Virus record (IMG/VR): IMGVR_UViG_3300046517_002304
Location: 124,001-188,000 of that record
Length of the DNA stretch: 64,000 bases
Reading direction: 5' to 3' (one strand)
In this document: in pieces, positions 1 to 64,000 of the stretch
How the letters are laid out: each line of letters starts with the position of its first letter
How positions within the stretch are numbered: the stretch's first letter is position 1
Made by a program: the position numbers and the translations under genes
Notes under the pieces: model-generated
Seen by the model: the letters and a program-made list of their open reading frames with translations, nothing else
Told to the model about the DNA's origin: nothing
Databases searched by the model: none

Positions 1-564
1 GCCGACCTGTTTGCAACGCCTAAAGAAAGAATGGTCCTCTGATAATGGATGAAGAATTGAAAAAGGCTCTTCATCTAGTTCTTTCTTGATTTTATCAAAC
101 ACGCATCGCCTAACCATTAAGGCACCCGCTCCAGCAGATCCGATTTCCATAATTTCTGCATCGCCATCCCAGCCACCTACGGGTTGATAAAGATGATTTG
201 TTGGATCTTCTAAGTACAATAATGGAGAATGTGGTGGACTTTTATAAGTATAAACGCCAACGATTACGTCAACTTTATGTGAGTCCATACGATGCAATAA
301 TCTAGCACAAAGATCTGGATCAAACGCATGATCGCAGTCAGTGAAGAACAACCAATCTCCTTTAAAGTTTTTTGCTATTTCATTTCGCGCGGCGCAATGA
401 TAGCTCATTCTGGTTCTCATATAATTGACATACTCGCCTTGCCTGCAAAGCATTTCTTGATTATATTGAATTAGATTTCCCCATGAATAGCAGAAATCCT
501 CTAGAACAGCGGGTACGCCGCCCATATAAGCACAAGTTCCCAGACATTTATTTTTAAATAGCAT
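1..564 (-). CDS. GT-A (GT2-like) glycosyltransferase, 3'-truncated by window edge
   Basis: Manual translation from ATG 564: MLFKNKCLGTCAY...ARNEIAKNFKGDWLFFTDCDH (DxD)...GAGALMVRR...SEDHSFFRRC; frame open to position 1. Confidence 0.75.
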   Translation of the reverse strand, partial: MLFKNKCLGTCAYMGGVPAVLEDFCYSWGNLIQYNQEMLCRQGEYVNYMRTRMSYHCAARNEIAKNFKGDWLFFTDCDHAFDPDLCARLLHRMDSHKVDVIVGVYTYKSPPHSPLLYLEDPTNHLYQPVGGWDGDAEIMEIGSAGAGALMVRRCVFDKIKKELDEEPFSILHPLSEDHSFFRRCKQVG

Positions 565-607
565 TAATTAATTATCCTTAAATTAAAAGTAATTTCTTAC
601 TAGTGGT

Positions 608-2221
608 TTAGCGTATTTTTTTAAATTTTTCTTTTAGGTCTTCGTTAGAAACAGCGATTTCTCCGATCCAAGCTTCATATTCATCTACAAACTTTTCCCA
701 ATCAAAGTATTTTCTTGCCCAAGGCATTGACTTCTGTCTGATTGCTTCTTGCATTTGCGGATTATTTGCTAAATTCACAATAGCATGAGCATATCTTAAA
801 CGAACTAACATATCTGACATAGGATCGCCCTCAATAATTATGCCGTTAGCAATGTTAGCTTCTAAAGCCCATAAATTATTTGTAACCGGGATTGCTCCTA
901 AAGCTTGTACTTCCATGCACGAAATACACGATGTCTCCGTAAAGGTTGAACTATAGCACCAAATTCCACTCTTCGCTATTTCGCCCCAAAGGGTTGGCTG
1001 ATTAGTTCTTCCGTGAAAGTAAACGCCGCCTTGCTTTGACAAGTCAACAATTGTTTTCTTCATTGTTTCTTGAACACAAGATGGCTTACCAAATTTAAAT
1101 TCAAGTAAATCTGTGTCTAAAAACTCATCCATCGCTACGGTTTCTGTAGAAATTGCTTTTTTAGTTTTTTTCTGTTCGCCACCTATAACTTTGTTCCAGT
1201 TATCAAAACCATAATAAATATGAAGGCTTAGTTTTGGTTCGTATTCTTTCGCTCTGTTAAAAATATGAAGTAGTGCTTCCAACCCTCTGTCTGGTGAACT
1301 CATCCATATAATCCTATATGGATCTCTATTAGGCATATTGTCCACGGGAAAACTTTCATCTATAGCATCTGTCTTAATTCCATTAGAACTTAGAAAAACT
1401 CTATCAGCCATAAATGGGAAAGATGTTTTTAAATAATCCATGTGAACCGGACACAGTGCAAGAACTTTGCTTAGCTTATTAGTTCGCTCTGGCCGATAAG
1501 CGCCACCTGCTCCATCCCAATAAACAACGTCCTGTGCCACCATCCACAAAGTTTGGTTTCTTTGTTCTTTTAAATCTTTATCTGTGCTATAGGAAAGAAT
1601 GGCATCAAATCCCGCTTCTTTAACAGCGTTTAAAATTGCTGGCTGGTCGTCATAAATGATAGCGCATCCTAGCTCTTTCATTTTTTCTACTTTTCTAGTA
1701 GCAGCTTCATCCCAGCTTTTCCCGAACAAAACAACGTTAATGCTCGTATAAGGAACATTTGCTTCTTTTAACATCTTTTCATATTGTTCATTTGGCGGGA
1801 CTTCTTTTTCGCCAGCGGCGGCAATAATGTGAACTCCCTTTCCAGCGGCATAGGCATTTCTTGCCATTTGCCTAAGCTCTTCATTACATTCTAATGAACC
1901 GCCCCAGTCAAATGCTATATGGCTATGATTCGGGACTTCAATCGGCAAATTAAATTTATCCGCAGCACCAGGTGATCTGAATATAATCCACAGCCCCGGC
2001 TGAGTTAAATCTGCATTTTTATAATGGCTCCACTTTACGCCATCGTGAATTTTTGGACAATCATCCGCTACTGGAGCATAAGAAACAACATTGTGCCCTC
2101 TTTTTGCCAATCGTTTAGCTAGCTCAATTTGTGCGGTTTCAGAGCCGCCAATTCCTACAGTATCTGGATTACGAAAGTCCCAAGGTTCAAAAGCATTGCA
2201 TGCGTAGAAGAATATATTCAT
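608..2221 (-). CDS. GT-B (GT4-like) glycosyltransferase with inserted HAD-like domain
   Basis: GIGGSET N-terminal motif, SSPDRGL, ETSCISCME...GAIPVT; insertion has IAFDWGGSL...K...IIYDD. Confidence 0.75.
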   Translation of the reverse strand: MNIFFYACNAFEPWDFRNPDTVGIGGSETAQIELAKRLAKRGHNVVSYAPVADDCPKIHDGVKWSHYKNADLTQPGLWIIFRSPGAADKFNLPIEVPNHSHIAFDWGGSLECNEELRQMARNAYAAGKGVHIIAAAGEKEVPPNEQYEKMLKEANVPYTSINVVLFGKSWDEAATRKVEKMKELGCAIIYDDQPAILNAVKEAGFDAILSYSTDKDLKEQRNQTLWMVAQDVVYWDGAGGAYRPERTNKLSKVLALCPVHMDYLKTSFPFMADRVFLSSNGIKTDAIDESFPVDNMPNRDPYRIIWMSSPDRGLEALLHIFNRAKEYEPKLSLHIYYGFDNWNKVIGGEQKKTKKAISTETVAMDEFLDTDLLEFKFGKPSCVQETMKKTIVDLSKQGGVYFHGRTNQPTLWGEIAKSGIWCYSSTFTETSCISCMEVQALGAIPVTNNLWALEANIANGIIIEGDPMSDMLVRLRYAHAIVNLANNPQMQEAIRQKSMPWARKYFDWEKFVDEYEAWIGEIAVSNEDLKEKFKKIR

Positions 2222-2235
2222 GAACTAAGGTAGTT

Positions 2236-3072
2236 TTAGTTCATGAAATTTTCTCCATGAATAGACCAGAACTTTTGGCCCGGATTTATTATCTTTTCTT
2301 TTTCCATGCTTTGCTGTAAAGGATGTTTTGTAGAGATGTTTCTGCTCAAAACCTTGTCAATGAACCATTTATATTTTGCTGAATCAGGCATAGATTTTAA
2401 CTTAAGTGCCATATTTTCTATTTCGCGAATTCTTGGACTTCCATGCGGCAGGAAGTGTAGTTCGCCAGCCATTCTGTTTAATTCATTAGTATTAATGTCA
2501 TTTTCGCCTTGTTTTCCGCTTATCTGGAACGGCGACAAAACTCCCATAGAAACAACGTAGTAATTTTTATTAATAGGTAGCATAATAGGCGAAAATCCTT
2601 TATATGTCCCTTTTGTTGCATTTAAAAGTTTTTTTACTGTTTTGTGTATTAATTCTGGCGTGTTGACCAGATTACTCCAATGATCCCACATGGCAACTAT
2701 ACCTATATCGGGGTATTCATCTCGTATGTTTGATAATATTTCATTATCATTGTTGTACCTATGTTTATCTAAATACCCTATTCTGCCGAATGTTGCTCTA
2801 GTTTCATCTGGACTATTTTGCGCTAACTCTGTTTTATTATAAGTTATGGGCCTTAACACTTCCCCCCATGTCATATAACCTAATTGTTCTCGTAGCATGT
2901 CTGCATGCGTTTCTTTCCCGATACCACAAAATAGCTTATCGCCATTTTCTAGGTATATGAAAGATGTGGTGTGTGGGTCTTGATAGAAGTCCTCCGCATT
3001 AACCTTACTTAACATTTTAAGTAAACTATTTTCACTTTCCACAAACATTTTAAAGCTATTGGTTTGCCACAT
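2236..3072 (-). CDS. hypothetical protein with capsid-targeting-like N-terminus
   Basis: 278 aa; SFKMFVESE near start; TAAATA 9 nt upstream of ATG. Confidence 0.6.
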   Translation of the reverse strand: MWQTNSFKMFVESENSLLKMLSKVNAEDFYQDPHTTSFIYLENGDKLFCGIGKETHADMLREQLGYMTWGEVLRPITYNKTELAQNSPDETRATFGRIGYLDKHRYNNDNEILSNIRDEYPDIGIVAMWDHWSNLVNTPELIHKTVKKLLNATKGTYKGFSPIMLPINKNYYVVSMGVLSPFQISGKQGENDINTNELNRMAGELHFLPHGSPRIREIENMALKLKSMPDSAKYKWFIDKVLSRNISTKHPLQQSMEKEKIINPGQKFWSIHGENFMN

Positions 3073-3084
3073 AATCTACTATAT

Positions 3085-6000
3085 TTACTGCGGTCTTTCA
3101 TTTCTCTCTACAACAATTTTTTCCCCACCTAATGGCGCAGGTACAAATATCTGATCATCTAAGAACTCAGGAATATTTAGTCCGTTTTGGTAAGCGCCCC
3201 AACTCTCTGATCTTTGAACATTCCATGGTCTTCCGTATTCTGGACTATTTGGATTTAATCTGTTTTCTTCCGAGATACTATCTGGCATAAACCCTATGGG
3301 GATATTTGGCGTAGGCGCTTTAAAGAAAGATGCATTTCCTATAATATGGGCCGCACATATTGCTTTCCATGACGCCTTTATATCATTTTTTGGAATAGCA
3401 GTTATATTAGATATTGAATTAAGATTTGTGTGAATTCCTCTAATTACCGTTTCGCTAAGCACGATTGATGAGTCGCATTTAATATGGTTATTGCTTAGGC
3501 GATCTATATTGGCCATTCTAGAAGTAGCGGCTATTATAGAATTAGCCATATGGTCAGCCTTAGCTATCGCCAACTCCGACATATCTGTCCGTAAGCTAGT
3601 ATTGCTGATATGGACAACCTTCCCGTTTGATGAGACGGACGAGTTAGGTTTTAAGGAGCATGCTGAGCGATGGCTTGATTTTCCTACCACAGACAATGTA
3701 GATTGACCATTTAACGAATCGCTGGCGCGATGATCGGTTTTGGCATGTAGCGGCACGTTGACTAGACAGATTAAATTACTGTTTGTTCTATGAGAAACAC
3801 TCCCGCTTGATATAGCCGTGCTTATTATCTTTGCCGATGTTGAATTAAGGTGTAATGCTTTAGCAGATAATGCTAAATTACAGTTATTAATAGTTCTTAT
3901 AGAAGATACGTGGGCGACCTTAGTTTGAGACACAGATACGTTGATGTTATTAGAAATGCTTGATGCTGCCTTAGCAGACGCTTTGCCGTTAGCAGACATA
4001 TTTGATGATGATGATAATCGGCAGGTAGACACATGCGCTACTCTAGCATTTGCGTTAACCGATGATGCATTTTTGACTGAGCATACGGCCTTATCTGTGT
4101 TACTAACAGAAGCAGTCAAATTAGATGAATTAAGGAGACTGCTTATTGCTTTGCTTATTATGCGAGGTAGTAATCGTATCGCACTTACAACAGACATAAG
4201 GCTTGTGGAAAGGTGCAATATTTTTGCAGTTGAATTAAAATTAGTAGAACCTATGTTTAGAGCATTAGATAAGTGAGTTGTTTTAGCATTAGCGCTTACA
4301 AATGCTTGGCATGTAGCTGCATATGTTGAGCGCTCGGCATTTCTCGCATTAATTAATATAATAGAATTACTTGATGCTTGATAGCTAGAGTTATTTAATA
4401 CTCTGGATGCAGCAACAATGTTACTAATTGATAATTCTTGAACAGATGATTTGTGTAAAACTTGAGCGCCTGCGCTGATGTGTGCTACTGTGTTAAAAGA
4501 AGAGGTATTAGTCGCAAGAACCTTACTGATCGCTGATAAGTTTGAAGCAGCGCTATTTGTGGATGTTGTTAAATGACTAGCTGTTGCCGCTGCCGAGCAT
4601 GAAGATATGCCAGTAATATGAATTGTATTTTCAACATGGGCAACCTTTGATGAAGGCAACATTGCAGCAAAAGGAAGCGCGATAGCTTCAGCGATATGAG
4701 CGACCTTTGATACCGATGCGATATTTGCTACAGCCGCTAATGGCCAGTTACTTTGTTGGATAATTGTATCAAAACTAAGTGTCTTATAGTCTCTAGCTAG
4801 AAGTGTATTGTATCCATTAATACTGTCTTGATAAAGAAGCGATGTTTCTTCTGCGCCCAGCGCTCGTCCATACACTTTTACGTCGTTGAGGTATCCGCTA
4901 AAGAACGTTCCTGATTGATTATTAAAACTACCTAAAATTAACGGTTGCCCGTCGTCTGATTTATGTGATCCTGATCCAGATGCCGTGGCCGAATAAACTT
5001 GCTCAACTCCGTTATAGTAAATTTTAATACTTGTTCCAGAACTGCTTCCGCCCCATGAACATGCTACGTGTGTCCAATATCCAATTTTTGGAGATGCGCA
5101 AGTTCTAGTACAGTCTGTAGTACTATGAACAACTAAGAAGGACAAATTGCTGCCGCCAAGCTGGCAATACCATCCGGCCGTAGTGTCTTGATCTGTTTTA
5201 TAAACTATTGTTCCTGTTGATGTCGGATTAATCCAAAAACTGACAGTAAAAGGATTGATGCCTGTTAAATTACTAATTTTTCCATTGACACTAGAACTTT
5301 TGGCAGCAGTAAAATGCATGCTACCAAGTCCACCCTTATGGCTTGAGAAGCTCCATCCATCAGACCCGGACGACATGTTGGTCAGAGAACCATGATTATT
5401 TCGTCCGGTTAAATCATACCATTTTAATCCACGACTAGTCTGGGGTAATGCTAATAGCCATAGATTTAAAGATTTGGATAAACAACTTTTCCTATTGACC
5501 GCATAATTAAATCTAATATTATTAGAAGTTATCGGGAAAGCGCGATTAATATATCCGGCGTTTTGGAGGATTATGCTGCCTACTTCCAGATGTTGGATTT
5601 TAGCTACAGATGCCAGACCGACAGACGAAGCTATATGTGCAGTTGATGTTGTGACAGATGTAGATGTAGCTCTTACCAACGATGCATCTAACACTAGTGA
5701 AGTTGACTTAGTGCTATTTTTAGAACTGGCCATTAGGCTAGACGAACAAATTATAGATGATGTAATATGAGCGGATATTCGTGAATTAGCGTTTACCACA
5801 CATATAGGCGATACGTTAGATGTGGCTTTGTGAGAGACTTTGGAGATTAATGATAATAAAGAAGATGCATTTAATACGGAACTTGTGGAAGCAGTGTTTT
5901 TGTCGCTGTTGGCTCCGAAAGCCGAATTACATTTTATGCCAATGTTTGCCTTAGTATTTAAATTAGCTCTTGCCACGATACTAGAAGATAGCGATATAGA

Positions 6001-9000
6001 TTCTGTGGCGATATGACCAACGCCTGCTGAAGCATTTTGCGATGCTGTGCATGTAAAGTGAGTAATTGATCCGGTCACAGATCTCATGAAGGTACTGCAT
6101 GCTACCGCACAAGAGGCAGTATGAGATACTTTAGAATTAGATGCAAGATTTACTGATGCTACAACTATTGCTTGTTCAGAATGGGAAATTTTGCTTGAAG
6201 CACTAATCAGTGAATTACAAAGTATGTTGATGCTATCTTTGTTTAAATTTCTACCCAAACCAGCTATGCTTGAATTACAAGATAGATGATTTATAGATTC
6301 AACGTGCGCCACTTTAGCGCTAGGGTTAATATTAGAGGTACATGATGTTAAACAAGTCGCTACATGAGCCACTTTAGATGAAGAGTTAAATAATGTTTGG
6401 CATATTACGCCACATATATCTTTGTGCACGATGCCAGAATTACTGCCGATACTTGAAGTACAATTTAGATTATTCGTAGATTCAACATGAGTGGTTTTAG
6501 CGCTAGCTATAATACTTGAGTTACATGACGTTAGGCAAGTGCCTACGTGTGCTACTCTGGCGTTAGCTATAATACTTGAGTTACATAATGCCAAGCAAGT
6601 ACCTGCGTGCACTACTTTAGTGCTAGCTATAATACTTGAGCTACATAATGCTAAGCAAGTACCTACGTGCACTACTTTAGCATTGGCGGTAATATTAGAC
6701 GCACAAGTTAAGTTATTCGTAGACTCAACATGGACGACCTTGGCACTAGGATTAATATTAGAAGTGCATGATGCTAAGTAAGTGCCTACATGCGCTACTT
6801 TTGTATTGCTAACTGTTGAACTACTAGTATTTGCGATTAGTGTTGTGGCAACGTGGGCGACTTGAATATTGGTAACAATTAATATGCCGCTATTTGCCGA
6901 TATGAATATGGATTTATGAGCCACTCGGCAATTAGCGGAAACTGAAGACGAGCATATAATGTCACTATTGCCTGTAGTGGTTCCATGTACTGATGCGTTA
7001 ATATTAGAAGTACAAGTTAAGTGATTCACAGACTCAACATGCGCCACTTTGGCGCTAGCTATGATACTTGAATTACACGATATTAAGCAAGTACCTACAT
7101 GAGCAACTTTAGTACTGGCTATAATATTAGAGTTACATGATGCTAGGCAGGTACCTACATGCGCGACTCTAGAACTAGCTGTAATATTAGAACCGCATAA
7201 TACACCGACCACGCCTACATGTGCTACTCTGGCACTAGCTATAATGCTTGATGCACAAGCTAAGATACTAGTAATCTCAATATGCGTCACATTAGCATTG
7301 CCGCCAATACTTGAGCTACAAGTTATATGATTCGTAGATTCAACATGTGCAACTTTAGAATTAGCTATAATACTTGAGCTACATGACGCTAGGCAAGTGC
7401 CTACGTGTGCTATTCTGGCGTTAGCTATAATACTTGAGCTACATGATACTAAACAAGTGCCTACATGGGCAACTTTGGCGTTAGCTATAATATTAGAACC
7501 GCATAATACGCCAACTGTTCCTACATGCGCAACCCTAGAGCTAGCCACAATGCCTGAACTACAATTTAGGTTATTTGTAGACTCAATATGCGCTACTTTA
7601 GAATTAGGGATAATACTTGAAGAGCATGACAACAAGCAGGTGCCTACGTGTGCTACTTTAGCATTGGCTATAATATTAGAGCTACATGATACTACAGAAG
7701 TAGCGCCCAAAACAGCTCTTATGTTACATACACAAGATATGTTAGTAGTCGCAATATGAGCAACCTTAGCACTACCGCTGATACTTGAAGTACAATTTAG
7801 GCTATTCGTAGATTCAACGTGTGCTACTTTAGAATTAGCCGTAATGTTTGAACTACATGATATGTTGATGGCTCCTATATGAGCAGCCTTAACGCTGGCA
7901 GTAATATTAGAACTGCATGACAATAAGCAGGCGCCTACGTGTGCTACTTTGGCATTGGCTATAATATTAGAGCCGCACAATACCCCAACTGTTCCTACAT
8001 GCGCAACCTTAGCACTAGCTAGAATACTTGAAGTATTCAATATTAAACAGGTGCCTACATGTGTAACTTTGGCACTACCGCTGATACTTGAAGTACAATT
8101 TAGGCTATTCGTAGATTCAACGTGTGCTACTTTAGAATTAGCCGTAATGTTTGAGCTACATGATACTAAACAAGTGCCTACGTGTGCAACTTTAGCATTA
8201 GCTATAATATTAGAAGTACATGATATTAAGCAAGTCCCTACATGTGCAACCTTAGCACTAGCTATAATGTTAGAACTGCATGATACTAAACAAGTGCCTA
8301 CGTGTGCAACTTTAGCATTAGCTATAATATTAGAAGTACATGATATTAAGCAAGTCCCTACATGTGCAACCTTAGCACTGGCGGTAATATTAGACGCACA
8401 AGTTAAGTTATTCGTAGACTCAACATGGACGACCTTAGCGCTGGCAATAATACTTGAATTACAAACTATATGATTTACAGATTCAACATGGTCAACTCTG
8501 GCGCTGGCTATAATGTTTGAGCTACATGATATTAAGCAAGTCCCTACATGTGCAACCTTAGCATTAGCCGTAATATTAGAAGTGCAAGTTAAATGATTTG
8601 TAGATTCAACGTGCGCTACTTTAACATTAGCTATAATATTAGAAGTACAAACTATAGAGCAAACTGAATTACGGGTAATTTTCCCTGTTGCCACTATTGC
8701 GGAAGAACAAATAATTGCACATGTGTCTAAGTGAGCAACTTTTGCATTTGGACTAATATTACTAGTACACGTTATTACCCATGTACTTGGTGAGTTAACC
8801 GTGCTAAAGTTTATGTATTTGTTAGATCTGTTTAGTAATCCAGGATATGAAGTAATGCTATTTTGGTAAAGTAAACTTGCTTCGCCTCTAGACAAGGCTC
8901 GGTTATAAACTCTAATATCATCCATATAACCAGTTAAGCCTTGAACTGATTGGTTATATGATCCTATGACCAATGGCGATGTTATATCGTCAAAGTGTGT

Positions 9001-10827
9001 GCCGGTTCCATCGGATGTGTTCTGATATCCTTGTTCTGCACCATTATAATAAATGTGAATACCTGAGCCTAAACTAGAACCATTCCATGTTAATGTTATG
9101 TGCACCCAGGTGTTAACTGGAGGCACCACAGAAGACCTGGTGCAATCTGAACTGTTAAAAACGACAGATAACGATAGTCCACCAGAATTATAGCTAACAT
9201 ACCAACCACGCTGAACGTCATTATCTGTTTTATAAATAAGAGTTGTGGTCACCGATACAGAAATATACGTCCAAAAACTAACTGTGAACGCCCCAGTACT
9301 GGTAAGCGACGTAGCTGGTCCTAATATGTAAGAAGTACTAGCTCCAGTAAAATGAAAGCTACCAAAACCGCCCTTGTGGCTTGATGGCTTGAAGCCATCA
9401 ACAGCCGAACTCATGTTTGTTAAAGTACCCGAATTTCTTCTACTAGTTAAATCATATATTTTTGATGCTTTACTAGTTTGCGCTTCTGCTAGATACCATA
9501 ATACTAGTCCTTTGGATAATGGATGCTTTAAATTTATACGATTACTAAATCTTTGATTATTGGCAGACGTAGTAAAAATTTTATTTATGTTCGGAGCAAA
9601 CCCAGCAAATTGGGTGATAAAAGAAGACACTAACAAATGGGCGACTTTGGCATTGTTAACAGTAGAATTACTGCTGCATATTATGCTGGTAGTGGCTTTT
9701 GTGGCATCTCTTCCTGCCGCTACAATACTACTATTACATCTTACCCCACAAGTGGCAACATGCGTAACCCTACAATTAGGCGTCGTAATGCTAGAATTAC
9801 ACTTAACATCACAAATACCAAAAACAAAGTTCTGTAATGCAAAGTAAGGTATAAGCGAAGGCTGAGAATAAAGTTCGTCAGGATAACGCCAAAGTTCAAA
9901 AACCTGTCCTGCCGTAAAAGGTTCAGCATATAACCTAAAGTCACGTATCGGTCCTATAAAATTATGGCTTGCACTAGCTCCGCTAGTGGCAACCTGCCCG
10001 CCGATGGTAATGGCTTGATTAGCGCACGATAACACTCCGGCAGCGTTTGCGCTGGCGGAGGTACTTGTGGCAATTAACTGTCCGTTAATATAAAAGTACT
10101 GCGGCCGTGTTGCCGGAAAAGGATTAAACCGGCTTACTACGCAAGCATGAATCCATTCGCCAGGATTATCGTCAATCCTAATAACAAAGTCATTACCAGC
10201 ATAAATGTTATCGATCCAGTGTAATTCACGAGTATGAGGATCATACCAGAGGTACCATCCTTGAATGGTCGCTGGCCCACTATCATGAGGAACATGATTG
10301 CCAACAATAACATAGGTAAAACCACCGGCGACTTGGTCAGGCGGTATCATAAACCAGATAGACATTGTCCAGCCGACTGATTCTGAATTTACAATTTGCG
10401 GAATAGAGCACTGGGTAGGTACAGTAATATAATTATCGCCTGCTATCCTGTTAAACACCATGCCGAAGTAAGAGTCATATATCCACTGTCCTGTTAGATG
10501 ACCTGTTAGTGCGCCGTTAAAGTGGTTTGGTCCTACGTCCCTAACTGGATAGAAACCAGATCCTCCCGTACCATTTGAATCTCCAGAACCATCATTCAAC
10601 GGCATAGCCAACACAAGTGTTGGCGTATACTGCGAGCTACCTTCGTTAATGCCAGGACACCAGAGTCCTCCCCATTCTGTATTTGTAATACATGGACGAA
10701 CGTCAGGTACTGAGCCAGAGAATGACTGGATAGAAACTAGGCTACCGTCGATAGAATATGATAACGTTGGATCTACATCGCTGAATGTAGGTAGCTTTCT
10801 TATTGTAGCTAACGGAGTTATCACCAT
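3085..10827 (-). CDS. giant fibre/adhesin-like virion protein with three LamG/ConA-like domains and His/Cys repeats
   Basis: 2580 aa; three LamG signatures (WTMSIWF..WIHACV..YING..IRDFRLY; FTVSFW..WVHIT..YYNG..MDDIRVYNRALS; FTVSFW..WTHVA..YYNG..LNDVKVYGRAL) separated by S/T/A-rich repeats. Confidence 0.8.
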   Translation of the reverse strand: MVITPLATIRKLPTFSDVDPTLSYSIDGSLVSIQSFSGSVPDVRPCITNTEWGGLWCPGINEGSSQYTPTLVLAMPLNDGSGDSNGTGGSGFYPVRDVGPNHFNGALTGHLTGQWIYDSYFGMVFNRIAGDNYITVPTQCSIPQIVNSESVGWTMSIWFMIPPDQVAGGFTYVIVGNHVPHDSGPATIQGWYLWYDPHTRELHWIDNIYAGNDFVIRIDDNPGEWIHACVVSRFNPFPATRPQYFYINGQLIATSTSASANAAGVLSCANQAITIGGQVATSGASASHNFIGPIRDFRLYAEPFTAGQVFELWRYPDELYSQPSLIPYFALQNFVFGICDVKCNSSITTPNCRVTHVATCGVRCNSSIVAAGRDATKATTSIICSSNSTVNNAKVAHLLVSSFITQFAGFAPNINKIFTTSANNQRFSNRINLKHPLSKGLVLWYLAEAQTSKASKIYDLTSRRNSGTLTNMSSAVDGFKPSSHKGGFGSFHFTGASTSYILGPATSLTSTGAFTVSFWTYISVSVTTTLIYKTDNDVQRGWYVSYNSGGLSLSVVFNSSDCTRSSVVPPVNTWVHITLTWNGSSLGSGIHIYYNGAEQGYQNTSDGTGTHFDDITSPLVIGSYNQSVQGLTGYMDDIRVYNRALSRGEASLLYQNSITSYPGLLNRSNKYINFSTVNSPSTWVITCTSNISPNAKVAHLDTCAIICSSAIVATGKITRNSVCSIVCTSNIIANVKVAHVESTNHLTCTSNITANAKVAHVGTCLISCSSNIIASARVDHVESVNHIVCNSSIIASAKVVHVESTNNLTCASNITASAKVAHVGTCLISCTSNIIANAKVAHVGTCLVSCSSNIIASAKVAHVGTCLISCTSNIIANAKVAHVGTCLVSCSSNITANSKVAHVESTNSLNCTSSISGSAKVTHVGTCLILNTSSILASAKVAHVGTVGVLCGSNIIANAKVAHVGACLLSCSSNITASVKAAHIGAINISCSSNITANSKVAHVESTNSLNCTSSISGSAKVAHIATTNISCVCNIRAVLGATSVVSCSSNIIANAKVAHVGTCLLSCSSSIIPNSKVAHIESTNNLNCSSGIVASSRVAHVGTVGVLCGSNIIANAKVAHVGTCLVSCSSSIIANARIAHVGTCLASCSSSIIANSKVAHVESTNHITCSSSIGGNANVTHIEITSILACASSIIASARVAHVGVVGVLCGSNITASSRVAHVGTCLASCNSNIIASTKVAHVGTCLISCNSSIIASAKVAHVESVNHLTCTSNINASVHGTTTGNSDIICSSSVSANCRVAHKSIFISANSGILIVTNIQVAHVATTLIANTSSSTVSNTKVAHVGTYLASCTSNINPSAKVVHVESTNNLTCASNITANAKVVHVGTCLALCSSSIIASTKVVHAGTCLALCNSSIIANARVAHVGTCLTSCNSSIIASAKTTHVESTNNLNCTSSIGSNSGIVHKDICGVICQTLFNSSSKVAHVATCLTSCTSNINPSAKVAHVESINHLSCNSSIAGLGRNLNKDSINILCNSLISASSKISHSEQAIVVASVNLASNSKVSHTASCAVACSTFMRSVTGSITHFTCTASQNASAGVGHIATESISLSSSIVARANLNTKANIGIKCNSAFGANSDKNTASTSSVLNASSLLSLISKVSHKATSNVSPICVVNANSRISAHITSSIICSSSLMASSKNSTKSTSLVLDASLVRATSTSVTTSTAHIASSVGLASVAKIQHLEVGSIILQNAGYINRAFPITSNNIRFNYAVNRKSCLSKSLNLWLLALPQTSRGLKWYDLTGRNNHGSLTNMSSGSDGWSFSSHKGGLGSMHFTAAKSSSVNGKISNLTGINPFTVSFWINPTSTGTIVYKTDQDTTAGWYCQLGGSNLSFLVVHSTTDCTRTCASPKIGYWTHVACSWGGSSSGTSIKIYYNGVEQVYSATASGSGSHKSDDGQPLILGSFNNQSGTFFSGYLNDVKVYGRALGAEETSLLYQDSINGYNTLLARDYKTLSFDTIIQQSNWPLAAVANIASVSKVAHIAEAIALPFAAMLPSSKVAHVENTIHITGISSCSAAATASHLTTSTNSAASNLSAISKVLATNTSSFNTVAHISAGAQVLHKSSVQELSISNIVAASRVLNNSSYQASSNSIILINARNAERSTYAATCQAFVSANAKTTHLSNALNIGSTNFNSTAKILHLSTSLMSVVSAIRLLPRIISKAISSLLNSSNLTASVSNTDKAVCSVKNASSVNANARVAHVSTCRLSSSSNMSANGKASAKAASSISNNINVSVSQTKVAHVSSIRTINNCNLALSAKALHLNSTSAKIISTAISSGSVSHRTNSNLICLVNVPLHAKTDHRASDSLNGQSTLSVVGKSSHRSACSLKPNSSVSSNGKVVHISNTSLRTDMSELAIAKADHMANSIIAATSRMANIDRLSNNHIKCDSSIVLSETVIRGIHTNLNSISNITAIPKNDIKASWKAICAAHIIGNASFFKAPTPNIPIGFMPDSISEENRLNPNSPEYGRPWNVQRSESWGAYQNGLNIPEFLDDQIFVPAPLGGEKIVVERNERPQ
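5900..8760 (-). repeat. coding tandem repeat, 60/63-bp units (AKVAHVGTCLISCSSNIIAS / SKVAHVESTNNLTCASNITAS)
   Basis: 8161-8259 is identical to 8281-8379 (120-bp higher-order duplication); ~7770-7850 recurs at ~8072-8150; degenerate copies extend to ~3350; boundaries approximate. Confidence 0.9.
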
Positions 10828-10831
10828 ATAC

Positions 10832-10837
10832 TATTTA
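10832..10837 (-). promoter_or_regulatory. T4-like late promoter element TAAATA, 4 nt before ATG
   Basis: CATAAATAGTATATG, identical 15-mer to that at 29759-29773. Confidence 0.65.
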
Positions 10838-10872
10838 TGGTGAATTTAGATAATGAAGAAAATTATCAAATA

Positions 10873-11271
10873 TTAAGAAATTGAGACTGTAAATTGCTTT
10901 GTATCTACCGTCGCCGTAACGCTTGCGCCAGAATTATTACTAATATAAACTTCAAATTTGCTAACCCTGTCGCCTGGAACATTAAATGTTCTATGGTAGG
11001 TTGTGCTAATCGCATATGGCATCGTGAATCCCCAAGGGGCATCATTGGTAGCAGATTCGTAGGTTGGAGTGTCGTCCACCATTCTTAATACATTAACAAT
11101 AACTCCCTGTGTTGCCGTTCCACCGTAAGCAATCGTAACAGAAACTTCAGTTCCTACTTTACCAGAATTTGAAATTGATGCTGTAGTGGAACTACTTGTA
11201 TTAGTAATAGTGGAACTTGCGATGCTTGTCGCTGTCCACGTTGAATCCCAATTAGTGCTGATTGTTGCCAT
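10873..11271 (-). CDS. small Ser/Thr-rich putative virion protein
   Basis: 132 aa, beta-rich composition, TAAATA 7 nt upstream, directly upstream of the fibre gene. Confidence 0.55.
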   Translation of the reverse strand: MATISTNWDSTWTATSIASSTITNTSSSTTASISNSGKVGTEVSVTIAYGGTATQGVIVNVLRMVDDTPTYESATNDAPWGFTMPYAISTTYHRTFNVPGDRVSKFEVYISNNSGASVTATVDTKQFTVSIS

Positions 11272-11307
11272 TATACATTATTTATTAATCTCCACTAATT
11301 TAATCTT

Positions 11308-12177
11308 ATGACTAAGATATTCGTCACCGCAGGAATCGGTGATTTTATAGCATCTGAATGCTTTTTTCCCGAAGATTTGAGGAAAAGCATTACCAAGATA
11401 TATTACGCAACTCCAGCGCAAAAAGAAATTATTCAGATCGTTTCAGCGCTACCTAATTATCCGAATCTTAAAGAACAAGTAATCATATGGAAAGAGTTTA
11501 ATAACCCAGCGCCATATTGCTTCTTTCACAAGAATCACTTTGAGGGATTTTCTAAAAATCATAATGGCGATCCACTTCCAGGTGATTGGAATGAGGTTGA
11601 AGATTGGAGTATCGCCATCAGGTTTAAGGCAGTTAATGAAACAAATGTCTTTAACTACTGGGAACTTTCAAAGACGTTAATTAAACAAGAAGATTTTACA
11701 GATTATACATATTCCAGTTTAATAAAACATAAGCTATGTGATGCGCCTAGCCCGCCGCTAAATGCAGTGGCAATCGCGCCAGTAACAAGTAGTTTTGGCA
11801 GTCCTCCAGAAAGAAATTTTAATGATGACGACTGGAGCACTATTTTATCATTACTAACTGAAAATAACCAGATAGGTGTAGTTTTAGGAACTGGTAATCT
11901 TTATGTTCCAAATCACGGCAGAATTATTAATTTGCTTAATCAAACTTCTATTTTGCAATCGATTGAAATATTAAAACAGTGCCACGGATATTATGGTATT
12001 GACTCTTTTATGTCGGTATTAGCAGCCAAGTTATTTGATAATATAAGAATTAAAAGTTTAAACTCTCACTGTTATCGCTACAAGCACATATATTATTATC
12101 CTAAAACAAATTTTGATTTTTTGTACGGAGCCAACAATCTTGTTCTTCACGCTTTTGGATTAACTGATTTAAAATGA
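11308..12177 (+). CDS. GT9/heptosyltransferase-like glycosyltransferase
   Basis: AGIGD N-terminal motif; INLLNQTSILQSIEILKQCHGYYGIDS C-terminal motif. Confidence 0.65.
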   Translation: MTKIFVTAGIGDFIASECFFPEDLRKSITKIYYATPAQKEIIQIVSALPNYPNLKEQVIIWKEFNNPAPYCFFHKNHFEGFSKNHNGDPLPGDWNEVEDWSIAIRFKAVNETNVFNYWELSKTLIKQEDFTDYTYSSLIKHKLCDAPSPPLNAVAIAPVTSSFGSPPERNFNDDDWSTILSLLTENNQIGVVLGTGNLYVPNHGRIINLLNQTSILQSIEILKQCHGYYGIDSFMSVLAAKLFDNIRIKSLNSHCYRYKHIYYYPKTNFDFLYGANNLVLHAFGLTDLK

Positions 12178-14231
12178 ACGTAATAAAAACATGTAAACAC
12201 GGCCAATTCATATACAATCCGAATGATGAATATATTGGTAGATCACTCACTAATTATGGCGAATATGAAGAAGAAGAGGTTAGGTTTTTTGAAAGCGTAA
12301 TCAAAGAAGGCGATTGGGTATTAGATATTGGGGCCAATATTGGCACGCATACCATAGCTTTTTCTAAGTTAGTTGGCAATGGTGCGGTATGGGCATTTGA
12401 ACCACAAAGACAGGTATATTATGCTCTTTGTGGCAATATAGCAATTAACAATTTGAGTAATGTGTACGCATTTCAACAAGTGGTTAGCAACAAAGATGGG
12501 CAAATGAAAATACCAGAACTTGATTTTAAAGTTCCAGGCAATTTCGGCGGCTTAGAGTTGCATAAAAAGTATGCGCCGAACAAGCCAAACACCATGGCAA
12601 GAATGACCACTATTGATTTAATGAAATTAAAGAGATGTAATTTCATTAAAATAGATGTAGAGGGAATGGAAATGAACGTGTTGGCTGGGGCCAGAAACAC
12701 TATCATTAAATTTCAGCCAATCCTATTCGTTGAAAACGATAGGTTGGACATGGCCAAAGATCTAACTGAATACATAATCAAATTAGGATATAAAACATAT
12801 ATTTATAAGTCATTGTTGTTTAACAAAAACAACTTTCATAAAAATCAGAATAACGTTTTTGGCTTTGTGGGATGTTTAAATTTGATTTGTATACCAAATC
12901 ACATGGCGGACCAATTTGAAGCGGCGTCAGATTTTAAGCCATTTGACGGAGTATTTGACGATAATGACAAGTCTAGTTCAGCAAATGCTATGAGTATTAT
13001 TCGTTGCGATTCTATAAATTATCTTCTTGAATCTGCTCAAAAATGTTCAAATATTCATGAATATGAAAAAGCAGAAGAGTACCTGAATATTGCTTTAAAA
13101 ATTAAAGATGATGAACATGCTGTTTATACTGGACTAGCGGCTTTGATGTATAAGAAAACGGACTTCTCCAGAGCTTTGACATACCTTGATAAATCATTGT
13201 CGCTAGAGCATTCTTTGGCTAATTTAAACTCCAAAGGACTGACGCTAGGGTTTTTAAATCGCCCGAAAGAAGCCATAGAGTGTTTCCGAGAATATTTAAT
13301 GCATAAAGAAAATGATGCACAGGTTCATTTTAATATGTCTTTGGATATGATAAAATCTGGAGATTTTAAAGAAGGCTTCCGAGAGTATGAGTGGAGGCTT
13401 CTATTGCCTAAATCGTCTGCTTATATGGAAAGGTTTGGTTCAAAGCCTATATGGGAAGGTTCGCCAAATAAAAAAGTTCTTTTGTTTATTGAGCAGGGTG
13501 TTGGTGATTTTATACAATTCGTTAGATACGCCAAGCTTCTAAAAGAAAGAGGCTGCTATGTTATTAGCGAAATGTGGGATGATGTAAAAGATTTATTTAA
13601 AGATTACCCTTATATTGATGAATTTGTAGCAATACGCAAATATGGCGAGGATGATTGTAAATTACCTGAATTTGACTGTATTGCATCTTGGTGCAGTTTG
13701 CCATACATTTTCAAAACAACTACAGAAACAATTCCTAGTGACGTACCTTATATTACTGTTAAAGATGGGTTTGATGATATTAATGGCGGAATAGGCATAG
13801 TTTGGGCAGGAAGCACCGTACACGACCATGATCATATAAGAAGCTGCTATTTGAGAGATTTAAAGCCATTAGATGGTCTTAAGTTATACTCCTTACAAAA
13901 AGGCAGTATGCAGAGAGTATGGAACAATACTGGTCCAGTTGATTTAATGGATGGATCTGATGTTAAGTATACAGATCTAGCGCCAAGAATTAATGATTTC
14001 AATGATACTGCTAAAATAATATCTAAATTAGATGCTGTGGCTACTGTTGATACGTCGGTGGCTCATTTAGCGGCGGCTATGGGTAAGCCAGTTTACTTGG
14101 CTCTTGGAAAATCTAATGACTTTCGTTGGTTTGATAAGGGATCTAGCTCACCTTGGTATCCGACTGTTCAGATTTTTCGGCAGGAATCGTCTTGGCTTCA
14201 GGTTTGGGAGCAAGTTCGGCAGAAACTATAA
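12174..14231 (+). CDS. FkbM-family methyltransferase + TPR + GT9-like fusion
   Basis: VLDIGANIG, AFEP, IKIDVEGME; TPR helices; EQGVGDFIQFVRY, GIVWAG, TVDTSVAHLAAAMGKP, SPWYP. Confidence 0.85.
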   Translation: MNVIKTCKHGQFIYNPNDEYIGRSLTNYGEYEEEEVRFFESVIKEGDWVLDIGANIGTHTIAFSKLVGNGAVWAFEPQRQVYYALCGNIAINNLSNVYAFQQVVSNKDGQMKIPELDFKVPGNFGGLELHKKYAPNKPNTMARMTTIDLMKLKRCNFIKIDVEGMEMNVLAGARNTIIKFQPILFVENDRLDMAKDLTEYIIKLGYKTYIYKSLLFNKNNFHKNQNNVFGFVGCLNLICIPNHMADQFEAASDFKPFDGVFDDNDKSSSANAMSIIRCDSINYLLESAQKCSNIHEYEKAEEYLNIALKIKDDEHAVYTGLAALMYKKTDFSRALTYLDKSLSLEHSLANLNSKGLTLGFLNRPKEAIECFREYLMHKENDAQVHFNMSLDMIKSGDFKEGFREYEWRLLLPKSSAYMERFGSKPIWEGSPNKKVLLFIEQGVGDFIQFVRYAKLLKERGCYVISEMWDDVKDLFKDYPYIDEFVAIRKYGEDDCKLPEFDCIASWCSLPYIFKTTTETIPSDVPYITVKDGFDDINGGIGIVWAGSTVHDHDHIRSCYLRDLKPLDGLKLYSLQKGSMQRVWNNTGPVDLMDGSDVKYTDLAPRINDFNDTAKIISKLDAVATVDTSVAHLAAAMGKPVYLALGKSNDFRWFDKGSSSPWYPTVQIFRQESSWLQVWEQVRQKL

Positions 14232-14412
14232 CCTTTCCATTATCTAAAGTTAAGGTAAAGTTGGTTATTAGTTTATTGTTTTTTAACTTTGTAAAGAGAT
14301 TATTAATCTGGATGTGCGCATCAGAATTATCTTGAATATCGGCTGGACTGTCAGGAAAGAATAACTTTCTCGGAAGCGTAATGTGGACTTTTCCACCATC
14401 TACTATAGGCAT
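14143..14412 (-). CDS. hypothetical protein
   Basis: 89 aa; AGGAG upstream; 3' end overlaps convergent gene. Confidence 0.5.
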   Translation of the reverse strand: MPIVDGGKVHITLPRKLFFPDSPADIQDNSDAHIQINNLFTKLKNNKLITNFTLTLDNGKVIVSAELAPKPEAKTIPAEKSEQSDTKVS

Positions 14413-14477
14413 AATTGTCTCCTAAAATTCTTAGCTTGAAGCCTATATAAATTAGTTAACTAAAAGGAAAATTCACA

Positions 14478-14915
14478 ATGGCAGCAATGTCTACTTATCT
14501 TGAAGGTCAGTTTATTACCCATGTGTTCCGCACTGGAACATTTACTAAACCGACAGTATTGGCCCTAGCTCTTTGTACTACGACCCCGATTGCAAGCGAT
14601 TCAGGAACGCTAAGCGGTGCAGGTTCAACTGGTATTGAAGTAGCAAACAGTAATGGCTATACCCGAGTCACCTACAATCCACTTGACGCTAACTGGGCTG
14701 TTGCCAGCAATGGTACAACTAGCAACTCAAGCTCTATTACTTGGGCGTCAGCTACGGGTAACTGGGGGACAGTAACGTCACTCGCTATATGCGATAACAT
14801 TACTTATAATACCGGGCAAATGTTCTTTTTTTCGACGCTTGCACAAAATAAAGTTCTCAGTGCGAACGATACTTTCTCCTTCGCATCATCAGGCTTGACG
14901 GTTTCGTTTAGCTAA
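14478..14915 (+). CDS. small phage tail/fibre-associated protein
   Basis: MAAMSTYLE..LALCTT.P..EVANSNGYTRV..ATGNWGTVT..NDTFSF pattern typical of a widespread small phage tail-protein family. Confidence 0.65.
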   Translation: MAAMSTYLEGQFITHVFRTGTFTKPTVLALALCTTTPIASDSGTLSGAGSTGIEVANSNGYTRVTYNPLDANWAVASNGTTSNSSSITWASATGNWGTVTSLAICDNITYNTGQMFFFSTLAQNKVLSANDTFSFASSGLTVSFS

Positions 14916-14938
14916 CTTTTTATTATATTGTTTTATCC

Positions 14939-14970
14939 AAACCCACGTCAAAATTTGACGTGGGTTTTTT
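14939..14970. terminator. intrinsic terminator between convergent genes
   Basis: AAACCCACGTCAAA-A-TTTGACGTGGGTTT followed by T tract. Confidence 0.85.
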
Positions 14971-15002
14971 ATTTTGATTAACTTGCTTTCATACTATCAT
15001 TA

Positions 15003-16460
15003 TCATTGCTGTTCTTTATTTCCATTACTTTTTCTTTTGCTAATTTTATTTTTATTTATATGCTTTTTACTGATTACTTCGTGCGTTATTTGTTTTAATG
15101 TTTGTTGTCCAGGAAATCCGTTAAATCCTCGCCGTAAATTTTGATCTAAGTTTTTCCAAGATATTCCTAATTCATCATATATTATTGAGGATGTGTCAAT
15201 ACAAGACGGCAGTTTATCATTATCATTAATAAACATTTTAATCCAACTTTTTACTTGTTCAGTTGTAATTTTCCTATTTGTAATTCCTAATCTTCCGTTT
15301 TTTGGATCATTTATATTATATCCTAGGTCGTCATTTTTGCTGCCGAAGTAATTGATCCAGAAGCACTCTCTTTGGGTTGCCGTATCTGGAGTTACTTCTT
15401 TAAAAGTTTCTAACATTAAAAATGCAAAAGCATGATCTCCTCGTTTATTCCATGATCGCTGTAAATGAATATTATCATGTTGGTTTTTTTCTAGATCCCA
15501 TTGATGTTCGCTCAATCTTCCGCCTATGCCGTCCTTACTTATTGCTTGCCCTACATATATTTTACCGCTAATAGTATTAAAGATTCCGTAAATTCCGCTC
15601 ACGCCATAAAATTCACTGAATTCTCCGACTACTGCGTACGTGCCACCCAATAATTCATTACACTTATCTTTAATTTGTTTTAAAGTAAGTTCGCAAGAAG
15701 ATTTACGATACGTCAAATGATTATTAGTAGCCATTGCCATTTCTGGATCAGTAAAATTTCTAAACACTCTATCCACTAATTTATAATAACTCACTTTACA
15801 CCGAAAATCTAGTGACCACTCTTTTGCAGTCTTAGTTTCACCGAATGCAGTAATCTCTTTATTTAAGTTCCTAAATGCTTCGGGAGCGTAGTCTTTAGAC
15901 AATGACTTTTCTGGACTCATTCCATATTGAAATATCCTATTAGACAAAATGTCATAACCTACTTCGCAATTTGGGTGTTGCGATAGTTCTTTTAACGTAT
16001 ATTCTTTGCCTTTATAGGATACTACAGCATCCACTCTATTATTATGTGTACATTCTTCATAATAGCAATTTTCTGGTGAATACGGCTTATTATTATCTTT
16101 ACGATACATCCTGTAACTTTTTTGCCATCCTGCTTTAATTGCCCAATCCTTAAATACATCAAAGCTTGTCCACTCCGAACATACATTTTCCTTGTATTCA
16201 CTGCGCATTGCATTCCAGCACTTATACAGAGGATCTTTTTCTCTAGTTGCCTTAATAAAATGATAGCAATTATCTGGCGAAAAAGGCTTACTATTATCTT
16301 TTCTTTTGATAATTTGGCCGTCTTCCCATCCACCGTCAATCGCCCATTTTTCAAAAATCTTAAAATCTAGCCATTCCGGACAAACGCCAACATTTCCCTT
16401 AGCGCCAATCCAGGATTTGTAAAGCCGATTTGTTCTTCTGTTTTGATTAAAGTCATACAT
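15003..16460 (-). CDS. GIY-YIG homing endonuclease with N-terminal degenerate HNH-type modules
   Basis: SGIYGIFNTISGKIYVGQA..R..H..N.HLQRSWNK..RE..WI..GYN; two N-terminal R.DN.KP.SP.NC modules. Confidence 0.8.
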   Translation of the reverse strand: MYDFNQNRRTNRLYKSWIGAKGNVGVCPEWLDFKIFEKWAIDGGWEDGQIIKRKDNSKPFSPDNCYHFIKATREKDPLYKCWNAMRSEYKENVCSEWTSFDVFKDWAIKAGWQKSYRMYRKDNNKPYSPENCYYEECTHNNRVDAVVSYKGKEYTLKELSQHPNCEVGYDILSNRIFQYGMSPEKSLSKDYAPEAFRNLNKEITAFGETKTAKEWSLDFRCKVSYYKLVDRVFRNFTDPEMAMATNNHLTYRKSSCELTLKQIKDKCNELLGGTYAVVGEFSEFYGVSGIYGIFNTISGKIYVGQAISKDGIGGRLSEHQWDLEKNQHDNIHLQRSWNKRGDHAFAFLMLETFKEVTPDTATQRECFWINYFGSKNDDLGYNINDPKNGRLGITNRKITTEQVKSWIKMFINDNDKLPSCIDTSSIIYDELGISWKNLDQNLRRGFNGFPGQQTLKQITHEVISKKHINKNKISKRKSNGNKEQQ

Positions 16461-16503
16461 ATTTCACCTTATACGTATTAATCGTCAAATCAAAGCCAAA
16501 ACA

Positions 16504-16719
16504 TTAAGAAAAATCACTTCTAGTCAGTCGTGCTACAACGACATTCTCAGATCCAAGAGCAATTTCTGGTAAAGCGCCTATATCGTTAATAGCTCCAAAT
16601 GAACGACAAGTTGAGCAATTCCCTGCCGCTGTAGGATCATATGGTTTTTGAAATTCTGGCTGACTAGAAAGCCTTTGGTTAATAGATAAGCCGCAACAAC
16701 CCGGGGGAACTAAAGTCAT
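16504..16719 (-). CDS. small Cys-rich protein (PEFQKPY family)
   Basis: 71 aa; paralog of 16716-16901. Confidence 0.6.
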   Translation of the reverse strand: MTLVPPGCCGLSINQRLSSQPEFQKPYDPTAAGNCSTCRSFGAINDIGALPEIALGSENVVVARLTRSDFS

Positions 16720-16901
16720 CTTGTATTTCTTTCAATCAAGATAACTGGCTGCTCCACTATTTCTGGAACAACTACTGGTTTGTCTATCCAAGTAAACATA
16801 TCTCCGCATGAATTACAAGACGGAATAAAGTTATAAGGCCGTTGAAATTCTGGTGCATCAGGCACATTTTGATTACTTTGATTTGGGTCGCAACAGCTCA
16901 T
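16716..16901 (-). CDS. small Cys-rich protein (PEFQRPY family)
   Basis: 61 aa; ATGA overlap with the next gene. Confidence 0.6.
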   Translation of the reverse strand: MSCCDPNQSNQNVPDAPEFQRPYNFIPSCNSCGDMFTWIDKPVVVPEIVEQPVILIERNTR

Positions 16902-16916
16902 ACACTATATATCAAT

Positions 16917-17456
16917 ATGATACGAGACGCTTGTGGAAAACCATATCAGTTATCTGGTTCGCTTCAGATGTTTGATCAGAATAATCCTGATTTGGCCATG
17001 CTTCACTCTATAAATGCCGAGCTATATCGCATATATGGTAGCCCGGCTTTATTCTTTCCTATTTTAATTAATGTTGATAACGTAGACAAGCTTTGGATTG
17101 AAGATAGAACTAAGCTTTGGGCACCAGGCATAGAAATATTTGTTCTATATACGCCACTCCCAGCAGTGTTTCAACAAGGCCAATTTGGTATTGATGGGCC
17201 GATGGATTTGGTTCTTGAAACTCACAACCAATCTTTAATCGCTGCATTGGGACAAGCGCCAAGAATAGGATCTAAAATATTTTTACCACTTAAGCGTGAA
17301 TGGTTTGTCTTAACTGCCGCACAGAACGAAAACTTTGCTCTATGGAATCAATTTGGTATAAATTTAATTTGTCAGAGATTCCAGGAAACGGTTACGGATG
17401 CTAGCGGCTCTCCATCTTTGGCAAACCAAACTACTACTACTTTTAATATTGATTAA
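16917..17456 (+). CDS. T4 gp14-like neck/head-closure protein
   Basis: Start revised to ATG 16917; ELYRIYGSP..DKLWIEDRTK..QFGID pattern resembles gp14. Confidence 0.6.
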   Translation: MIRDACGKPYQLSGSLQMFDQNNPDLAMLHSINAELYRIYGSPALFFPILINVDNVDKLWIEDRTKLWAPGIEIFVLYTPLPAVFQQGQFGIDGPMDLVLETHNQSLIAALGQAPRIGSKIFLPLKREWFVLTAAQNENFALWNQFGINLICQRFQETVTDASGSPSLANQTTTTFNID

Positions 17457-17459
17457 GTC

Positions 17460-17951
17460 ATGGCTATTATAAATAAAGACGGAACCCCATATAGATTAAC
17501 TCATCCTAATCAACTGATGCTTGACCAAAACTTATCAGATGAAAAGTATGAATTACATAACTTTAATGTAAAAGAAATGCCTAAAAAAACACAAATTAAA
17601 CATGAAGTAAGACAGGTTATAATTGAAAAAATTGACCCTGCTACACCACCCGAGTACCAGTTAACTATGTTGAATTGCCTGCCGGCAAAAACGATCCAAG
17701 TAAAAGATGATCTATACGATGAAGTAAAAGTAAAGGTTCAATACGACAAGCCATCTAAAATTAGTTTTTTTATATCTAAGGTAGATGATATTTTATTTCA
17801 GTGCTGGAGCAAAACGCAAATAGGAAAAGATTCTATAATTCATCAAGCTAGGGAAAGGCGCTGGTGGATGGTAAAAGAAATAGGCGAGCAAGAGGGATGG
17901 TATTTTTATTCCTGTATACCTTCTTCAATTACGCCTTACTTTGAGGCATAG
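17460..17951 (+). CDS. putative virion protein
   Basis: 163 aa; N-terminus (NKDGTPYRL) resembles the upstream gene; DDLYDE motif. Confidence 0.5.
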   Translation: MAIINKDGTPYRLTHPNQLMLDQNLSDEKYELHNFNVKEMPKKTQIKHEVRQVIIEKIDPATPPEYQLTMLNCLPAKTIQVKDDLYDEVKVKVQYDKPSKISFFISKVDDILFQCWSKTQIGKDSIIHQARERRWWMVKEIGEQEGWYFYSCIPSSITPYFEA

Positions 17952-18186
17952 AAACGTCCGCTTTTATTCCTAGTCTTGCTAGTTCTGCTTTATTTTGTTC
18001 TATGCAAGCTAGATAAGCCGCGCCGTAGAGGTCTGCTATCATTTGGCATAAATTTGTCACATCTTTTTCAGTCACGAATTGCGTTGCCATTCGTTCTATT
18101 AGTTCAGCGTGCGCCGGATACTTATCTTTTAGAATTTCTTTTATGAATTTATGAAGATGTGGCTTATATGGTAGATGAGAAAGCAT
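17929..18186 (-). CDS. hypothetical protein
   Basis: 85 aa helical ORF. Confidence 0.55.
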   Translation of the reverse strand: MLSHLPYKPHLHKFIKEILKDKYPAHAELIERMATQFVTEKDVTNLCQMIADLYGAAYLACIEQNKAELARLGIKADVSMPQSKA

Positions 18187-18952
18187 TTATTCGTTCTATT
18201 CCTTTGTTAAAGTATTCTTCGTTTTTTTCTATGCAGATAAAGTTTCTTTTAGTGCCTATACAAGCTACGGCGGTTGTCATAGAGCCAGCAGTATTATCTA
18301 GAACTAAATCACCTTCGTTAGTATAGGTTTTAATTAACCACTCAAATAATTCTACTGGTTTTTGTGTTGGAACAGTTGGCCTTGCTTCAGATTTAAACGG
18401 AAGTACGCTGATTGGGTTTTTTAAAGACGTATCTTTGTCCGTAGTCATTTTGTAGACTCCGGTAGACATATTGTTAAATTCACCGACTTGTTTATCCTTA
18501 AATTTTCTCTTATATCTTTTAATAGTTTGCTCTGATGCCGGCAACATTTGTGGGTTATATGTTGGGCTTTGCTTATAAAATATACAGATATTTTCATGCA
18601 TTTTCATTGGCATATACTTAGCTAATTGGAATGAACCACATTTAGTTTTTTGCCATATTAGTTCATATTTGAAATTCTCAATATTACTATTAATTAGCTT
18701 AGTCGTAAACGGTTGCGATGCAGTAAATGCCATAACCCCATTTGGTTTAATCAATCTGTTATAATGCTCCCATAAGCTATGCATAGGTATATTTTCATCC
18801 CATTTTACCCAGGTGGTGCCGTATGGAAGATCACATAAGATGAAATCTATGCTTTTTTCCTGTATATAATGCATAACATTGAGACAATCGCCTAAGCATA
18901 AAGAATTAGGCTGTATGGGGCTTTCCGATGTGTAATCTTTAATTATTTGCAT
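18164..18952 (-). CDS. DNA methyltransferase, N4C/N6A beta class
   Basis: GDCL..ILCDLPYG (motif IV) ...PTQKPVEL..VLDNTAGSMTT (motif I); start revised to ATG 18952. Confidence 0.9.
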   Translation of the reverse strand: MQIIKDYTSESPIQPNSLCLGDCLNVMHYIQEKSIDFILCDLPYGTTWVKWDENIPMHSLWEHYNRLIKPNGVMAFTASQPFTTKLINSNIENFKYELIWQKTKCGSFQLAKYMPMKMHENICIFYKQSPTYNPQMLPASEQTIKRYKRKFKDKQVGEFNNMSTGVYKMTTDKDTSLKNPISVLPFKSEARPTVPTQKPVELFEWLIKTYTNEGDLVLDNTAGSMTTAVACIGTKRNFICIEKNEEYFNKGIERINAFSSTI

Positions 18953-18988
18953 TATATATAAGGTACAACATATCATAGGGTAAATTGC

Positions 18989-20539
18989 ATGAACTTTACT
19001 GATTTTATACAAGAGACAGATTCGGAATTTTTGTTAGAGGCGAACCCACGTAAGGGCGTCACCGACAAAGCTTTAAGAGTTAAGCTAGTTCCGGACAATA
19101 CTGACCGAGAATTGTTTATGCGATTTTCTGCATCTTTCCCAGATGAAGGGCGTAATCAGAAGGCAAGACAACAATTAGAGAGCATGGGATTGAAGCCGTC
19201 AACTCAGTTGGCCGCGAAAGTCGTGAGGGCCAGATATGCAGTCGCAGCGGCGCACGGCGCAGGCGCTAACCCGCAATTACAGAAAGATGCATCAGAACAT
19301 AATGTATATTTCACACAGCCAAGCGGCGAAACAGCAACTCTAGTTGTTGGAAGCAATGAAATTCCTAATATTAACATCGGGTTTGAATCATTGAAGCATA
19401 AATTAGAAAACTACCCCGTTTCCGATACCGAAACCGGCAATGTTAAAAAGGAATTACCTAGGTTTACGCATCCTACTGTTCAGGGTAAGATTTCGCCACG
19501 AGACACAGAAGGTAATCCTACAAAGGGCAAGCAGACCAATGGTATTAATAAGGCAACATTAGGTATTTCTGGTCATCCATCAGAAGTAGGTTGGTCAATC
19601 GCTTATCACAGAACTGGTGTTAAGGCTAATAAAATGACTCCAGAGGAAGAAAAGTATGCGGAAAAGCCTAGTTCTGTAGACACATCGCAATCGCCAGAAA
19701 TGGGCGATGAAGAGGAGCGAACTAGAGTTAAGAAATTAACCGCTGCCGGTAATAACTACGTTGATAATGTTCTCTTCAACCCAACTGAAATGCCGTCTGA
19801 AATGAATGACTCTGAAGGGAATGAATTAACCAATAAGCAGGTATTGGGAATGATCAAGAATGCTATCCGCAGACAAAATCTAAAGAATGTAGATCCACAA
19901 GACGTTTTGTCAGCATTCGCAATGCAGGTTCGCAATAAGTATGGTGAATTTGAAAATTATGAAAATGCTGAAAAGATGATTAATTCTTTAATTCCTATTG
20001 CGATCCATGATGCGAGAGAAGCATCGGGACATGGTAGAAAAGCCGGGGAAGACTTGACTCACGGTAAAAAATATCAGATGAAGGCAGGAAGCATTGAAGG
20101 CGAAGAAGATCAGGAAACCGGCAAGTTTAAAGGCAAGATGGTTTCTACTGATGATCTTAAGAAGAGACTTGATCTAAGAACTCCTGAATATCAAGGTGAG
20201 CCAGTTCAAGGCGCTGATAAGGAAGCTGAAGTTCCTTACGAACCTCGTCCTCAAAATATTAGAACTTATAAAGCATCTCATAGAAGTCCTGATCAACCTG
20301 ATCAAATAGCGGCAGATATGGCCGCAGAAAAAGAAAATAAGCGAACCAAGGACTTGTATGGAGCCGCTAAGCCAGAAATGCCCAAAGATGACATTGAACG
20401 CGCATCGCCAGAAGAAATGGCCGCACGCCGACAAGAATTTTTGGGTAAGGTGCGCAATCTAGCTGCATCTAATCAGCCAGCGGCAACTCAGCCATCTTCT
20501 GTCCTACAGAGATTGCGACAGAAGTTTAAAGTTGCTTAA
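18989..20539 (+). CDS. hydrophilic putative internal head protein
   Basis: 516 aa; MNFTDFIQE..LLE N-terminus. Confidence 0.6.
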   Translation: MNFTDFIQETDSEFLLEANPRKGVTDKALRVKLVPDNTDRELFMRFSASFPDEGRNQKARQQLESMGLKPSTQLAAKVVRARYAVAAAHGAGANPQLQKDASEHNVYFTQPSGETATLVVGSNEIPNINIGFESLKHKLENYPVSDTETGNVKKELPRFTHPTVQGKISPRDTEGNPTKGKQTNGINKATLGISGHPSEVGWSIAYHRTGVKANKMTPEEEKYAEKPSSVDTSQSPEMGDEEERTRVKKLTAAGNNYVDNVLFNPTEMPSEMNDSEGNELTNKQVLGMIKNAIRRQNLKNVDPQDVLSAFAMQVRNKYGEFENYENAEKMINSLIPIAIHDAREASGHGRKAGEDLTHGKKYQMKAGSIEGEEDQETGKFKGKMVSTDDLKKRLDLRTPEYQGEPVQGADKEAEVPYEPRPQNIRTYKASHRSPDQPDQIAADMAAEKENKRTKDLYGAAKPEMPKDDIERASPEEMAARRQEFLGKVRNLAASNQPAATQPSSVLQRLRQKFKVA

Positions 20540-20541
20540 AT

Positions 20542-21006
20542 TTAGTGTAGTTGGGCCATAGATGAGCGTGAATTAAAAGGCATTACTTTAGATTTAGCTA
20601 ATTTACAAGATTCGATACGGTGAAATCTTCTAGTATCTCCCTTGTATTCGCGAGCAGTAATTCCTATTTCACCAGAAATTAGATCGTGATTTTTAGAGTT
20701 TTCGTGCCATAAGGTTGAGTATGCATTTAAATACCAAAGATCTTTGAAAATTGCGAGAGCATCTGTTTCATTAAATTTAATTATATTTATGCTAAAATAC
20801 GGAACCAAATCTTCCAACTGCTTAAAGGATTGAAACTGTTTTGCATGAGACAAAAGATATCTAAGATTGGTTATAGTCCCATATTCACTGTACTCAATTT
20901 CGGGTAAGTTATTCGGATTATCTGGATTAAATGTTTTGGCATCTAGTCCAGATACTAGTGGTAATGCAGCCAAGCCAGTTAAAATAGCATTTCTTCTAGT
21001 AATCAT
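20542..21006 (-). CDS. protein with twin-arginine-like signal peptide
   Basis: MITRRNAILTGLAALPLVSGLDA. Confidence 0.55.
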   Translation of the reverse strand: MITRRNAILTGLAALPLVSGLDAKTFNPDNPNNLPEIEYSEYGTITNLRYLLSHAKQFQSFKQLEDLVPYFSINIIKFNETDALAIFKDLWYLNAYSTLWHENSKNHDLISGEIGITAREYKGDTRRFHRIESCKLAKSKVMPFNSRSSMAQLH

Positions 21007-22057
21007 AATTTTCTCCAGAACTTGTATTTTGGTGTATCTTACTCACTTGGACAAATGTTGCACACTTGCCCATATCTTTAATTGACGTAGAGCCTATATA
21101 AGCGCAAGATGAACGAAGTCCACCTAAAACTTCTTGTATAATTTTATTAACAGAACCTTTATACTTTATATTCATTACTGCGCCCTCTGATGCCCGGTAG
21201 TCTTTAATTGAACCATATTTAGATTGCGCATAATGCGTTGACATGCCATACCATGTCATTTCTTTTTTAGAACCATCAGGATTAAGTATCCAGTCAGCGG
21301 ATGAACATTCGTCTGTTCCGGAAAGCATAGTTCCGACCATTACGAAGTCGCCGTTCCCGCCAAACACCTTGCATATATCGCCGGGATACTTGCATCCTCC
21401 GTCACTGCATACTAGTCCTAGTCTTTTTTCACCAGACTTAAGGCCATGAGCAACTTGCGAACATTCTTGTACTGCACTGAATGTTCCATATCCTACGCCG
21501 GTAACTAACCGAGTGCGACATGCCGCCCCAGGGCCTATTTGTATTTTTACTATATCAACACCACCATGAATAATTAACTCTTGGACCATTTCGGGAGTTG
21601 TGATATTTCCTGCGCATATAATAGATTCTGGAAAATGATTTCTCACATCTCTACAGAACCCAACAAAACTTTCCATATATCCATTGGGGACATCAATTAC
21701 AATATTTGGTTGGACCCCAGTTAACTTACGATATGTGATTAACTTGTCAAGTCCTTCTTGTTCTTTGCCTATAGACATCCATAGGTAATCGGTCCCGATT
21801 TCGTTGATATAATCTGCTAGAACTTCAGGATTATAATACTTGTGTAGAACTGTAATAATTTTGTTTTTAGAAAGCTCCCTTGCCATGTCAATAGTCGCAA
21901 TGGGAACCATATTAGATGACATAATTGGAATACAGGTTAGCTCTCTTGGCGAGTGGTAAAACCTAAGCTTGCGCTCCAACGATACATCACTTCTACTATT
22001 TAATGTTGACCTTTTTGGTACCATGAGAACGTCATCAAAGTCAAGCTTAAATTCCAT
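20996..22057 (-). CDS. guaC: GMP reductase
   Basis: KLDFDDVLMVPKRSTLNSRSDV, IDVPNGY, IGPGAACRTR, SDGG, YGMS, YRASEG, GGLRSSCAYIG. Confidence 0.92.
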   Translation of the reverse strand: MEFKLDFDDVLMVPKRSTLNSRSDVSLERKLRFYHSPRELTCIPIMSSNMVPIATIDMARELSKNKIITVLHKYYNPEVLADYINEIGTDYLWMSIGKEQEGLDKLITYRKLTGVQPNIVIDVPNGYMESFVGFCRDVRNHFPESIICAGNITTPEMVQELIIHGGVDIVKIQIGPGAACRTRLVTGVGYGTFSAVQECSQVAHGLKSGEKRLGLVCSDGGCKYPGDICKVFGGNGDFVMVGTMLSGTDECSSADWILNPDGSKKEMTWYGMSTHYAQSKYGSIKDYRASEGAVMNIKYKGSVNKIIQEVLGGLRSSCAYIGSTSIKDMGKCATFVQVSKIHQNTSSGENYDY

Positions 22058-22059
22058 TG

Positions 22060-22413
22060 TTATTCCTTATTCGATTCTGAATTGTATAACTTTTCTATTT
22101 CAGAGATTTGGCTGGTTGTCATCCACATAGCCTTGATCCATCTCTTTAGCCGCACATCTTCTATCGGATTTTCTTGCCATTCGGCTAAACGCTTTTTACA
22201 TATCTTTATTAACTTAGAGAATCCGTTTGGAACTCTCTCATAGAAAGATGGGCGTTCCCGATTGATAGGTCCGCTTGTTTTAAGGGTACAGCAATGCTGC
22301 CAAGCAGGATACCAATCCTCATCCTCCATTCTATTCGCGGTTATTTTTTCTCCATTATGGTAGTGAGTATGTTTCGGCGAGACAAAGTCTGAGTATTTTT
22401 TTGCCCATTTCAT
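22060..22413 (-). CDS. hypothetical protein
   Basis: 117 aa in minus-strand run. Confidence 0.55.
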   Translation of the reverse strand: MKWAKKYSDFVSPKHTHYHNGEKITANRMEDEDWYPAWQHCCTLKTSGPINRERPSFYERVPNGFSKLIKICKKRLAEWQENPIEDVRLKRWIKAMWMTTSQISEIEKLYNSESNKE

Positions 22414-22536
22414 TTTGTCACCCAGAACATCAGCATCGTGGAGCCGGAGAATTAATTACGTCAATCATAGCTATGATGAAGTATATTAACATGGCGATTT
22501 CTAAGATTAGTGTATTGCTGTCGCTCATATTATACC

Positions 22537-22761
22537 TCAAGCCTTAGGCTTGCTCTTACTATCATTTAAAATTTTGTTTAAATGATAAATGATAGTAGAT
22601 GCAGTGTCTACGAGCACGAAGGGCAAAATAGCGTGAACCATTAAAATGACTGCTGTTATAACCAGCACAACTACTATCTTAAAGGCAAAGATAAGGTGCT
22701 GGAAGTATGTCATTTTTACTTCGTTAAGATGGTTCATTTGCATTATTTGGTCTTTCTTCAT
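22537..22761 (-). CDS. DUF6356-like small membrane protein
   Basis: HLNEVKMTYFQHL..FA..hydrophobic..VHAILPF. Confidence 0.6.
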   Translation of the reverse strand: MKKDQIMQMNHLNEVKMTYFQHLIFAFKIVVVLVITAVILMVHAILPFVLVDTASTIIYHLNKILNDSKSKPKA

Positions 22762-23021
22762 TCACAGGATGCGTTTTGTACAATCTTTCACATTGTCTGC
22801 ATTCTCCGTTTGTTCTGGAGAAGTTGCAGAATATGTGATGCGGGGTACCGCCAATTCCGTAAAGCGTTTTTTCTTTTACAGATATTTCAGCTTTCATTTT
22901 TTGTTCCCTAAGCTTTTCCAGTATTTCATTGCAGACGACGAATACAACGGCGATCCCAAGACCATAATTGTAATGATGATCCCCAGCCCCAATAAAAGTT
23001 TAAGCATAATTTTGCTTTCTT

Positions 23022-23264
23022 TTAAAGATAAATTCTTAAAACAGTGCCGATAATCATGGGCAGAGAAACGATAATCGCTATAGACGCTACGATTGCTGCT
23101 GCGTATTTGCCACTTCGGTATGGTGGATTATGGGAAACATAAGTATACGGAATTTTGGGTTTGGAATAACCCGATTTTCGTATACTTTTACTTCTGATCC
23201 AGCCATTTCCGCGTGAAACAGACGCAATAAGATTAGAATCAATGAACTTCATAGACTTTTTCAT
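23022..23264 (-). CDS. small protein, LIxSL-module family, C-terminal TM
   Basis: MKFIDSNLIASVSRGNGWIRSK; hydrophobic C-terminus. Confidence 0.6.
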   Translation of the reverse strand: MKKSMKFIDSNLIASVSRGNGWIRSKSIRKSGYSKPKIPYTYVSHNPPYRSGKYAAAIVASIAIIVSLPMIIGTVLRIYL

Positions 23265-23670
23265 ATTTATTTCTAAAACTTTTATCAGAATTGCTCCAGT
23301 AAACTTCAGTTATACCGAGAGCATCTAAAATCTGTTGGCAGTCATCACACGGCTTGCTATCCCCAAGTTCCAAGAAGCGGTTTAAGCGAATAATAACAAA
23401 CTTTATGCGATGGTTTATATAAGTGTGTCCCCATAGACGACTTATCGCGTCAATTTCAGCGTGAGTGAAAAGATATTTGGGTTTTGTGTTAAACCTCTTG
23501 GCAAATTTCAAAACACGAGCAGATTCGGTGCTCATGTCATTATATCCAATCGTCAAAAGTTTGTTTTTGCGATAGGTAAACGCAAAATGCCAATTCCGGT
23601 TTAGGGACGTATCGTAAATTTTAGGCAGTAAATTCTGTGCCAGCGTAAGGGATTTCTCAATAATGTACAT
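23239..23670 (-). CDS. zinc-dependent deaminase (cytidine/dCMP deaminase fold)
   Basis: HAE and SKPCDDC motifs. Confidence 0.8.
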   Translation of the reverse strand: MYIIEKSLTLAQNLLPKIYDTSLNRNWHFAFTYRKNKLLTIGYNDMSTESARVLKFAKRFNTKPKYLFTHAEIDAISRLWGHTYINHRIKFVIIRLNRFLELGDSKPCDDCQQILDALGITEVYWSNSDKSFRNKYEKVYEVH

Positions 23671-23677
23671 AAGCGAG

Positions 23678-23749
23678 ATAATAGCATAAAAATAAGGTTA
23701 CGTCAATGTGAGTTTTGGTCTTGACCAGGCGAATGTTTTGTGATAAAAA
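23678..23749. promoter_or_regulatory. divergent sigma70-like promoters
   Basis: Minus strand: TTGACG-N17-TATTAT, 7 nt before the deaminase ATG. Plus strand: TTGACC-N17-TAAAAA with TGn, before prs. Confidence 0.6.
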
Positions 23750-23758
23750 GGTCGTAGT

Positions 23759-24739
23759 ATGAATGAAATCAAATTATTCGGAATGCCTGGGACGATCCCT
23801 TTTGCGGAAAAAGTCGCCGCACAACTGGATTTATCGCTAGGCAGATACACCTACAAGCTTTTTGACGACAAAGAGCCGTACATTCGGTCTGACGAGAATG
23901 TACGGAATATGGATGTTTATATCATTAGCTCTCTTTGTTTTACTAAAGATTTTACTCCGTCAGAAAAATTCATGCAGTTATTGATGTTTATCGGTTCATT
24001 GAGGGATGCCTCCGCCGGCAAGATAAACGTGGTCGTGCCGTTTATGGCCTTTTCAAGGATGGATAGGAAAACACAGCCGAGAGAACCAATCGCCACAAAG
24101 TATGTCGCCCAACTCTTAGAATCTGTAGGCACAAATCGTATTATCTGCTGTGATATTCACAACTTAAGTTCTTTCCAGTGCAGTTTTCGTATTAATACAG
24201 ACAATCTAGAAGCCAAAAATTTATTTGCTAAACACGTAGCTGCAACAATAAAAAACCACAAAAACATTGCTGTTCTTAGCCCTGATTCAGGCGGAATGTC
24301 AAGAGCGTCTAGATTCCGTAATGCACTGAACAATATTTTAAAGGAAAATGTTGGACTTGCTTATTTAGATAAAAGTAGAAGTCAGGCGGGTGACGTAAGC
24401 GGAAATCATATCGTTGGTGATGTTAAAGACAAGCAAGTAGTGATTATTGACGACATGATTTCAAGCGGCAAAACAATTAAGCAGTGTGTTGATACAGTCA
24501 AATCACACGGCGGTACAGTTTGGGCAATTTGCGCCACTCATGGTTTATTTGTTGGAAAAGTTAATGATTATCTTGCTGGCGTAAATAAGATAATCATTAC
24601 TGATACGATAAATCATTTTGATGATTTAGATAAAAGTATACTTGAGAAAATTGAAATTGTGTCAACTACGGAAATGTTCGCCAAAGCTATTCGCAGAACG
24701 AATCAGGGCGGTTCTATTAGTTCTTTATTAAAAGACTAA
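23759..24739 (+). CDS. prs: ribose-phosphate pyrophosphokinase (PRPP synthetase)
   Basis: F.DKE, ENVRNMDV, SRMDRK, DIH, SPDSGG, IIDDMISSGKT, ATHGLF, TDTI. Confidence 0.92.
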   Translation: MNEIKLFGMPGTIPFAEKVAAQLDLSLGRYTYKLFDDKEPYIRSDENVRNMDVYIISSLCFTKDFTPSEKFMQLLMFIGSLRDASAGKINVVVPFMAFSRMDRKTQPREPIATKYVAQLLESVGTNRIICCDIHNLSSFQCSFRINTDNLEAKNLFAKHVAATIKNHKNIAVLSPDSGGMSRASRFRNALNNILKENVGLAYLDKSRSQAGDVSGNHIVGDVKDKQVVIIDDMISSGKTIKQCVDTVKSHGGTVWAICATHGLFVGKVNDYLAGVNKIIITDTINHFDDLDKSILEKIEIVSTTEMFAKAIRRTNQGGSISSLLKD

Positions 24740-24764
24740 ACCTTAAAATATAAGAAAGAAAAAA

Positions 24765-25136
24765 ATGAAGCTCATCAACGCAAATCTAATCGCATCCCTC
24801 AGTTATGGTGGGAAGGGCTATATTAAAACTAAAAATTACTATAGCGATTTTTCTGTTCAGGTTATGGTCCAGCCAAATGGTGGTGGGGAAAAGCATCTTA
24901 TTACAGGATATAATATAAAAATGGATGCGCAATCACAGGCCAACTACGATAACAAAAGCTCCAAGCCAATTATACTGAATTATGACTTTGTTATGCCTAT
25001 CGCTGGTATTATTGTAGGATGCAACACTTTTTATCGTGGCGAACTTATTAATAAGGGTAGCGTAAACGATAAAATCAATCACGCTATAGGCGATAAGTGC
25101 TCTATTAGAGCAGAGCTAAAGATACTTGAGTGGTAA
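24765..25136 (+). CDS. LIxSL-module family protein
   Basis: MKLINANLIASLSYGGKGYIKTK. Confidence 0.6.
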   Translation: MKLINANLIASLSYGGKGYIKTKNYYSDFSVQVMVQPNGGGEKHLITGYNIKMDAQSQANYDNKSSKPIILNYDFVMPIAGIIVGCNTFYRGELINKGSVNDKINHAIGDKCSIRAELKILEW

Positions 25137-25139
25137 TAG

Positions 25140-25715
25140 TTATCTTTCTTCCAGTATCTTCCATACTTCATAAACATCTGGGCCAAATAGCTTAGATGGA
25201 ACGGGCAAGACTACACGTTTTTCGGTGAATACATCTGAAATCACGGACTCAATAGGCTCAATTGTTTGATAGCTCGTCAATCCGCCGTTTTCTTGAACAA
25301 TGCTTTCGTTGATCTTGCCATAATAATAAAAGCCAGCAACTAATGCTGCCTTCACTCTGATTTCTTTAAATATTCTTTCATATAATTCATAATTTTCTTT
25401 TACCGTAGCCGTTATTTCTGATGAAAATAGGCTTACGAATGAAAGCGGTTTAAACCCTCCTAAAACTTGCTTTAAATCACAATTTCTATAATCTATTTTT
25501 TTGACGTTGACGCCCTCAAAATTTTTGTCTAGTCCTAGATATGCTCTAGGGCGGGTATACCTCTTGAATTCTCCCAGCCCACACCCCAAATCAACCGTAT
25601 ACTCAAAACAAGAATTGAATTTAATAATATCAAAAATCCAGTCATGCGCCTTTCTAACTGTAGGCTCATGTAAGTATTCGTCGTACATTTTATAAAATTC
25701 GGTGTTGTATGGCAT
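25140..25715 (-). CDS. SAM-dependent methyltransferase-like protein
   Basis: VDLGCGLG..YLGLD; start revised to ATG 25715 with GGAG. Confidence 0.65.
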   Translation of the reverse strand: MPYNTEFYKMYDEYLHEPTVRKAHDWIFDIIKFNSCFEYTVDLGCGLGEFKRYTRPRAYLGLDKNFEGVNVKKIDYRNCDLKQVLGGFKPLSFVSLFSSEITATVKENYELYERIFKEIRVKAALVAGFYYYGKINESIVQENGGLTSYQTIEPIESVISDVFTEKRVVLPVPSKLFGPDVYEVWKILEER

Positions 25716-25771
25716 AATTATTCTCCATATATTAATCGGCAAATTAGAGTAGTCATATGAGTAAATAAAGC

Positions 25772-26254
25772 ATGTCTATTAGATGGTTAATCTCAAGGGA
25801 TATTGAAAACGCGATAGATGTTGCCCGCACCGACATGGGACTGGTAACATGGAGCGAGAAAGACATTAAAGATGCTCTTAGACAACGTAATTATATCGGA
25901 TATGTGGCAGAAAATCCGTCGTTTCATATAAATGGAGTTATGATATACGAATTAAATCAAAGTTATCTAGATGTAAAAATGCTATACTCAAATGATCCAA
26001 TATCCACTAATGAGCTGGTGGATAAATTAATATCTACATTACGTCCGAATGGCAGAAATAAGATCTTTGTAAGAATTCAAGAAAACCAGGCCAACGAATC
26101 GCAGATATTGTCTGTATTAGCCAGGAAAGGATTTGGGACTAGACAAGAGGGGCGCGAAATAATAGCGGAGTATCCGCCGATGGACCAAAAAAGAAAAGTA
26201 TCGTCCTTTAAAACATTTCTGGGCAATAATCCATCAGAAAAAATAGGCCACTAA
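25772..26254 (+). CDS. degenerate RimI-like GNAT protein
   Basis: IRWLISRD..WSEKD...LRQRNYIGYVAE..GVMIYEL; acetyl-CoA loop absent. Confidence 0.65.
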   Translation: MSIRWLISRDIENAIDVARTDMGLVTWSEKDIKDALRQRNYIGYVAENPSFHINGVMIYELNQSYLDVKMLYSNDPISTNELVDKLISTLRPNGRNKIFVRIQENQANESQILSVLARKGFGTRQEGREIIAEYPPMDQKRKVSSFKTFLGNNPSEKIGH

Positions 26255-26637
26255 GGCGTATGTTCTTGAGCATCTGAAAATCTGCGGAATTCATTTGCTA
26301 ATGTTATATCGGTAGATGTTAATGTTCCATTCTCAAAACAAACTTTGCATACTTTAAGCAATTCTTCAGTATGATCGTTTTTTACTTCCATAGTATAATT
26401 GTTATCAGTTACCCATTCATTACCAAGGCACATTCCACATTTACAAATGGGTAGCCCCGACCTTTTGGTCAACTCAAAGTAAAATTCTTGCTTTTTACTT
26501 TCATCTTTAGGAGCATTAAAGTAAAAAATCGCAGATGACTTAGCGTTCGTTTCATAAGAGTTTAAAAAGTCTGACATGGCTTTAAATGTCGGGCACTGAG
26601 GATCGCTACAACAAACATGCATTGTATGACATTTCAT
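26251..26637 (-). CDS. Cys-rich hypothetical protein
   Basis: 128 aa, several Cys pairs. Confidence 0.55.
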   Translation of the reverse strand: MKCHTMHVCCSDPQCPTFKAMSDFLNSYETNAKSSAIFYFNAPKDESKKQEFYFELTKRSGLPICKCGMCLGNEWVTDNNYTMEVKNDHTEELLKVCKVCFENGTLTSTDITLANEFRRFSDAQEHTP

Positions 26638-26640
26638 AAT

Positions 26641-26826
26641 TTATTCTTTCTTAATTTCTAAACCATCTAAATTCACCATTAACTTTGCGGGTATTGGTAA
26701 GCCGACAATACCACAATGATTATTTTCGTTTGTTATATTCCAAAATTTGCAAATAGTGCATTGTTCAAAGTACTTGCCTTTATCATAGCAAGCCGCAATT
26801 ACAAAACTATGCTTACATTCGCTCAT
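26641..26826 (-). CDS. small hypothetical protein
   Basis: 61 aa, CKH..CTIC. Confidence 0.5.
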   Translation of the reverse strand: MSECKHSFVIAACYDKGKYFEQCTICKFWNITNENNHCGIVGLPIPAKLMVNLDGLEIKKE

Positions 26827-27281
26827 TAGAACTCCTCTACTTTGCCATCACTAAGATAATTAAATACTTTTAATATGTCGTCTTCTTGCGTTTTTCTGCT
26901 ATTTGTAGTTGGTCTTAGTATGTTCTTTTCAAGACTCCATTCACCAGCATAAAAAGTAATGCTAAATGCCGTGCCTTTTTCGCTTGTTAGAAATAATGTA
27001 GATGTTTTTTCTGGTGTGTTAATAGAAACATTTCCGGCATAAGTGCTGCCATTCCGACGCAATGTTAATTTACATTTTGTTTTTTCTGAAATAACCCTTC
27101 TTGTGTTTTTAGGGCCATAGTACATAGCCACCCACAAATCATCGTCTATCTTTACCGTTGTGGATGATGTATCTTCAGGTATTGTAAATTTTATTGTTGT
27201 CTCTAGTTGCGATTCCGGTGACCAAAGGCGCGGGCCGTCATTAAAGCATAGAAATGCTAACGCCAATATTAGTGTATTCAT
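26826..27281 (-). CDS. putative exported protein
   Basis: Hydrophobic N-terminus MNTLILALAFLC. Confidence 0.55.
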   Translation of the reverse strand: MNTLILALAFLCFNDGPRLWSPESQLETTIKFTIPEDTSSTTVKIDDDLWVAMYYGPKNTRRVISEKTKCKLTLRRNGSTYAGNVSINTPEKTSTLFLTSEKGTAFSITFYAGEWSLEKNILRPTTNSRKTQEDDILKVFNYLSDGKVEEF

Positions 27282-27313
27282 AATATGTTATTCGGTAAAT
27301 GATTTGTTAAACT

Positions 27314-27937
27314 TTAGGATTTATTACTATTTTCTAGTTCGGTGTTCCAGTAAAGTTCAGACAGGAATGCATCCCATGACTTCGGCATAACTCTACGATC
27401 AATGTTAAATATACTAAATTTTGGTTTAAATGGTTGTCTAATAAGCTTCATCCCGATTTCATCAGGCGTATTGTTGGCCTTGTACCTATTGCATTTGGTG
27501 CAAGCGATTACGCAATTAAACCAATTAGTTTTTCCATTTCTTGATACCGGTATAATGTGATCTATAGACAGCTCTTTGGTCCCAGGTGTAGCCCCACAAT
27601 ATTGACATTGATTGTTATCTCTGTTGTAGATAGCTCTACGATTAAACGGCACCTGTCTATTGGGAAAGCCATCGTATCTGGTTAAGAGTATGACCTCTGG
27701 AATTCTATATGCGGTACTTCTAGTTTTAATAACACTTTCATTATCGTTAGGACGAATTTGCGACCAATCATTCCATGTATAGGTGGAAAAACCGTTAATC
27801 GCGTCAACTATTCTTGCTTTTGGCTCATTGTTCTTATAGGTGCTGAACAGCTTGGAAATAGCCGACTCTAGAGGATTAATGCCAATAGGCATCCATGACT
27901 TATTGAGAACTAAAACCGGATGAGCGGCGACATACAT
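27314..27937 (-). CDS. HNH endonuclease (McrA-like)
   Basis: VLVLNKSW, PEVI, RD...CQYCG, SIDHIIPVSRNG...W.NCV.AC..CN..K. Confidence 0.9.
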   Translation of the reverse strand: MYVAAHPVLVLNKSWMPIGINPLESAISKLFSTYKNNEPKARIVDAINGFSTYTWNDWSQIRPNDNESVIKTRSTAYRIPEVILLTRYDGFPNRQVPFNRRAIYNRDNNQCQYCGATPGTKELSIDHIIPVSRNGKTNWFNCVIACTKCNRYKANNTPDEIGMKLIRQPFKPKFSIFNIDRRVMPKSWDAFLSELYWNTELENSNKS

Positions 27938-27967
27938 AGCATATTTATAATAGCGACGAACGTATTA

Positions 27968-28213
27968 TTATATGACAGGATCTGTTTCCGGTTGTTTAAC
28001 GATAACTGCTTTTTTATAGTCCAATAAAAGAGATTTATTACTAAAATAGGGAGTTCCATATTTTGTATTTAGAGTAGAATTTTTTACATACTTTTCTGCT
28101 TTGTGCTTTGTCGTGAAGTGAGCCAACAAAGTCCTAACTTCTTCATATATGTCCATGTCGGCTTCATCATCAAATCCGACAGACACTTTTTTGACTCCAT
28201 ATAAATCGTACAT
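27968..28213 (-). CDS. hypothetical protein
   Basis: 81 aa. Confidence 0.5.
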   Translation of the reverse strand: MYDLYGVKKVSVGFDDEADMDIYEEVRTLLAHFTTKHKAEKYVKNSTLNTKYGTPYFSNKSLLLDYKKAVIVKQPETDPVI

Positions 28214-28233
28214 GTTCTAATTTCTTTCTCAAC

Positions 28234-28509
28234 CTATGTTAACTCATCGCCATAATAGCCCGCGGGAATTTCAGTCCATTTCATTCCTGACACCGGCACA
28301 TCTTTTGCCTTCTTCTTATTCTTTGCTTTCTTAGCAGTTATTTTTTTCACTGGCGCGAAATCAAAGGCAGACAACGGCTTTAATCCCACGAATGCTTTTC
28401 TTGGATCGTTTCGGTTACGAAAGCATTTGTCGCATATGTCATAGTTACACGCAACATCTTCAACGGTATTTGCGTTTGACATAGGTTGTCCACAGTAATC
28501 GCACTTCAT
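28234..28509 (-). CDS. zinc-ribbon protein
   Basis: MKCDYCG...ICDKC; N-terminus shared with 29483-29728. Confidence 0.6.
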   Translation of the reverse strand: MKCDYCGQPMSNANTVEDVACNYDICDKCFRNRNDPRKAFVGLKPLSAFDFAPVKKITAKKAKNKKKAKDVPVSGMKWTEIPAGYYGDELT

Positions 28510-28727
28510 GATCGCTCCTTTATTTCTGCTAATCTTTGTTTTCTATGAGGCTCTAGATGTCTTTCGTGCCAGCTTTTGTCTCTCTGGCTGCTAAGGTCAA
28601 TCCAATGTTGAAAATTTTCTGGCTCTACCGGCTCCTCTCCATCGGCAAATTCCACAAAATCAGGCACACATTCTCCCCCTTTAATGTTTGGGTAATACTT
28701 AAGTTTTATATAATACTTCAATTTCAT
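28506..28727 (-). CDS. hypothetical protein
   Basis: 73 aa. Confidence 0.5.
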   Translation of the reverse strand: MKLKYYIKLKYYPNIKGGECVPDFVEFADGEEPVEPENFQHWIDLSSQRDKSWHERHLEPHRKQRLAEIKERS

Positions 28728-28729
28728 TT

Positions 28730-29467
28730 TTAGCTCCTGAGTTTATTAAAAATTGATTCGCTTAATCGTTCTTTTAACTCTAGGTTCATAGACGGAATCT
28801 CGCCGCCCACAAAGCAAGAGTATAAATAACACAAATTATCCATACCGTTTTTATCGGTGGTTGCCTTCTTTAACTTTAAACTAATTTCTTCATAACTGTC
28901 GTCTAAAAACAAACAACCGCCTGGATTTGATTTTGACATTTTAACAGATGGATTTTTTAAATCCTTAATTCTTCCCACTACAATCTCTGGTTCAGGTATA
29001 ACAAAATCTTCGCTGAAAACTCTGTTATATTTTTTTAGTAGCTTAGATGCATACTGAAGATGCTGTGTTTGATCTTCCCCAACAAGTACTTTTTTAAATC
29101 CTGCTACGTCGTGCGTCATCAAAACTGGATACGTTAATAAATGGGCGCTTGGATTAGACGACGACTTGTATTGTGTCATTCTTTCTAAATCGCCCATTGC
29201 GGATATTGAAAGAAGTTTGAAGTAAAATTCGGCATTAAAAACATCCTTTTGAATTATGATTTTAGAAACGCCAAATTTGTTCAGTAGCTCAATGCTATTC
29301 TTGATTTCCTGCCCAGGCGCATGATAGTTAGCAACTAAAACGCTAGCTCCAGCTTTTCCTGGCAGTATTACCGAGAAATAGTGACCAAGATGCAATTTGC
29401 CTGTTGGCCTGAACCCGCACAATTTATCACCAAAGACACACCATGTTTCTTCTCCTGAAAACCCCAT
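28730..29467 (-). CDS. trpS: compact tryptophanyl-tRNA synthetase (true start may be ATG 29444 via +1 frameshift)
   Basis: GFRPTGKLHLGH (HIGH), LERMTQYK, LLTYPVLMTHD, VGEDQTQH, KMSKS. Confidence 0.88.
   Translation of the reverse strand: MGFSGEETWCVFGDKLCGFRPTGKLHLGHYFSVILPGKAGASVLVANYHAPGQEIKNSIELLNKFGVSKIIIQKDVFNAEFYFKLLSISAMGDLERMTQYKSSSNPSAHLLTYPVLMTHDVAGFKKVLVGEDQTQHLQYASKLLKKYNRVFSEDFVIPEPEIVVGRIKDLKNPSVKMSKSNPGGCLFLDDSYEEISLKLKKATTDKNGMDNLCYLYSCFVGGEIPSMNLELKERLSESIFNKLRS
29427..29456 (-). promoter_or_regulatory. SD + 5-codon ORF (MVCLW*) with candidate +1 frameshift site CUU-UGG
   Basis: AGGAG-N7-ATG GTG TGT CTT TGG TGA; +1 slip at CTT.T joins the trpS frame (GGT GAT AAA TTG). Confidence 0.55.
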
Positions 29468-29493
29468 TTTACACTAAAAACTTTACTTGTCAA
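29466..29493 (-). promoter_or_regulatory. sigma70-like promoter for trpS
   Basis: TTGACA (29493-29488)-N16-TAAAAT (29471-29466). Confidence 0.55.
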
Positions 29494-29728
29494 GGCCCTT
29501 AGATGCAGAATAGCGACAGCGCAAGTAGTAAATCAATCCCGTTGGACCAAGTAATGGCTGCACACTTACAAGCTTATTGGCTATGGATGCCGTATTTAAA
29601 TTTTTAAATAGGGGAATAGACATATGAGAAAACATGTTAATATTTTTCCCGCTACACTTTGCGCATACCTGATGTTCATTTAATGGAACCAGTTTATCGG
29701 ATTTATTTCCACAGTAATCGCATATCAT
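29483..29728 (-). CDS. zinc ribbon fused to a major-capsid-protein segment
   Basis: MICDYCG..CAKC followed by 42 aa with 27 identities to MCP residues 71-112. Confidence 0.8.
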   Translation of the reverse strand: MICDYCGNKSDKLVPLNEHQVCAKCSGKNINMFSHMSIPLFKNLNTASIANKLVSVQPLLGPTGLIYYLRCRYSASKGLDK

Positions 29729-29770
29729 AATATACTTATCGTATTATGCTTTAAGACACATAAATAGTAT

Positions 29771-31204
29771 ATGCGATTTCGTGCCTACCTAGAGTCGTTC
29801 GGCTCGTTTAATTATAGGGTTCCCAATGACCCAGAAGAGCAATTATACGACTTCTATATGCTTAATTGGCTTAGGGGCAGAAATTCGCTTTATAACAAAG
29901 CTAATCAACATGGGTTGGCTATCTCACCTAAAAAGCCAGAATATGGCGGTGACATGGGCCATGAAGACAAAATAGATTATATGTTAGATGAAGTCGCACA
30001 TACTCTAATCCCCAAGCTTAAATCCGACTTCCTTAAGGCAGTGCTATTCGGCATTACTGCGGAAATGCGGCATGTGCCTCGTGAAATGGGAGATTATAAA
30101 AATTTTTCGGCTAATATAGCAGACGGCGTCGGCGAGAGATACGCAAAAATATACAATGATTTTTTTAGTTATTATAATTATGATAATTTTAAAGACAAAA
30201 TGGCAGAATTTAATAAATCTGTTCCTGTAAAAGACAGAATGTTTAGAAATGTTAAAAATTTCGTAGATCCGCATAATGCCGATTTTCTTCATTATAATAT
30301 GACCGGTAGAATGGCCGCTTATCGCAGTATGTTAAAAGGCGGCTCTACTGAGAGAGATTTCGTAGAAATGGCTAAATTTACGTTTGCGAACGGTAGTTGG
30401 CAGGCTAGCTATGGTGGCCAACCATGGGCAAATGCTTGTGATGGATGGCTGCAATTATATGATTCAAAAGGTGAAAATTCTGATATAGTCGCCATTGATC
30501 ACATTTATGATCTACAGCATAATAATGGTTCTGTTTTAAATAAAGTAGCTAAGTATATTAAGGGGGGAAATACTACATGGCTCAAAACTGCTTTGGATGA
30601 TAAGGCGCAGTCTAATGGTCCGATGGATATAGTGGATAAAGTATCGTCAAGCATGAGAGAACTAGCTTTGCCGGCCATAAAATTAAAATTTGGAACAACG
30701 TATCAAGACAAGGCATCTGCGGAAATTTCACCATATAAAGGCTCTTATGAAAACCAATATTTTTTGACTGGCCATGACTGGAGTGCCTACGAAGGAGCTT
30801 ATCATAGTTCTTCAATTCCTGAATTAAAGTTAGTGCGACTTGGGCTATATCTTGGTTGGTCGCCTAAAAAGGTTACATTAAAGGATATTGAAAGGTTAAA
30901 AAATACTTTAAAAGTTCCTCAGTTAGATGACGCGCGGATAAAGAAAGTGCTTACATCTGAATACAATAATAAAAGAAACATAGAAACTGGTAACTTTAAA
31001 TATGTAAAGGTTAAATTAAGTAGTGATTTAATACGGGAAATAGACAAATTTATAAGGCTAAAAGACACCTGGCTATATGAAGCAGTAGTTAAAAAAATAG
31101 ACAGTGAAACTCATTATGGATATGCAGCATCAAAATACTTATATGGCTACTGCGCATCATTAGTCGGTAAACAAAGAAGTATAGATGAGGTCGTAGAGCC
31201 ATGA
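29771..31204 (+). CDS. putative internal head protein, paralog 1
   Basis: 477 aa; MRFRAYLES; YGGQPW..ACD.W, IDHIYDLQHNNG; TAAATA 4 nt upstream. Confidence 0.7.
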   Translation: MRFRAYLESFGSFNYRVPNDPEEQLYDFYMLNWLRGRNSLYNKANQHGLAISPKKPEYGGDMGHEDKIDYMLDEVAHTLIPKLKSDFLKAVLFGITAEMRHVPREMGDYKNFSANIADGVGERYAKIYNDFFSYYNYDNFKDKMAEFNKSVPVKDRMFRNVKNFVDPHNADFLHYNMTGRMAAYRSMLKGGSTERDFVEMAKFTFANGSWQASYGGQPWANACDGWLQLYDSKGENSDIVAIDHIYDLQHNNGSVLNKVAKYIKGGNTTWLKTALDDKAQSNGPMDIVDKVSSSMRELALPAIKLKFGTTYQDKASAEISPYKGSYENQYFLTGHDWSAYEGAYHSSSIPELKLVRLGLYLGWSPKKVTLKDIERLKNTLKVPQLDDARIKKVLTSEYNNKRNIETGNFKYVKVKLSSDLIREIDKFIRLKDTWLYEAVVKKIDSETHYGYAASKYLYGYCASLVGKQRSIDEVVEP

Positions 31205-32607
31205 GATTCTCTCAATTTATAGAATCTTTTGGTTCATTTAATTATCGTGTTCCCGATGATCCAGAAGAACAATTATATGACTTCTATATGTTGAATTTGC
31301 TAAGAGGCAGAAATTCGCTTTATAACAAGGCTAATCAACATGGCTTAACCATAATGCCTAAGAAGCCAGAGTACGGCGGCGAAATGAATCATGAAGATAA
31401 AGTAGACTACATGCTGGATGAAGTGGCAAAAGTTCTTATACCAAAACTTAAATCAGATTTATTAGAAGCGGTTCTTTTTAGTATAACGGCAGAATTTAGA
31501 CATGGTGGCGACCGAGATACGCAAGAAATACCAATGAGCCATATGACAGATATGATTCGTAGACAAATGGGCGCTAAATATTCTAGAATATTTAGCGATT
31601 TTTTTAACCATTTAGACTCTTCTTTTGATGCATCGTTTAGGCCAAAAATTCAAGCAAATTCTCAATTGATGAAAAACACTATTAACAGTACTCCTATCTA
31701 TAACAGTAGAAGATTGGCATCTTATTCATCGATGGAAAAAAGTACCCATAATGAAAAAGACTTTGTAGAAATGGCTAAATTTGTTTTTGGGGAGGGGGAT
31801 TGGGACAAAGATTACGGTGGTCCTTCATGGGAACAGGCTTGTGATGCATGGCTCCAACTGTATAATTCTAAATCAGAAGATTCAGACATTATAGCGATTG
31901 ATCATATGTACGATATAGAGCACAATACAGGGAACATTCTTGACAAGAGCAATCACTTTTTAAAGAACGGGCAATTTACATGGCTCAGTAATGCCCTTAA
32001 TAAAAAAGCTAGAATTACTTCTCCGATGCAAATCATTGACGATATTTCTCCAGCAATGACACAAATAGCCTTGCCTGCCATAAAGTTAAAGTATGGCCAA
32101 ACATTAGAAGATAAAATGAAGGCTGATACATTTAAAACACAGATCCCAGGAGCTGGGTTTGATGACTTAATTAAAAAGGAATTTGACGAAAATCAAGGAA
32201 TATATGATGCAGGTATTCCTGAACTAAAAATGGCTAGAACTCTTAGGGGAATTTTAGCTGCTTATAAAGTGCGTAGAATTGACTTTAGAATCATTGAATT
32301 AGCTAAGTCTAAAATTAGAGTCCCATTAGACAGTCAAAAAATTAAACAGTTCTTTCAGCAAGAGTATCAAAATTGCAGAAATATAGAAACTGGTAACTTT
32401 GGTCATGTTAAGGTGCTTATGACTAAAGATTTAATATACGAAATACAAAAAAATTTAGAAGATCCATATGGCCATAGATCAGGAATAAAAGACAGAATAG
32501 CCGGTGAAACAAATTATGACGATGAAGTTATTAAGAGTTTAGTAGATTACTGTGAAAAGTTAGTTGAAGATGGCGGAAATGTTAGCTCAATATTAGCGGT
32601 TCGCTAA
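31201..32607 (+). CDS. putative internal head protein, paralog 2
   Basis: 468 aa; MRFSQFIES; first ~100 aa very similar to paralog 1. Confidence 0.7.
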   Translation: MRFSQFIESFGSFNYRVPDDPEEQLYDFYMLNLLRGRNSLYNKANQHGLTIMPKKPEYGGEMNHEDKVDYMLDEVAKVLIPKLKSDLLEAVLFSITAEFRHGGDRDTQEIPMSHMTDMIRRQMGAKYSRIFSDFFNHLDSSFDASFRPKIQANSQLMKNTINSTPIYNSRRLASYSSMEKSTHNEKDFVEMAKFVFGEGDWDKDYGGPSWEQACDAWLQLYNSKSEDSDIIAIDHMYDIEHNTGNILDKSNHFLKNGQFTWLSNALNKKARITSPMQIIDDISPAMTQIALPAIKLKYGQTLEDKMKADTFKTQIPGAGFDDLIKKEFDENQGIYDAGIPELKMARTLRGILAAYKVRRIDFRIIELAKSKIRVPLDSQKIKQFFQQEYQNCRNIETGNFGHVKVLMTKDLIYEIQKNLEDPYGHRSGIKDRIAGETNYDDEVIKSLVDYCEKLVEDGGNVSSILAVR

Positions 32608-33137
32608 GCTTCATTACCCCAGCAATACCAGCCTTCTCTTTTAGCTCTAGCATACATGTCTAATCGTGGTTCTGGCGATAGCTTTTCTACTAGCTTATAG
32701 AAATCATCTGGTTTCTCGCTATGCCTGCCTCTATCCCATGAAAAGCATGTTCCACTAGTAGCCTGTGAATGCCGTCCACCCATTCCAAAAGGATTTCCGT
32801 GTCTACTTCCTACCCGAGACACAAGTATATGTTCTGTATTACATCTAAAACGTCCTACGCCAAGCCCTGGCTTCTTCCAAGTCCAAAGTATGATTGGTTT
32901 AGCCTTCCATGCGCCAGCGACCGTATAGGCCCAATCTACGTGTTGTGCAAGGCACCATATGTATAAGTGTGCCTGTTTGGCAATCGGCGGCTTGATAGAA
33001 CAGATTTCGTCTAAGCTTAATGTGTTATAATGAGATTGTGGACTGCCCTTGGGCGCTTTTCCATTAATAATTGACATTTCTGGTGTCCAAGGCGGGTCAA
33101 CCACTATTGTGCGAAACTCTACATCAGGAAATTGCAT
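32604..33137 (-). CDS. MT-A70 family adenine methyltransferase
   Basis: IVVDPPW, LYIW, W.KPGLGVG..R.NTEH, HSEKP, MYAR..REGW..WGNE. Confidence 0.9.
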   Translation of the reverse strand: MQFPDVEFRTIVVDPPWTPEMSIINGKAPKGSPQSHYNTLSLDEICSIKPPIAKQAHLYIWCLAQHVDWAYTVAGAWKAKPIILWTWKKPGLGVGRFRCNTEHILVSRVGSRHGNPFGMGGRHSQATSGTCFSWDRGRHSEKPDDFYKLVEKLSPEPRLDMYARAKREGWYCWGNEA

Positions 33138-33166
33138 ATTTTAAGTTAGTTTACTAAATAACTTAT

Positions 33167-33394
33167 ATGAAAACCTGGACCCAATACTGCGAAAATATGC
33201 CAAATTATGCTACCTCTGCTCGTCCGATGACGGCAGGTGGATTTAATGGAACAGTTAACCTAGGGCAGGCTAACTTACAATTAGTTGGGCAAGCATTGCA
33301 GATAGATAGCGGAACTCACAGCATAAGGCTTCCGCTAACATCACAACAGGTTCAGCAGATACAAAAAGAAGTAGGATCAGGATTAGGTAGATAA
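33167..33394 (+). CDS. small putative internal protein (IP-like)
   Basis: MKTWTQYCE; TAAATA 6 nt upstream. Confidence 0.65.
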   Translation: MKTWTQYCENMPNYATSARPMTAGGFNGTVNLGQANLQLVGQALQIDSGTHSIRLPLTSQQVQQIQKEVGSGLGR

Positions 33395-33395
33395 T

Positions 33396-33614
33396 ATGAA
33401 AACTTGGACTCAATATCTAGAGGCTGTAGGCACACCAGCACCAGCAATTTTTATGCCAGGACTCTTTAATGGTCTAACAAACTTGGGGCCAGTAAGCGTA
33501 AGGGTAGTTGGCAATATACTACAAATACAAACCAATAGGGATGCGTCTAATCTAGTTCTTACAATGCCACAGATTCAGCAGCTTAAGCGAGATTTTAACT
33601 TAACGGTTATTTAG
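33396..33614 (+). CDS. small putative internal protein (IP-like), paralog
   Basis: MKTWTQYLE; G.FNG..NLG..VG..LQI..LT..Q.QQ shared with the previous gene. Confidence 0.65.
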   Translation: MKTWTQYLEAVGTPAPAIFMPGLFNGLTNLGPVSVRVVGNILQIQTNRDASNLVLTMPQIQQLKRDFNLTVI

Positions 33615-33821
33615 CTTTTTAATCTTTTCCAGACAATCTGTAACTTCATCTAATTTTTTGCTGGGATACTTACAAGTACCTAGTAGCAGCAAAAGGGCGT
33701 CCTCAACAAAGATCATATCCTTGTTACTTAACTTTTCGTCCTTAGTTGGAGAGCATACAATAAAAAACCAAAGAGCAGCTTCTATGAGTATATAAGCGAT
33801 AATGGCAGCGGCTAATGTCAT
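33600..33821 (-). CDS. small membrane protein
   Basis: N-terminal TM segment. Confidence 0.5.
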   Translation of the reverse strand: MTLAAAIIAYILIEAALWFFIVCSPTKDEKLSNKDMIFVEDALLLLLGTCKYPSKKLDEVTDCLEKIKKLNNR

Positions 33822-34177
33822 CGGAAAGCCTTAGTTGTAGTTTTAATGAAAGATTGATTTTCGCTATAAGATAAGGATTTAATGAGGTTTAAATCTAAGT
33901 ACTTAGTTTTCTTTAAAGGATGAATTGTTCCAACGTGTATTTTAAGAGTATCACCAGCCATGACGTAGACCGTACTGGCAAAATATGATATTGTTATATC
34001 TCCGCATCCTGCAAGCGGCAAAGAACAATACTTACTTACAAATAGAGATGTAGCACTCCAAGCAGATTTTGGGTTGAATATGGCATACATCTTGCCGTCA
34101 TCATCTTTCACTAAATTTACTCTGCGATAATCAGCGTTTGATAATTCTTTGTGACCGTTTAATAGTCCTGCGTACAT
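33818..34177 (-). CDS. tail-protein-like domain + C-terminal LIxSL module
   Basis: ELSNADYRRV..W.ATSL..AGDT resembles 14478-14915; ends KYLDLNLIKSLSYSENQSFIKT. Confidence 0.6.
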   Translation of the reverse strand: MYAGLLNGHKELSNADYRRVNLVKDDDGKMYAIFNPKSAWSATSLFVSKYCSLPLAGCGDITISYFASTVYVMAGDTLKIHVGTIHPLKKTKYLDLNLIKSLSYSENQSFIKTTTKAFR

Positions 34178-34261
34178 AATTGTTCTCCTGATATTTTATC
34201 GGCTCTCATGCAAATCAATCTTAATGACGATAGATTATTGTTATGAAAAGGAGATGCTGGA

Positions 34262-34582
34262 ATGACCGATAAAGAACTTATTGATTGGGCGCGGTTGATG
34301 TTAGGCGAACCGATTATAAAATTAGAGATAGATGATGAGCAAGTTCAATTTATAATTGACACAGCTAGAACTAACATTAAAGATGCTCAGTTTAAAACTA
34401 ATAAAATGGTTAAGAAAGCAGTATACAACGATTTGGTCCGTGAAGGCGTTCTAGCGTTATCTTGTTTGATGCTGGATAGGATCAATGGAGCATTTGCTCA
34501 TCCAGTGGAAGAAGAATGGTATCGGGGCGGCAAAGAAAAAGTTGAAGCATGGAAAGAGAAGTTAAAGGAGATTAAGGAATAA
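34262..34582 (+). CDS. miniature T4 gp13-like neck protein
   Basis: LIDWARLMLGEPIIKLEIDDEQV and EGVLAL..LML.RI match gp13-family terminal helices; 106 aa. Confidence 0.55.
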   Translation: MTDKELIDWARLMLGEPIIKLEIDDEQVQFIIDTARTNIKDAQFKTNKMVKKAVYNDLVREGVLALSCLMLDRINGAFAHPVEEEWYRGGKEKVEAWKEKLKEIKE

Positions 34583-34583
34583 C

Positions 34584-34946
34584 ATGAAGGAAGTTAAATC
34601 AGTAGAAGAAATAAAGTGTACCGACGACTTCAATAAGGAAGTGATTGTCAGCAAGCAATGTCTGCACACTGGTGTGATTTATTACTTTCTTAAAGGTGCT
34701 TGGACACCAGTTTATCCGCAAGAGGATGGCACATTCAGGTATCCATATAATTGCAATACAGTTATGCAGATAATGACATTGACGCCTGTAGTGGAGCGAA
34801 AGTCTTTGGTTGAAAGGCTCAGGGATCAGTCTAATAGTCCATCTTGGATTGTAAGACTTAGTAGTCGTCTTATGATTTTTAAATTGAAATGCGAATCTTT
34901 ATTAGATTCAGAAAAACCTTGGGTTGAAAGGTGGTTGGGGGAATGA
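34584..34946 (+). CDS. hypothetical protein
   Basis: 120 aa, SD AAGGA. Confidence 0.55.
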   Translation: MKEVKSVEEIKCTDDFNKEVIVSKQCLHTGVIYYFLKGAWTPVYPQEDGTFRYPYNCNTVMQIMTLTPVVERKSLVERLRDQSNSPSWIVRLSSRLMIFKLKCESLLDSEKPWVERWLGE

Positions 34947-35134
34947 TTGTAATTAGTGCTGAGTATAAGGAAATACCTATTAGCCAACCTATGGCTGAAT
35001 TTAAAAGAATTAGCATTCCTTTGATAAGAAGGATTTATCCTAGTTTAATTGACATGAGAAGTGATCTTTTCAGTATTAGAGGAGATTATGTTATTAGAAC
35101 GATAGATAGCGCTTATGAACATGGCTATGATTGA
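34943..35134 (+). CDS. small protein carrying major-capsid residues 65-83
   Basis: AEFKRISIPLIRRIYPSLI vs MCP ANFKRISIPLVRRIFPQLI (15/19); ATGA coupling with the upstream gene. Confidence 0.75.
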   Translation: MIVISAEYKEIPISQPMAEFKRISIPLIRRIYPSLIDMRSDLFSIRGDYVIRTIDSAYEHGYD

Positions 35135-35146
35135 TCGTATGATATT

Positions 35147-35365
35147 ATGAAGCTAAAAACAACTTGGAAATTTTGCGAAGAAATGAAAGAGATTCCAGAT
35201 AATACACGGCGGGATTTATTGCGCAATCTACTAAAGGACGAAGATGCATCATGGGGAACATCTAGAAGCGCAGAAGAAATGGAAAAACAATTAGATTATT
35301 TAATGGGATGTGGCGACAATCCTAGCGTAGCTCCAGTCAATGAAGAAATCAAAATCGGGACTTGA
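35147..35365 (+). CDS. small protein resembling the MCP N-terminus
   Basis: Ungapped K...TW-x8-I.D.T.R.....L alignment to MCP residues 17-48. Confidence 0.5.
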   Translation: MKLKTTWKFCEEMKEIPDNTRRDLLRNLLKDEDASWGTSRSAEEMEKQLDYLMGCGDNPSVAPVNEEIKIGT

Positions 35366-35665
35366 ACTATAATCAAGGTAGCCGAAGTCCATTCTACTTG
35401 GCCAGATGCCTTCTAGTGTGTAGGACTTTTCTCCGAATGATAGGACGCCGGTGCCAGTCGTCTTCTCTCCGTTATAATGATAGCAGTGAGACATAATCTC
35501 AAATATGCACTTAGGTTCGCCCATTTGATCACCATCATCGTGGAATTTGGTCTTTAGGCTTTCTCCAGAGTTGTTCTCAAGAATTTCTGGGTTAATGACT
35601 TGGAAGTTGTCTATGTGGCATTCTAGGCCATTAGGGAACGTAAGCTCCAATGTGTAATTGTTCAT
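35300..35665 (-). CDS. miniature T4 gp19-like tail tube protein
   Basis: GTGVL..YTLEGIWPSRMDFGYLDYSSS...WSY matches the gp19 C-terminal motif; 121 aa. Confidence 0.6.
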   Translation of the reverse strand: MNNYTLELTFPNGLECHIDNFQVINPEILENNSGESLKTKFHDDGDQMGEPKCIFEIMSHCYHYNGEKTTGTGVLSFGEKSYTLEGIWPSRMDFGYLDYSSSPDFDFFIDWSYARIVATSH

Positions 35666-35768
35666 GATTAGTTGTTGTGGGGGGGGTAGTGTATATAGGG
35701 GGAAATGATGGGTTTCTCTTATGATATGTGGGTTTTAAGCCGATAAAGTACTATAGCGCGGTGATACT

Positions 35769-37616
35769 ATGGGAAAAGAACGAGTAAGAACAACGATAGA
35801 ATATATTGCCAAGGCCAAAAATAAATGGAATGGATATTTTACATATCCGAATACTATTTTTATTGGCCGGTTTGGCAAAATTGAATTTGAGTGTCCAGTA
35901 CATGGCGCTATGACAATGACGGCTAGAGCACATCTAGATTCTGGTTGTAACAAATGTAATGGATATTTTAAGCACACTGGGGCAACGGCAAAAGCCAAAA
36001 TGCTCCAAATACATGGGTATTTTTGCGACTATTCTAAAATACCCGATGAATTAGAATTCGGAGTCAATACTATTGTAGAAATAGGTTGCCCTAAACATGG
36101 ATTCTTTAAAATCAAAATTGAAGACCATTTTAATGCGGTGCATCCATGCCGTAGCTGTGCCAATGAAGCTAGGGGAATTGCTAATAAAAAAACAACAGAA
36201 GAATGGATATCTGAAGCAAAACTTAAATGGGGCCAAACGTGTAATTATGACAAATCGGTTTATGTAAATAAAGAAACCTATATTGATATTTATTGTATTT
36301 ATCATGGGTGGATAAAACAGAAACCGAATAATCATGTAGAAAATGGATGCCATCATTGTAGCGGCCGTGGTATTGGCAAGCATGACAGATATAGCTTTAT
36401 TAAAAGGGCGATACAAATTAATGGATATATTTATGATTACTCTAAAGTATTAGATAATTTTAGTGGATTAAACTCTGTTATAGAACTAGGATGTCCAACG
36501 CATGGGTGGTTTAAAGTTGTAGCGGCTAATCATCTTACAGAAGGACGAGGATGCTCAAAATGTAATGGTGGTGTTTTTTATACACATAATGACTTCTTAG
36601 AAAAGGCAAATAAAAAGCATAATAATAAATTCAAATATCTATCAAAATATACTAGATCACATGATCCAATTACGATAGAGTGCTCTAAGCACGGTGTATT
36701 TGAACAGTTGGCCTATGTCCATCTTCAGTCAATCCATGCTTGCCAGAAGTGTGCTGCTGAATTAGGGCAATCCGCTGGCGAAAACGAGGTAGCGGATTAT
36801 ATCGCCAATTTAGGCATTAATATTATTAGAAATGACAATACTTTTCTTGGGAAGTCAAAAGAAATAGATATTTACTTACCCGATCAAAAGGTTGGAATTG
36901 AATATTGTGGCCTTTATTACCATAGGGAAGGCATGCAGACATATAAATTTAACCATAATATTAAAACTAATTTAGCAGATGAAAAAAATATATTTTTAAT
37001 TCATTTGTTTGACAAGGAATGGAAAGAGCAAAAAGAAATTGTTAAATCTAGGATATCTGGCATATTGGGGAAAAATAAGACGATATATGCTAAAAACACA
37101 GAGATAGTTCAATTACATAAATACGAAAAAGATAAATTTTTACAGGAAACGCATATACAAGGAAAAGATAATTCCAGTATTTATTTCGGCTTAAAATATA
37201 AGGATCAGATTGTTTCATGCATGACATTTGGGCACCCAAGATTTAATAAAAACTATAACTGGGAAATGCTTAGGTTTAGTTCTATTTTGTATACCCATAT
37301 AGTGGGCGGAGCTAGCAAGCTGTTGTCTCACTTTAGAAAAATTTATCCAGGAACAATTATTTCTTACGCTGACAGGAGATGGTCACAAGGAAAGTTGTAT
37401 TACATATTAGGATTTAACTTAGATAAAGTTACAGAGCCTAGTTATCATTATTATAATGTTTCTACACATGCATTTCATAATCGTCTAAAATTTCAAAAGT
37501 ATAAGCTTAAAGATATGCCTTATTATGATGAAAAATTAACCGAAGAAGAAATTATGATGTTAAATGGATATGATAGAGTTTGGGATGCAGGACAAATGCG
37601 GTTTGTTCTTAAGTAA
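35769..37616 (+). CDS. Hef-like/DUF723-repeat homing endonuclease
   Basis: Repeated YDYSK..CP.HG.F...H...CxxC modules; EIDIYLP..GIEYCG.YYH nuclease; C-terminal GGASKLL..ISYADRRWS domain. Confidence 0.8.
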   Translation: MGKERVRTTIEYIAKAKNKWNGYFTYPNTIFIGRFGKIEFECPVHGAMTMTARAHLDSGCNKCNGYFKHTGATAKAKMLQIHGYFCDYSKIPDELEFGVNTIVEIGCPKHGFFKIKIEDHFNAVHPCRSCANEARGIANKKTTEEWISEAKLKWGQTCNYDKSVYVNKETYIDIYCIYHGWIKQKPNNHVENGCHHCSGRGIGKHDRYSFIKRAIQINGYIYDYSKVLDNFSGLNSVIELGCPTHGWFKVVAANHLTEGRGCSKCNGGVFYTHNDFLEKANKKHNNKFKYLSKYTRSHDPITIECSKHGVFEQLAYVHLQSIHACQKCAAELGQSAGENEVADYIANLGINIIRNDNTFLGKSKEIDIYLPDQKVGIEYCGLYYHREGMQTYKFNHNIKTNLADEKNIFLIHLFDKEWKEQKEIVKSRISGILGKNKTIYAKNTEIVQLHKYEKDKFLQETHIQGKDNSSIYFGLKYKDQIVSCMTFGHPRFNKNYNWEMLRFSSILYTHIVGGASKLLSHFRKIYPGTIISYADRRWSQGKLYYILGFNLDKVTEPSYHYYNVSTHAFHNRLKFQKYKLKDMPYYDEKLTEEEIMMLNGYDRVWDAGQMRFVLK

Positions 37617-37627
37617 TATTAGTCGAA

Positions 37628-37655
37628 TAAAAAACCCCCGATTTCTCGGGGGTTT
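37628..37655 (-). terminator. intrinsic terminator of the capsid gene
   Basis: AAACCCCCGA-GAAA-TCGGGGGTTTTTT on the minus strand. Confidence 0.9.
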
Positions 37656-37683
37656 AGTCGTCTTCCAAGTCTAATTATTAAAA

Positions 37684-39135
37684 TTAGATGCTGAAATTGT
37701 TGATAGCGATGGTAGCGTAGAAGCGTGCACCGTTATTTAGTAATTTAAGTCCGTATCTTGTCATCAAGCCTCTACGTGGGCAGAAGCTATTAGGGTCAAG
37801 TACCAGTGGAGTCTGCATTAAAGGAACGTATGGGCAATAGAAGAACCCTGAATCCATATAAGTATCACCCTTATAACCCATGAGTAGGTTATTGGTTGGG
37901 AACTGTGGATCCTTATAAAGCTTCCAACGGTTGCTGACAGTACCGACATACTGAACGCCTAGCGAGCTAGTGAACGATTCTGAAGGTGCTGGAGCGAAAC
38001 CTGCTGTGGCTGTCTCAAAGATTGAGGCAACTTCAGGTGAGCAGATAATCCAGTTTGCACCGCTACGTAGCGTTTTCTTATGGATGATGTTGCTAACCTG
38101 TGAAACCTTAACGAATAGGGCTTCGTACTTTTCCTTAACGGTATCACCTAGGGCAGTGTTGTAATCCCAAGTGACGTTAGTACCAGCGTTGTTACGGAGG
38201 TTGGTGATGATTTCACGGTCAATTTCAAGATTGATTTCTTGAGCAAGAACGGTCGTCAATTCCTGTTCCGCATCTAGCGAATACTGTGAACGTAAGTCCT
38301 GTTGAGCTTCAAAGCTCCAGACAGCGCGTAGCTTACGGGTAACGGCGGTAATGGTTTCCTGTTCAACCGTTAGATTAACTTCGGGCTGATCAGTATTGCA
38401 TTCCATGTTATAGTCGTAAGTGACGACGATGCTGTTAGTGCTAGGATCGCTTGACCAAGTTAGAGTGATGGCACCAGTCGTGAGATTGATGCTACCAGCG
38501 GTAACGTTTGGTGAATTGCTCGTAGAACTAATAGTAAAGGTACCCGACGCATCAATGGTGAAGGTCTGAATGGCAGTGCTACCCTGGTAGATAGTACCTG
38601 ATTCAGTTCCAGCAAGAATTGGCGTGTGCTTTAGAGTGTAAGTAAGAGTAGTTGTACCACCAGCGTTGGTGACGGTTTCAAGACTGACAGTCTGGCTAGA
38701 ATAGAAAATATCAAGATTTACTAGACCGCTTGAGAGCTGTTGTAGTGAAAGAGCATCGTCTGTTGGGAAACTAGACTTGTTAGTCGCACCTAGTGTAGCA
38801 CCCTTGTCAGTCGCATAGCGAAAGCGGAGGTAATAAACTAGACCGACTGGACCGAGTAATGGCTGAACAGAAACGATCTTGTTAGCGATTAGCTGTGGGA
38901 AAATACGACGAACGAGGGGGATACTAATACGTTTGAAGTTAGCGACATCGCCTGCGGTCGTGCTTGAAGATTCGTTGAGGTTGCATGATAGTTCCTGATT
39001 TTCCATTAGGATGGCAGTGTTCTGACGAACTGTCTTATCCTTAATGTCGTTCAGGAGACCACGGTCGCCCCAAGTTTTTTCGCACTTGGCACCTTCGTGT
39101 AAAAATTCCCCTTTGGCTGTACCAAAATTTGACAT
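37684..39135 (-). CDS. gp23: major capsid protein, T4 gp23 family
   Basis: ENQE, VRR..P.LIA...VQP..GP.G, RKLRAVWSFEAQQDL, EINLEIDREI, FYCPYVPL, F.P..GLMTRYG; probable cleavage at LNE55. Confidence 0.96.
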   Translation of the reverse strand: MSNFGTAKGEFLHEGAKCEKTWGDRGLLNDIKDKTVRQNTAILMENQELSCNLNESSSTTAGDVANFKRISIPLVRRIFPQLIANKIVSVQPLLGPVGLVYYLRFRYATDKGATLGATNKSSFPTDDALSLQQLSSGLVNLDIFYSSQTVSLETVTNAGGTTTLTYTLKHTPILAGTESGTIYQGSTAIQTFTIDASGTFTISSTSNSPNVTAGSINLTTGAITLTWSSDPSTNSIVVTYDYNMECNTDQPEVNLTVEQETITAVTRKLRAVWSFEAQQDLRSQYSLDAEQELTTVLAQEINLEIDREIITNLRNNAGTNVTWDYNTALGDTVKEKYEALFVKVSQVSNIIHKKTLRSGANWIICSPEVASIFETATAGFAPAPSESFTSSLGVQYVGTVSNRWKLYKDPQFPTNNLLMGYKGDTYMDSGFFYCPYVPLMQTPLVLDPNSFCPRRGLMTRYGLKLLNNGARFYATIAINNFSI

Positions 39136-39223
39136 AATATTTCTTTATCCTTTGTTTAATTATTTTTAGTTGTTAATTTCTATAACTTATCAGCAACAAG
39201 CTTTAGAGTTATAAAAATTGGTT

Positions 39224-40135
39224 CTATTTATTATCGTAAGCGAGTTTGCGCCATTGAGCTTCAATAGAAGTTGTATCTTCATCAATTCTGGTTGGTTCTT
39301 CTGTCGCTACCGCTTCTTTAAGAACGACAACTTCTTGTCGGCTCTTATCGTTAACAACAACGCCCTTACCCTCTACTGTCTTCTTCTTTTCGCTTCTTAC
39401 CTTTTCAGTGCCTTCGGAAATAACCTGTGCTGAGGCACGAACTTGTTCATTTAGCTTATCGCGTTCCGCTGTTAGGCGGTTAGCTCTGGCTTCTAATACC
39501 TTGACCTGTTGCTTGGCTTCAGTTACCTGACGGCCTAGCTCTTCGGCTTTGCTAGCTGTTACGCTGGCGTAATCTTCGTCGCTGAGCCAATCAGATGCTA
39601 GATTGAGAACTTTGTCCCAAGCTAGTTTGTGCTCAAGCATGTATGGGTCATTAAGAATCTGTGCTTTGGCCATTTCGTGTAGCTCTTCTTCCTTGACGCT
39701 TAGGAACTGGTCAATCTTGTCAACTAGGTCAGTCTTAACTGCGTGTAGTTCACGTTCTTTGGCTTCGTTGATGGTTAGCTCAAGCTCTTCGTTCTTCTTG
39801 CGTTCGGCAAGAATTAGATCTTTGGCTTGTTCATGAGCCTCTTCTAGCTGTACTTCAAACTCTTCGCGCTGTGTTTCAAGACGATTCTTGAAGTCAACGA
39901 TAATTTCATAAGCTTCGTTATATCCCTTTAGGGCAACCTTCTCAGCTTCAAGCTTCTCAGCTTCAACTGTCTTATAGGCTGATTCAAGATTAGCATTATA
40001 TTCGGTTTCTAGTTCAGCTCTCGCTCCGTCTAGGAATTCGCTGACAGCTTCAGTAAGCTTGGCGCGATCACCTTCTGGTACTAGGGCTTCTAGAGCCTGG
40101 AAAACTTTGCTTTTTGCGTCTGTATTCTTAGTCAT
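39224..40135 (-). CDS. prohead scaffold/core protein (gp22-like)
   Basis: Acidic coiled-coil protein between protease and MCP. Confidence 0.8.
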   Translation of the reverse strand: MTKNTDAKSKVFQALEALVPEGDRAKLTEAVSEFLDGARAELETEYNANLESAYKTVEAEKLEAEKVALKGYNEAYEIIVDFKNRLETQREEFEVQLEEAHEQAKDLILAERKKNEELELTINEAKERELHAVKTDLVDKIDQFLSVKEEELHEMAKAQILNDPYMLEHKLAWDKVLNLASDWLSDEDYASVTASKAEELGRQVTEAKQQVKVLEARANRLTAERDKLNEQVRASAQVISEGTEKVRSEKKKTVEGKGVVVNDKSRQEVVVLKEAVATEEPTRIDEDTTSIEAQWRKLAYDNK

Positions 40136-40814
40136 TGTTTAGGTTCTCTCTAATTAATTGTGATTCCTTGTTAATCATATGTCCCATAAAGGAAATTAAA
40201 GTATTAACATTTACTTTATTTAGGGATGCTGTCTCATTTTTTATTTGTATATTCTCTGAATTAATGGTTGAAACTGACTCAACTTTACGTGCAATAGCAC
40301 GAATTTCAGATGGGTTGTTGACAATATCAAAGGTTACTAGGTTATAATTGTCGTTGATTTCAAGAACTCCGTCTGCATTAGTAGTTCCCGAACCTACACC
40401 TCTTGTGCTCACACCAACCGTAATATTTGATTCTAGTAAAGCCTTAAGAACCTTACCGTTTGGAGTATTTAGAACTTCAGCATTGCCCCAAAGTTCATTC
40501 CCCTCCCACCATAGCTTGGTTACAACCGCGCAAGCTGTTTCAAGCTTAACTACACTTGTATCTGGATGGTCAAGACTAGAGATTAAAGCTCTCTGATCTA
40601 TGAATTTCTGTAGACGATTTACATTCTGTTCTAGAATTGATTTCTTATACTTACGCTTATTCTGATTAACGGTCTCGGCGACACTAAAAATGCCTGTAAA
40701 GACGGTTGGTCCACCCTTGTGGGACTCATTTAAATTCAGTGTGGCATAGCCGCCGTTGTCTAGAAGGAGATAATCGCTCATATGTTTTTGATCTTTACAA
40801 AAAGGGTCTGACAT
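40128..40814 (-). CDS. gp21: prohead protease, T4 gp21 family (start possibly 40781)
   Basis: NQNKRKY, LDHP, LNTPNG, GVSTRGVGS, TFDIVNNPS. Confidence 0.92.
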   Translation of the reverse strand: MSDPFCKDQKHMSDYLLLDNGGYATLNLNESHKGGPTVFTGIFSVAETVNQNKRKYKKSILEQNVNRLQKFIDQRALISSLDHPDTSVVKLETACAVVTKLWWEGNELWGNAEVLNTPNGKVLKALLESNITVGVSTRGVGSGTTNADGVLEINDNYNLVTFDIVNNPSEIRAIARKVESVSTINSENIQIKNETASLNKVNVNTLISFMGHMINKESQLIRENLNND

Positions 40815-40842
40815 ATTTATGGTTTAATATTGTAAATATATC

Positions 40843-41100
40843 ATGCTTAAAAAATATTCCGAACATAAGCTAAACAAACTGGGCGGTACAGACCCTCATA
40901 CACCAGAAGAAGCTAAGATTTACAAGAAAGTAGACCTGGTAACTCTTCCTGAAGATGTAAAAGGAACCAACTGTTTTAACTGTCGTTTTGTTAAAAATGG
41001 ATTCTGCGAAAATAAGCAAGTCCTACAAAAGGTCACAGATAGAAACTGCTGTGCTTTGTGGGACAATAAAGATGCTTATAGAAAATGGGTAAATGAATAA
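40843..41100 (+). CDS. small Cys-motif (HiPIP-like pattern) protein
   Basis: CFNCRF...C...V....CCALW; TAAATA 4 nt upstream. Confidence 0.55.
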   Translation: MLKKYSEHKLNKLGGTDPHTPEEAKIYKKVDLVTLPEDVKGTNCFNCRFVKNGFCENKQVLQKVTDRNCCALWDNKDAYRKWVNE

Positions 41101-41389
41101 TTTTTATCATTATCTAGAGTCCAAGCATTTCATCGGCGATTGCATTAATGGCTTAGATGACGACCGTTTCTGCAATCACATAGCATATGATGCTACAGAC
41201 ATGGCTCAGTTAGTAGGGGGTGGGGAAGAGGTAAGTTTACAGCATTTTTCCAAAGAATGCTCTGTAGAACCTCAAGTTTTATATCAGGTTTCTAATTCCC
41301 CGAGCCGATATCATTTTTTCATTAATAAAGACCGAGATATTGCTTGGATTTACGATGATGAAAAAGATATTCATTACTTTTACGGTTGA
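41093..41389 (+). CDS. small protein with capsid-targeting-like N-terminus
   Basis: MNNFYHYLES; ends YDDEKDIHYFY. Confidence 0.6.
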   Translation: MNNFYHYLESKHFIGDCINGLDDDRFCNHIAYDATDMAQLVGGGEEVSLQHFSKECSVEPQVLYQVSNSPSRYHFFINKDRDIAWIYDDEKDIHYFYG

Positions 41390-41422
41390 TGCCGATAAAG
41401 ATTCATGTAAACGGAGAATTGC

Positions 41423-41887
41423 ATGAATCTTTGGACGAATTTTATAAAACTTGAGAAACAATTAGAGAAGCACAAGGATAGAATTGTGCGTGAATGTGAC
41501 TTTATCACATATCCAACATTAGCAATGATAGGTAAGGATATAGTATTTCTAACAAGTTACTGGCGCAATCACGTTGACAACCCTATTCTTTTCAATTACA
41601 TGATTTTTAGTGTCCTTGGACGAACCATTAATGAACAGGAACTTAGTAATATCTGTCATTTTGCATATCTCCATAAATTAGCAGAAGTAAATCATGCTAT
41701 CGCTAAAGACGCAGGAGATTGTCTTTGTAAAATTCATACTTTTGATTACAAGAAGATGCAAATGGTTATTACCCTTCACCCGGATGCTGTTGGTAAAGCC
41801 GTAATTGTCGATAGCACATTTGATTTGCCCGTATCAATGAAGAAAATAATGGAACAAGTGATTGATAGCATAGGAGATATAAAATGA
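41423..41887 (+). CDS. hypothetical protein, paralog of 42231-42722
   Basis: W..F/L..LEK...KHKD.I..ECD shared. Confidence 0.6.
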   Translation: MNLWTNFIKLEKQLEKHKDRIVRECDFITYPTLAMIGKDIVFLTSYWRNHVDNPILFNYMIFSVLGRTINEQELSNICHFAYLHKLAEVNHAIAKDAGDCLCKIHTFDYKKMQMVITLHPDAVGKAVIVDSTFDLPVSMKKIMEQVIDSIGDIK

Positions 41888-42234
41888 TAGAAGCCGCTGT
41901 TATGGCTAGTATTATGTTAACTGCGATTGGAGTTTACTTTTTATCTAGCGTAGGAATGATTGTTAGAAAAAGTCAACCGATCTTGTCGTTATTTTGTACT
42001 TTAGGTTCCGGACTTTGTTCGATATACTGGCCATTTAGAACTGGCGATTGTCTTAAGGGCATGGTATGGGGAGATTGCCCTGTATGCCCGCATATAAGTA
42101 TTTGGCAGTGTATCGGAGAATACACATCTGGCGCTACGATGGCACTTGCTTATATATTTGTGATAATGAGTGTAGTTTATACTGTCTATGGAGCCTTCTT
42201 TTGTCTGATGAATCCTAACGTTGGTGATGAATGA
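41884..42234 (+). CDS. membrane protein
   Basis: Three hydrophobic segments. Confidence 0.55.
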   Translation: MIEAAVMASIMLTAIGVYFLSSVGMIVRKSQPILSLFCTLGSGLCSIYWPFRTGDCLKGMVWGDCPVCPHISIWQCIGEYTSGATMALAYIFVIMSVVYTVYGAFFCLMNPNVGDE

Positions 42235-42722
42235 GTTATTGGTCTAGATTATTAGAACTAGAAAAAGGAATCAAGAAGCACAAAGATCAGATAATCTGCG
42301 AATGCGATTTGATTGACTTGTCTACAGACGTGCGAGCCGTACGGTGCAGAAAAGATTTAGGCATAGCTCATGTAGATTATACTTATAAATCTTTTGACGG
42401 GCAAAAAACTGAATGCTGGTGTCCTTTTTCGTATTGGTTTGACCATAATAATAAGTTTAGTGATTGGGATATGTTCAATTTTGTTGAGCAAACCTATAAC
42501 TATAAAATATCAACAATTAGACATTCATTTTGCGAGAACGGATACGGCTTATCTTGTTGGCTTACCGGAGTAGACTATAGTCGTAAAAAAATACGGTGCG
42601 GTCTTACAAAAGGTTATGACTGGACAGGGAAATTTATACAAAAGACACAGATTGACATTCCTTGCTCCACTCAGAATACTGCCCTTGAGTGCGTCAATAT
42701 GATAACTAGAGCAGGATTATAG
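42231..42722 (+). CDS. hypothetical protein, paralog of 41423-41887
   Basis: MSYWSRLLELEKGIKKHKDQIICECD. Confidence 0.6.
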   Translation: MSYWSRLLELEKGIKKHKDQIICECDLIDLSTDVRAVRCRKDLGIAHVDYTYKSFDGQKTECWCPFSYWFDHNNKFSDWDMFNFVEQTYNYKISTIRHSFCENGYGLSCWLTGVDYSRKKIRCGLTKGYDWTGKFIQKTQIDIPCSTQNTALECVNMITRAGL

Positions 42723-42724
42723 AA

Positions 42725-44044
42725 GTGCCTAAAAAACTTACTACTGAACAGTTCGTTGAAAAAGCTATAAAAGTGCATGGGGAGCGGTACGATTATAGTT
42801 TGGTGGAGTATATTAGCAATAAGGTGATGGTGCAGATAATTTGTCCATTACACGGTATTTTTGAACAAAGACCCGATGGACATTTATCTAGCATTGTTGG
42901 CGGGTGTCCCGAATGTGGGCGGATACAAGTCATACAAACCAAAAAAGACCATGGCTTAAGTCATACCGTAGAATATCAAACGTGGCATAGAATGATGAGC
43001 AGATGTTATAATAAAAACCATCATCATTATTTGGACTATGGAGCACGAGGTATTATGGTTTGTGAAAGGTGGCATGATTTTTTAAACTTTTTAGAAGACA
43101 TGGGACTAAGACCAGTAAATTTATCTTTAGATAGGATTGATTGTAATGGCAATTATTGTCCTGAAAATTGTAGATGGTCAAGCAATAAAGAACAACTTAA
43201 TAATAGAAGAAATGTTAAAAAATATACCGTTAATGGCATGACCAAAACGCTTACTGGATGGTGTGAAGAAACTGGATTATCTTATAAATGTTTAAGTAAT
43301 AGGTTTCGCAACGGGTGGAGCATTGAAGATGCTATTAATACGCCTAAAATTACCTATAACAAGAAGGATGGCAATGAAGTTAAAAAGAAAAAATCTTCAT
43401 CTAAAGAGGTAATAATTATTAAAGAAAAAACACTTGAAGATTTTAAAAATAAATGTAATTTTAAAGATATATCTGGCAAAAAAATCGGCACTTTGACTGC
43501 GATTAAGCCGCTTGGAATTAATTGCTACGGACAAGTGGTATGGCTTTTTACATGTGAGTGCGGAGATAAAATTAATTATATATGCAGAGGCCGCCTATGC
43601 GAAAGATGTAATTCACCAAGGTTTGCCAAGATTACTAATCCCAAAGAGTATGGCACATGGTGTCGTATGATTGAGAGATGTAAAAATGACATAGATTATA
43701 TTAATAAAAACGTTACTGTTTGTCCAAGATGGCTAGATGGTTTTGATAACTTTCTTGCCGACATGGGGATGTCGCCTCATTATAAATGTAGTCTAGATAG
43801 AATTAATAATAACTTAGGTTATTACAAAGGAAATTGTAGGTGGGCTACCGATGAGCAGCAACAAAGAAATAAAAGCGATACTATCATGCTTACAGTTAAT
43901 GGCGAAACCAAACCGCTTGTTGAATGGTGTGAAATTACGGGAATGTCCAGATCTTGCCTAAGGTCAAGAATTCAATCCGGCTGGTCTGTAGAAGATGCTG
44001 TACTAACTCCTTTTCGTAAAATTAAAAGAAAAAACCCTGTATAA
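42725..44044 (+). CDS. homing endonuclease: DUF723-like + two HNH modules
   Basis: VHGERYDYS..CPLHG; SLDRIDCNGNYCPENCRW and SLDRINNNLGYYKGNCRW. Confidence 0.85.
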   Translation: MPKKLTTEQFVEKAIKVHGERYDYSLVEYISNKVMVQIICPLHGIFEQRPDGHLSSIVGGCPECGRIQVIQTKKDHGLSHTVEYQTWHRMMSRCYNKNHHHYLDYGARGIMVCERWHDFLNFLEDMGLRPVNLSLDRIDCNGNYCPENCRWSSNKEQLNNRRNVKKYTVNGMTKTLTGWCEETGLSYKCLSNRFRNGWSIEDAINTPKITYNKKDGNEVKKKKSSSKEVIIIKEKTLEDFKNKCNFKDISGKKIGTLTAIKPLGINCYGQVVWLFTCECGDKINYICRGRLCERCNSPRFAKITNPKEYGTWCRMIERCKNDIDYINKNVTVCPRWLDGFDNFLADMGMSPHYKCSLDRINNNLGYYKGNCRWATDEQQQRNKSDTIMLTVNGETKPLVEWCEITGMSRSCLRSRIQSGWSVEDAVLTPFRKIKRKNPV

Positions 44045-44062
44045 TTAATTATACAGGGTTTT
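44031..44062. terminator. perfect 32-bp palindrome, bidirectional terminator
   Basis: AAAACCCTGTATAATT/AATTATACAGGGTTTT between convergent genes. Confidence 0.85.
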
Positions 44063-44084
44063 AAATCTTACTTTATCTTAAAAA

Positions 44085-46004
44085 TTACTTGCTCCAGTGG
44101 TCGGAACCCATTTCTGGACGACCAGGAATTAGGTTTCGTGGGAGGTAGACATTTTTCAAGCCACTCTCCTCATCGTTCCACGTTTCTCCGCTAACATTCT
44201 TACTGGCCATTCCAGCATCAGAATTCACATCATCAGACTCGCCCTTGGGGCCAACATACTTAATGCTTGATGGGAGGTATGGATTCTTCGTCTGTGGCCA
44301 AATATCACTATGGAAGTTCTGCCAGCCGAAGCCAGGAGAGCCTTGATCAATTTTCTCGCCGTCCAGCTTCATTGAATCTGGAGTAATCTCGTGTGAGCGA
44401 GTTCCAGCTTCAAGGTCAGACTTAGGAGAGTATCCGAAGCCACTGTTGGCGCGAACCTTGCTTGTTTCGCCATTAGCAGTTTCTTCTGGATTGTCAACAT
44501 AACCCCATCCGTTTTCGGAATCTAGATTGCTCTCAAAGAAGTTGACTAGCCACTCTGCGGCGATTTCAACATCGTTAAGATTAATAGAACCGCTTTCAAG
44601 TGATGGCTCTAGTTCGTAAAGAATTACACCGGCTTCTGATTTTAGTTCATTGTCCTGAAGGCTTTCGGCCATCTGAGCAACATCAGAAATCGCATTGTAA
44701 ACATCAGCAGTTAGCTTAACTTCCTTAGCGATTGATTCATCAATTTTGCTATAGAAGCCAGCGATGCGTGATTGGAAGTCAAGATAAGAATCTTCATTGT
44801 CTGACTTGCTTGTTTCGGATAGTCTTAGGATTGCTTCAACTTTCTCTGGGAAAGATTCAAAAGCAGTGCGTAGAATACCTTCACTCATAAATCCGCAAGT
44901 AGCGTCGTCAAAGTTGACTTCGCCAGCAAACTTAAGAGCCTTTGAAACGGCTTCCGCTAGTTCGGTCTGAGAAAGAGCGATTAGGCTTGGGAAACGACCA
45001 ACGATGTTTCCAAGGCACTCTTCTAGGCCGTCATTGTCAGAAATGTTGTTTAATCTCTTGAGTTGGGCGACTGCCTTGCAGAATTCTGGGCTATTAACGA
45101 CTCGGTGAGCCGCTTCACGCAACACTTTAACGTCTGCTTTCAGAACGTCCAACTTAATTTGTATTACCTTACCTTCATTACGAACTTGTCGTGTAGGAAT
45201 AACAACGCTAACTACATCACCCTGTTCATTATGAACAACGTTTGATTCGTTAAGATAAATTCCGCCGACATAATTATAAAAGTTATCAAGAACTGATGCC
45301 CACTCATTTACCTTAGCTTTTGGAGCGCGGGTGAAATAAGCGCGAGCGGATAGACCTGATTTCTTAAGGGTCTTGGCCTTGCTACCTAGAGCAGACTGAC
45401 GCTTACGATTGCTGCGATAGAAGTCTAGCTTGCTGGACATCTTAGCGCGAATACCTGGCTCTTTATGGCGTCTCTTGCCCCAACCGCGTTTCGCGGCGAG
45501 TGATTTGCCCATGTTCTTAGCGCCACGACGAACGAAGACACCGCCAGCAGCTTCCTGCATTTTGCCCATCTTCTTAAAGTTGTCGTCAAACTTGTCAACC
45601 ATACTCTTCTTAGCGCGGCCACGCTTCATGACTCGTTCAAGCATTAGCTTAACCTTGTCCCAGCTTAGATCGGCTGAATCTGTATCATTACTAGCAAGAG
45701 CATCAACCATTTCGGCGATAGCTACTTTGCGAGCTTCGGTTTCTGACTCTGCGTCAACAACCAGCTCTTCAATATTAGTAAATTTAACTTCTTTATCATT
45801 AAAATTGTAGTTGGCCTTTACGAACGTGCCATCAGCACATTCATAAACAACAGAACTACCATCATAACAATGCACAGAAACTAAATCAATGTCCAGTGCC
45901 TTTCCTAAAATCCCTGTAGCTTCATCAAGCTCTTTTAGGGCGTTAAATAAAGAATTCTTTTCAATTGTTTCAAAGACATCAAAACTAACGAGTTTTCTTT
46001 GCAT
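44085..46004 (-). CDS. putative prohead core protein
   Basis: 639 aa, acidic with an internal Arg/Lys block; several gp21-type xxE sites (MQE, VNE, LNE, LRE, IDE); TAAATA and GGAG upstream. Confidence 0.55.
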   Translation of the reverse strand: MQRKLVSFDVFETIEKNSLFNALKELDEATGILGKALDIDLVSVHCYDGSSVVYECADGTFVKANYNFNDKEVKFTNIEELVVDAESETEARKVAIAEMVDALASNDTDSADLSWDKVKLMLERVMKRGRAKKSMVDKFDDNFKKMGKMQEAAGGVFVRRGAKNMGKSLAAKRGWGKRRHKEPGIRAKMSSKLDFYRSNRKRQSALGSKAKTLKKSGLSARAYFTRAPKAKVNEWASVLDNFYNYVGGIYLNESNVVHNEQGDVVSVVIPTRQVRNEGKVIQIKLDVLKADVKVLREAAHRVVNSPEFCKAVAQLKRLNNISDNDGLEECLGNIVGRFPSLIALSQTELAEAVSKALKFAGEVNFDDATCGFMSEGILRTAFESFPEKVEAILRLSETSKSDNEDSYLDFQSRIAGFYSKIDESIAKEVKLTADVYNAISDVAQMAESLQDNELKSEAGVILYELEPSLESGSINLNDVEIAAEWLVNFFESNLDSENGWGYVDNPEETANGETSKVRANSGFGYSPKSDLEAGTRSHEITPDSMKLDGEKIDQGSPGFGWQNFHSDIWPQTKNPYLPSSIKYVGPKGESDDVNSDAGMASKNVSGETWNDEESGLKNVYLPRNLIPGRPEMGSDHWSK

Positions 46005-46132
46005 AGTTCACTCCTGGAGTATTATTAAAATATGTATTATATTCTTCGCAAAATTATTTAGTCTGATATAGTAATTATTTTGACTAAACACTAATTTAAC
46101 ATACATTAAGGTTATAGGGAGTATATAGAATT

Positions 46133-46297
46133 ATGAGCAATTATTGGATTGATTTGATAAAAAGAGAAGAAGAATTAGAAAAATTACGCAAAGAACAAGA
46201 ACGCCGCGATTTTGAGATAATTTATCAAGAACTTCAAATGCGAGAAAAGCTAAAGGCCCTTTGGAACTCACAAAGGAAACAAGGCCAGAAAGTTTAG
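46133..46297 (+). CDS. 54-aa coiled-coil protein (not in ORF track)
   Basis: MSNYWIDLIKREEELEKLRKEQERR...; TATATA 5 nt upstream; stops 2 nt before the terminase ATG. Confidence 0.55.
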   Translation: MSNYWIDLIKREEELEKLRKEQERRDFEIIYQELQMREKLKALWNSQRKQGQKV

Positions 46298-46299
46298 TA

Positions 46300-48027
46300 A
46301 TGGGTGGGATAGACTACGCCGCTGAATATAAAAAGTGCGCAAAAGACTTTGTTTACTTTTGTGAAACCTATGTTAAAATTCGGCATAGCACTAAAGGCAA
46401 GGTGCCTTTTAAGCTATATGATTACCAAAAGCGCACTCTTGAAGATTTTGAAAATCATAGGTACAACATAGTATTAAAATTTAGACAGGGCGGTTTAACT
46501 ACGCTTGCCGTTATATGGGCCGCTTGGAAGGCAATGTTTAACACAAAGCAGAATCAAATCTCTTTCGTGTCTAGAACTGATCGCGAAGCAAAAATTTCTG
46601 CTCGTATCGTTACATTTTTTCTTCATGAGTTGCCGGATTGGTTAAAACCAGAAATGGAAGCGCGTCCAGCAGCACATGAAAAGAAATTCATGGAAACTGG
46701 TGGATCTATAATATTTTCTACTGTTAAGGCGGTTCGCGGTCGTTCATTGGCATTATTAATTATAGACGAAGCGGCATTCATTTCAGATATGGAAGAAAAC
46801 TGGGCTGACTTACAGCCTGCTCTTTCTGGTGGCGGTAGATGCATTGTAATTTCTACGCCTAAGGGAAAAGGTAATTGGTATGCTGTTGAATATCATAAGG
46901 CTCTTAACAATGAAAATCAGTTTCATGTAATTGATATTGACGTATCAGAACATCCAGATTACAATAACCCAAAGTGGATAGCAGAACAAAAATCTGCTCT
47001 AGGAGAAAAAAGATTCGGTCAAGAAGTTTTACGCCAATTCTTGGCTCCAGGCGAAACATTTCTTTCCAATAGTTTAATTAATGACTTAGATCTTGCCACT
47101 AGGGGAACGCCACCGATGGCTAGAAGATTTCCGCTGTGGGACACGACCACTAGAGATGGGGAAAAAGGCGCTTTATGGATATGGAAAGCGCCTGTTGAAG
47201 GCAAAGATTATATTATTGCTGCGGATAGCGGTGAAGGCGTAGGCGAAGAGGGAGACTTTAGTGCCTTCCAAGTTTTTGACGTTGCGGAATGTGAACAAGT
47301 TGCTGAATTTTATAGCAACTCTATTCCACCATATACGTATGCCCAAATCCTTAGTCAGATTGCTACATCTTATAATTACGCAAATTTAGTGGTTGAAGGC
47401 AACGGTCCTGGTATTGCTACGCTGGCTGAATTAACAAGCAAATTATTTTATACACATCTATATGGAAAAAGAGTTAGAGACGGTTTTAAGCCAGGATATT
47501 TAACAGGTGGCACAAATAGAGTCGCAATGTTTGATACGCTCCAAGCAGCGCTTATGAATAAAACAGTTGTGTTAAAAAGCACAAGATTGATCAAAGAGTT
47601 CAATACATTTATTTTTAATGCATCTAAGAAACGTCCTGAAGCCGCAAAGGGAACTCATGATGATTTAATCATGGCCTTAGCGATTGCGCTGCAAGTGCGC
47701 AGTGAGTTATATGCTAACATAGCTAGGTATACTCCATCAGCCGAACATATTAAGGATATTGCTCCGAATGCCTTATCTATAAGCGCAATCAAAGCAGAGT
47801 TAGAAACTTTATTTAGCTCAAGCTACCCATCTTACAAAGATGGACCTCCGCCAATTATAGATCCAAATGAAGAAATATTTGGTAAAGATATAAATGAAGC
47901 AATGTTTAAACAACATCAGGCCGCGCGCTTTGGAAATGATGTCTTAAAAGAATTTGGATGGGCCGTTTTGCCGTTTATTTTTACTGCTTGTGAAGTATTA
48001 ACAAATTCGGTTAGTGGACTAGCCTAG
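46300..48027 (+). CDS. terL: terminase large subunit, T4 gp17 family
   Basis: YF...YVKI..F.LYDYQ, KFRQGGLTT, LLIIDEAAF, ISTP.G, IIAADSGEG..DFS, HDDLIMA; start revised to ATG 46300. Confidence 0.93.
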   Translation: MGGIDYAAEYKKCAKDFVYFCETYVKIRHSTKGKVPFKLYDYQKRTLEDFENHRYNIVLKFRQGGLTTLAVIWAAWKAMFNTKQNQISFVSRTDREAKISARIVTFFLHELPDWLKPEMEARPAAHEKKFMETGGSIIFSTVKAVRGRSLALLIIDEAAFISDMEENWADLQPALSGGGRCIVISTPKGKGNWYAVEYHKALNNENQFHVIDIDVSEHPDYNNPKWIAEQKSALGEKRFGQEVLRQFLAPGETFLSNSLINDLDLATRGTPPMARRFPLWDTTTRDGEKGALWIWKAPVEGKDYIIAADSGEGVGEEGDFSAFQVFDVAECEQVAEFYSNSIPPYTYAQILSQIATSYNYANLVVEGNGPGIATLAELTSKLFYTHLYGKRVRDGFKPGYLTGGTNRVAMFDTLQAALMNKTVVLKSTRLIKEFNTFIFNASKKRPEAAKGTHDDLIMALAIALQVRSELYANIARYTPSAEHIKDIAPNALSISAIKAELETLFSSSYPSYKDGPPPIIDPNEEIFGKDINEAMFKQHQAARFGNDVLKEFGWAVLPFIFTACEVLTNSVSGLA

Positions 48028-48038
48028 AGATTAATCTA

Positions 48039-48299
48039 ATGAATTACGAAAAAACTATCGATGTTATTAACCAAGCGGCCCGCATGCTATCTGGAGATAT
48101 TGCCTCAATAGAAGCTAAGTCATATCTTGCAATGGCCGCCGGTTCATTACTTAAACTAATTAAGAAAAACAACAATATTACTGCTGCACATCAAAAAATG
48201 CAAGAAGCTGGTAAAAAGAAGAATGAAGAATGGCAGGCGCAGTTAAAGGCCATCACAGAATTACATAAAATTCCCGGAGTTCCGCCTGATAGCGTTTAG
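48039..48299 (+). CDS. hypothetical protein
   Basis: 86 aa helical ORF. Confidence 0.55.
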   Translation: MNYEKTIDVINQAARMLSGDIASIEAKSYLAMAAGSLLKLIKKNNNITAAHQKMQEAGKKKNEEWQAQLKAITELHKIPGVPPDSV

Positions 48300-48878
48300 G
48301 TATCTTTCATATTTGTTAGATTGAATTACTGGCACATAAACATTTGGCTGTTTTATATTTCTTAATATCTTGCCTTCTGATAACTCACCGCCATCTGTTG
48401 GCCAAGCTTCATAATAATCACTAATTGGGTCTTTTATATTAAGGAATGACTCTATTAATGGAAAACATTGTCTGTTGACAATTTCATCATAAGTAATGCA
48501 TATTGAGTTTTTTGCTTTTTTAGAATACTCATATAATCTTCGTAAACGAAACCTGTAATAATTATATGCATTCTTAGTTGCGATTGCTTTTAAAGTTGGT
48601 TCTGGTTGTCGTGTGAGAAATATAATTTTACAAAAATCAAATAAATTGTTGTAGTATAAATCAGTATTGTGATTAAGTGTATCGCAATAAATCGGGAGAT
48701 CATCATTGATACAGGGATGATTTTTTATTACATAATTTAACGTTTCTAGGGATTCAGGCCCAGCATAGGCTATGTGGCTATCAGTCAAACAAGCAACTTT
48801 TTTAGTTGAGTTTAATATACGAGCGAGCAAATGAGATCCAGCTCCTTCATGAGATAAGATAAAACAGTAGGTTTTCAA
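48261..48878 (-). CDS. sulfotransferase-like protein
   Basis: FILSHEGAGSHLLARILN (5'-PSB-like loop), IIFLTRQP, ITYDEI..FLN. Confidence 0.55.
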   Translation of the reverse strand: MKTYCFILSHEGAGSHLLARILNSTKKVACLTDSHIAYAGPESLETLNYVIKNHPCINDDLPIYCDTLNHNTDLYYNNLFDFCKIIFLTRQPEPTLKAIATKNAYNYYRFRLRRLYEYSKKAKNSICITYDEIVNRQCFPLIESFLNIKDPISDYYEAWPTDGGELSEGKILRNIKQPNVYVPVIQSNKYERYLNAIRRNSGNFM

Positions 48879-48934
48879 GGATATTTTTCAACAAATATAT
48901 AACTTATAACTAAGTTAGTTCGGAGAATAATTTT

Positions 48935-51430
48935 ATGGCAGATTGGCTACAACCATTTAAAGCATTCAGCGGTTCTTTTACAGAACCACCTGTTGCGCAG
49001 ATCACAAGTTTAGACAGAATACAACCCGCTGGTATTACTCAGCCCGATGCATTGTCTTTAAAAGATAATTCTGCCCTACAGGGCAATCGCTTTATTGCCC
49101 TTAGAGACACAACCGACCTAGTGGATCTATCTGTAAGTAATCAGGCACGCAACGGCAGGTATATGGAACTTGAGCGTCTTAGAAATATGGTAGAAATTGA
49201 AACTGCCTTAGCCATATATGCTGATGAATGTTGTGTATCTGGGGACACAAAGGTTTATACTCCATTTGGAAAGATTAAAATTAAACAACTGGCACAGGAA
49301 AAACAGCCAGATGAACTGTTCCTTGTATATTGCTATGATTTTAAGAAGAAGGATTATACTCTTGGATGGGCATTTCATCCAAGACTTGTTAAGAGAGCCG
49401 AAACAGTCCAAGTAATTTTTAGTAATGGCAGAAAAGTCGTTCTAACACCAGATCATCGTATATTAAAAACAGATGGAACGTGGTGCATGGCAGGAGATTT
49501 GCAGTTCGGCGATGAGACGATGCAATTCAACAGAGTCCAACCATTTGTTAGTATGAAGAAGTTGACTCAAAATAGATTTCCAAGAATTAAGAGCGCTAGA
49601 TTTGGATGGCAGACAGAAAAATTACTAGTGGCAGAGTGGGAAGCAGGAGGTGTGCCTCAGGAATTTATCAGAGAGCATCAGATTACGCAAGGGCTTACTA
49701 AAGGAATGTCGTTGCAGGAAGTTGCAGATTCTATAGGAATTCATGTAAGAGGACTTAGAGAACAAGTTCGCAATAAGAATATTTCGCTACAAGAAATTCG
49801 TAGACTTAACGATACTTATCCAGACAAACTAAGGGTAGCTAAAGTTATACCACATGATGTGATGGATGTATATGATCTATCTGTGCAAGAGCATGAAAAT
49901 TTTTGCACCAATGGTGGTATTATGCATAACTGTCAGTTAGGCGAGAACGGTCGCTGCTTAGAAATACACACGGCGAATAAGGATGTTAAAAGACTTTGCG
50001 AAAGATTATGTCATGAAGATTTAGAAATGGACGATGCTTTGTGGGGATCGCATCGCAATCTATGCTTATATGGCGATGAATTCTGGGAACTAGTTATTGA
50101 CCCAACATCACCAAAAGACGGTATTCTCAAAGTACAGTCCTTACCAGCAGCAACAATGTATAGAATTGAAACCATTAGAGGAAAGCTTCTAGAGTTTCAG
50201 CAGAGTGGAACTGGCGCAGATATTCAGGCATTAGCCAATCCAGACTTGGCACAAAGCACAAGCGGAGCGATTAGATTCACTCCGCAACAGATTGTACATT
50301 TTCGTTTAGGCGGCGATAGAAGAATGTTTTATCCATATGGAGAATCTATTCTAGAATCAGCTAAATCAGCAGCGCACCAACTGCGATTAATGGAAGATGC
50401 AATGACCGTTTATAGGCTTACCCGCAGCCCATCCAGACGTATTTTCTATATTGATGTTGGTCAAATGCCACCGGCAAAACAAGAATCTGCCATTGAAAGA
50501 GTCATGGCGCAATTTCGTAAAAAGAAAGTATTTAATAATAGAACAGCATCTGGTCTTAATTCATCTGGCGTAGAAGAACGCTGGAATCCGGTTTCATTTG
50601 ATGAAGATTTTTGGATTCCACTAAAGACCGGAGACAATACCAGAATTGATACATTAAACGAAGGCGTTTCCTGGAATCAGATTGATGATATTCTATATTT
50701 TAGAAATAAACTTTTGATTGCGCTAGGATTGCCCAAGAGTTATTTGGCACAAGAAGATCCTGCGTTAACACGATTAAATTTATCATCACAGGACATTAGA
50801 TTTGCTAAGCGAATTGAGCGACATCAAATGGTCGTCGCGCAGGGTATCCGACAGTTATGCAAGAGACACTTGGAGTTACTAGGTTTTCCTGCTCATGAAT
50901 TTTCTGACTTAAGAATTAAGATTACCCCATCTTCTGACTGGCGCGAAATTAGCAGAAATGAAGTTACTGAAGCAAGATTCAATAGAGCGTCTGCCATAAA
51001 AGGCGCAGGATTAATGAGCGACTACGATATTTTGGTTGAAGTTCTAAAAATAGAACCAGAAAAATCAAAAGAACTAGTGTCCAGACTCAAGATGCAAAAA
51101 CTGGATGAAATGAAGCTTGCTGCAATGGCTGCTAATCCTAGATTTTTGGGACTTGCGGAAGAATCTCCGACTAATGAAATCGGCACAGAAGCAGGAGGTC
51201 CGATGACAGACTTATCTCCAGAGAGCGGTGCCGAAGCACAGGGACAGGGGCAAGAAATGGGACAAGAATCCCAAGGCGAACAAAATCCACAACAAGGCCA
51301 AATGTCACTATTGCCCGAGCCTTCAGATGACGATATAGTTAAGTATAACATGCATATATCGAATTATGCTCGTGAAATGGACTCTGAGGATATTGACGCC
51401 GGGGAATTAAATGAAGATAATCAATCTTGA
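48935..51430 (+). CDS. gp20: portal protein, T4 gp20 family, intein-containing
   Basis: ALAIYADE, YGD.F, PYGESILE.A....QLRLMEDAM..YR..R.P.RRIFYIDVG, EDFWIP, D.RF...IER.Q. Confidence 0.93.
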   Translation: MADWLQPFKAFSGSFTEPPVAQITSLDRIQPAGITQPDALSLKDNSALQGNRFIALRDTTDLVDLSVSNQARNGRYMELERLRNMVEIETALAIYADECCVSGDTKVYTPFGKIKIKQLAQEKQPDELFLVYCYDFKKKDYTLGWAFHPRLVKRAETVQVIFSNGRKVVLTPDHRILKTDGTWCMAGDLQFGDETMQFNRVQPFVSMKKLTQNRFPRIKSARFGWQTEKLLVAEWEAGGVPQEFIREHQITQGLTKGMSLQEVADSIGIHVRGLREQVRNKNISLQEIRRLNDTYPDKLRVAKVIPHDVMDVYDLSVQEHENFCTNGGIMHNCQLGENGRCLEIHTANKDVKRLCERLCHEDLEMDDALWGSHRNLCLYGDEFWELVIDPTSPKDGILKVQSLPAATMYRIETIRGKLLEFQQSGTGADIQALANPDLAQSTSGAIRFTPQQIVHFRLGGDRRMFYPYGESILESAKSAAHQLRLMEDAMTVYRLTRSPSRRIFYIDVGQMPPAKQESAIERVMAQFRKKKVFNNRTASGLNSSGVEERWNPVSFDEDFWIPLKTGDNTRIDTLNEGVSWNQIDDILYFRNKLLIALGLPKSYLAQEDPALTRLNLSSQDIRFAKRIERHQMVVAQGIRQLCKRHLELLGFPAHEFSDLRIKITPSSDWREISRNEVTEARFNRASAIKGAGLMSDYDILVEVLKIEPEKSKELVSRLKMQKLDEMKLAAMAANPRFLGLAEESPTNEIGTEAGGPMTDLSPESGAEAQGQGQEMGQESQGEQNPQQGQMSLLPEPSDDDIVKYNMHISNYAREMDSEDIDAGELNEDNQS
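49232..49930 (+). mobile_element. intein (233 aa) in portal
   Basis: CVSGDT block A, LTPDHRI block B, VYDLSVQEHENF...MHN followed by Cys +1. Confidence 0.92.
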
Positions 51431-51809
51431 CTTAATAAAATCACTAGCGAATAGCGGTACGTCGTGGATTAGGAGCCGAACAAAGATAGATGTCAAGGTG
51501 CCTAGGCGAAATGCCATAGGTGGATATGCGTCAGATATATTGTATGATTATTTAGATATACCGACTATATCAACGCCATATCCATATCCAGTTGGCTATA
51601 CAAGCAATAAGCCTGTCAAAAAAGTAAATTCAAATGCGAATATTTATACGGTTAATGTAAACTCTTACACAATCGGCACGGGATGGGGATCCACTTCATC
51701 TACTTCGGCTACCCTAACGCCAACTTGTACGACAAACGCATATTATGCGCCAGTATCAATTACGGGTTATTGCCAGCATGCCGGTTATACTTCTACTTTA
51801 GGAAATTAA
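51411..51809 (+). CDS. LIxSL-module family protein, Ser/Thr/Tyr-rich tail
   Basis: MKIINLDLIKSLANSGTSWIRSR. Confidence 0.6.
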   Translation: MKIINLDLIKSLANSGTSWIRSRTKIDVKVPRRNAIGGYASDILYDYLDIPTISTPYPYPVGYTSNKPVKKVNSNANIYTVNVNSYTIGTGWGSTSSTSATLTPTCTTNAYYAPVSITGYCQHAGYTSTLGN

Positions 51810-51810
51810 A

Positions 51811-52251
51811 ATGAATCAATCTCAAATGATAAATTTACTAATCGGTGATTTAAAAAACGAATACCATCACATGAATTTTTACTTGTGGGCGTCGGTCGCG
51901 GTTTCTGGACTACATAGGGAAGAATTTTCTGAATTTTTCTCCGAAGCGGCTAAAAGCGAAATGAGTCATGTTAGGGAATTTTATAATGCATTGCTTACAT
52001 TAGGGTATATGGCCGTTCCGCCAGATCAACAGGCGGCAGATTATATAGAAGCCACTACATTAACTGATGTTACGTCATTATTAAAATATGCCATAGGCAT
52101 GGAAGAACAGGTTGTGGCAAATTATACCCAGAGAATAAAGGATGCCGAACAACTAGGCGGATCGGACGGGAAATATCTGGAAATATTCTTAGAGAATCAA
52201 CTTTTAGATTCTAAGAATGATTCTACTCATATGCAGCAGATGATGAAGTAA
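51811..52251 (+). CDS. ferritin-like (bacterioferritin-type) protein
   Basis: E..H..Y, E...EMSH, MEEQVVANY four-helix pattern. Confidence 0.75.
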   Translation: MNQSQMINLLIGDLKNEYHHMNFYLWASVAVSGLHREEFSEFFSEAAKSEMSHVREFYNALLTLGYMAVPPDQQAADYIEATTLTDVTSLLKYAIGMEEQVVANYTQRIKDAEQLGGSDGKYLEIFLENQLLDSKNDSTHMQQMMK

Positions 52252-52311
52252 TTTGTATGAAATCCTTACTATAGTAATAAATAAACTATACCGCTTAAGG
52301 AATCTATAGAA

Positions 52312-53136
52312 ATGCCGTTTTTTCAAAATGTGTTTAATGCTGATTATACCGGAGTCATGGTACTCGGGGATAGGAACTTACTTTTAAATTTTAATGTTCC
52401 TGGTAATAGAAATAATCGTCACGATTTCGTAAGCTGGAACACCCAGACATACAATGTATCGTCTAACAAGACTCTTACCATCAATTATTCATTTGACACC
52501 AAAAACTATGTAACCTTGGCCATAGATGTGTCTACAACTGCGGCAAGCGCAGCGGCAGCACAGGCCAAAGAAATTGTTAGCGCCCTAACAGCCAATGCCA
52601 CTTTTGCGACATATTTTACTGCGGCAGTAACAAATGCTAACGCCGTTCGAATTCAAGTTGCAAATCAGCATATGGAAACCATAATAAGAACTTATATTTC
52701 CAATACTGGGGCCGAAATTGCGCTTAAGTTCAACACCTACGCTGGCGTAGCCGAAATTCCTACTTATTTTGCCAGACATACGGTAGCCAACGCTAATGCT
52801 TACCCCGATTCTGCCGCAACACTAATACAGTTGGACGGTAGCGTTCCTGCTGACCTTGCTATCATAAGAAATGCGATTAATAACCAAAGTTGGACGACCG
52901 CCAACTTACTAAGCGATTATCAGATGTTTAAGGGTCGTTCTGGAATATTTAATTTCCAGAAAATTACTATTGATGGATCTAATAGAATTACTCAGATCAT
53001 TGAATATCCTGCTGGCGCAGTTGCCGGGGATTTTGCTAAACGAACCACATATATATATTCAGGCAGCAACACTAATCCGAGTCAGATTACTGAAGAGCCT
53101 TATACGTTAATAACAAGCGATTTAATTATTCCTTAA
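52312..53136 (+). CDS. putative virion structural protein
   Basis: 274 aa, Ala/Thr/Asn-rich; TAAATA and AAGGA upstream. Confidence 0.55.
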   Translation: MPFFQNVFNADYTGVMVLGDRNLLLNFNVPGNRNNRHDFVSWNTQTYNVSSNKTLTINYSFDTKNYVTLAIDVSTTAASAAAAQAKEIVSALTANATFATYFTAAVTNANAVRIQVANQHMETIIRTYISNTGAEIALKFNTYAGVAEIPTYFARHTVANANAYPDSAATLIQLDGSVPADLAIIRNAINNQSWTTANLLSDYQMFKGRSGIFNFQKITIDGSNRITQIIEYPAGAVAGDFAKRTTYIYSGSNTNPSQITEEPYTLITSDLIIP

Positions 53137-53147
53137 GGAACAATACA

Positions 53148-53525
53148 ATGACAGACAAAGAAGTAGAAACAAGAGTTAGAGAAGTTAAAGACGAACAAGG
53201 AAATGTCATTGAACGGATTACTGAAACTTGGGTAGAAAAAGTTCCAATGGAACTTAAGAACCGAGTTGTGGAGAAAATCTCTGCTGTTCCAGTTGTTCTA
53301 GAAACCAAACTTGAAGTCTATGAAGACGGCAAGATGGTTGACTCTAAGCAAGAGTCACTTACTGGCATGGTCAAGGTATGCGAAGGCAAGAAAGAAAAAT
53401 TTAAGGGACTTGCAGATATGCAGGATCGTGTATCCGATTCTATGTCAAAAAAAGGAATGAATATCGGATTGATTGCCATTATACTTGGACTAGTGGGCTA
53501 CATTGTATACACAGTAGTTGTCTAA
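53148..53525 (+). CDS. protein with C-terminal TM anchor
   Basis: IGLIAIILGLVGYIVYTVVV. Confidence 0.6.
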   Translation: MTDKEVETRVREVKDEQGNVIERITETWVEKVPMELKNRVVEKISAVPVVLETKLEVYEDGKMVDSKQESLTGMVKVCEGKKEKFKGLADMQDRVSDSMSKKGMNIGLIAIILGLVGYIVYTVVV

Positions 53526-53553
53526 CTAGCGAATGGCATGAGCTGCATAATTT

Positions 53554-54720
53554 TTAAAGATTGAGTAATTGTCTCAATTCTTTATTTGCAGCTCTCATTT
53601 TTCCTTTTAGGTATTCTACAGATCCCAATACTTCATCGCCGTATTTTTTACTAATGTCTTTCATTATTACGGTATGGCCGGTGACTTTTTTAACGTAGAA
53701 CTTAGTGCCTTTATGAGCGACAACTCCATATCCCCCATTGGTGCACATAAGGTTGAGCTTAGTCATAGAAACATATATTGTTCCCGCTTGTATGGCATTA
53801 CTATGCCTTTCGTCAAAATTGCTGCCAACGAACGCATCTTTTAATTCATCTAATTTAGCGTACCACTCTGCTCCTGTTGGTTGAGTTTTAACAAGAACGC
53901 ATAGAACATTTGATACTTTAACCGCTTTAATATTGGGTATTGCTATTTCCGCTCCCTTTAACATGGTGATGTAATCACCGTTAAAATGGATTTGCGCTTT
54001 TTCGCGCTTATCGTGATGAGTAATAACAAAATCATATGCCTTTATATCTTTGGCAAGCATAAAGACATATTGGTCTACCTTAGTAGTAGCATTTTCTGGA
54101 TAAGACTCACTGCTTGATCGATTAATCTTTTTGACCTGGCATCCATCAGATATATTTGGTAAAGTGATTTTTTCTATAGATACAGAAACAGTTTTTTCTT
54201 CTTCGCATTCTTCTGGTTTTTCATCGTCGCTGGCAACGACTTTGAGAGGAACAAATTCCTGAAATACTGCATTGGAGTGAAAATAACATTCCCATAAGAG
54301 GAACCTTCTTATGACAAATGCATTTTTATAATCTTCAATAATAATCTTATCTTTAAATTTCCCTATTCCTTTACAAATAACACGATATAAACCAGGCTCA
54401 GCAATGGACTTTACTACTCCTGCTCCAGCCCACACAACATCTAATGGTTTTTTAACTTTATACACTTTGCCTGTATTAACGCATTCGCTGTGTTCATTTG
54501 TTTTTTTTGTAAAACTGAAAAAATTATCTACGGGCATAGGGGGGAGAATTTCAGTATCGTAGTTAAGAGAGCAAACAACCTTAATGCCAGACTGCTCGTT
54601 TCTTATTTTTCTAACATATAGAACATCATTGCGCTCAACAGTATGTCCCATACAATGGGATTTGAGCGTGGCTATGTAGTAAGCGCCAACCTTCGGAAGT
54701 TTAGTCTCGTGTCTTGACAT
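53554..54720 (-). CDS. multi-repeat beta-domain protein, paralog of 54701-57517
   Basis: Start revised to ATG 54720; VGAYY..DVLYV..EC..GK.YK; ISDGC. Confidence 0.6.
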   Translation of the reverse strand: MSRHETKLPKVGAYYIATLKSHCMGHTVERNDVLYVRKIRNEQSGIKVVCSLNYDTEILPPMPVDNFFSFTKKTNEHSECVNTGKVYKVKKPLDVVWAGAGVVKSIAEPGLYRVICKGIGKFKDKIIIEDYKNAFVIRRFLLWECYFHSNAVFQEFVPLKVVASDDEKPEECEEEKTVSVSIEKITLPNISDGCQVKKINRSSSESYPENATTKVDQYVFMLAKDIKAYDFVITHHDKREKAQIHFNGDYITMLKGAEIAIPNIKAVKVSNVLCVLVKTQPTGAEWYAKLDELKDAFVGSNFDERHSNAIQAGTIYVSMTKLNLMCTNGGYGVVAHKGTKFYVKKVTGHTVIMKDISKKYGDEVLGSVEYLKGKMRAANKELRQLLNL

Positions 54721-57517
54721 TCCTGTATCTTTTCGGGATGGCATCAAAGATTTCTTTGGTTTTGACAAAGGCCCATTTTGATTTTTCGCCGTTGCCATTT
54801 CTCCAGAAAGCAGCACTCCAAGAGTCAGAATTTGTCGCAAATATGTCAACCATAGTTCCTTTTTTAATAGGATGTTTTAAGTGCATTATAAGGTCATCTT
54901 CTCTGCTGTATGAAGGCGTGTCTTCCAGCAAGACAACATCTTCTAATATCGGACGCCCCAATGGGCAATGAATAAATTCATCTTCTGCTACATTTCCATC
55001 TTCTAGTTTGATTTTTACTGTTTTACACCCTTCAGATATTTTACCATCTATTTTGTCAATTACAACGTCAAATTTTTGGTCTGTTGCGTGATATTCTGTG
55101 CACCAATTAAAATCATCAGCATAACAATATACCGGAGTAGGGAATGAAGGTACCGTGATACCTAGAATGTCTTTTGACTGATGCCTAAAGCTTACAAATA
55201 TTATGTCGCCGATTTCGGCAAAAGTCAGCGGAGATGTATAATTTGTAGGGGTCCGACGAATCCCGTCTAAATACTTCCAATATTGGAATTTGTGAGTGAC
55301 AAGATAACTGCGCCCAACGACTATATCTTCATAATCAAACGGCGGCTCTTCCGTGGTGGAGCCGTATATTGCTTTTAAAAATTCGTTTTTACTCACCCAC
55401 TGATAAAAAAGTCTATTTTCAAAATCATGTGTAGAAATTTTTACTGCACAAGTATCATAAACTTCATGAACTAGTATCAATGATCCAGCAGGATGCAGAA
55501 TCGCTCCGTTCAATGTCGGTAATTGGGTTTTTAACTTATACTCTCGGCCAATTTCGATAACTGTTTCGGTATTCGTTTTTATTTCTTTCTTCTCAATTAT
55601 TCTAGAAAAAAGAGACTTGGTAACAAAAAACGGCGATTTCAGTGTTGGATAATCGCATGAAACATCATACCCAGATGAATGATATTTAATTACTGTAAGC
55701 GTTCTATTTTCTTTGTGCGGGAATCCAAAATATCTAGCGCCAAATTCATTTATATTATAAACGCTTCCTTCTGAAAATTTACTTTGTTTTTTTGTTTTTA
55801 CTTGCCATGCTTTCGTTGTATGCGCTAATAAAACGTCCTTTTCTATATCGCTTCGTAGAACTTTTTTATTTATAACATTCAGCCATGTTACATATTGAAC
55901 TGCCACCAAATTATTTTTTATTTCTACAACATCTAGTACTGTCCCAAGTTCAATGCACTCATACGGCTTATTTTTTAAAACTATTACCTTAGCGACCCGG
56001 TATAGTTCTCCTATTTTTATTTCATGATTTGGTTTTACTTTTGATTTATCTATTTTTACTGAGTGTGCATGTAAAACTGCCGTAGCTACGCTAATAGGCG
56101 TAATTTTAGATGATACAGATTGCACCAGAACAAAACTATTTTGTATTTTTATAACTTCTAGTATAACTCCAGCGATGACATAGTTATTATCACACAGCGC
56201 CATCTCTTTTATAACCTGGTATTTGTCTCCGACCATTACGCTACTATCATACTGGATTGTTTGTAGAGCAGATGACGCTAAAAATATTTTCTTTTCAAAA
56301 ACTAAAACACGGCCCTTTTTATTGCTACCGTCATCAGAAAGCATATATGTCACAACATTGTAATCGTCAACGCTTTCTATGCGCAGCAAGTTTCCTACTT
56401 GTGTGGTTAAGCCACTTTGGATATCGCTTATGCTCTTAGTTAAAGCATAAGTTTGGCCTACTATTAAGCGTTTGGCCAATGGAGGAAGCATAACAGTATG
56501 CATTTCTTGCAGATGACCGTCTTTTATAGCCGACAGTAAACTACCTAACGAAGCATCAAGAAAGAATCTAGAGTTTTCGTCTCTTTTATTACTTGACACG
56601 GACGCAATTAAGTTGTTTTTTATTTTTAAAACTGTGATTGTATCAAGACAGCTAGCTAACAGATTGCGGCCTGAATCAGCGCCGAGTCCATTTAGTCCTA
56701 TGCCACTTTTTGGAATTACTAAAAATTCACTGCCAACCAAATGTTCATGGTCTGGCTTTACATCGTTGCCTTTGGGAGCGGCTTTGTTTTTGGATTTCGG
56801 CGATGACTTGTGATGGTGTTCCCAAAATTCATCTTCATCACGCCATGCGAAAGAAATATACCGATCCCTTTCGCTGGTTAAATAACATCTTGTTGATATT
56901 CTGGCATCTTTATTGGACCCAATAGCATGTATTTCCACCATGCTATTTGCTTGAACAATTCCGTCTATTGCGTTGATGGTCTTGTTTGTTATATAAACTT
57001 GCCCGACTTTCAGAGCAGATTTCTTTTTGCCTGATATTAAAGCGAAGTTTTTAGTAAATTCACTTTTATCTACAAAGATATTGTGGATAGTATCTTTGCC
57101 GCGTTTTGTAAGCTTTAGATATTTTGACCACTTTCCTTGACATTGCTCTATTACGCTAAATGTGGAATCTTTATGATCGTCTACAGATAATATTTTTGAA
57201 CTATTTTTAGGAGGTAACCGTCTAGAGCATATAGTATCATGAATTATTTTATAAGACTTGCCTACGTATTCACACTCTATTTCGGGAATCCCCTCTGTAT
57301 TTTCGTCAAATACCCTATATGGGATTGTTGTGGGACAGTATGTCTCATGGTTGCGATATACAAGCGCTTTAATAGCATCACTTTTGATTCTTACTTCATC
57401 TACGTATAGAACATCGCCAGGTAAAAATTTGTGCTTTTTCCCTGTACTAAACTCTTTGGTGACCTTGAAGTAGTCGCCAATTAAGTAAAGAGCGTCTTGT
57501 TGGATAGCAATGTTCAT
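54701..57517 (-). CDS. 938-aa protein with ~10 SH3/KOW-like repeats
   Basis: Recurrent [IV]GxxYxV motifs. Confidence 0.65.
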   Translation of the reverse strand: MNIAIQQDALYLIGDYFKVTKEFSTGKKHKFLPGDVLYVDEVRIKSDAIKALVYRNHETYCPTTIPYRVFDENTEGIPEIECEYVGKSYKIIHDTICSRRLPPKNSSKILSVDDHKDSTFSVIEQCQGKWSKYLKLTKRGKDTIHNIFVDKSEFTKNFALISGKKKSALKVGQVYITNKTINAIDGIVQANSMVEIHAIGSNKDARISTRCYLTSERDRYISFAWRDEDEFWEHHHKSSPKSKNKAAPKGNDVKPDHEHLVGSEFLVIPKSGIGLNGLGADSGRNLLASCLDTITVLKIKNNLIASVSSNKRDENSRFFLDASLGSLLSAIKDGHLQEMHTVMLPPLAKRLIVGQTYALTKSISDIQSGLTTQVGNLLRIESVDDYNVVTYMLSDDGSNKKGRVLVFEKKIFLASSALQTIQYDSSVMVGDKYQVIKEMALCDNNYVIAGVILEVIKIQNSFVLVQSVSSKITPISVATAVLHAHSVKIDKSKVKPNHEIKIGELYRVAKVIVLKNKPYECIELGTVLDVVEIKNNLVAVQYVTWLNVINKKVLRSDIEKDVLLAHTTKAWQVKTKKQSKFSEGSVYNINEFGARYFGFPHKENRTLTVIKYHSSGYDVSCDYPTLKSPFFVTKSLFSRIIEKKEIKTNTETVIEIGREYKLKTQLPTLNGAILHPAGSLILVHEVYDTCAVKISTHDFENRLFYQWVSKNEFLKAIYGSTTEEPPFDYEDIVVGRSYLVTHKFQYWKYLDGIRRTPTNYTSPLTFAEIGDIIFVSFRHQSKDILGITVPSFPTPVYCYADDFNWCTEYHATDQKFDVVIDKIDGKISEGCKTVKIKLEDGNVAEDEFIHCPLGRPILEDVVLLEDTPSYSREDDLIMHLKHPIKKGTMVDIFATNSDSWSAAFWRNGNGEKSKWAFVKTKEIFDAIPKRYRNVKTRD

Positions 57518-57524
57518 GAGCGCT

Positions 57525-57998
57525 CTATTTGCGGGGGCGAATTTTGATCTGTAGCTCTATGCCGCTCAACTTATGTTCATTATAAAAAACATCCATGGCG
57601 TCAATTTTTGCTTGCACATCATCTACAGAGTCTACTTCGCAGGTTTGGTATTCTTCGCCAAGGCCGCGATTGTACATAGCTGTCGCGACGAATTTCTTTT
57701 TCGGCACGAAGCTCATAAATGTGTCTATGCGATCTTCTACATCTATCATAGACGAATACTCTTCTACGTCAAATGTTTTTGAATTCATGGGTGTGGCATA
57801 CTTTTGTAAAAAGAAGTTGCCTTCGTGTTCGTAAACCAAAAACCCTTTATTGTTAATATCTTGCCAGAATGCAACGTCGTATTTCGGTTTAACCGCAGCA
57901 ATTTCGGGTACCTTATGAGCTATCGCACTATCATCACCCCTGTCCTCGGTACTTTGGTATCTTTCCATTTTACTGAAAAAGTCGTCAAGTTCATTCAT
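57525..57998 (-). CDS. hypothetical protein
   Basis: 157 aa. Confidence 0.55.
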   Translation of the reverse strand: MNELDDFFSKMERYQSTEDRGDDSAIAHKVPEIAAVKPKYDVAFWQDINNKGFLVYEHEGNFFLQKYATPMNSKTFDVEEYSSMIDVEDRIDTFMSFVPKKKFVATAMYNRGLGEEYQTCEVDSVDDVQAKIDAMDVFYNEHKLSGIELQIKIRPRK

Positions 57999-58037
57999 GG
58001 CACACCTTGTTAAGAAACAAAAATCTGTTTACGATTA

Positions 58038-58526
58038 TCAGAGGCCCCAGTTTTTCTGCAAAAACTCCACTGTTCTCTTTACCCATCCTTGCACTTCTTT
58101 TCCTTCTTCTTGCTTCTGTGTTTCTAAATACCTGATTTCCGCCTTAGCCGCAATAGCATACATCTTTTCCATGAAAGCCTCCCATTCGTCGCCTGGGACG
58201 AAAGTTGTGGCGATACCGTCGCTTTCTACGTACACTTTATCAGAAAACCAAGTTACTGTCAATGTCTCTGCGTCGGACAAATACATTATTTCAAACTCTT
58301 TTCCGTATGGATACGCCTGAAACAACCATCCCATTTGCCGGGATGATTCGTCAGACTCAAAAATTTCTTGCGTCATCAATTCCCATTCTGCATGAGTGTA
58401 TTCGCCTTGGTCAATAATTGGCTTCCCGATGTGCTTAACAATACTTCTTGCCTTTATAGAAATTTTTTTCTGCGTTGCTTCTTCCCGCCGCTTTTGAATA
58501 ATCTGATTAATCTTTGTACTATCCAT
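58038..58526 (-). CDS. hypothetical protein
   Basis: 162 aa. Confidence 0.55.
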   Translation of the reverse strand: MDSTKINQIIQKRREEATQKKISIKARSIVKHIGKPIIDQGEYTHAEWELMTQEIFESDESSRQMGWLFQAYPYGKEFEIMYLSDAETLTVTWFSDKVYVESDGIATTFVPGDEWEAFMEKMYAIAAKAEIRYLETQKQEEGKEVQGWVKRTVEFLQKNWGL

Positions 58527-58980
58527 CTGTTAAATCCTTTATGCAATATGGACAACGTGTGGCGCGAACATTAATGATCATCTGACAATACTGGCACGTT
58601 TTCTCTATATCTGACTTAGGGCATATTTTGTTTAATAGAGGGGTGAAAAGCTTCATGTAAAAAACATATAAGCACACAGAAATAATCAAAAAATCTAAAG
58701 TAGACCCAACAAATTTGCCGGCTTCTATGGTTAGACCATCGTAAATTTTGAACTCTAGATTTCTCCAATTTCGTTCTATCGAGCTATTGGTTAAAAAGCC
58801 TATTACCGGCATTAGAATGTTTTCTGATAACGCCGTTACCATTTTATTAAAGGATGTTGCCAACATTAAGGCAACAGAAATTTCTAACATGTTTTTCTTA
58901 AGAGCAAATTCACGATACTGCTTGATTTCATCCTTTATTTTTTCAGGGTCAAATGCGTGTTGGACGTGGTGGTGGCTCAT
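58519..58980 (-). CDS. mscL: large-conductance mechanosensitive channel with C-terminal zinc ribbon
   Basis: EFALKKNMLEISVA...SFNKMV.AL...ILMP, GKF....DFLI, CQYC...RATRCPYC. Confidence 0.8.
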   Translation of the reverse strand: MSHHHVQHAFDPEKIKDEIKQYREFALKKNMLEISVALMLATSFNKMVTALSENILMPVIGFLTNSSIERNWRNLEFKIYDGLTIEAGKFVGSTLDFLIISVCLYVFYMKLFTPLLNKICPKSDIEKTCQYCQMIINVRATRCPYCIKDLTDG

Positions 58981-59020
58981 GATTTATCTATGAATTAACG
59001 TATATTAACTATATTAGTGC

Positions 59021-59881
59021 ATGTTTCGCATATTTCAAAGATACACTGATCCGATAACCCGAGCAATTAAAAGAAAAGACATTACATTATGCCTAGAAGA
59101 GCGCAGGATGGAAGATGCGATATCTATTACTAGCGCTCCAGCATTAATAGCATACACTAATGATAAAGAAGGAGAAGATACTGTTTATCTTAATCCTGAT
59201 GAATATTTAATGTATCTTGTAGATGCTAAAAGAACATCACCGCCTATTGGGTGCAGTCAAACATATTTAACTGATATTTATGATGGTGGGGCTACCATAA
59301 GCATATTTGACGCCAAGCATCTAAAAGCGTTTGTGGGATGCCCAGTGGCGATTCTAAGCGATCTAGATGGCAAGGTGGTTGATTATGCTATTATTAAAGA
59401 AATAAACCAAAACCAATTGATTTTGTCAAATGAATTAAAAAATAAATACTACGCCGGAGCATTTGTCCATAACCTATCTAATCGATGGTGGAAATACCCT
59501 TTAAAAAAGGAATTTATAGGAATTAAGGCTGGCGCTTGCCGTCCAAGTAGCTTGCAGTTTTACGCAAGGTTTGACGGAAATGAAATTGAGATTATGATTA
59601 GCGATATTTTAAATAGAGGAACAATGGTGTCTTGTGATGTTTATGTAAGATTGGAGTCATTCTCTTTTATAGAGCCGCATTGGATGCCTGATGCAGCAGA
59701 CCTATCTTTAGACACGACTAATATTAAATTAGCAACATATGGCGGTGGAATAAAATGTGGTGGAGGGAAATTAAGTGATAAAGAATATTGTGTTGGTATT
59801 GTATCAAAGGATAAAATAGGCAGAGTAGATGTAAATGAATCTATTCCCTTCATTCAAGTGGTTAAAGTAGGATGCGCTTAA
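59021..59881 (+). CDS. hypothetical protein
   Basis: 286 aa. Confidence 0.55.
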   Translation: MFRIFQRYTDPITRAIKRKDITLCLEERRMEDAISITSAPALIAYTNDKEGEDTVYLNPDEYLMYLVDAKRTSPPIGCSQTYLTDIYDGGATISIFDAKHLKAFVGCPVAILSDLDGKVVDYAIIKEINQNQLILSNELKNKYYAGAFVHNLSNRWWKYPLKKEFIGIKAGACRPSSLQFYARFDGNEIEIMISDILNRGTMVSCDVYVRLESFSFIEPHWMPDAADLSLDTTNIKLATYGGGIKCGGGKLSDKEYCVGIVSKDKIGRVDVNESIPFIQVVKVGCA

Positions 59882-60545
59882 TGTCATCGTCGTCCTCTTT
59901 ATCGTTCTTATCCGAATACGCTTTTTGAAATACAAGTTCTGTAGCTACAACGTCCTGAAAGTCTAACATATATTTTTTCCATATGCCCCAGTTGGCCCAT
60001 AAGTGTTTGGACTTTTCTTTTACTTTTGCGCGTTGGGTTTCTAACAAATCGGAAATGTTATTATATCCAAAGTATGGATAAGAATATGGATTATCATATT
60101 GCTTCATTTCACTTTTATGAACAGCAGCAAATGCCTCCCATAACCAGTTTGTTTTCTTGACCACATGCGCCACTGGATTAAAGAATGTAGTCATATAATC
60201 CTGATATTCTTCTGCTTGCACTAGTCCATATCCGGCGTCAGAGTATTGCTTCCTACCATACAGGTATGGATTTGGTGTAAATTTTAAAATATAATAATCA
60301 CTTAATATTACACGATCATCATTGAATATATCGCTTACGTTAAATTCTAAAAAGTTTGGTAGGTATTGGCCTTTGCACCTGGATACAAACCAATGCTTAA
60401 TGCAGAAAGTGCCGTCTGGTCTTTTAGCTATAGTAATTACTATTTTATCATTCCACCTTCTATGCTCTATAAAGATAGAAGTGGGAAAATTAACACAGGT
60501 TTTTAGGACGCCTGTTCTGAGCACATATTCAAGAGCCAGTATCAT
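59862..60545 (-). CDS. hypothetical protein
   Basis: 227 aa; TATATA 5 nt upstream. Confidence 0.55.
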   Translation of the reverse strand: MILALEYVLRTGVLKTCVNFPTSIFIEHRRWNDKIVITIAKRPDGTFCIKHWFVSRCKGQYLPNFLEFNVSDIFNDDRVILSDYYILKFTPNPYLYGRKQYSDAGYGLVQAEEYQDYMTTFFNPVAHVVKKTNWLWEAFAAVHKSEMKQYDNPYSYPYFGYNNISDLLETQRAKVKEKSKHLWANWGIWKKYMLDFQDVVATELVFQKAYSDKNDKEDDDDIKRILL

Positions 60546-60570
60546 GATAATATATACTAGTTAGAACCAT

Positions 60571-60960
60571 ATGAAGAAACTCATCTTATTATTCTTAATG
60601 TGCCTTTCGGGCTGCGCCATCAGTCCTTTTTTAGGCCCAGCAGGGGATGCTATTGTTGCTTGGAAAGATGGGGAAGCGGACAGATACTATAATGCTAGTT
60701 CCGAAGCAATCTACAAAGCTACTAAGAGTAGTCTCATAAAATTAGGTATACCCATACTGAAAGATGAAGCCGTACGACCTGGAACTTATAATTTAGTTGC
60801 GGGCCATGGCGATAAGTTTAAGATTAATATAACAAATAAAAATATTCACATAACTTGCGTTAAGATAAGAGTTAATTTTATGGGCGATCATGATTACGCT
60901 GAGTTAATTTTTGGCACTATATCTAAAGAAATATATGTGATTAATTTTCCGAAAACCTAG
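60571..60960 (+). CDS. lipoprotein (DUF3568-like)
   Basis: Lipobox LSGC; T.VKIRV.F.GD. Confidence 0.65.
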   Translation: MKKLILLFLMCLSGCAISPFLGPAGDAIVAWKDGEADRYYNASSEAIYKATKSSLIKLGIPILKDEAVRPGTYNLVAGHGDKFKINITNKNIHITCVKIRVNFMGDHDYAELIFGTISKEIYVINFPKT

Positions 60961-61315
60961 GTCGCCATATCATAGTTGGCCCAAACATACTTGATAATCT
61001 ATAGTCCTTATTTCTGCCCTTATTGTGCACAAACCCTAATTTAGTATAAAATCTAAGTAGTGCCGCTTTTTTACCTGGTCCTGGTTCAGGACTCAAAACT
61101 ATCGGCTGGTTGATTCTCTTGGCGAAGTTTTGGATTTGCTGCATTACAGCAGTGCCTATACCTTCGCCGTGACGAGGGGTCTCAATATTGGAAATATGTA
61201 TCACCCCATCTTGTGACTGGAATACCCATAGATCTAATCCAGTGTATTTAGCTATTAGCTGTTGACGCAGAGCCTCCAGCTCTGCGTTTTCTTCTAAGAA
61301 TAACTTAAAATTCAT
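60941..61315 (-). CDS. GNAT acetyltransferase with capsid-targeting-like N-terminus
   Basis: Start revised to ATG 61315, MNFKLFLEE; RHGEGIGT motif A; LRFYTKLGF motif B. Confidence 0.75.
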   Translation of the reverse strand: MNFKLFLEENAELEALRQQLIAKYTGLDLWVFQSQDGVIHISNIETPRHGEGIGTAVMQQIQNFAKRINQPIVLSPEPGPGKKAALLRFYTKLGFVHNKGRNKDYRLSSMFGPTMIWRPRFSEN

Positions 61316-62750
61316 TAAAGTATAGCCTATGAAGCTTTCCGCCAGACACGGCATGGGTTTTGGTGTGGAATTTTGAATAATCGATTGAATCAACAAATTC
61401 AACATCATTTTCAGCAACCAATTTATTGACCATAAACATAGCTGAATCCATAGCGCTGTCTTGATCTACGCTTAGCTCCTGTATCATACATCCAACTTTA
61501 TTAAATTCCATATAATGCTCGCTGGCAATTTCAATCTCAACGCCAGCCATACTAGCATTAAGAGCCACAAGACCATGCGCCTCTGGAATTTTAAAGCTAC
61601 AAACGCCCTTTTTTCTGACAATAGTTGTATCATTTAGCTGCCAAACTGTGTCCATGTCGTTAATTTCAATATCATCAATGTTTTTTTCACTTAACATTTT
61701 AATAGCAGGCTTTAGTATTTTACGACGAACGAAGGCGCTTTTAATTACAGCCTCGTATTTTGGAAAGTAGCTTCTAGCAGAAACCACCATTGCATTAGCA
61801 ATAGCTGCATAAAATCTATTGGTCAATGGAGCTAGTGTTAGGCACTTAAAATATATAGACGCCATTGCATCCCTGGCAGAAACAAGAGCATCATGAGCGG
61901 TCACGCCGTTTTTACGGTCTAGATTATACATTCCAACAAATGCTTCGTACCAGGCTCCGGTAAACACTCTGCTGAAACTATGGCATTCTCCACCGAGTTT
62001 CCCGTCGCCAGATGTATTATATGGTAGAGATTCTGGTATTGTATACATAAAATCATTGACTGCATTTCTAAGCGCGTCAGATAACCCTGCTCTCCCATCG
62101 GTCATACGATTAATCGCTACGCCCATTTGTTCCGCAAGACGAGAAATAAGATTACTTTTACTTAAGTCATCTCCAGTTTCAACCAAAGCATCTTTTATTA
62201 GTTCTTCGTGTTGTAGCGCGCTAAGGATTGCCATGGTATCGCCAAATGCTTCGTGAAACGCCGCAGTTTCTAAACATTGAACATTCCATAGGTCTGGACG
62301 AACTCCGTCTAATATAGCATGGCCAAGCTCGTGCGCGACAATGTCAGGTGACTCACAAGTATAGACTGTTTTGCCGTCTTTGTCTTTATCATAGAAAAAC
62401 TTTAAAGCTTGACGATCATAATAAGCATTAAATTGAACGCCTGCGCGAGGGAATACACTCAAGTTATTTATAGACGACCAACGATGCAGAGCGTGCATTA
62501 AATTAGGTTGAACAAATCCAAGAGTAAAGGCTAGAGTAGAATATACCTGCATAACTTGTGGGTCATTTTTATCACCGACGAGCGTAAAGACTGGGCACGG
62601 ATTAGGAAGGTTAGGAATATTAATCTTAACTTTTTCTGGAACCGATGGATCATCTAGAATATAATCAAAGTCCGAACCAATTGTTGGATTCATTGATTTT
62701 ACATTTGATTGTCGGTTAAAAAAATTGCCTAAGAATTTAAAGAATTGCAT
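61305..62750 (-). CDS. zinc metalloprotease (M4/M36-like)
   Basis: NAYY, DIVAHELGHAILD, AFHEAFGD, ECHSFSRV. Confidence 0.85.
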   Translation of the reverse strand: MQFFKFLGNFFNRQSNVKSMNPTIGSDFDYILDDPSVPEKVKINIPNLPNPCPVFTLVGDKNDPQVMQVYSTLAFTLGFVQPNLMHALHRWSSINNLSVFPRAGVQFNAYYDRQALKFFYDKDKDGKTVYTCESPDIVAHELGHAILDGVRPDLWNVQCLETAAFHEAFGDTMAILSALQHEELIKDALVETGDDLSKSNLISRLAEQMGVAINRMTDGRAGLSDALRNAVNDFMYTIPESLPYNTSGDGKLGGECHSFSRVFTGAWYEAFVGMYNLDRKNGVTAHDALVSARDAMASIYFKCLTLAPLTNRFYAAIANAMVVSARSYFPKYEAVIKSAFVRRKILKPAIKMLSEKNIDDIEINDMDTVWQLNDTTIVRKKGVCSFKIPEAHGLVALNASMAGVEIEIASEHYMEFNKVGCMIQELSVDQDSAMDSAMFMVNKLVAENDVEFVDSIDYSKFHTKTHAVSGGKLHRLYFNEF

Positions 62751-62801
62751 ATTATTTTTTCCATAAGTGTATTATAGAATATTTATTCAATCAAGTCTTA
62801 A

Positions 62802-63857
62802 TTAACTTGTAGCAGCAGTAAATTCCGCAATTTGGGCGGGCTTTTTAAACTGAGATGCTACTGCTCTAAGAACCGTCATCCATTCAGGGCTTCCTTTAGG
62901 CAGCGCTCTCCAGTCATCAATCGTCATCATAGTCCCACGGGGGGCCTTTGGATCAATGTATCTTTTTGCTATATGAACAATGTACTTATTAATTATTGCT
63001 TCTTTTGGCGTCATTGTGCCTGGCGCTGGGGGCGGAGCCGGGCCTGTTGGAGTTGCCCCTTTTGCTATTTCATCGTCTATTCTTTGAGCTTCTTGTTCTA
63101 CTATTGCATTATTACCTATATCATAATGATGCGTAAGATGCTGAACAAAGTCTAGGGCGCTTTCTGGTCTGCCTCCCATTGCTCCCATTTCCGCTCTATA
63201 GGTTGCATATAATTTTTTAAGCATGCTTTGCCAAGGAGCGGATTTACGCAAATATAGAGAGATGATAAATATTGACAGCAAATCTCTAATTGCCTTGTCT
63301 TTTGGCTTCCATCTAGCCCTTTTTTCAAATCCATCAATTATGAACTGATGCTCCGCTTTATCCTTGCTTGATGCATGCGGAGTATGGGTCTTAGGCGGTG
63401 TTGGAACTTGACGATGCTGTTCCCAGTTATCATCTAAAGTATTGTTAATAACCTGCGGATCATGAACTCCGGGAGGGAATCGGTATATCTTTGGATTTAA
63501 ATCATGTGCTTGTACATACAATCCAATTAATTCTCTTGGATTAAATTGATGCTGATTTACTTTATTGATACTATTTGTTAAGTCAATTAGGGTTTTATCT
63601 GGAATAATTTGATTTAAAGCCAAGGACTTTACGACATTAGTAAGATTTTTCTTAGCAAATAGGTCGGCTTTGTTCCACTTAACATTATGCTCACTTTGCA
63701 AAAACTTTATAAACTCATCCGCCGCTTTATTAAAATCTGCATCTGTAGGCTTGCCTTGTGTAATTCCCTGCATCATTCCTTGTGCGAATTGATTCACACC
63801 AGATAAGAATCCAGCTTCATCGTACTGATTGCTCCACTCTTTAAACCTTAATGCCAT
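62802..63857 (-). CDS. putative internal head protein
   Basis: MALRFKEW...YDEAG; TAAATA 5 nt before ATG 63857. Confidence 0.55.
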   Translation of the reverse strand: MALRFKEWSNQYDEAGFLSGVNQFAQGMMQGITQGKPTDADFNKAADEFIKFLQSEHNVKWNKADLFAKKNLTNVVKSLALNQIIPDKTLIDLTNSINKVNQHQFNPRELIGLYVQAHDLNPKIYRFPPGVHDPQVINNTLDDNWEQHRQVPTPPKTHTPHASSKDKAEHQFIIDGFEKRARWKPKDKAIRDLLSIFIISLYLRKSAPWQSMLKKLYATYRAEMGAMGGRPESALDFVQHLTHHYDIGNNAIVEQEAQRIDDEIAKGATPTGPAPPPAPGTMTPKEAIINKYIVHIAKRYIDPKAPRGTMMTIDDWRALPKGSPEWMTVLRAVASQFKKPAQIAEFTAATS

Positions 63858-64000
63858 AAACATATTTAGAGTTTGGCACGATATTATTAGTATATGGAAA
63901 GAAAAGAATTAGTCATTAGTCATCATATGTTTTTGACGCAAAAACAAAGGTATAGCTTATCCGAAGATGACACCACCCTTGAAGTTAGCGGAAGTAGTCT

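What the first reader, a model, noticed from the sequence alone, without database searches (positions are those of the whole stretch)
33818..35665. Island of miniaturised virion-protein mimics (capsid, neck, tail tube, tail protein): candidate decoy or assembly-interference system
Seen: within 1.9 kb, five of six ORFs (63-121 aa) resemble structural proteins. 34943 copies MCP residues 65-83 (15/19 identical). 35147 aligns ungapped to MCP 17-48. 33818 resembles the tail protein at 14478. 34262 looks like gp13 neck helices and 35300 like the gp19 tube C-terminus (these two from family motifs; the full genes are outside the window). The pieces are intact ORFs, some with SDs or ATGA coupling. They lie on both strands and out of parental order, and the capsid copy differs at most synonymous sites, so this is not a decaying duplicate operon. 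Established: bacterial defences sense these protein classes (Lit and CapRel: capsid; DSR2: tail tube), and phage DSAD1 blocks DSR2 by competing with the tube protein. Inference: a panel of decoys that occupy host pattern sensors, or dominant-negative subunits that poison assembly of competing phages.
Basis: partly seen in the sequence, partly recalled or inferred. Interest (0 to 1): 0.92.

Follow-up and report, generated by a model that had tools for sequence, protein, structure and literature searches.

The report
Free-standing capsid and neck motif mini-proteins
In a 511-kb soil phage, two of the six flagged small genes really carry short conserved pieces of the capsid and neck proteins, and the capsid piece belongs to a widespread, apparently undescribed family of tiny huge-phage proteins, usually found among translation genes; the other four genes show no such ancestry.

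Summary
The window comes from a 511-kb soil/rhizosphere huge phage with a T4-type capsid gene at 37684-39135(-).

Confirmed:
- ORF 34943-35134 copies capsid residues 64-83 (15/20 identical, synonymous sites scrambled).
- ORF 34262-34582 is homologous to the first ~45 residues of T4 neck protein gp13.

At chance level:
- 35147 against the capsid protein
- 33818 against 14478
- 35300 against tail tube gp19

New findings:
- A better capsid-motif gene lies outside the flagged range at 29483-29728(-). It is a zinc ribbon fused to capsid residues ~60-112.
- Both copies belong to a large family of 58-125 aa "mini-Gp23" proteins in huge phages, with dozens of complete members on contigs up to 673 kb.
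- The family keeps, almost unchanged, the capsid N-arm segment that in T4 is the Gol peptide, which binds EF-Tu.
- Many members add a lysine-rich, acidic-aromatic tail.
- In five other lineages the gene sits in one conserved cluster with aminoacyl-tRNA synthetases, peptidyl-tRNA hydrolase, an HNH protein and release factor 1. Copy 29483 is the syntenic orthologue (next to a Trp/Tyr-RS-like gene and that HNH); 34943 is a degenerate extra copy.

My best reading is a free Gol/N-arm peptide that engages EF-Tu or the translation apparatus. Capsid-assembly and decoy roles remain open. The "panel of five mimics" is not supported.

The parts
34943..35134 (+). Degenerate mini-Gp23 gene, 63 aa from the ATGA-coupled ATG (a GTG at 34931 gives 67 aa). 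Residues 17-36, encoded at 34991-35050, are the first half of the capsid N-arm/Gol motif. The central VSVQPLLGPTG part is missing. The C-terminus (IRTID..YE) faintly resembles the family tail.
   Evidence: A4 profile E 2e-8. A possible orthologue lies in LR756511.1.
34262..34582 (+). Mini-gp13 gene, 106 aa, predicted all-helical. The N-terminal ~45 aa are homologous to the N-terminus of T4 gp13 (head-tail adaptor Ad2). The gp13 swing domain and C-terminal arm are absent.
   Evidence: Model: pLDDT 85.9, pTM 0.80. Fold match. A good AGGAG ribosome-binding site is visible.
33818..34177 (-). ORFan, 119 aa. No detectable relation to any virion protein or to ORF 14478.
   Evidence: Coding score 0.39.
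33600..33821 (-). 73-aa ORF with a hydrophobic N-terminal segment, ATGA-coupled to 33818-34177. ORFan.
34584..34946 (+). ORFan, 120 aa, lying between the two motif-bearing genes in the same + strand run.
35147..35365 (+). ORFan, 72 aa, acidic. The claimed match to the capsid N-terminus is at chance level. Its 3' end overlaps 35300-35665 by 66 nt.
35300..35665 (-). ORFan, 121 aa. The tail-tube resemblance is not significant. The language-model neighbours are DUF2804-like, which is a lead only.
29483..29728 (-). Canonical mini-Gp23 gene of this phage, outside the flagged range. 81 aa: an N-terminal CxxC...CxxC zinc ribbon fused to capsid residues ~60-112, with no tail.
   Evidence: 62% over 50 aa to the relative's capsid protein; z = 26.8; E 6.7e-19.
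28730..29467 (-). Short class-I Trp/Tyr-tRNA-synthetase-like gene (245 aa, HIGH and KMSKS motifs present) directly downstream of 29483.
   Evidence: (PF00579, 9.7e-29).
27314..27937 (-). HNH_5 protein, 207 aa. It is the orthologue (43-51% identity over full length) of the HNH gene that accompanies mini-Gp23, PTH2 and RF-1 in the other lineages, and so marks this stretch as the syntenic cluster.
38797..38952 (-). The parental segment: capsid codons 62-113 (N-arm and start of the E-loop), the equivalent of T4 gp23 residues ~96-134, which contain Gol.
37684..39135 (-). Intact T4-type major capsid protein, 483 aa.
35769..37616 (+). HNH homing-endonuclease-like gene (615 aa), convergent with the capsid gene. 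It separates the capsid gene from the islet.
   Evidence: (phrog_559, 5.6e-117).
37632..37655 (.). GC-rich hairpin with T-runs on both sides, between the capsid gene and the endonuclease gene. Probably a bidirectional terminator.

Best explanation
The flagged 1.9 kb is a lineage-specific islet of short accessory genes. It lies between the capsid gene (plus a homing endonuclease) and a DNA methyltransferase in a 511-kb soil huge phage. Two of its genes are exapted, free-standing interface motifs of virion proteins. The other four or five are ORFans.

ORF 34943 is a degenerate paralogue of a large 'mini-Gp23' family. These are proteins of 58-125 aa that consist of little more than the capsid N-arm segment, homologous to the T4 Gol peptide, kept almost invariant. 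Most also carry a lysine-rich tail with a W-R-x-I-x-D/E-P-W/F-E motif. The phage's canonical copy is 29483-29728.

Proposed mechanism (inferred, not shown): the mini-protein is an unfolded peptide ligand. It presents the Gol/N-arm segment to the partner that the nascent capsid protein normally engages. By T4 precedent that partner is EF-Tu (domains II/III). The mini-protein would thereby tune or protect translation elongation during takeover, alongside the neighbouring synthetase, PTH2 and RF-1 genes. Copy 34943 has lost half of the motif, so it probably has a reduced or altered role.

ORF 34262 is a folded helical protein. It keeps the gp13 N-terminal helices that in T4 touch gp14 and the portal clip, so it most likely binds a neck or portal partner.
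For: Shown:
- Homology of 34943 and 29483 to the capsid N-arm. The family profile against the capsid clade gives hhalign 99.9%, E 1.7e-34.
- The family aligns to T4 gp23 residues 96-134.
- According to the review PMC3014915, Gol is a 29-residue region, the most conserved part of gp23. It binds EF-Tu domains II/III, prefers EF-Tu:GDP and inhibits the GTPase.
- Family size: 297 profile hits, with dozens of complete small proteins on contigs of 390-673 kb, and an 85-member Atlas cluster.
- The motif consensus in the mini-proteins equals the capsid consensus, although the capsid proteins as a whole are only 61-66% identical.
- dN/dS is 0.24-0.38 where computable; dS is otherwise saturated.
- Conserved gene order in five other lineages: synthetase ... 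~170 aa ORF - mini-Gp23 - small ORF - PTH2 - ... - HNH_5 - ... - RF-1. The window shares the HNH_5 orthologue and places a synthetase next to 29483.
- AlphaFold predicts no autonomous fold (pLDDT 65, pTM 0.24), as expected for a peptide ligand.

For 34262. In T4, gp13 I24/I25 contact gp14 and E47/D51 contact the portal clip (PMC12929587). The PII residues and an acidic residue are aligned.
Against: - No binding, expression or timing data exist. No RNA run holds this phage.
- The EF-Tu link rests on one distant model phage, and the exact Gol boundaries come from my memory.
- Gene neighbourhood in huge phages is weak functional evidence, and one subfamily (L022) sits in a different context.
- The N-arm also docks on neighbouring capsid subunits in mature T4 heads (PMC9958956), so a capsid partner would explain the conservation equally well.
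- The flagged copy, 34943, lacks the motif's centre and the canonical tail, and it is not in the translation cluster.
- The closest sequenced relative, LR756511.1, has no full mini-Gp23.
Confidence: 0.38

Rival explanations
1. Capsid-assembly factor or interference. The free N-arm peptide docks in trans on capsid-protein subunits where a neighbour's N-arm normally binds. It could act as a cement or timer in the phage's own head maturation, or as a dominant-negative against co-infecting relatives. The mini-gp13 would similarly cap or occupy the portal or gp14.
For: - In T4 the N-terminal region of cleaved gp23 is disordered in the prohead. It later forms an N-arm that binds neighbouring subunits (PMC9958956).
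- The mini-protein motif is near-identical to that of the resident capsid clade.
- 34943 and 34262 sit 2.5-3.4 kb from the capsid gene.
- In L028 a mini-gp13 homologue lies two ORFs upstream of a short Gp23-like gene.
- The part of gp13 that is retained carries gp14- and portal-contacting residues.
Against: - The canonical family position is among translation genes, not head genes, in five other lineages plus the window.
- The motif stays invariant while capsid bodies diverge to 61-66% identity. This argues for a more conserved partner than the capsid itself.
- The shared C-terminal tag also occurs on unrelated small proteins of the same cluster.
Confidence: 0.2
2. Anti-defence decoy. The mini-proteins occupy host sensors that recognise the conserved capsid N-arm (Lit-like or CapRel-like) or neck proteins, without triggering them.
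For: - The Gol segment is a proven trigger epitope for the Lit protease (PMC3014915).
- Capsid proteins are direct triggers of CapRel (PMC9712102, listed).
- The motif is presented as an unfolded peptide.
- The islet is lineage-specific and variable, as counter-defence loci often are.
Against: - In the only characterised case, free Gol peptide activates Lit rather than blocking it.
- The family is not in a typical variable anti-defence island. It sits in a conserved, syntenic cluster.
- No sensor gene or host is known.
- Three of the five supposed decoys are not mimics at all.
Confidence: 0.15
3. No function. 34943 is a leftover of recombination or homing-endonuclease-driven conversion with a capsid gene, and the islet is drifting junk DNA with chance ORFs.
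For: - An HNH endonuclease lies between the islet and the capsid gene.
- 34943 has lost the centre of the motif and the tail.
- The islet is absent from relatives at 61-66% capsid identity.
- Four ORFs have no homologues anywhere searched.
Against: - All ORFs are intact, with coding-like hexamer usage in the right frame.
- Genes are coupled by ATGA overlaps and have ribosome-binding sites.
- Nucleotide identity to the resident capsid gene is only 57%, while the peptide is preserved.
- 34943 carries the YPSLI signature, seen in 16/63 mini-proteins and 0/29 capsid proteins.
- A similar 80-aa ORF exists near a mini-gp13 homologue and a PTH2-like ORF in LR756511.1.
- 34262 gives a confident fold.
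Confidence: 0.12

Closest known systems
Gol peptide region of T4 major capsid protein gp23 (Gol-Lit exclusion; EF-Tu binding)
   Same: It is the homologous segment: the family profile aligns to T4 gp23 residues 96-134. It is the most conserved part of T4-type capsid proteins. In experiments it acts as a peptide rather than a folded domain (PMC3014915), which fits the unfolded prediction.
   Different: Gol is an internal part of a 521-aa capsid protein and has been studied only as an artificial fragment. Here the segment is encoded as a separate natural gene. It often carries its own tail, and in the window a zinc ribbon. It sits among translation genes. EF-Tu binding is untested.
T4 gp13 head-tail adaptor (Ad2; phrog_211, PF26809)
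   Same: The N-terminal ~45 residues of 34262 are homologous. They superpose at 2.1 A. They include the positions that contact gp14 and the portal clip in T4.
   Different: 34262 is 106 aa against 309 aa for gp13. It lacks the swing/anchor domain and the C-terminal arm that inserts into the portal clip. The remainder is a family-specific helical bundle. Its homologue in LR756511.1 lies in a non-structural context.
Phage-encoded inhibitors of sensors of structural proteins
   Same: Small phage proteins whose proposed role involves the recognition surface of a virion protein.
   Different: In the window, sequence derivation from the virion protein is demonstrable, but no sensor, host or protective effect is known.
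Capsid paralogues such as T4 gp24 (vertex protein), and satellite capsid-redirecting proteins (for example P4 Sid; from my own knowledge)
   Same: Extra capsid-related or capsid-binding genes that modify assembly.
   Different: gp24 is a full HK97-fold protein, and Sid is unrelated in sequence to the capsid protein. The mini-proteins keep only ~45 residues of an extended arm and do not fold alone.

Membership tests
Mini-Gp23 (free-standing capsid N-arm/Gol module; family defined here, alignment A4) | Contains the capsid N-arm motif (FKRISIPL...VSVQPLLGPTG...YYLR.RY) | tested here: met
   29483: full motif, A4 profile E 7.8e-19. 34943: first half only, E 2e-8.
Mini-Gp23 (free-standing capsid N-arm/Gol module; family defined here, alignment A4) | A complete small protein (58-125 aa) with its own start and stop, not a truncated capsid gene | tested here: met
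   Both ORFs lie inside a 511-kb contig, and the intact capsid gene is elsewhere.
Mini-Gp23 (free-standing capsid N-arm/Gol module; family defined here, alignment A4) | Lysine-rich linker plus C-terminal W-R-x-I-x-D/E-P-W/F-E tail (main subfamily) | tested here: not met
   The tail HMM finds no window ORF at E <= 5. 29483 ends right after the motif. 34943 has only a faint IRTID..YE resemblance.
Mini-Gp23 (free-standing capsid N-arm/Gol module; family defined here, alignment A4) | Synteny with the synthetase / PTH2 / HNH_5 / RF-1 cluster | tested here: met
   Met for 29483: a tRNA-synt_1b gene is adjacent, and the HNH_5 orthologue (43-51% identical) lies 1.5 kb downstream. Not met for 34943.
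Functional major capsid protein (PF07068 Gp23, HK97 fold) | P and A domains of the HK97 fold, ~450-520 aa | tested here: not met
   Only 20-50 residues align. The model is mostly coil with one short helix.
T4 Gol peptide (EF-Tu ligand, Lit cofactor) | Sequence homology to gp23 residues ~93-122 | tested here: met
   hhalign of A2 against T4 gp23: residues 96-134, E 2.9e-6.
T4 Gol peptide (EF-Tu ligand, Lit cofactor) | Binds EF-Tu domains II/III | not testable with these tools
   Needs biochemistry. Only the T4 precedent is available.
Head-tail adaptor Ad2 / T4 gp13 | N-terminal helices with the LG.P.I..EL...Q motif | tested here: met
Head-tail adaptor Ad2 / T4 gp13 | Swing/anchor domain and the C-terminal arm that inserts between portal clip helices | tested here: not met
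   The alignment stops at gp13 residue 50. The protein has only 106 aa. The function of the arm is described in PMC12929587.
Tail tube protein gp19 (for ORF 35300) | Significant profile match to gp19-type tube proteins | tested here: not met
   Pfam: no hit. phrog_4542: E 0.14. T-even gp19 HMM: E 3.1, rank 6 of the window's ORFs.
Recent duplicate or gene-conversion tract of the resident capsid gene | High nucleotide identity to the resident gene | tested here: not met
   34/60 and 84/150 nucleotides identical, with most conserved residues using different codons.

The most novel reading that the evidence does not exclude
Huge phages encode the capsid N-arm/Gol segment as a separate, tagged mini-protein whose job is to bind EF-Tu (or another core translation factor). 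It would be part of a phage translation-takeover cluster that also holds synthetases, PTH2 and RF-1. This would give a physiological meaning to the 25-year-old observation that T4 gp23 binds EF-Tu. It would also explain why this segment is the most conserved part of T4-type capsid proteins. A parallel family of free gp13 N-terminal modules suggests that cutting interface motifs out of virion proteins is a recurrent way of making small regulators or decoys.
Probability: 0.3. Interest if true: 0.8.

Novelty: new variant of a known kind. Interest (0 to 1): 0.6.

Why it matters
If the mini-Gp23 proteins bind EF-Tu, they would be the first natural stand-alone Gol-type ligands. They would also be a new class of phage translation modulators, and a handle on why the capsid N-arm is so strongly conserved. 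If they instead bind capsids or host sensors, they would be natural peptide inhibitors or decoys built from a virion protein's own interface.

In either case a widespread family is currently hidden under a capsid-domain label. The source names that exist read 'hypothetical protein', and the automatic label is 'Gp23 domain'. Such genes can be miscounted as capsid genes in metagenomic g23 or PF07068 surveys.

The shared C-terminal RSIDDE-type tag on unrelated small proteins in the same clusters hints at a common docking or targeting system in these phages.

Tried and rejected
1. Internal similarity of every islet ORF to every window ORF (BLASTP with word size 2, Smith-Waterman with shuffles, capsid-clade HMM). 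Only 34943 and 29483 are related to the capsid protein.

2. I tested whether the family tail derives from the capsid C-terminal strand (W-R/K-x-Y-x-D-P), which would make the mini-protein an internally deleted capsid protein. The tail HMM against capsid proteins scores no better than against shuffles, so I rejected this.

3. gp19 test for 35300. The pairwise hit looked promising, but the profile test is at chance level.

4. Homologue searches for 33818, 34584 and 35300 in the phage collection found nothing meaningful. The PDB sequence search found nothing. The Atlas gave no lead for 33818 and only a DUF2804-like lead for 35300.

5. Synteny of the islet in relatives with 61-66% capsid identity: absent within 10-20 kb of their capsid genes.

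6. Expression and population variation. No RNA run holds the phage. The four DNA runs laid down (of six that hold it) carry the identical strain with no differences, so no selection test was possible from them.

7. A T4 late-promoter motif (TATAAATA) and sigma-70-like sites are not enriched. No tRNAs are present.

8. A tree of the 52-residue motif is unresolved and cannot show one or several origins.

9. Literature searches for a prior description of free-standing Gp23-motif proteins found none. The original Gol papers are not held.
Full report
GENOME AND SETTING

The window belongs to IMG/VR contig UViG_3300046517_002304 (511 kb). The same strain is present in several soil and rhizosphere metagenomes. 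Its capsid protein (37684-39135, minus strand, 483 aa) is of the T4 gp23 type (phrog_138, 4e-83). The best match among deposited phage records is the 595-kb uncultured phage LR756511.1, at 61% identity.

The head module is recognisable:
- prohead protease, 40128-40814
- a scaffold-position gene, 39224-40135 (conserved next to the capsid gene in relatives; no family hit)
- large terminase, 46261-48027
- portal, 48935-51430

An HNH homing-endonuclease-like gene (35769-37616) converges on the capsid gene across a strong hairpin. T4 has the same layout, with segD downstream of gene 23. The flagged islet (33818-35665) lies between this endonuclease and a DNA methyltransferase (32604-33137). GC content is the same as in the rest of the window.

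ARE THE ORFs REAL?

All named ORFs have positive hexamer coding scores in the annotated frame, and that frame is the best of six. Several have AGGAG-type ribosome-binding sites or ATGA overlaps. The near-identical islet also appears on a contig from a second sample (L014). However, 35147-35365 and 35300-35665 overlap by 66 nt at their 3' ends, so one of the two may be shorter or spurious.

THE FIVE CLAIMED RESEMBLANCES

Two hold.

1. ORF 34943 carries capsid residues 64-83 with 15/20 identical (z = 12.8; capsid-clade HMM E 2.8e-8). 11 of the 15 conserved residues use different codons.

2. ORF 34262 belongs to a family of 106-250 aa proteins found by an exhaustive phmmer search.
- 12 of 13 members hit the PHROG for T4 gp13, 'head-tail adaptor Ad2'. 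The T4 record uses that same name for gp13.
- hhalign against T4 gp13 gives 94.7% probability over residues 5-50.
- The AlphaFold model is confident and all-helical (pLDDT 86, pTM 0.80). Its only virion-related structural match is 43 residues on gp13 of the T4 portal-neck complex, at 2.1 A.

Three do not hold.
- 35147 against the capsid N-terminus.
- 33818 against 14478. 14478 is in any case head-like, not tail-like.
- 35300 against gp19.

A SECOND, BETTER CAPSID-MOTIF GENE, AND A FAMILY

Scanning the window with the capsid proteins revealed ORF 29483-29728 (minus strand, 81 aa). It is a CxxC...CxxC zinc ribbon followed by ~50 residues that match capsid residues ~60-112 (E 6.7e-19).

Database searches with this ORF, with 34943 and then with a profile returned 297 hits. 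Dozens of these are complete proteins of 58-125 aa on long contigs of 390, 477, 602 and 673 kb. The sources leave them unnamed or call them 'hypothetical protein'. The ESM Atlas has an 85-member cluster whose representative is 87 aa.

The architecture, in order:
- an optional piece of the capsid propeptide
- the N-arm motif, whose consensus is identical to the capsid consensus except for one position
- a short linker
- a lysine run
- a W-R-x-I-x-D/E-P-W/F-E tail

A smaller subfamily instead ends in D-W-A-K-E-G-F and occurs in tandem arrays (L022).

Synonymous sites between members are mostly saturated. Where computable, dN/dS is 0.24-0.38. ORF 34943 matches one member (P0009) at 83% over 24 residues. 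It carries a YPSLI signature found only in mini-proteins (16/63, against 0/29 capsid proteins). So it descends from the mini-protein lineage and not from the resident capsid gene. It has, however, lost the central VSVQPLLGPTG part, and its tail is barely recognisable.

GENOMIC CONTEXT OF THE FAMILY

In five distinct lineages (L016, L019-21, L025, L026, L027) the gene sits in the same co-directional cluster:
- class-I aminoacyl-tRNA synthetase(s)
- a ~170-190 aa ORF in the upstream slot, which is a Cys-rich protein in L019, L025 and L026
- mini-Gp23
- in three lineages (L025-L027), a small ORF whose start overlaps the mini-Gp23 stop
- peptidyl-tRNA hydrolase PTH2 (not detected in L019-21)
- a ~170 aa ORF
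- a ~205 aa HNH_5 protein
- release factor 1

The window has the orthologous HNH_5 gene (27314-27937, 43-51% identical over its full length). It also has a short Trp/Tyr-tRNA-synthetase-like gene directly downstream of 29483. So 29483 is the syntenic orthologue, and 34943 is an additional copy 5 kb away.

In LR756511.1 no full member exists. But an 80-aa ORF similar to 34943 (pairwise E 1e-6), a mini-gp13 homologue and a PTH2-like ORF lie within 6 kb of each other. The mini-gp13 family is not adjacent to mini-Gp23 in the other loci.

WHAT THE SEGMENT IS

The family aligns to T4 gp23 residues 96-134. This is the N-arm of the mature capsid protein. It is disordered in the prohead and docks on neighbouring subunits after expansion (PMC9958956). 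It also contains the Gol peptide. According to the review PMC3014915, Gol:
- is a 29-residue region and the most conserved part of gp23
- binds EF-Tu domains II/III
- prefers EF-Tu:GDP
- inhibits the GTPase
- enables cleavage of EF-Tu by the Lit protease

The residue numbers 93-122 for Gol are from my memory. AlphaFold predicts no autonomous fold for a canonical member (pLDDT 65, pTM 0.24), and there is no structural match. This fits a peptide that folds on a partner.

MECHANISM

The following is inference.

The motif stays invariant in proteins that lack the rest of the capsid fold. It does so across lineages whose capsid bodies have diverged to 61-66% identity. The constraint must therefore come from an external, highly conserved partner. 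EF-Tu is the only experimentally known partner of this segment, and the gene's conserved neighbours act on tRNA and the ribosome. I therefore favour a free Gol-type ligand of EF-Tu or the translation apparatus (about 0.35-0.4).

The rivals are trans-docking on capsid subunits (about 0.2), a sensor decoy (about 0.15) and non-functional remnants for the flagged copy (about 0.1). The decoy idea is weakened because free Gol activates Lit rather than blocking it.

For 34262, the retained gp13 helices include the residues that contact gp14 (I24/I25) and the portal clip (E47/D51) in T4 (PMC12929587; alignment). A neck- or portal-binding role is therefore the most economical guess.

COMPARISON AND NOVELTY

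The closest known things are the T4 Gol region and T4 gp13 themselves. The new element is that the motifs are encoded as separate, conserved small genes. I found no description of this in three literature searches.

The flagged islet as a 'panel of five mimics' is not supported. As a pointer to two families of free-standing virion-motif proteins, it is a worthwhile find. The function of the four remaining ORFs is unknown.

Noticed in passing
L016:5635-6076, 8794-9834; L025:7033-7269, 10191-10547, 12508-13053; L019:7339-7776; L026:10230-10520: At least eight otherwise unrelated small proteins in the mini-Gp23/PTH2 clusters end in the same C-terminal tag: an aromatic residue, then R-S-I-D-D/E, often as the very last residues and preceded by lysines. 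It looks like a shared docking or targeting signal. No window ORF carries it.
   Followed up: partly
window 29771-31204 and 31201-32607 (+): Two adjacent large paralogues (477 and 468 aa, 47% identical) with no Pfam match. They separate the translation-type cluster from the islet.
   Followed up: no
window 33167-33394 and 33396-33614 (+): Tandem small paralogues (75 and 72 aa, 40% identical, both starting MKTWTQY) just upstream of the flagged islet.
   Followed up: no
window 35769-37616 (+), 42725-44044 (+); L013:12669-13286: HNH homing-endonuclease-like genes flank the head module. One converges on the capsid gene exactly as segD does in T4. A relative (L013) has a related endonuclease fragment downstream of its capsid gene.
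   Followed up: partly
window 28730-29467 (-): The Trp/Tyr-tRNA-synthetase-like gene has only 245 aa. The catalytic HIGH and KMSKS motifs are present, but at this length it probably lacks the C-terminal anticodon-binding part.
   Followed up: no
window 35300-35365: The convergent ORFs 35147-35365 (+) and 35300-35665 (-) overlap by 66 nt. Both look coding by hexamer score.
   Followed up: no
L022:3243-4335: A tandem array of four small ORFs (79, 91, 101 and 85 aa), all ending in W-A/P-x-E/D-G-F. Two of them carry the capsid N-arm motif. The context is different (AAA_5, DUF2201_N, AdoMet decarboxylase).
   Followed up: partly
L028:7313-9186: A mini-gp13 homologue (159 aa, PF26809) lies two small ORFs upstream of a short 344-aa Gp23-like gene with a diverged N-arm. 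This may be a vertex-type paralogue.
   Followed up: no
protein P0129: One family member has the lysine run and Y-R-S-I-D..W module at the N-terminus and the capsid motif after it. This circular permutation suggests that the two parts are independent modules.
   Followed up: no
window 29483-29728 compared with L019:6501-7004, L025:9389-9964, L026:9483-10004: In L019, L025 and L026 the gene just upstream of mini-Gp23, with overlapping or closely adjacent stop and start, is a Cys-rich (zinc-binding-like) protein. In the window a zinc ribbon is fused to the mini-Gp23 itself. This may be a gene fusion that links the two functionally. Homology between the zinc parts was not established.
   Followed up: no
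window 3085-10827 (-): A very large ORF of 2580 aa. I did not examine it.
   Followed up: no

What the first reader, a model, noticed from the sequence alone, without database searches (positions are those of the whole stretch)
34943..35134. Second, independent capture of the Gol-region capsid peptide
Seen: AEFKRISIPLIRRIYPSLI (15/19 to MCP 65-83) sits in otherwise unrelated sequence, with heavily changed codons (aga att agc att cct vs cgt att agt atc ccc). It keeps the RR..P.LI half that the 29483 ORF has replaced, so the two ORFs cover complementary, overlapping halves. Inference: two captures of the same ~45-aa window of a 483-aa protein suggest this epitope is under specific pressure.
Basis: partly seen in the sequence, partly recalled or inferred. 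Interest (0 to 1): 0.7.

Follow-up and report, generated by a model that had tools for sequence, protein, structure and literature searches.

The report
Shrunken copy of mini-capsid-peptide gene
A 63-residue gene of a 511-kb soil phage carries 20 residues of the most conserved stretch of its capsid protein, but it is a cut-down member of an old, undescribed family of small huge-phage proteins built around that stretch, not a fresh copy of the phage's own capsid gene.

Summary
ORF 34943-35134 (+) encodes a peptide that matches 15 of 19 residues of capsid protein (MCP) 65-83, and only 4 of the 15 conserved residues use the same codon.

The "second independent capture" reading does not hold. The peptide is 19/19 identical to P0004, a small protein of another huge phage. 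Its DNA is 85% identical to a third phage's small gene and shows no BLASTN match to the resident MCP gene. It also carries three residues typical of the small proteins and absent from 72 MCPs.

P0004 belongs to a family of 65-135-residue proteins. Members hold MCP 64-112, the segment homologous to the T4 Gol/EF-Tu-binding stretch, plus a basic run and an acidic/aromatic tail. I found at least 47 tail-bearing representatives. Synonymous sites are saturated while dN is 0.17-0.31, and gene order is conserved (small gene, PTH2, HNH). The 29483 ORF is the positional orthologue of that family.

The finding's ORF keeps only the first 20 core residues and at best a weak tail. It is a minimal or decaying paralogue.

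Related phages also carry small ORFs with other MCP pieces, portal pieces and terminase pieces. The Gol segment is therefore the main hotspot, not the only one.

Function is unproven. The likeliest role is a mimic of the MCP N-terminal segment.

The parts
34943..35134 (+). 63-aa ORF (P0003), the finding: a reduced member of the mini-Gp23N small-protein family
34991..35050 (+). The 20 codons (M17-I36) homologous to MCP 64-83. Residues 18-36 are identical in all 19 positions to the same stretch of P0004.
35090..35119 (+). C-terminal stretch V50-E59, which lines up with the family's tail motif. The likeness is weak and not significant on its own.
   Evidence: tail profile rank 291 of 10,429 ORF ends
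34584..34946 (+). Upstream 120-aa ORF of unknown function. Its stop overlaps the start of the finding's ORF (ATGA), an arrangement typical of translational coupling.
29483..29728 (-). 81-aa ORF (P0002): a zinc-ribbon-like N-terminus plus MCP 84-112-like core, with no tail. It is the positional orthologue of the family.
27314..27937 (-). 207-aa HNH endonuclease, 50-51% identical over its full length to the HNH that follows the small gene in L018, L027 and L029. This is the synteny anchor.
28730..29467 (-). 245-aa class I (Trp/Tyr) tRNA-synthetase-like ORF directly after P0002. The family's usual neighbourhood is also rich in translation genes.
37684..39135 (-). Major capsid protein, 483 aa, Gp23 family (P0001)
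38800..38946 (-). MCP codons 64-112, the segment that the small proteins carry. It aligns to T4 gp23 88-136 and is the MCP's top conservation peak.
35769..37616 (+). 615-aa HNH-type homing endonuclease between the finding's ORF and the MCP gene. Homologues occupy the same place beside the MCP in two relatives.

Best explanation
Shown:
- The ORF is a shortened, diverged paralogue of an old family of small huge-phage proteins, which I call mini-Gp23N.
- Family members are 65-135 aa. They consist of the most conserved segment of the Gp23-type capsid protein (MCP 64-112, homologous to the T4 Gol segment), a basic run, and an acidic/aromatic end. The end has two forms: one of the type W-R-S-I-E-D-P-F-E-P, and one ending W-K-K-E-G-F.
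- The family arose from the 5' part of an MCP gene, because several members still carry remnants of the propeptide. It has been kept as a protein-coding gene in many phages.
- In this phage the ORF at 29483 is the copy in the conserved position, and the ORF at 34943 is an extra copy.
- The extra copy kept the first 20 core residues and lost the rest to unrelated sequence.

Inferred:
- The proteins have no fold of their own. They probably act as free-standing mimics of the N-terminal segment of the nascent capsid protein and occupy whatever partner recognises that segment.
- My ranking of partners is: host EF-Tu/translation, as for T4 Gol (about 0.3); the capsid assembly machinery (about 0.3); a host sensor of capsid peptides (about 0.2).
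- The finding's own ORF is either a minimal version that carries half of the motif or a decaying copy, at about even odds.
For: Identity and origin:
- The peptide is 19/19 identical to P0004.
- Nucleotide identity is 85% over 55 nt to the small gene in L027, and there is no hit to the resident MCP gene. The counts are 45/57 against 33/57.
- The residues E, I and S at three positions are mini-typical. The log-odds is +15 bits, and the highest of 72 MCPs is 7.1.
- In a tree the ORF lies next to P0004 and P0005.

Family reality:
- 25 small proteins align over their full length, tail included.
- A profile search of 1.8 billion representatives gave 191 hits at E<=1e-10. Of the 174 proteins in hand, 33 have tail A and 14 have tail B.
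- dN is 0.17-0.31 in the core with synonymous sites saturated, between orthologues in conserved gene order.
- The gene order is MetRS, small gene, PTH2, HNH, ArgRS, RF-1.
- The window's HNH is 50-51% identical to those HNHs.
- Propeptide remnants are present in P0019, P0033, P0041, P0107 and P0122.
- Other members also lack the second half (P0028, P0029, P0107, P0122) or the first half (P0067, P0093, L116).

Mimic idea:
- AlphaFold2 gives no confident fold (mean pLDDT 59, pTM 0.23).
- The core keeps the same conserved residues as the MCPs.
- The segment aligns to T4 gp23 88-136.
- The T4 Gol stretch binds EF-Tu domains II-III and is the most conserved part of gp23 (PMC3014915).
Against: - No orthologue of the finding's ORF exists outside this phage. 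Contigs from other samples are identical, so selection on this copy cannot be measured.
- Its tail likeness is not significant.
- It is not in the family's usual gene order.
- This genome has no ORF with a canonical tail.
- The 49-column tree cannot show a single origin for the family.
- Against an EF-Tu partner: some members carry Tat-like or membrane-anchor N-termini. The same tail also sits on small ORFs with a C-terminal MCP segment and on non-MCP proteins, including a gp32-like SSB.
- No binding partner has been shown by any test.
Confidence: 0.6

Rival explanations
1. The ORF is a second, independent capture of a piece of this phage's own capsid gene, kept because this epitope is under specific pressure.
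For: Both small ORFs of the window match the same roughly 50-aa part of the MCP and keep complementary halves. The segment is the MCP's conservation peak.
Against: The peptide and its DNA are closer to small genes of other phages than to the resident MCP. The 29483 ORF lies in the family's conserved gene order. Synonymous sites against the resident MCP are at saturation, with 4 of 15 codons shared.
Confidence: 0.05
2. The ORF has no function. It is a relic of a mini-Gp23N gene, or of recombination driven by the neighbouring homing endonuclease, that happens to remain open in a variable region next to the MCP gene.
For: - It keeps only 20 core residues, and the rest is unrelated.
- The tail likeness is not significant.
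- A 615-aa homing endonuclease lies 630 bp away.
- The DNA downstream of the MCP is not conserved among 14 relatives.
- Related phages hold larger, low-identity MCP pieces that look like decaying copies: 107-254 with an internal stop, 138-420, and 317-435.
Against: The frame is open. The start is coupled to the upstream ORF by an ATGA overlap inside a run of same-strand ORFs. The 19 residues are unchanged at the protein level relative to P0004 despite 14 of 57 nucleotide differences. Other family members with a reduced core keep the tail and look functional.
Confidence: 0.3
3. The family, and this ORF with it, works in capsid assembly. The MCP-like segment docks on MCP, scaffold or portal to control polymerisation of a very large head, or as a minor head component.
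For: - The core keeps the residues that the MCP keeps.
- One small protein joins the C-terminal and N-terminal conserved MCP segments (P0049).
- Some members are membrane-anchored. From my own knowledge, T4 proheads start on the inner membrane.
- Where contig length is known, family members lie on large contigs (46 to 511 kb).
- In this phage both copies lie within 8 kb of the head genes.
Against: Elsewhere the gene sits among translation and nucleotide-metabolism genes, not head genes. None of about 80 relatives has such an ORF within 10 kb of the MCP.
Confidence: 0.3
4. The family is a set of decoys. Pieces of the proteins that bacterial immunity senses (MCP, portal, terminase) are made as small proteins that occupy or mislead the sensors.
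For: - In these genomes the MCP is the long protein with the most short partial paralogues: G000 2-3, G002 3, G003 4.
- Portal and terminase pieces occur too.
- Lit and CapRel sense MCPs through short motifs, and Avs families sense MCP (10.64898/2026.01.04.697583). That Avs families also sense portal and terminase is from my own knowledge.
- Architectures are varied and turn over fast.
Against: For Lit, a free Gol peptide is the activator (PMC3014915), so a faithful copy should trigger the system rather than block it. No defence system is known for the unknown hosts. My literature searches found no precedent for capsid-peptide decoys.
Confidence: 0.15

Closest known systems
T4 Gol peptide of gp23 (activator of the e14 Lit protease; binds EF-Tu)
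   Same: The core of the small proteins is homologous to the same stretch of the capsid protein. MCP 64-112 aligns to T4 gp23 88-136. Gol works as a short peptide of about 29 residues outside the capsid fold, and it is the most conserved part of gp23 (PMC3014915).
   Different: Gol is part of the capsid gene, not a gene of its own. The exact T4 residues of Gol (93-122) are from my memory and unverified. EF-Tu binding by the small proteins is untested. The finding's ORF would cover only about the first half of Gol.
Pfam PF07068 Gp23 major capsid protein family
   Same: Family members such as P0002 and P0004 pass the Pfam Gp23 cut-off on positions 1-55 of the model. Automatic cluster names read 'Gp23 domain-containing protein'.
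   Different: They hold under 15% of the domain and cannot form an HK97-type fold. The finding's ORF does not reach any Pfam or PHROG threshold.
Gene fragments left beside free-standing homing endonucleases in T4-like phages
   Same: A homing endonuclease gene lies between the ORF and the capsid gene, and homologues sit beside the MCP in relatives. An HNH gene is part of the family's conserved gene order.
   Different: The family is conserved at the protein level with saturated synonymous sites. The ORF shares no detectable DNA similarity with the resident capsid gene. This is not a recent co-conversion product.
C-terminal acidic/aromatic tips of single-strand-binding proteins (E. coli SSB, T4 gp32, T7 gp2.5)
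   Same: The family's tail (basic run, then acidic residues, Pro, and Phe or Trp) recurs at the end of the gp32-like SSB of phage record G001 (tail profile E 1.9e-5, Pfam gp32 E 1.8e-12). That SSB tips are protein-docking motifs is from my own knowledge.
   Different: The SSBs of G000, G002 and G003 end differently. No partner is known. The finding's ORF has at most a weak version of the tail.

Membership tests
   63 aa, core at residues 18-36, both ends inside the contig
   19/19 to P0004; family profile E 4e-9; +15 bits mini against MCP profile
   Replaced by unrelated sequence in all three frames. A few other members also lack part of it.
   V-I-R-T-I-D-S-A-Y-E lines up with the motif. It scores -1.1 bits and ranks 291 of 10,429 ORF ends. 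A loose pattern hits it, but I wrote that pattern after seeing it.
   Not met for 34943. Met for the 29483 ORF, whose HNH is 50-51% identical.
Gp23 major capsid protein (PF07068) | Match to the domain above the curated cut-off; HK97-type fold | tested here: not met
   No Pfam or PHROG hit for the 63-aa protein. Only 20 residues are homologous.
T4 Gol element | Homologous position in the capsid protein | tested here: met
   MCP 64-83 aligns without gaps to T4 gp23 88-107. The overlap with Gol residues rests on my unverified memory of 93-122.
T4 Gol element | Binds EF-Tu and makes it a substrate of Lit | not testable with these tools
   This needs biochemistry or a genetic test in lit-carrying E. 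coli. No computational result here bears on it.
Homing-endonuclease by-product (recent co-conversion or duplication of the target gene) | DNA-level similarity to the resident target gene next to the endonuclease | tested here: not met
   The endonuclease is adjacent, but nucleotide identity to the MCP gene is 34/60 with no BLASTN hit.

The most novel reading that the evidence does not exclude
Huge phages of this clade deploy a toolkit of small proteins, each made of a short, highly conserved piece of a core virion protein joined to a shared basic/acidic-aromatic docking tail. The pieces come from the MCP N-terminal Gol-like segment, the MCP C-terminal segment, and possibly portal and terminase. 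The small proteins would act as molecular mimics that capture host factors or immune sensors which recognise those pieces. For the Gol-like core the target would be EF-Tu or a Lit-like system. The finding's ORF and the 29483 ORF would be two specialised halves of such a mimic.
Probability: 0.15. Interest if true: 0.9.

Novelty: new variant of a known kind. Interest (0 to 1): 0.62.

Why it matters
The T4 Gol stretch is a classic case of a capsid peptide that acts outside the capsid: it binds EF-Tu and triggers Lit. Why it is the most conserved part of gp23 has never been settled.

This work finds that many uncultivated huge phages keep that stretch as a separate small gene, under purifying selection, with its own tail and often among translation genes. 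That gives a natural, portable version of the peptide with which the question can be tested directly.

It also shows that small ORFs resembling capsid fragments should not be read as fresh captures or as junk without checking for a family. Finally, the capsid gene, more than any other long gene in these genomes, has short partial paralogues. That pattern needs an explanation.

Tried and rejected
- **Complex prediction.** E. coli EF-Tu with the family alignment A2 returned no answer (score 0.00, partner pLDDT about 24). This is not evidence either way.
- **AlphaFold2 of A2.** No confident fold, so no fold search was run.
- **Megablast of 33-40 kb against phage records.** No match.
- **TBLASTN of P0002 and P0003 against 50,697 phage records.** Only the MCP genes were hit, one place per record. 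No small copies turned up in cultured phages or in LR756511.1 at that sensitivity.
- **Rfam on 27-40 kb.** No intron or other RNA family, which argues against an exon-plus-intron read-through origin.
- **Promoter and terminator scan.** Nothing above the shuffled background.
- **RNA runs.** None hold the phage. DNA contigs from four other samples are identical, so there is no expression or population-variation evidence.
- **Tail of P0003.** The profile test was not significant. The loose pattern that hits it was written after seeing it.
- **Neighbours of P0003** (120-aa, 106-aa, 72-aa and 121-aa ORFs). No family hits, and no homologues near other family members.
- **Phylogeny of the 49-column core.** Too short to decide between one and several origins.
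- **Search for relatives of the C-terminal-piece protein (L115).** One further member only.
- **Chance similarity and assembly artefact.** Both rejected.

Full report
**Setting**

The window is bases 124001-188000 of a 511,233-bp virus record with terminal repeats. It is a huge phage found in soil and rhizosphere metagenomes. The head module is present:
- portal at 48935-51430
- large terminase at 46261-48027
- prohead protease at 40128-40814
- a 303-aa ORF at 39224-40135, possibly the scaffold
- the 483-aa Gp23-type major capsid protein (MCP) at 37684-39135, minus strand

The closest deposited phage is LR756511.1 (595 kb), whose MCP is 61% identical. IMG/VR relatives have MCPs 61-68% identical.

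**The observation**

ORF 34943-35134 encodes 63 residues.
- Residues 18-36 match MCP 65-83 at 15 of 19 positions. The pairwise E-value is 4e-9 and the genome-wide E-value is 0.002.
- Of the 15 conserved residues, only 4 use the same codon.
- The ORF start overlaps the stop of the upstream ORF in an ATGA.
- Independent samples give identical contigs across 33600-39200.

The second ORF, 29483-29728, matches MCP 53-112 at 49% identity (E 5e-18). It has a zinc-ribbon-like N-terminus and has lost the RR..P.LI part.

**Where the peptide comes from**

A search of 5.8 billion proteins with the 63-aa product returned two other small proteins, not capsid proteins. They are P0004 (81 aa) and P0005 (91 aa).

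P0004 has the same 19 residues without a single change. It then continues through the rest of the MCP segment to about MCP 112 and ends in an unrelated tail. Searching with P0004 gave 25 proteins of 65-108 aa that align over their full length, tail included.

A profile search of 1.84 billion representatives gave 2,658 hits at E<=1e-3 and 191 at E<=1e-10. Of the 174 proteins in hand:
- 33 carry tail A: a basic run, then an aromatic residue, R, x, I/L/V, two acidic residues, P, F/W
- 14 carry tail B: ending W-K-x-E-G-F

Three orthologues from conserved gene order (P0004, P0013, P0014), plus P0025 from a different neighbourhood, differ at saturated synonymous sites. dN is only 0.17-0.31 in the core and 0.38-0.52 in the tail for the three tail-A orthologues (0.68-1.03 in pairs with P0025). 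The genes are therefore maintained as coding sequence.

The usual gene order is MetRS, small gene, PTH2, a roughly 205-aa HNH, ArgRS, RF-1. Several members still begin with a remnant of the MCP propeptide. The family therefore stems from the 5' part of an MCP gene.

**Placing the two window ORFs**

Three lines place the 34943 peptide with the small genes rather than the MCPs.
- Its DNA is 85% identical over 55 nt to the small gene of L027 and 77% to that of P0004. It has no BLASTN match to the resident MCP gene, where identity is 33/57.
- It has E, I and S at three positions where 72 MCPs have other residues and the small proteins often have these. The log-odds is +15 bits, and no MCP exceeds 7.1 in leave-one-out scoring.
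- On a poorly resolved 49-column tree it sits with P0004 and P0005, and the labels "MCP" and "mini" cluster far more than shuffled labels do.

The 29483 ORF is followed on the same strand by an aminoacyl-tRNA-synthetase-like gene and, 1.5 kb on, by an HNH gene. That HNH is 50-51% identical over its full length to the HNH in the family's gene order. The 29483 ORF is the positional orthologue.

Neither ORF is therefore a fresh capture from this phage's MCP. The 34943 ORF is an extra copy. Its sequence after residue 36 is unrelated to the family in all frames, and its end resembles the tail only weakly (rank 291 of 10,429).

Reduced members exist elsewhere. Some lack the second half of the core and some lack the first, but those keep a clear tail. 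This genome has no ORF with a canonical tail.

**Is the segment a hotspot?**

Partly.
- Among 55 MCPs, residues 71-100 are the top conservation peak (0.94). Next come 371-400 (0.93) and 421-440 (0.85).
- The large family covers the first peak.
- Related records also hold small ORFs with MCP 412-474 joined to the same kind of tail (L114, L115, P0030).
- A 35-residue stretch of MCP 356-390 sits inside a cytidylyltransferase-like protein.
- An MCP 5-70-like piece occurs in G003, and larger low-identity pieces cover 107-254, 138-420 and 317-435.
- A self-comparison of four genomes shows that the MCP has more short partial paralogues than any other long protein. Portal and terminase pieces also occur.
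- Detection favours conserved segments, so the peaks are partly a bias.

**How it may work**

- The family has no predicted fold of its own.
- It keeps the residues that MCPs keep.
- The segment aligns to T4 gp23 88-136. In T4 the Gol stretch works as a short peptide, binds EF-Tu domains II-III, inhibits its GTPase and triggers Lit. Its conservation led others to propose that all gp23 proteins bind EF-Tu (PMC3014915).
- The family's frequent neighbours are translation genes.

I therefore favour a free-standing mimic of the nascent MCP N-terminal segment that occupies that segment's partner. EF-Tu and the capsid assembly machinery are about equally likely partners, and an immune sensor is less likely.

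Several observations speak against a purely EF-Tu role.
- Some members have Tat-like or membrane-anchor N-termini.
- Some members carry the tail at the N-terminus.
- One protein joins the C-terminal and N-terminal MCP segments.
- The same tail occurs on a gp32-like SSB and on other proteins of record G001.

None of these partners has been shown.

**Known or new?**

Automatic annotation calls these proteins Gp23-domain proteins. My literature searches found no description of free-standing Gol-like genes or of capsid-peptide decoys.

I rate the family as a new variant of a known kind, namely partial paralogues of the Gp23 capsid gene. I rate the finding's ORF as a reduced member of it.

Noticed in passing
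window 35769-37616 (+); L015 11565-13301; L083 11387-13048: A 615-aa HNH-type homing endonuclease (phrog_559, several zinc-ribbon repeats) sits directly beside the MCP gene. Homologues at 31-32% identity hold the same place in two relatives. Otherwise the DNA on that side of the MCP is not conserved among 14 relatives.
   Followed up: partly
G000:C1:412479-413498 (-) and 412311-412475 (-), outside the window (locus L004): A 340-aa ORF with a Tat-like N-terminus (RREFL plus a hydrophobic run) whose middle resembles MCP 16-80 (34% identity). After a TAA it is followed at once by a roughly 54-aa ORF that is 44% identical to portal 683-723.
   Followed up: partly
G000:C1:28613-29917 (-), outside the window (locus L003): A 434-aa ORF whose N-terminal part looks like an Hsp20/alpha-crystallin domain by eye (not tested). 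Its C-terminal part resembles the MCP insertion region 104-244 (25-26% identity, E 1e-4).
   Followed up: no
L114 1441-1911 (-), L115 1432-1701 (-), P0030: A second small-protein type: MCP 412-453 (the Y-x-P-x-V-P-L-T-Q-T-P-V-V-L-D-P stretch) joined to a tail ending F-R-D-L-D-D-D-W-N-W or similar. Three members were found.
   Followed up: partly
G001:C1:85297-86124 (+) (L152 9297-10124); G001 89753-90022; G001 296282-297196: In the 340-kb record that holds a P0013-type small gene, the family's tail also ends three other proteins: the gp32-like SSB (Pfam gp32 E 1.8e-12), a 90-aa ORF, and (weakly) a 305-aa N-terminal terminase-ATPase-like protein. The SSBs of G000, G002 and G003 end differently.
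   Followed up: partly
G003:C1:18991-19845 (+), 166259-166768 (+), 176139-176363 (-), 200075-200704 (-), 54923-55393 (-): One 262-kb record holds a second N-terminal terminase piece and four separate ORFs with MCP pieces (about 5-70, 74-103, 107-254 and 424-474). The pieces hardly overlap and lie far apart on both strands.
   Followed up: partly
proteins P0052, P0088, P0049, P0074, P0121, P0151, P0053, P0056, P0077: Variant architectures of the family: the tail motif placed before the core; the C-terminal plus N-terminal MCP segments in one small protein; and Tat-like or transmembrane N-termini in front of the core.
   Followed up: no
L028 (477-kb JGI contig) 1987-2826, 5248-6276, 18930-19997: The contig with small protein P0025 also has three other MCP-related ORFs: a 279-aa MCP-like ORF lacking the N-terminal 137 residues, a cytidylyltransferase-like protein with a 35-residue MCP 356-390 insert (63% identical), and a divergent 355-aa Gp23 protein whose Gol-like stretch is far less canonical than that of its small protein.
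   Followed up: no
L029 10303-10428 (+): A 42-codon open frame directly after the small gene P0014 matches only the tail part of the family profile (E 1.5e-4).
   Followed up: no
window 42725-44044 (+), 27314-27937 (-), 3085-10827 (-), 32604-33137 (-): Further genes seen: a second large HNH endonuclease (439 aa) inside the head module, the 207-aa HNH of the family's gene order, a 2,580-aa ORF, and an MT-A70-type methyltransferase.
   Followed up: no

What the first reader, a model, noticed from the sequence alone, without database searches (positions are those of the whole stretch)
35300..35665. Shortened tail-tube (gp19-like) paralog
Seen: a 121-aa ORF ending GTGVL..YTLEGIWPSRMDFGYLDYSSSPDFDFFIDWSY. 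Established: WP...FG.LDY is the C-terminal signature of gp19-family tube proteins, which are longer. Inference: it lacks polymerisation loops and could act as a DSR2-type sensor decoy or a tube chain terminator.
Basis: partly seen in the sequence, partly recalled or inferred. Interest (0 to 1): 0.6.

Follow-up and report, generated by a model that had tools for sequence, protein, structure and literature searches.

The report
Short accessory tail-tube paralogue
A 511-kb soil phage carries, far from its tail genes, a real 121-residue stripped-down copy of its tail-tube protein that keeps the core fold but has lost the two parts that stack tube rings, so it probably mimics the tube rather than builds it.

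Summary
Window 35300..35665 (minus strand) is a 121-aa ORF with good coding statistics. Its C-terminal two thirds are homologous to the phage's own gp19/PF06841 tail-tube proteins (hhalign probability 98.1%, E 6.6e-14). An AlphaFold model (pLDDT 86.7) aligns over 113 of 121 residues with solved tube proteins (Z 11.8; T4 gp19 Z 9.2).

It is not a random fragment. It covers the whole beta-sandwich plus helix but lacks the N-terminal arm and the beta-hairpin segment, the two parts that make ring-to-ring contacts in myophage tubes. Three other short proteins (106-126 aa) from other metagenomes and from the closest relative, LR756511.1, share the same deletions and form a supported clade.

The family is patchy: two (near-)complete related genomes lack it. 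It never sits by a sheath gene. It lies among small ORFs, DNA methyltransferases, a homing endonuclease or a PARG gene. In three genomes an off-module tube paralogue lies within 3 kb of small ORFs that copy pieces of the major capsid protein.

Best reading: an accessory, non-polymerising tube mimic. The decoy and terminator ideas remain untested. There are no expression data.

The parts
35300..35665 (-). 121-aa ORF (q121): minimal paralogue of the tail-tube protein; the stop codon is 35300-35302
   Evidence: ORF listing; coding score 0.128, best of six frames; AlphaFold model pLDDT 86.7, pTM 0.78; tube-fold matches at Z 11.8 over 113 residues
35315..35563 (-). Residues 35-117: the part with statistically supported homology to PF06841 tubes (third strand of the model, alpha-helix, last four strands)
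   Evidence: hhalign probability 98.1%, E 6.6e-14 against 54 tube proteins
35303..35428 (-). Residues 80-121: the WP..FG.LDY.SS signature and the last two strands, homologous up to the final residue
   Evidence: BLASTP to the phage's own 188-aa tube, E 1e-6, 33% identity over 42 residues; genome-wide profile hit E 5.3e-6
35561..35596 (-). Residues 24-35: a short loop with a helical turn where full-length tubes carry a segment about 20 residues longer, the hairpin region
   Evidence: Alignments; model secondary structure; hairpin role from PMC11972413
35666..35768 (.). 103-bp divergent intergenic region shared with the homing endonuclease gene; it must hold q121's own promoter. No Shine-Dalgarno sequence, which is usual in this genome
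   Evidence: Sequence; upstream regions of other genes
35147..35365 (+). 72-aa ORF converging on q121 and overlapping its last 22 codons; function unknown
   Evidence: coding score 0.159; no family match
34931..35134 (+). 67-aa ORF (63 aa from the ATG at 34943) copying the N-arm motif of the major capsid protein; lies 166 bp from q121
   Evidence: 68-75% identity to capsid residues 63-84; coding score 0.134
35769..37616 (+). 615-aa free-standing homing endonuclease between q121 and the capsid gene
   Evidence: phrog_559, E 5.6e-117
37632..37655 (.). 10-bp GC-rich hairpin terminator between the capsid gene and the endonuclease gene; it separates q121 from the head operon
37684..39135 (-). Gp23-type major capsid protein, the last gene of the conserved protease-scaffold-capsid block
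   Evidence: PF07068, E 2.8e-86; synteny with LR756511.1 ends here

Best explanation
q121 is a genuine accessory gene that encodes the bare core of a contractile-tail tube protein.

What is shown:
- It descends from the main-tube (sheath-adjacent) type of PF06841 protein.
- It keeps the beta-sandwich and the flanking helix.
- It has lost the N-terminal arm and the hairpin segment.
- It shares these deletions with three other 106-126-aa proteins that form one clade.
- It lies outside the tail module, in a non-syntenic region of small ORFs.

What is inferred: without either ring-stacking part it cannot be a building block of a stacked tube. Instead it acts in trans as a non-polymerising mimic of the tube core. 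It would occupy a surface that normally receives a tube subunit, either a host sensor of tube protein (decoy or blocker) or a tail-assembly partner of this phage or a competing one.

Confidence is at least 0.9 for the identity part and about 0.45 for the mimic mechanism. Within that, the immune-decoy sub-case is about 0.2.
For: Homology and fold:
- hhalign probability 98.1%.
- Only three places in the genome match the tube profile.
- The model has pLDDT 86.7.
- All 50 best structural matches are tube-family proteins. The top ones are Pa193 tube and Afp5 at Z 11.8; T4 gp19 scores Z 9.2.

Shared deletions of the arm and the hairpin segment appear in four short proteins. These are the inter-ring parts in a solved myophage tube (PMC11972413).

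The lineage is maintained rather than debris:
- The short proteins are only about 22-35% identical to each other, yet all are intact ORFs of similar size.
- They form a starred clade (96/91) inside a starred clade of divergent off-module paralogues (97/89).
- q121 has good coding statistics.

Accessory character:
- The family is present in G000 and in LR756511.1. It is absent from G001 (91% complete) and G002 (100% complete).
- It never sits next to a sheath gene.
- Neighbours are DNA methyltransferases, a homing endonuclease and a microbial PARG.
- The region downstream of the capsid gene is not syntenic with the closest relative.

Off-module tube paralogues lie within 3 kb of small ORFs that copy capsid pieces in three genomes.
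Against: - There is no expression evidence. No RNA run holds the sequence, and contigs from four other soil and rhizosphere studies are identical, so selection cannot be read from variants.
- The family has only four known members.
- The first 34 residues are placed only by the MSA-guided model, and that MSA was made of tube proteins. The single-sequence model was poor (pLDDT 54.8).
- Tree branches are long, so clustering could partly be long-branch attraction.
- Structural genes are often scattered in huge phages, so position is weak evidence.
- No binding partner is known.
- A mimic that keeps a sensed epitope could trigger a sensor rather than block it. One known tube sensor, Avs16, reads the hairpin that q121 lacks (PMC12803255).
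Confidence: 0.45

Rival explanations
1. q121 is a minor structural ring of the phage's own virion. It could be a tube cap or terminator, a neck or head-completion ring, or a baseplate-proximal adaptor, recruited from a tube paralogue.
For: Tube-fold proteins fill all these roles in solved tails. gp3-type completion proteins and the baseplate-proximal tube protein Afp5 are among the best matches. Head-completion proteins also have a tube-like sandwich (PMC11972413). The gene lies 2 kb from the head module. From my own knowledge, lambda gpU-type terminators are about 130 aa and lack the hairpin.
Against: The family is absent from two related (near-)complete genomes. Its position differs between G000 and LR756511.1. 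It is not co-transcribed with the head operon, because a terminator and an opposed endonuclease gene intervene. The gp15-like stabiliser, sheath, tube and hub sit together 60 kb away. It has lost both parts that grip neighbouring rings.
Confidence: 0.25
2. q121 is a decaying remnant of a duplicated or displaced tube allele. It was left by endonuclease-driven recombination, is still open by chance, and has no function.
For: It lies beside a homing endonuclease in a genome full of them. Partial capsid copies lie nearby. There are no expression data.
Against: It covers the whole fold with clean internal deletions rather than a truncation. The same deletions occur in three other intact ORFs that are only about 22-35% identical. 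Its coding statistics equal those of the capsid gene. It is no closer to its own genome's tubes than to foreign relatives, so it is old.
Confidence: 0.12
3. q121 forms a free Hcp-like hexameric ring that chaperones or carries small phage proteins. It neither mimics nor caps the tube.
For: Hcp proteins, including chains of about 120 residues, are good fold matches at Z 9-10. The intra-ring sandwich is retained.
Against: Its sequence kinship is to phage tubes, not to Hcp. No cargo or partner gene is conserved next to the four family members.
Confidence: 0.08

Closest known systems
T4 gp19 / Pfam PF06841 contractile-tail tube proteins, including this phage's own 188-aa and 212-aa tubes
   Same: Homologous over residues 35-117, with the same WP..FG.LDY.SS signature and the same beta-sandwich plus helix.
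   Different: It is 121 aa against 160-220 aa. It has no N-terminal arm with the K-F-R-W start, no hairpin segment and no DGCG turn. It is not next to a sheath gene and falls below the Pfam threshold.
Afp5 / Pvc5, the baseplate-proximal tube proteins of extracellular contractile injection systems (6rao_F, 6j0n_n)
   Same: These are the best Foldseek and near-best VIA matches (E 4e-6, TM 0.65; Z 11.8 and 11.2).
   Different: Identity is 12-13% and they are 149 aa. They are encoded within their tail operon and built into the particle.
Tail-tube terminators and completion proteins (T4 gp3, lambda gpU type)
   Same: They have a tube-like core and form a ring that does not propagate the tube. T4 neck chain 9mkb_AC scores Z 9.3, and gp3-like proteins appear among the viral hits.
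   Different: There is no sequence match to these families. q121 is not in the tail or neck module and is not conserved among relatives.
Short Hcp proteins of Bacteroidota T6SS (7yw0, 6bdc, 8gra)
   Same: Chains of about 120-127 residues with the same fold (Z about 9).
   Different: There is no sequence kinship and no secretion-system context.
DSAD1 and other phage inhibitors of structure-sensing immunity; prophage and satellite tail-assembly blockers Tab and Tai
   Same: These are possible functional analogues: small accessory proteins that interfere with sensing of tube protein or with tail assembly (PMC10981675, PMC10884400, PMC11364771).
   Different: No homology was tested or is claimed. 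From my own knowledge, none of them is described as a copy of a tube protein.

Membership tests
PF06841 / gp19 tail-tube family | Match to the Pfam HMM above the gathering score | tested here: not met
   No Pfam family at E<=1. The phage's 212-aa tube passes (34.4 bits). Its 188-aa tube scores only 18.8 bits.
PF06841 / gp19 tail-tube family | Profile-level homology to bona fide members | tested here: met
   hhalign probability 98.1%, E 6.6e-14. Clade HMM gives E 5.3e-6. phmmer hits to phrog_4542 tubes give E 8.6e-6.
PF06841 / gp19 tail-tube family | Beta-sandwich flanked by one long helix | tested here: met
   Model with pLDDT 86.7. T4 gp19 (5w5f) scores Z 9.2, rmsd 3.1, 108 residues aligned. 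The best tube match scores Z 11.8. Caveat: the MSA was made of tube proteins.
PF06841 / gp19 tail-tube family | N-terminal extension and extended hairpin that make the inter-ring interface | tested here: not met
   Both are missing in the alignments and in the model. Their role is taken from PMC11972413.
PF06841 / gp19 tail-tube family | Polymerises into stacked hexameric rings inside a sheath | not testable with these tools
   The gene is 62 kb from the sheath-tube pair. No assembly data exist.
Tube terminator / completion proteins (gp3, gpU type) | Family sequence match, position in the tail or neck module, and conservation among relatives | tested here: not met
   No PHROGs hit. The family is absent from G001 and G002. 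The gp15-like stabiliser sits by the sheath.
Tube initiators (T4 gp48 / gp54) | Tube core with large N- and C-terminal insertions that reach into the baseplate | tested here: not met
   q121 is the bare core of 121 aa. Initiator chains (5iv5_BG, 9f4a_BQ) are 192-295 residues. Initiator anatomy is from PMC11972413.
Anti-defence decoy of a tube sensor (DSR2 / Avs16 type) | Binds the sensor and changes its activity | not testable with these tools
   Only context is available: methyltransferase and PARG neighbours. Avs16 reads the hairpin that q121 lacks.

The most novel reading that the evidence does not exclude
Huge soil phages of this clade keep islands of small genes that copy parts of their two most abundant virion proteins: a hairpin-less tube core, and capsid-protein pieces, some fused to a zinc ribbon. 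These would act as molecular mimics against host immunity that senses virion structures, or against co-infecting relatives.
Probability: 0.2. Interest if true: 0.8.

Novelty: new variant of a known kind. Interest (0 to 1): 0.55.

Why it matters
Tube and capsid proteins are now known to be main triggers of bacterial immune sensors such as DSR2 and the Avs families (PMC10981675, PMC12803255). A phage-encoded copy of the tube core that cannot stack would be a simple way to blunt such sensing or to disturb tail assembly, and no such mimic has been described as far as I know.

Even if q121 proves structural, it defines the smallest phage member of the tube fold seen among the matches here: every top viral structural match has at least 133 residues. 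It also marks which parts of the protein can be lost.

The recurrent capsid-piece ORFs beside these paralogues suggest a wider, unstudied gene class in huge phages.

Tried and rejected
- **Family scans and similarity searches.** Pfam and PHROGs scans of q121 gave no hit. tblastn against 50,697 phage records gave only two weak, unrelated hits. megablast of the region gave nothing.
- **Word-based protein search.** It found only q121 itself.
- **Pattern scans.** The scan of viral contigs found only a 5.6-kb contig 100% identical to the window. The metagenome scan found nothing.
- **PDB sequence search.** With the single sequence it returned only a chance ribosomal-protein hit.
- **Single-sequence AlphaFold.** The model was too poor to use (pLDDT 54.8).
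- **Complex prediction of the 188-aa tube with q121.** No verdict (median score 0.09, controls not run). This is neither for nor against binding.
- **Promoter-class search by k-mer enrichment.** No class separated late genes from early genes.
- **Reads.** The phage occurs in six soil and rhizosphere studies. The four runs laid showed no variants, indels or joints, and no RNA run holds the sequence, so there is no test of selection or expression.
- **ESM Atlas.** The features search pointed to DUF2804-like beta proteins (score 0.95). I rejected this because the Pfam scan shows no such match and the Atlas's own model is poor.
- **Split gene or missing exon.** Rejected. The ORF starts at the first strand of the fold, and no tube N-terminus is encoded nearby.
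- **Co-transcription with the capsid operon.** Rejected because of the terminator and the opposed endonuclease gene.
- **The G8 run upstream of the start.** Not unusual: two such runs occur in the genome and about two are expected.
- **Conserved neighbour genes among the family members.** None were found.

Full report
**1. What is there**

The window is bases 124001-188000 of a 511,233-bp virus record with direct terminal repeats. GC content is 39%. Its closest named relative is LR756511.1, an unannotated 595-kb 'uncultured phage' whose major capsid protein is 60.7% identical. The same sequence occurs in six soil and rhizosphere studies.

At 35300..35665 on the minus strand lies a 121-aa ORF, here called q121, with the quoted C-terminal text. 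It begins at the first possible start codon of a 144-codon open frame. Under a 3-periodic Markov model trained on the genome's long ORFs it scores 0.128 bits per codon. That is the best of its six frames, equal to the capsid gene (0.124), and above the median of non-overlapped ORFs of 100-150 aa (0.107). Shadow ORFs have a median of -0.10.

**2. Kinship with tube proteins**

Pfam and PHROGs do not detect q121. The genome does hold two PF06841 (T4 gp19) proteins:
- A 188-aa protein directly after a 769-aa sheath gene and a gp15-like sheath stabiliser.
- A 212-aa protein 3 kb away.

q121 matches the C-termini of exactly these two proteins, with BLASTP E 1e-6 and 1e-5. A profile of 54 tube proteins from related huge phages hits three places in the whole genome: the two tubes and q121 (E 5.3e-6).

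An exhaustive HMMER search of 1.84 billion representative proteins found four relatives:
- Two short proteins, P0002 (121 aa) and P0005 (106 aa).
- Two full-length proteins, P0003 (169 aa) and P0004 (201 aa), which PHROGs names tail tube.

hhalign of the short trio against the 54 tubes gives probability 98.1%, E 6.6e-14, over q121 residues 35-117. A profile of short and long members finds solved tube proteins first: a phage tail protein, Pvc1, the KP1 tube, Afp1 and Afp5.

**3. Fold**

With a 57-row alignment AlphaFold gives pLDDT 86.7 and pTM 0.78. The model has seven strands and one long helix at residues 49-62.
- Foldseek against the PDB returns only tube-family proteins. The first is Afp5 (E 4.1e-6, TM 0.65).
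- VIA-align gives Z 11.8 over 113 residues at rmsd 2.8-2.9 to the Pa193 tube and to Afp5. It gives Z 9.2 to T4 gp19 (5w5f) and Z 9.3 to a 175-residue chain of the T4 neck. Hcp proteins and lambda gpV score about Z 9.
- Viral predicted structures give tube and gp3-like completion proteins, all of at least 133 residues.

Caveat: the alignment used for the model consists of tube proteins, and the single-sequence model was poor.

**4. What is missing**

The alignments show four losses relative to full-length tubes, including 162-aa T4-sized ones:
- The N-terminal arm of about 20-25 residues and the conserved K-F-R-W start of the first strand.
- About 20 residues in the segment after the second strand.
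- A loop after the helix.
- The DGCG turn.

In the model, residues 24-35 form a short loop with a helical turn where a hairpin would be.

In the solved myophage phiTE tube, an extended hairpin between strands 2 and 5 and an 18-residue N-terminal extension make the inter-ring interface. The luminal sheets of the sandwich join side by side into the 24-stranded barrel of one ring (PMC11972413). So q121 keeps the intra-ring core and has lost both stacking parts. The mapping of the deletions onto those parts is by alignment and model, not by an experimental structure.

**5. A small lineage, not debris**

A fourth short member (126 aa) lies in LR756511.1 at 591.2 kb, 125 kb from its tandem tubes. 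All four short proteins share the same deletions and a variant motif, FG(Y/T)(L/M)(D/E)Y.S..(D/E/N)FD..(I/V).W.

In a maximum-likelihood tree, the three short proteins that were included form a starred clade (96/91). That clade sits inside a starred clade (97/89) with P0003, P0004 and a divergent 182-aa paralogue of record G003. All of these nest within the sheath-adjacent tube type. Branches are long, so the placement is provisional.

Members are only about 22-35% identical, and q121 is no closer to its own genome's tubes than to foreign relatives. The lineage is therefore old and has stayed open.

**6. Distribution and context**

Related IMG/VR records carry two to four full-length tube paralogues, mostly in tandem. 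The short form is absent from G001 (91% complete) and G002 (100% complete).

No member of the divergent clade is next to a sheath gene. The neighbours are:
- DNA methyltransferases of two different families, placed directly after P0002 and one small ORF after P0005.
- A tRNA nucleotidyltransferase and an Hsp20 in G003.
- An endonuclease VII-like gene beside P0004, and a tail-fibre-like gene beside P0003.
- A microbial PARG (PF10021, E 1.8e-12) and many small zinc-ribbon ORFs in LR756511.1.

In the window, q121 stands alone on the minus strand. A 615-aa homing endonuclease diverges from it, and a plus-strand cluster of small ORFs converges on it, with a 66-nt overlap with a 72-aa ORF.

A 10-bp GC-rich terminator lies between the capsid gene and the endonuclease gene. 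The protease-scaffold-capsid block is syntenic with LR756511.1, but synteny ends at the capsid gene. An MT-A70 methyltransferase lies 2.2 kb away. Methyltransferases are common in this genome: my calls found at least six. Their presence near q121 therefore carries little weight.

**7. A wider pattern: capsid pieces**

Small ORFs that copy pieces of the capsid protein recur across the clade.
- In the window, an 81-aa ORF (29483..29728, minus strand) joins a CxxC...CxxC zinc ribbon to capsid residues 61-113. Identity is 53%, and the Pfam Gp23 score of 33.9 bits is above the cut-off.
- A 67-aa ORF (34931..35134, plus strand) copies residues 63-84 and lies 166 bp from q121.
- In LR756511.1 a 99-aa ORF joins a zinc ribbon to capsid residues 425-468, 3 kb from the short tube.
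- In G003 an ORF 44-46% identical to capsid residues about 121-251 abuts the 182-aa tube paralogue.

Within G000, small ORFs that match a fragment of a larger protein are few. Apart from one repeat family, the capsid accounts for two of the five cases.

If the pieces were scattered uniformly, all three co-locations within 3 kb would have a probability of about 1e-4 (my own arithmetic). Clustering of accessory genes in variable regions would raise that figure.

**8. How it most likely works**

Shown: q121 is a real-looking gene for a hairpin-less, arm-less tube core. It belongs to a maintained, patchy lineage that lies off the tail module.

Inferred: it cannot build a stacked tube and acts as a mimic of the tube core. 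Which surface it occupies is open. The patchy distribution, fast evolution, variable position and neighbours are typical of counter-defence or competition genes, but this is circumstantial. The candidates are:
- A host sensor of tube protein.
- The sheath or a tail-assembly partner.
- The lateral face of another tube subunit.

A structural role (cap, neck ring or adaptor) is the main rival, and a relic is less likely. The complex prediction gave no verdict, and there are no RNA or variant data.

**9. Comparison and verdict**

By descent and fold q121 is a member of the gp19 tube superfamily. It fails the features that make a tube subunit polymerise, and it is not a gp48/gp54 initiator or a recognised terminator.

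I rate it a new variant of a known kind. The decoy and terminator functions remain hypotheses.

The read call used 5,901 letters.

Noticed in passing
window 29483..29728 (-): An 81-aa ORF fuses an N-terminal CxxC...CxxC zinc ribbon to a copy of capsid residues 61-113 (53% identity; Pfam Gp23 33.9 bits, above the cut-off). From memory, this capsid segment corresponds to the Gol region of T4 gp23 that triggers the Lit protease; I did not test that.
   Followed up: partly
window 34931..35134 (+): A 67-aa ORF (63 aa from the ATG at 34943) carries the capsid N-arm motif (68-75% identity over about 20 residues). It has good coding statistics and lies 166 bp from q121.
   Followed up: partly
L118:2515-2814 (+) in LR756511.1; G003 200072-200491; G004 98769-99125; G002 296129-296392; G001 66373-66588: Capsid-piece ORFs recur across related huge phages in four classes: N-arm, insertion domain (residues 121-251), residues 305-424, and residues 415-468. 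The LR756511.1 one is again a zinc-ribbon fusion. Three genomes place one within 3 kb of an off-module tube paralogue.
   Followed up: partly
G000 28616-29917 (-), outside the window; L099:136-657 (+); L010:6569-7471 (+): An Hsp20-like domain and a domain resembling the capsid insertion domain occur together. They share one 434-aa frame in G000 and are neighbouring genes in G003. A protein with the insertion-like domain also lies 6 kb from tube paralogue P0004.
   Followed up: no
window 35769..37616 (+), 42725..44044 (+); G000 96010-97065 (-), 102846-103886 (-): Many free-standing homing endonucleases (HNH, DUF723-repeat and LAGLIDADG types) sit beside structural genes: the capsid gene, the tube gene and the sheath region.
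   Followed up: no
window 33167..33394 (+), 33396..33614 (+), 35147..35365 (+): Three small ORFs (72-75 aa) start with similar text (MKTWTQY... / MKLKTTWKF...), which suggests a small paralogous family of unknown function around q121.
   Followed up: no
window 28730..29467 (-): A 245-aa ORF matches class I tRNA synthetases W/Y (PF00579, E 1e-28) but is shorter than usual. It lies directly after the 81-aa capsid-piece ORF.
   Followed up: no
window 35300..35365: q121 and the 72-aa plus-strand ORF converge and overlap by 66 nt. Both frames have positive coding scores.
   Followed up: partly
G000 92694-93572 (+), 101404-102153 (+); window 32604..33137 (-); others at G000 54, 123, 142 and 206 kb: The genome carries an unusually large number of DNA methyltransferase genes, at least six by my calls. 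Two sit inside or next to the tail module, one of them directly before the 212-aa tube paralogue.
   Followed up: no
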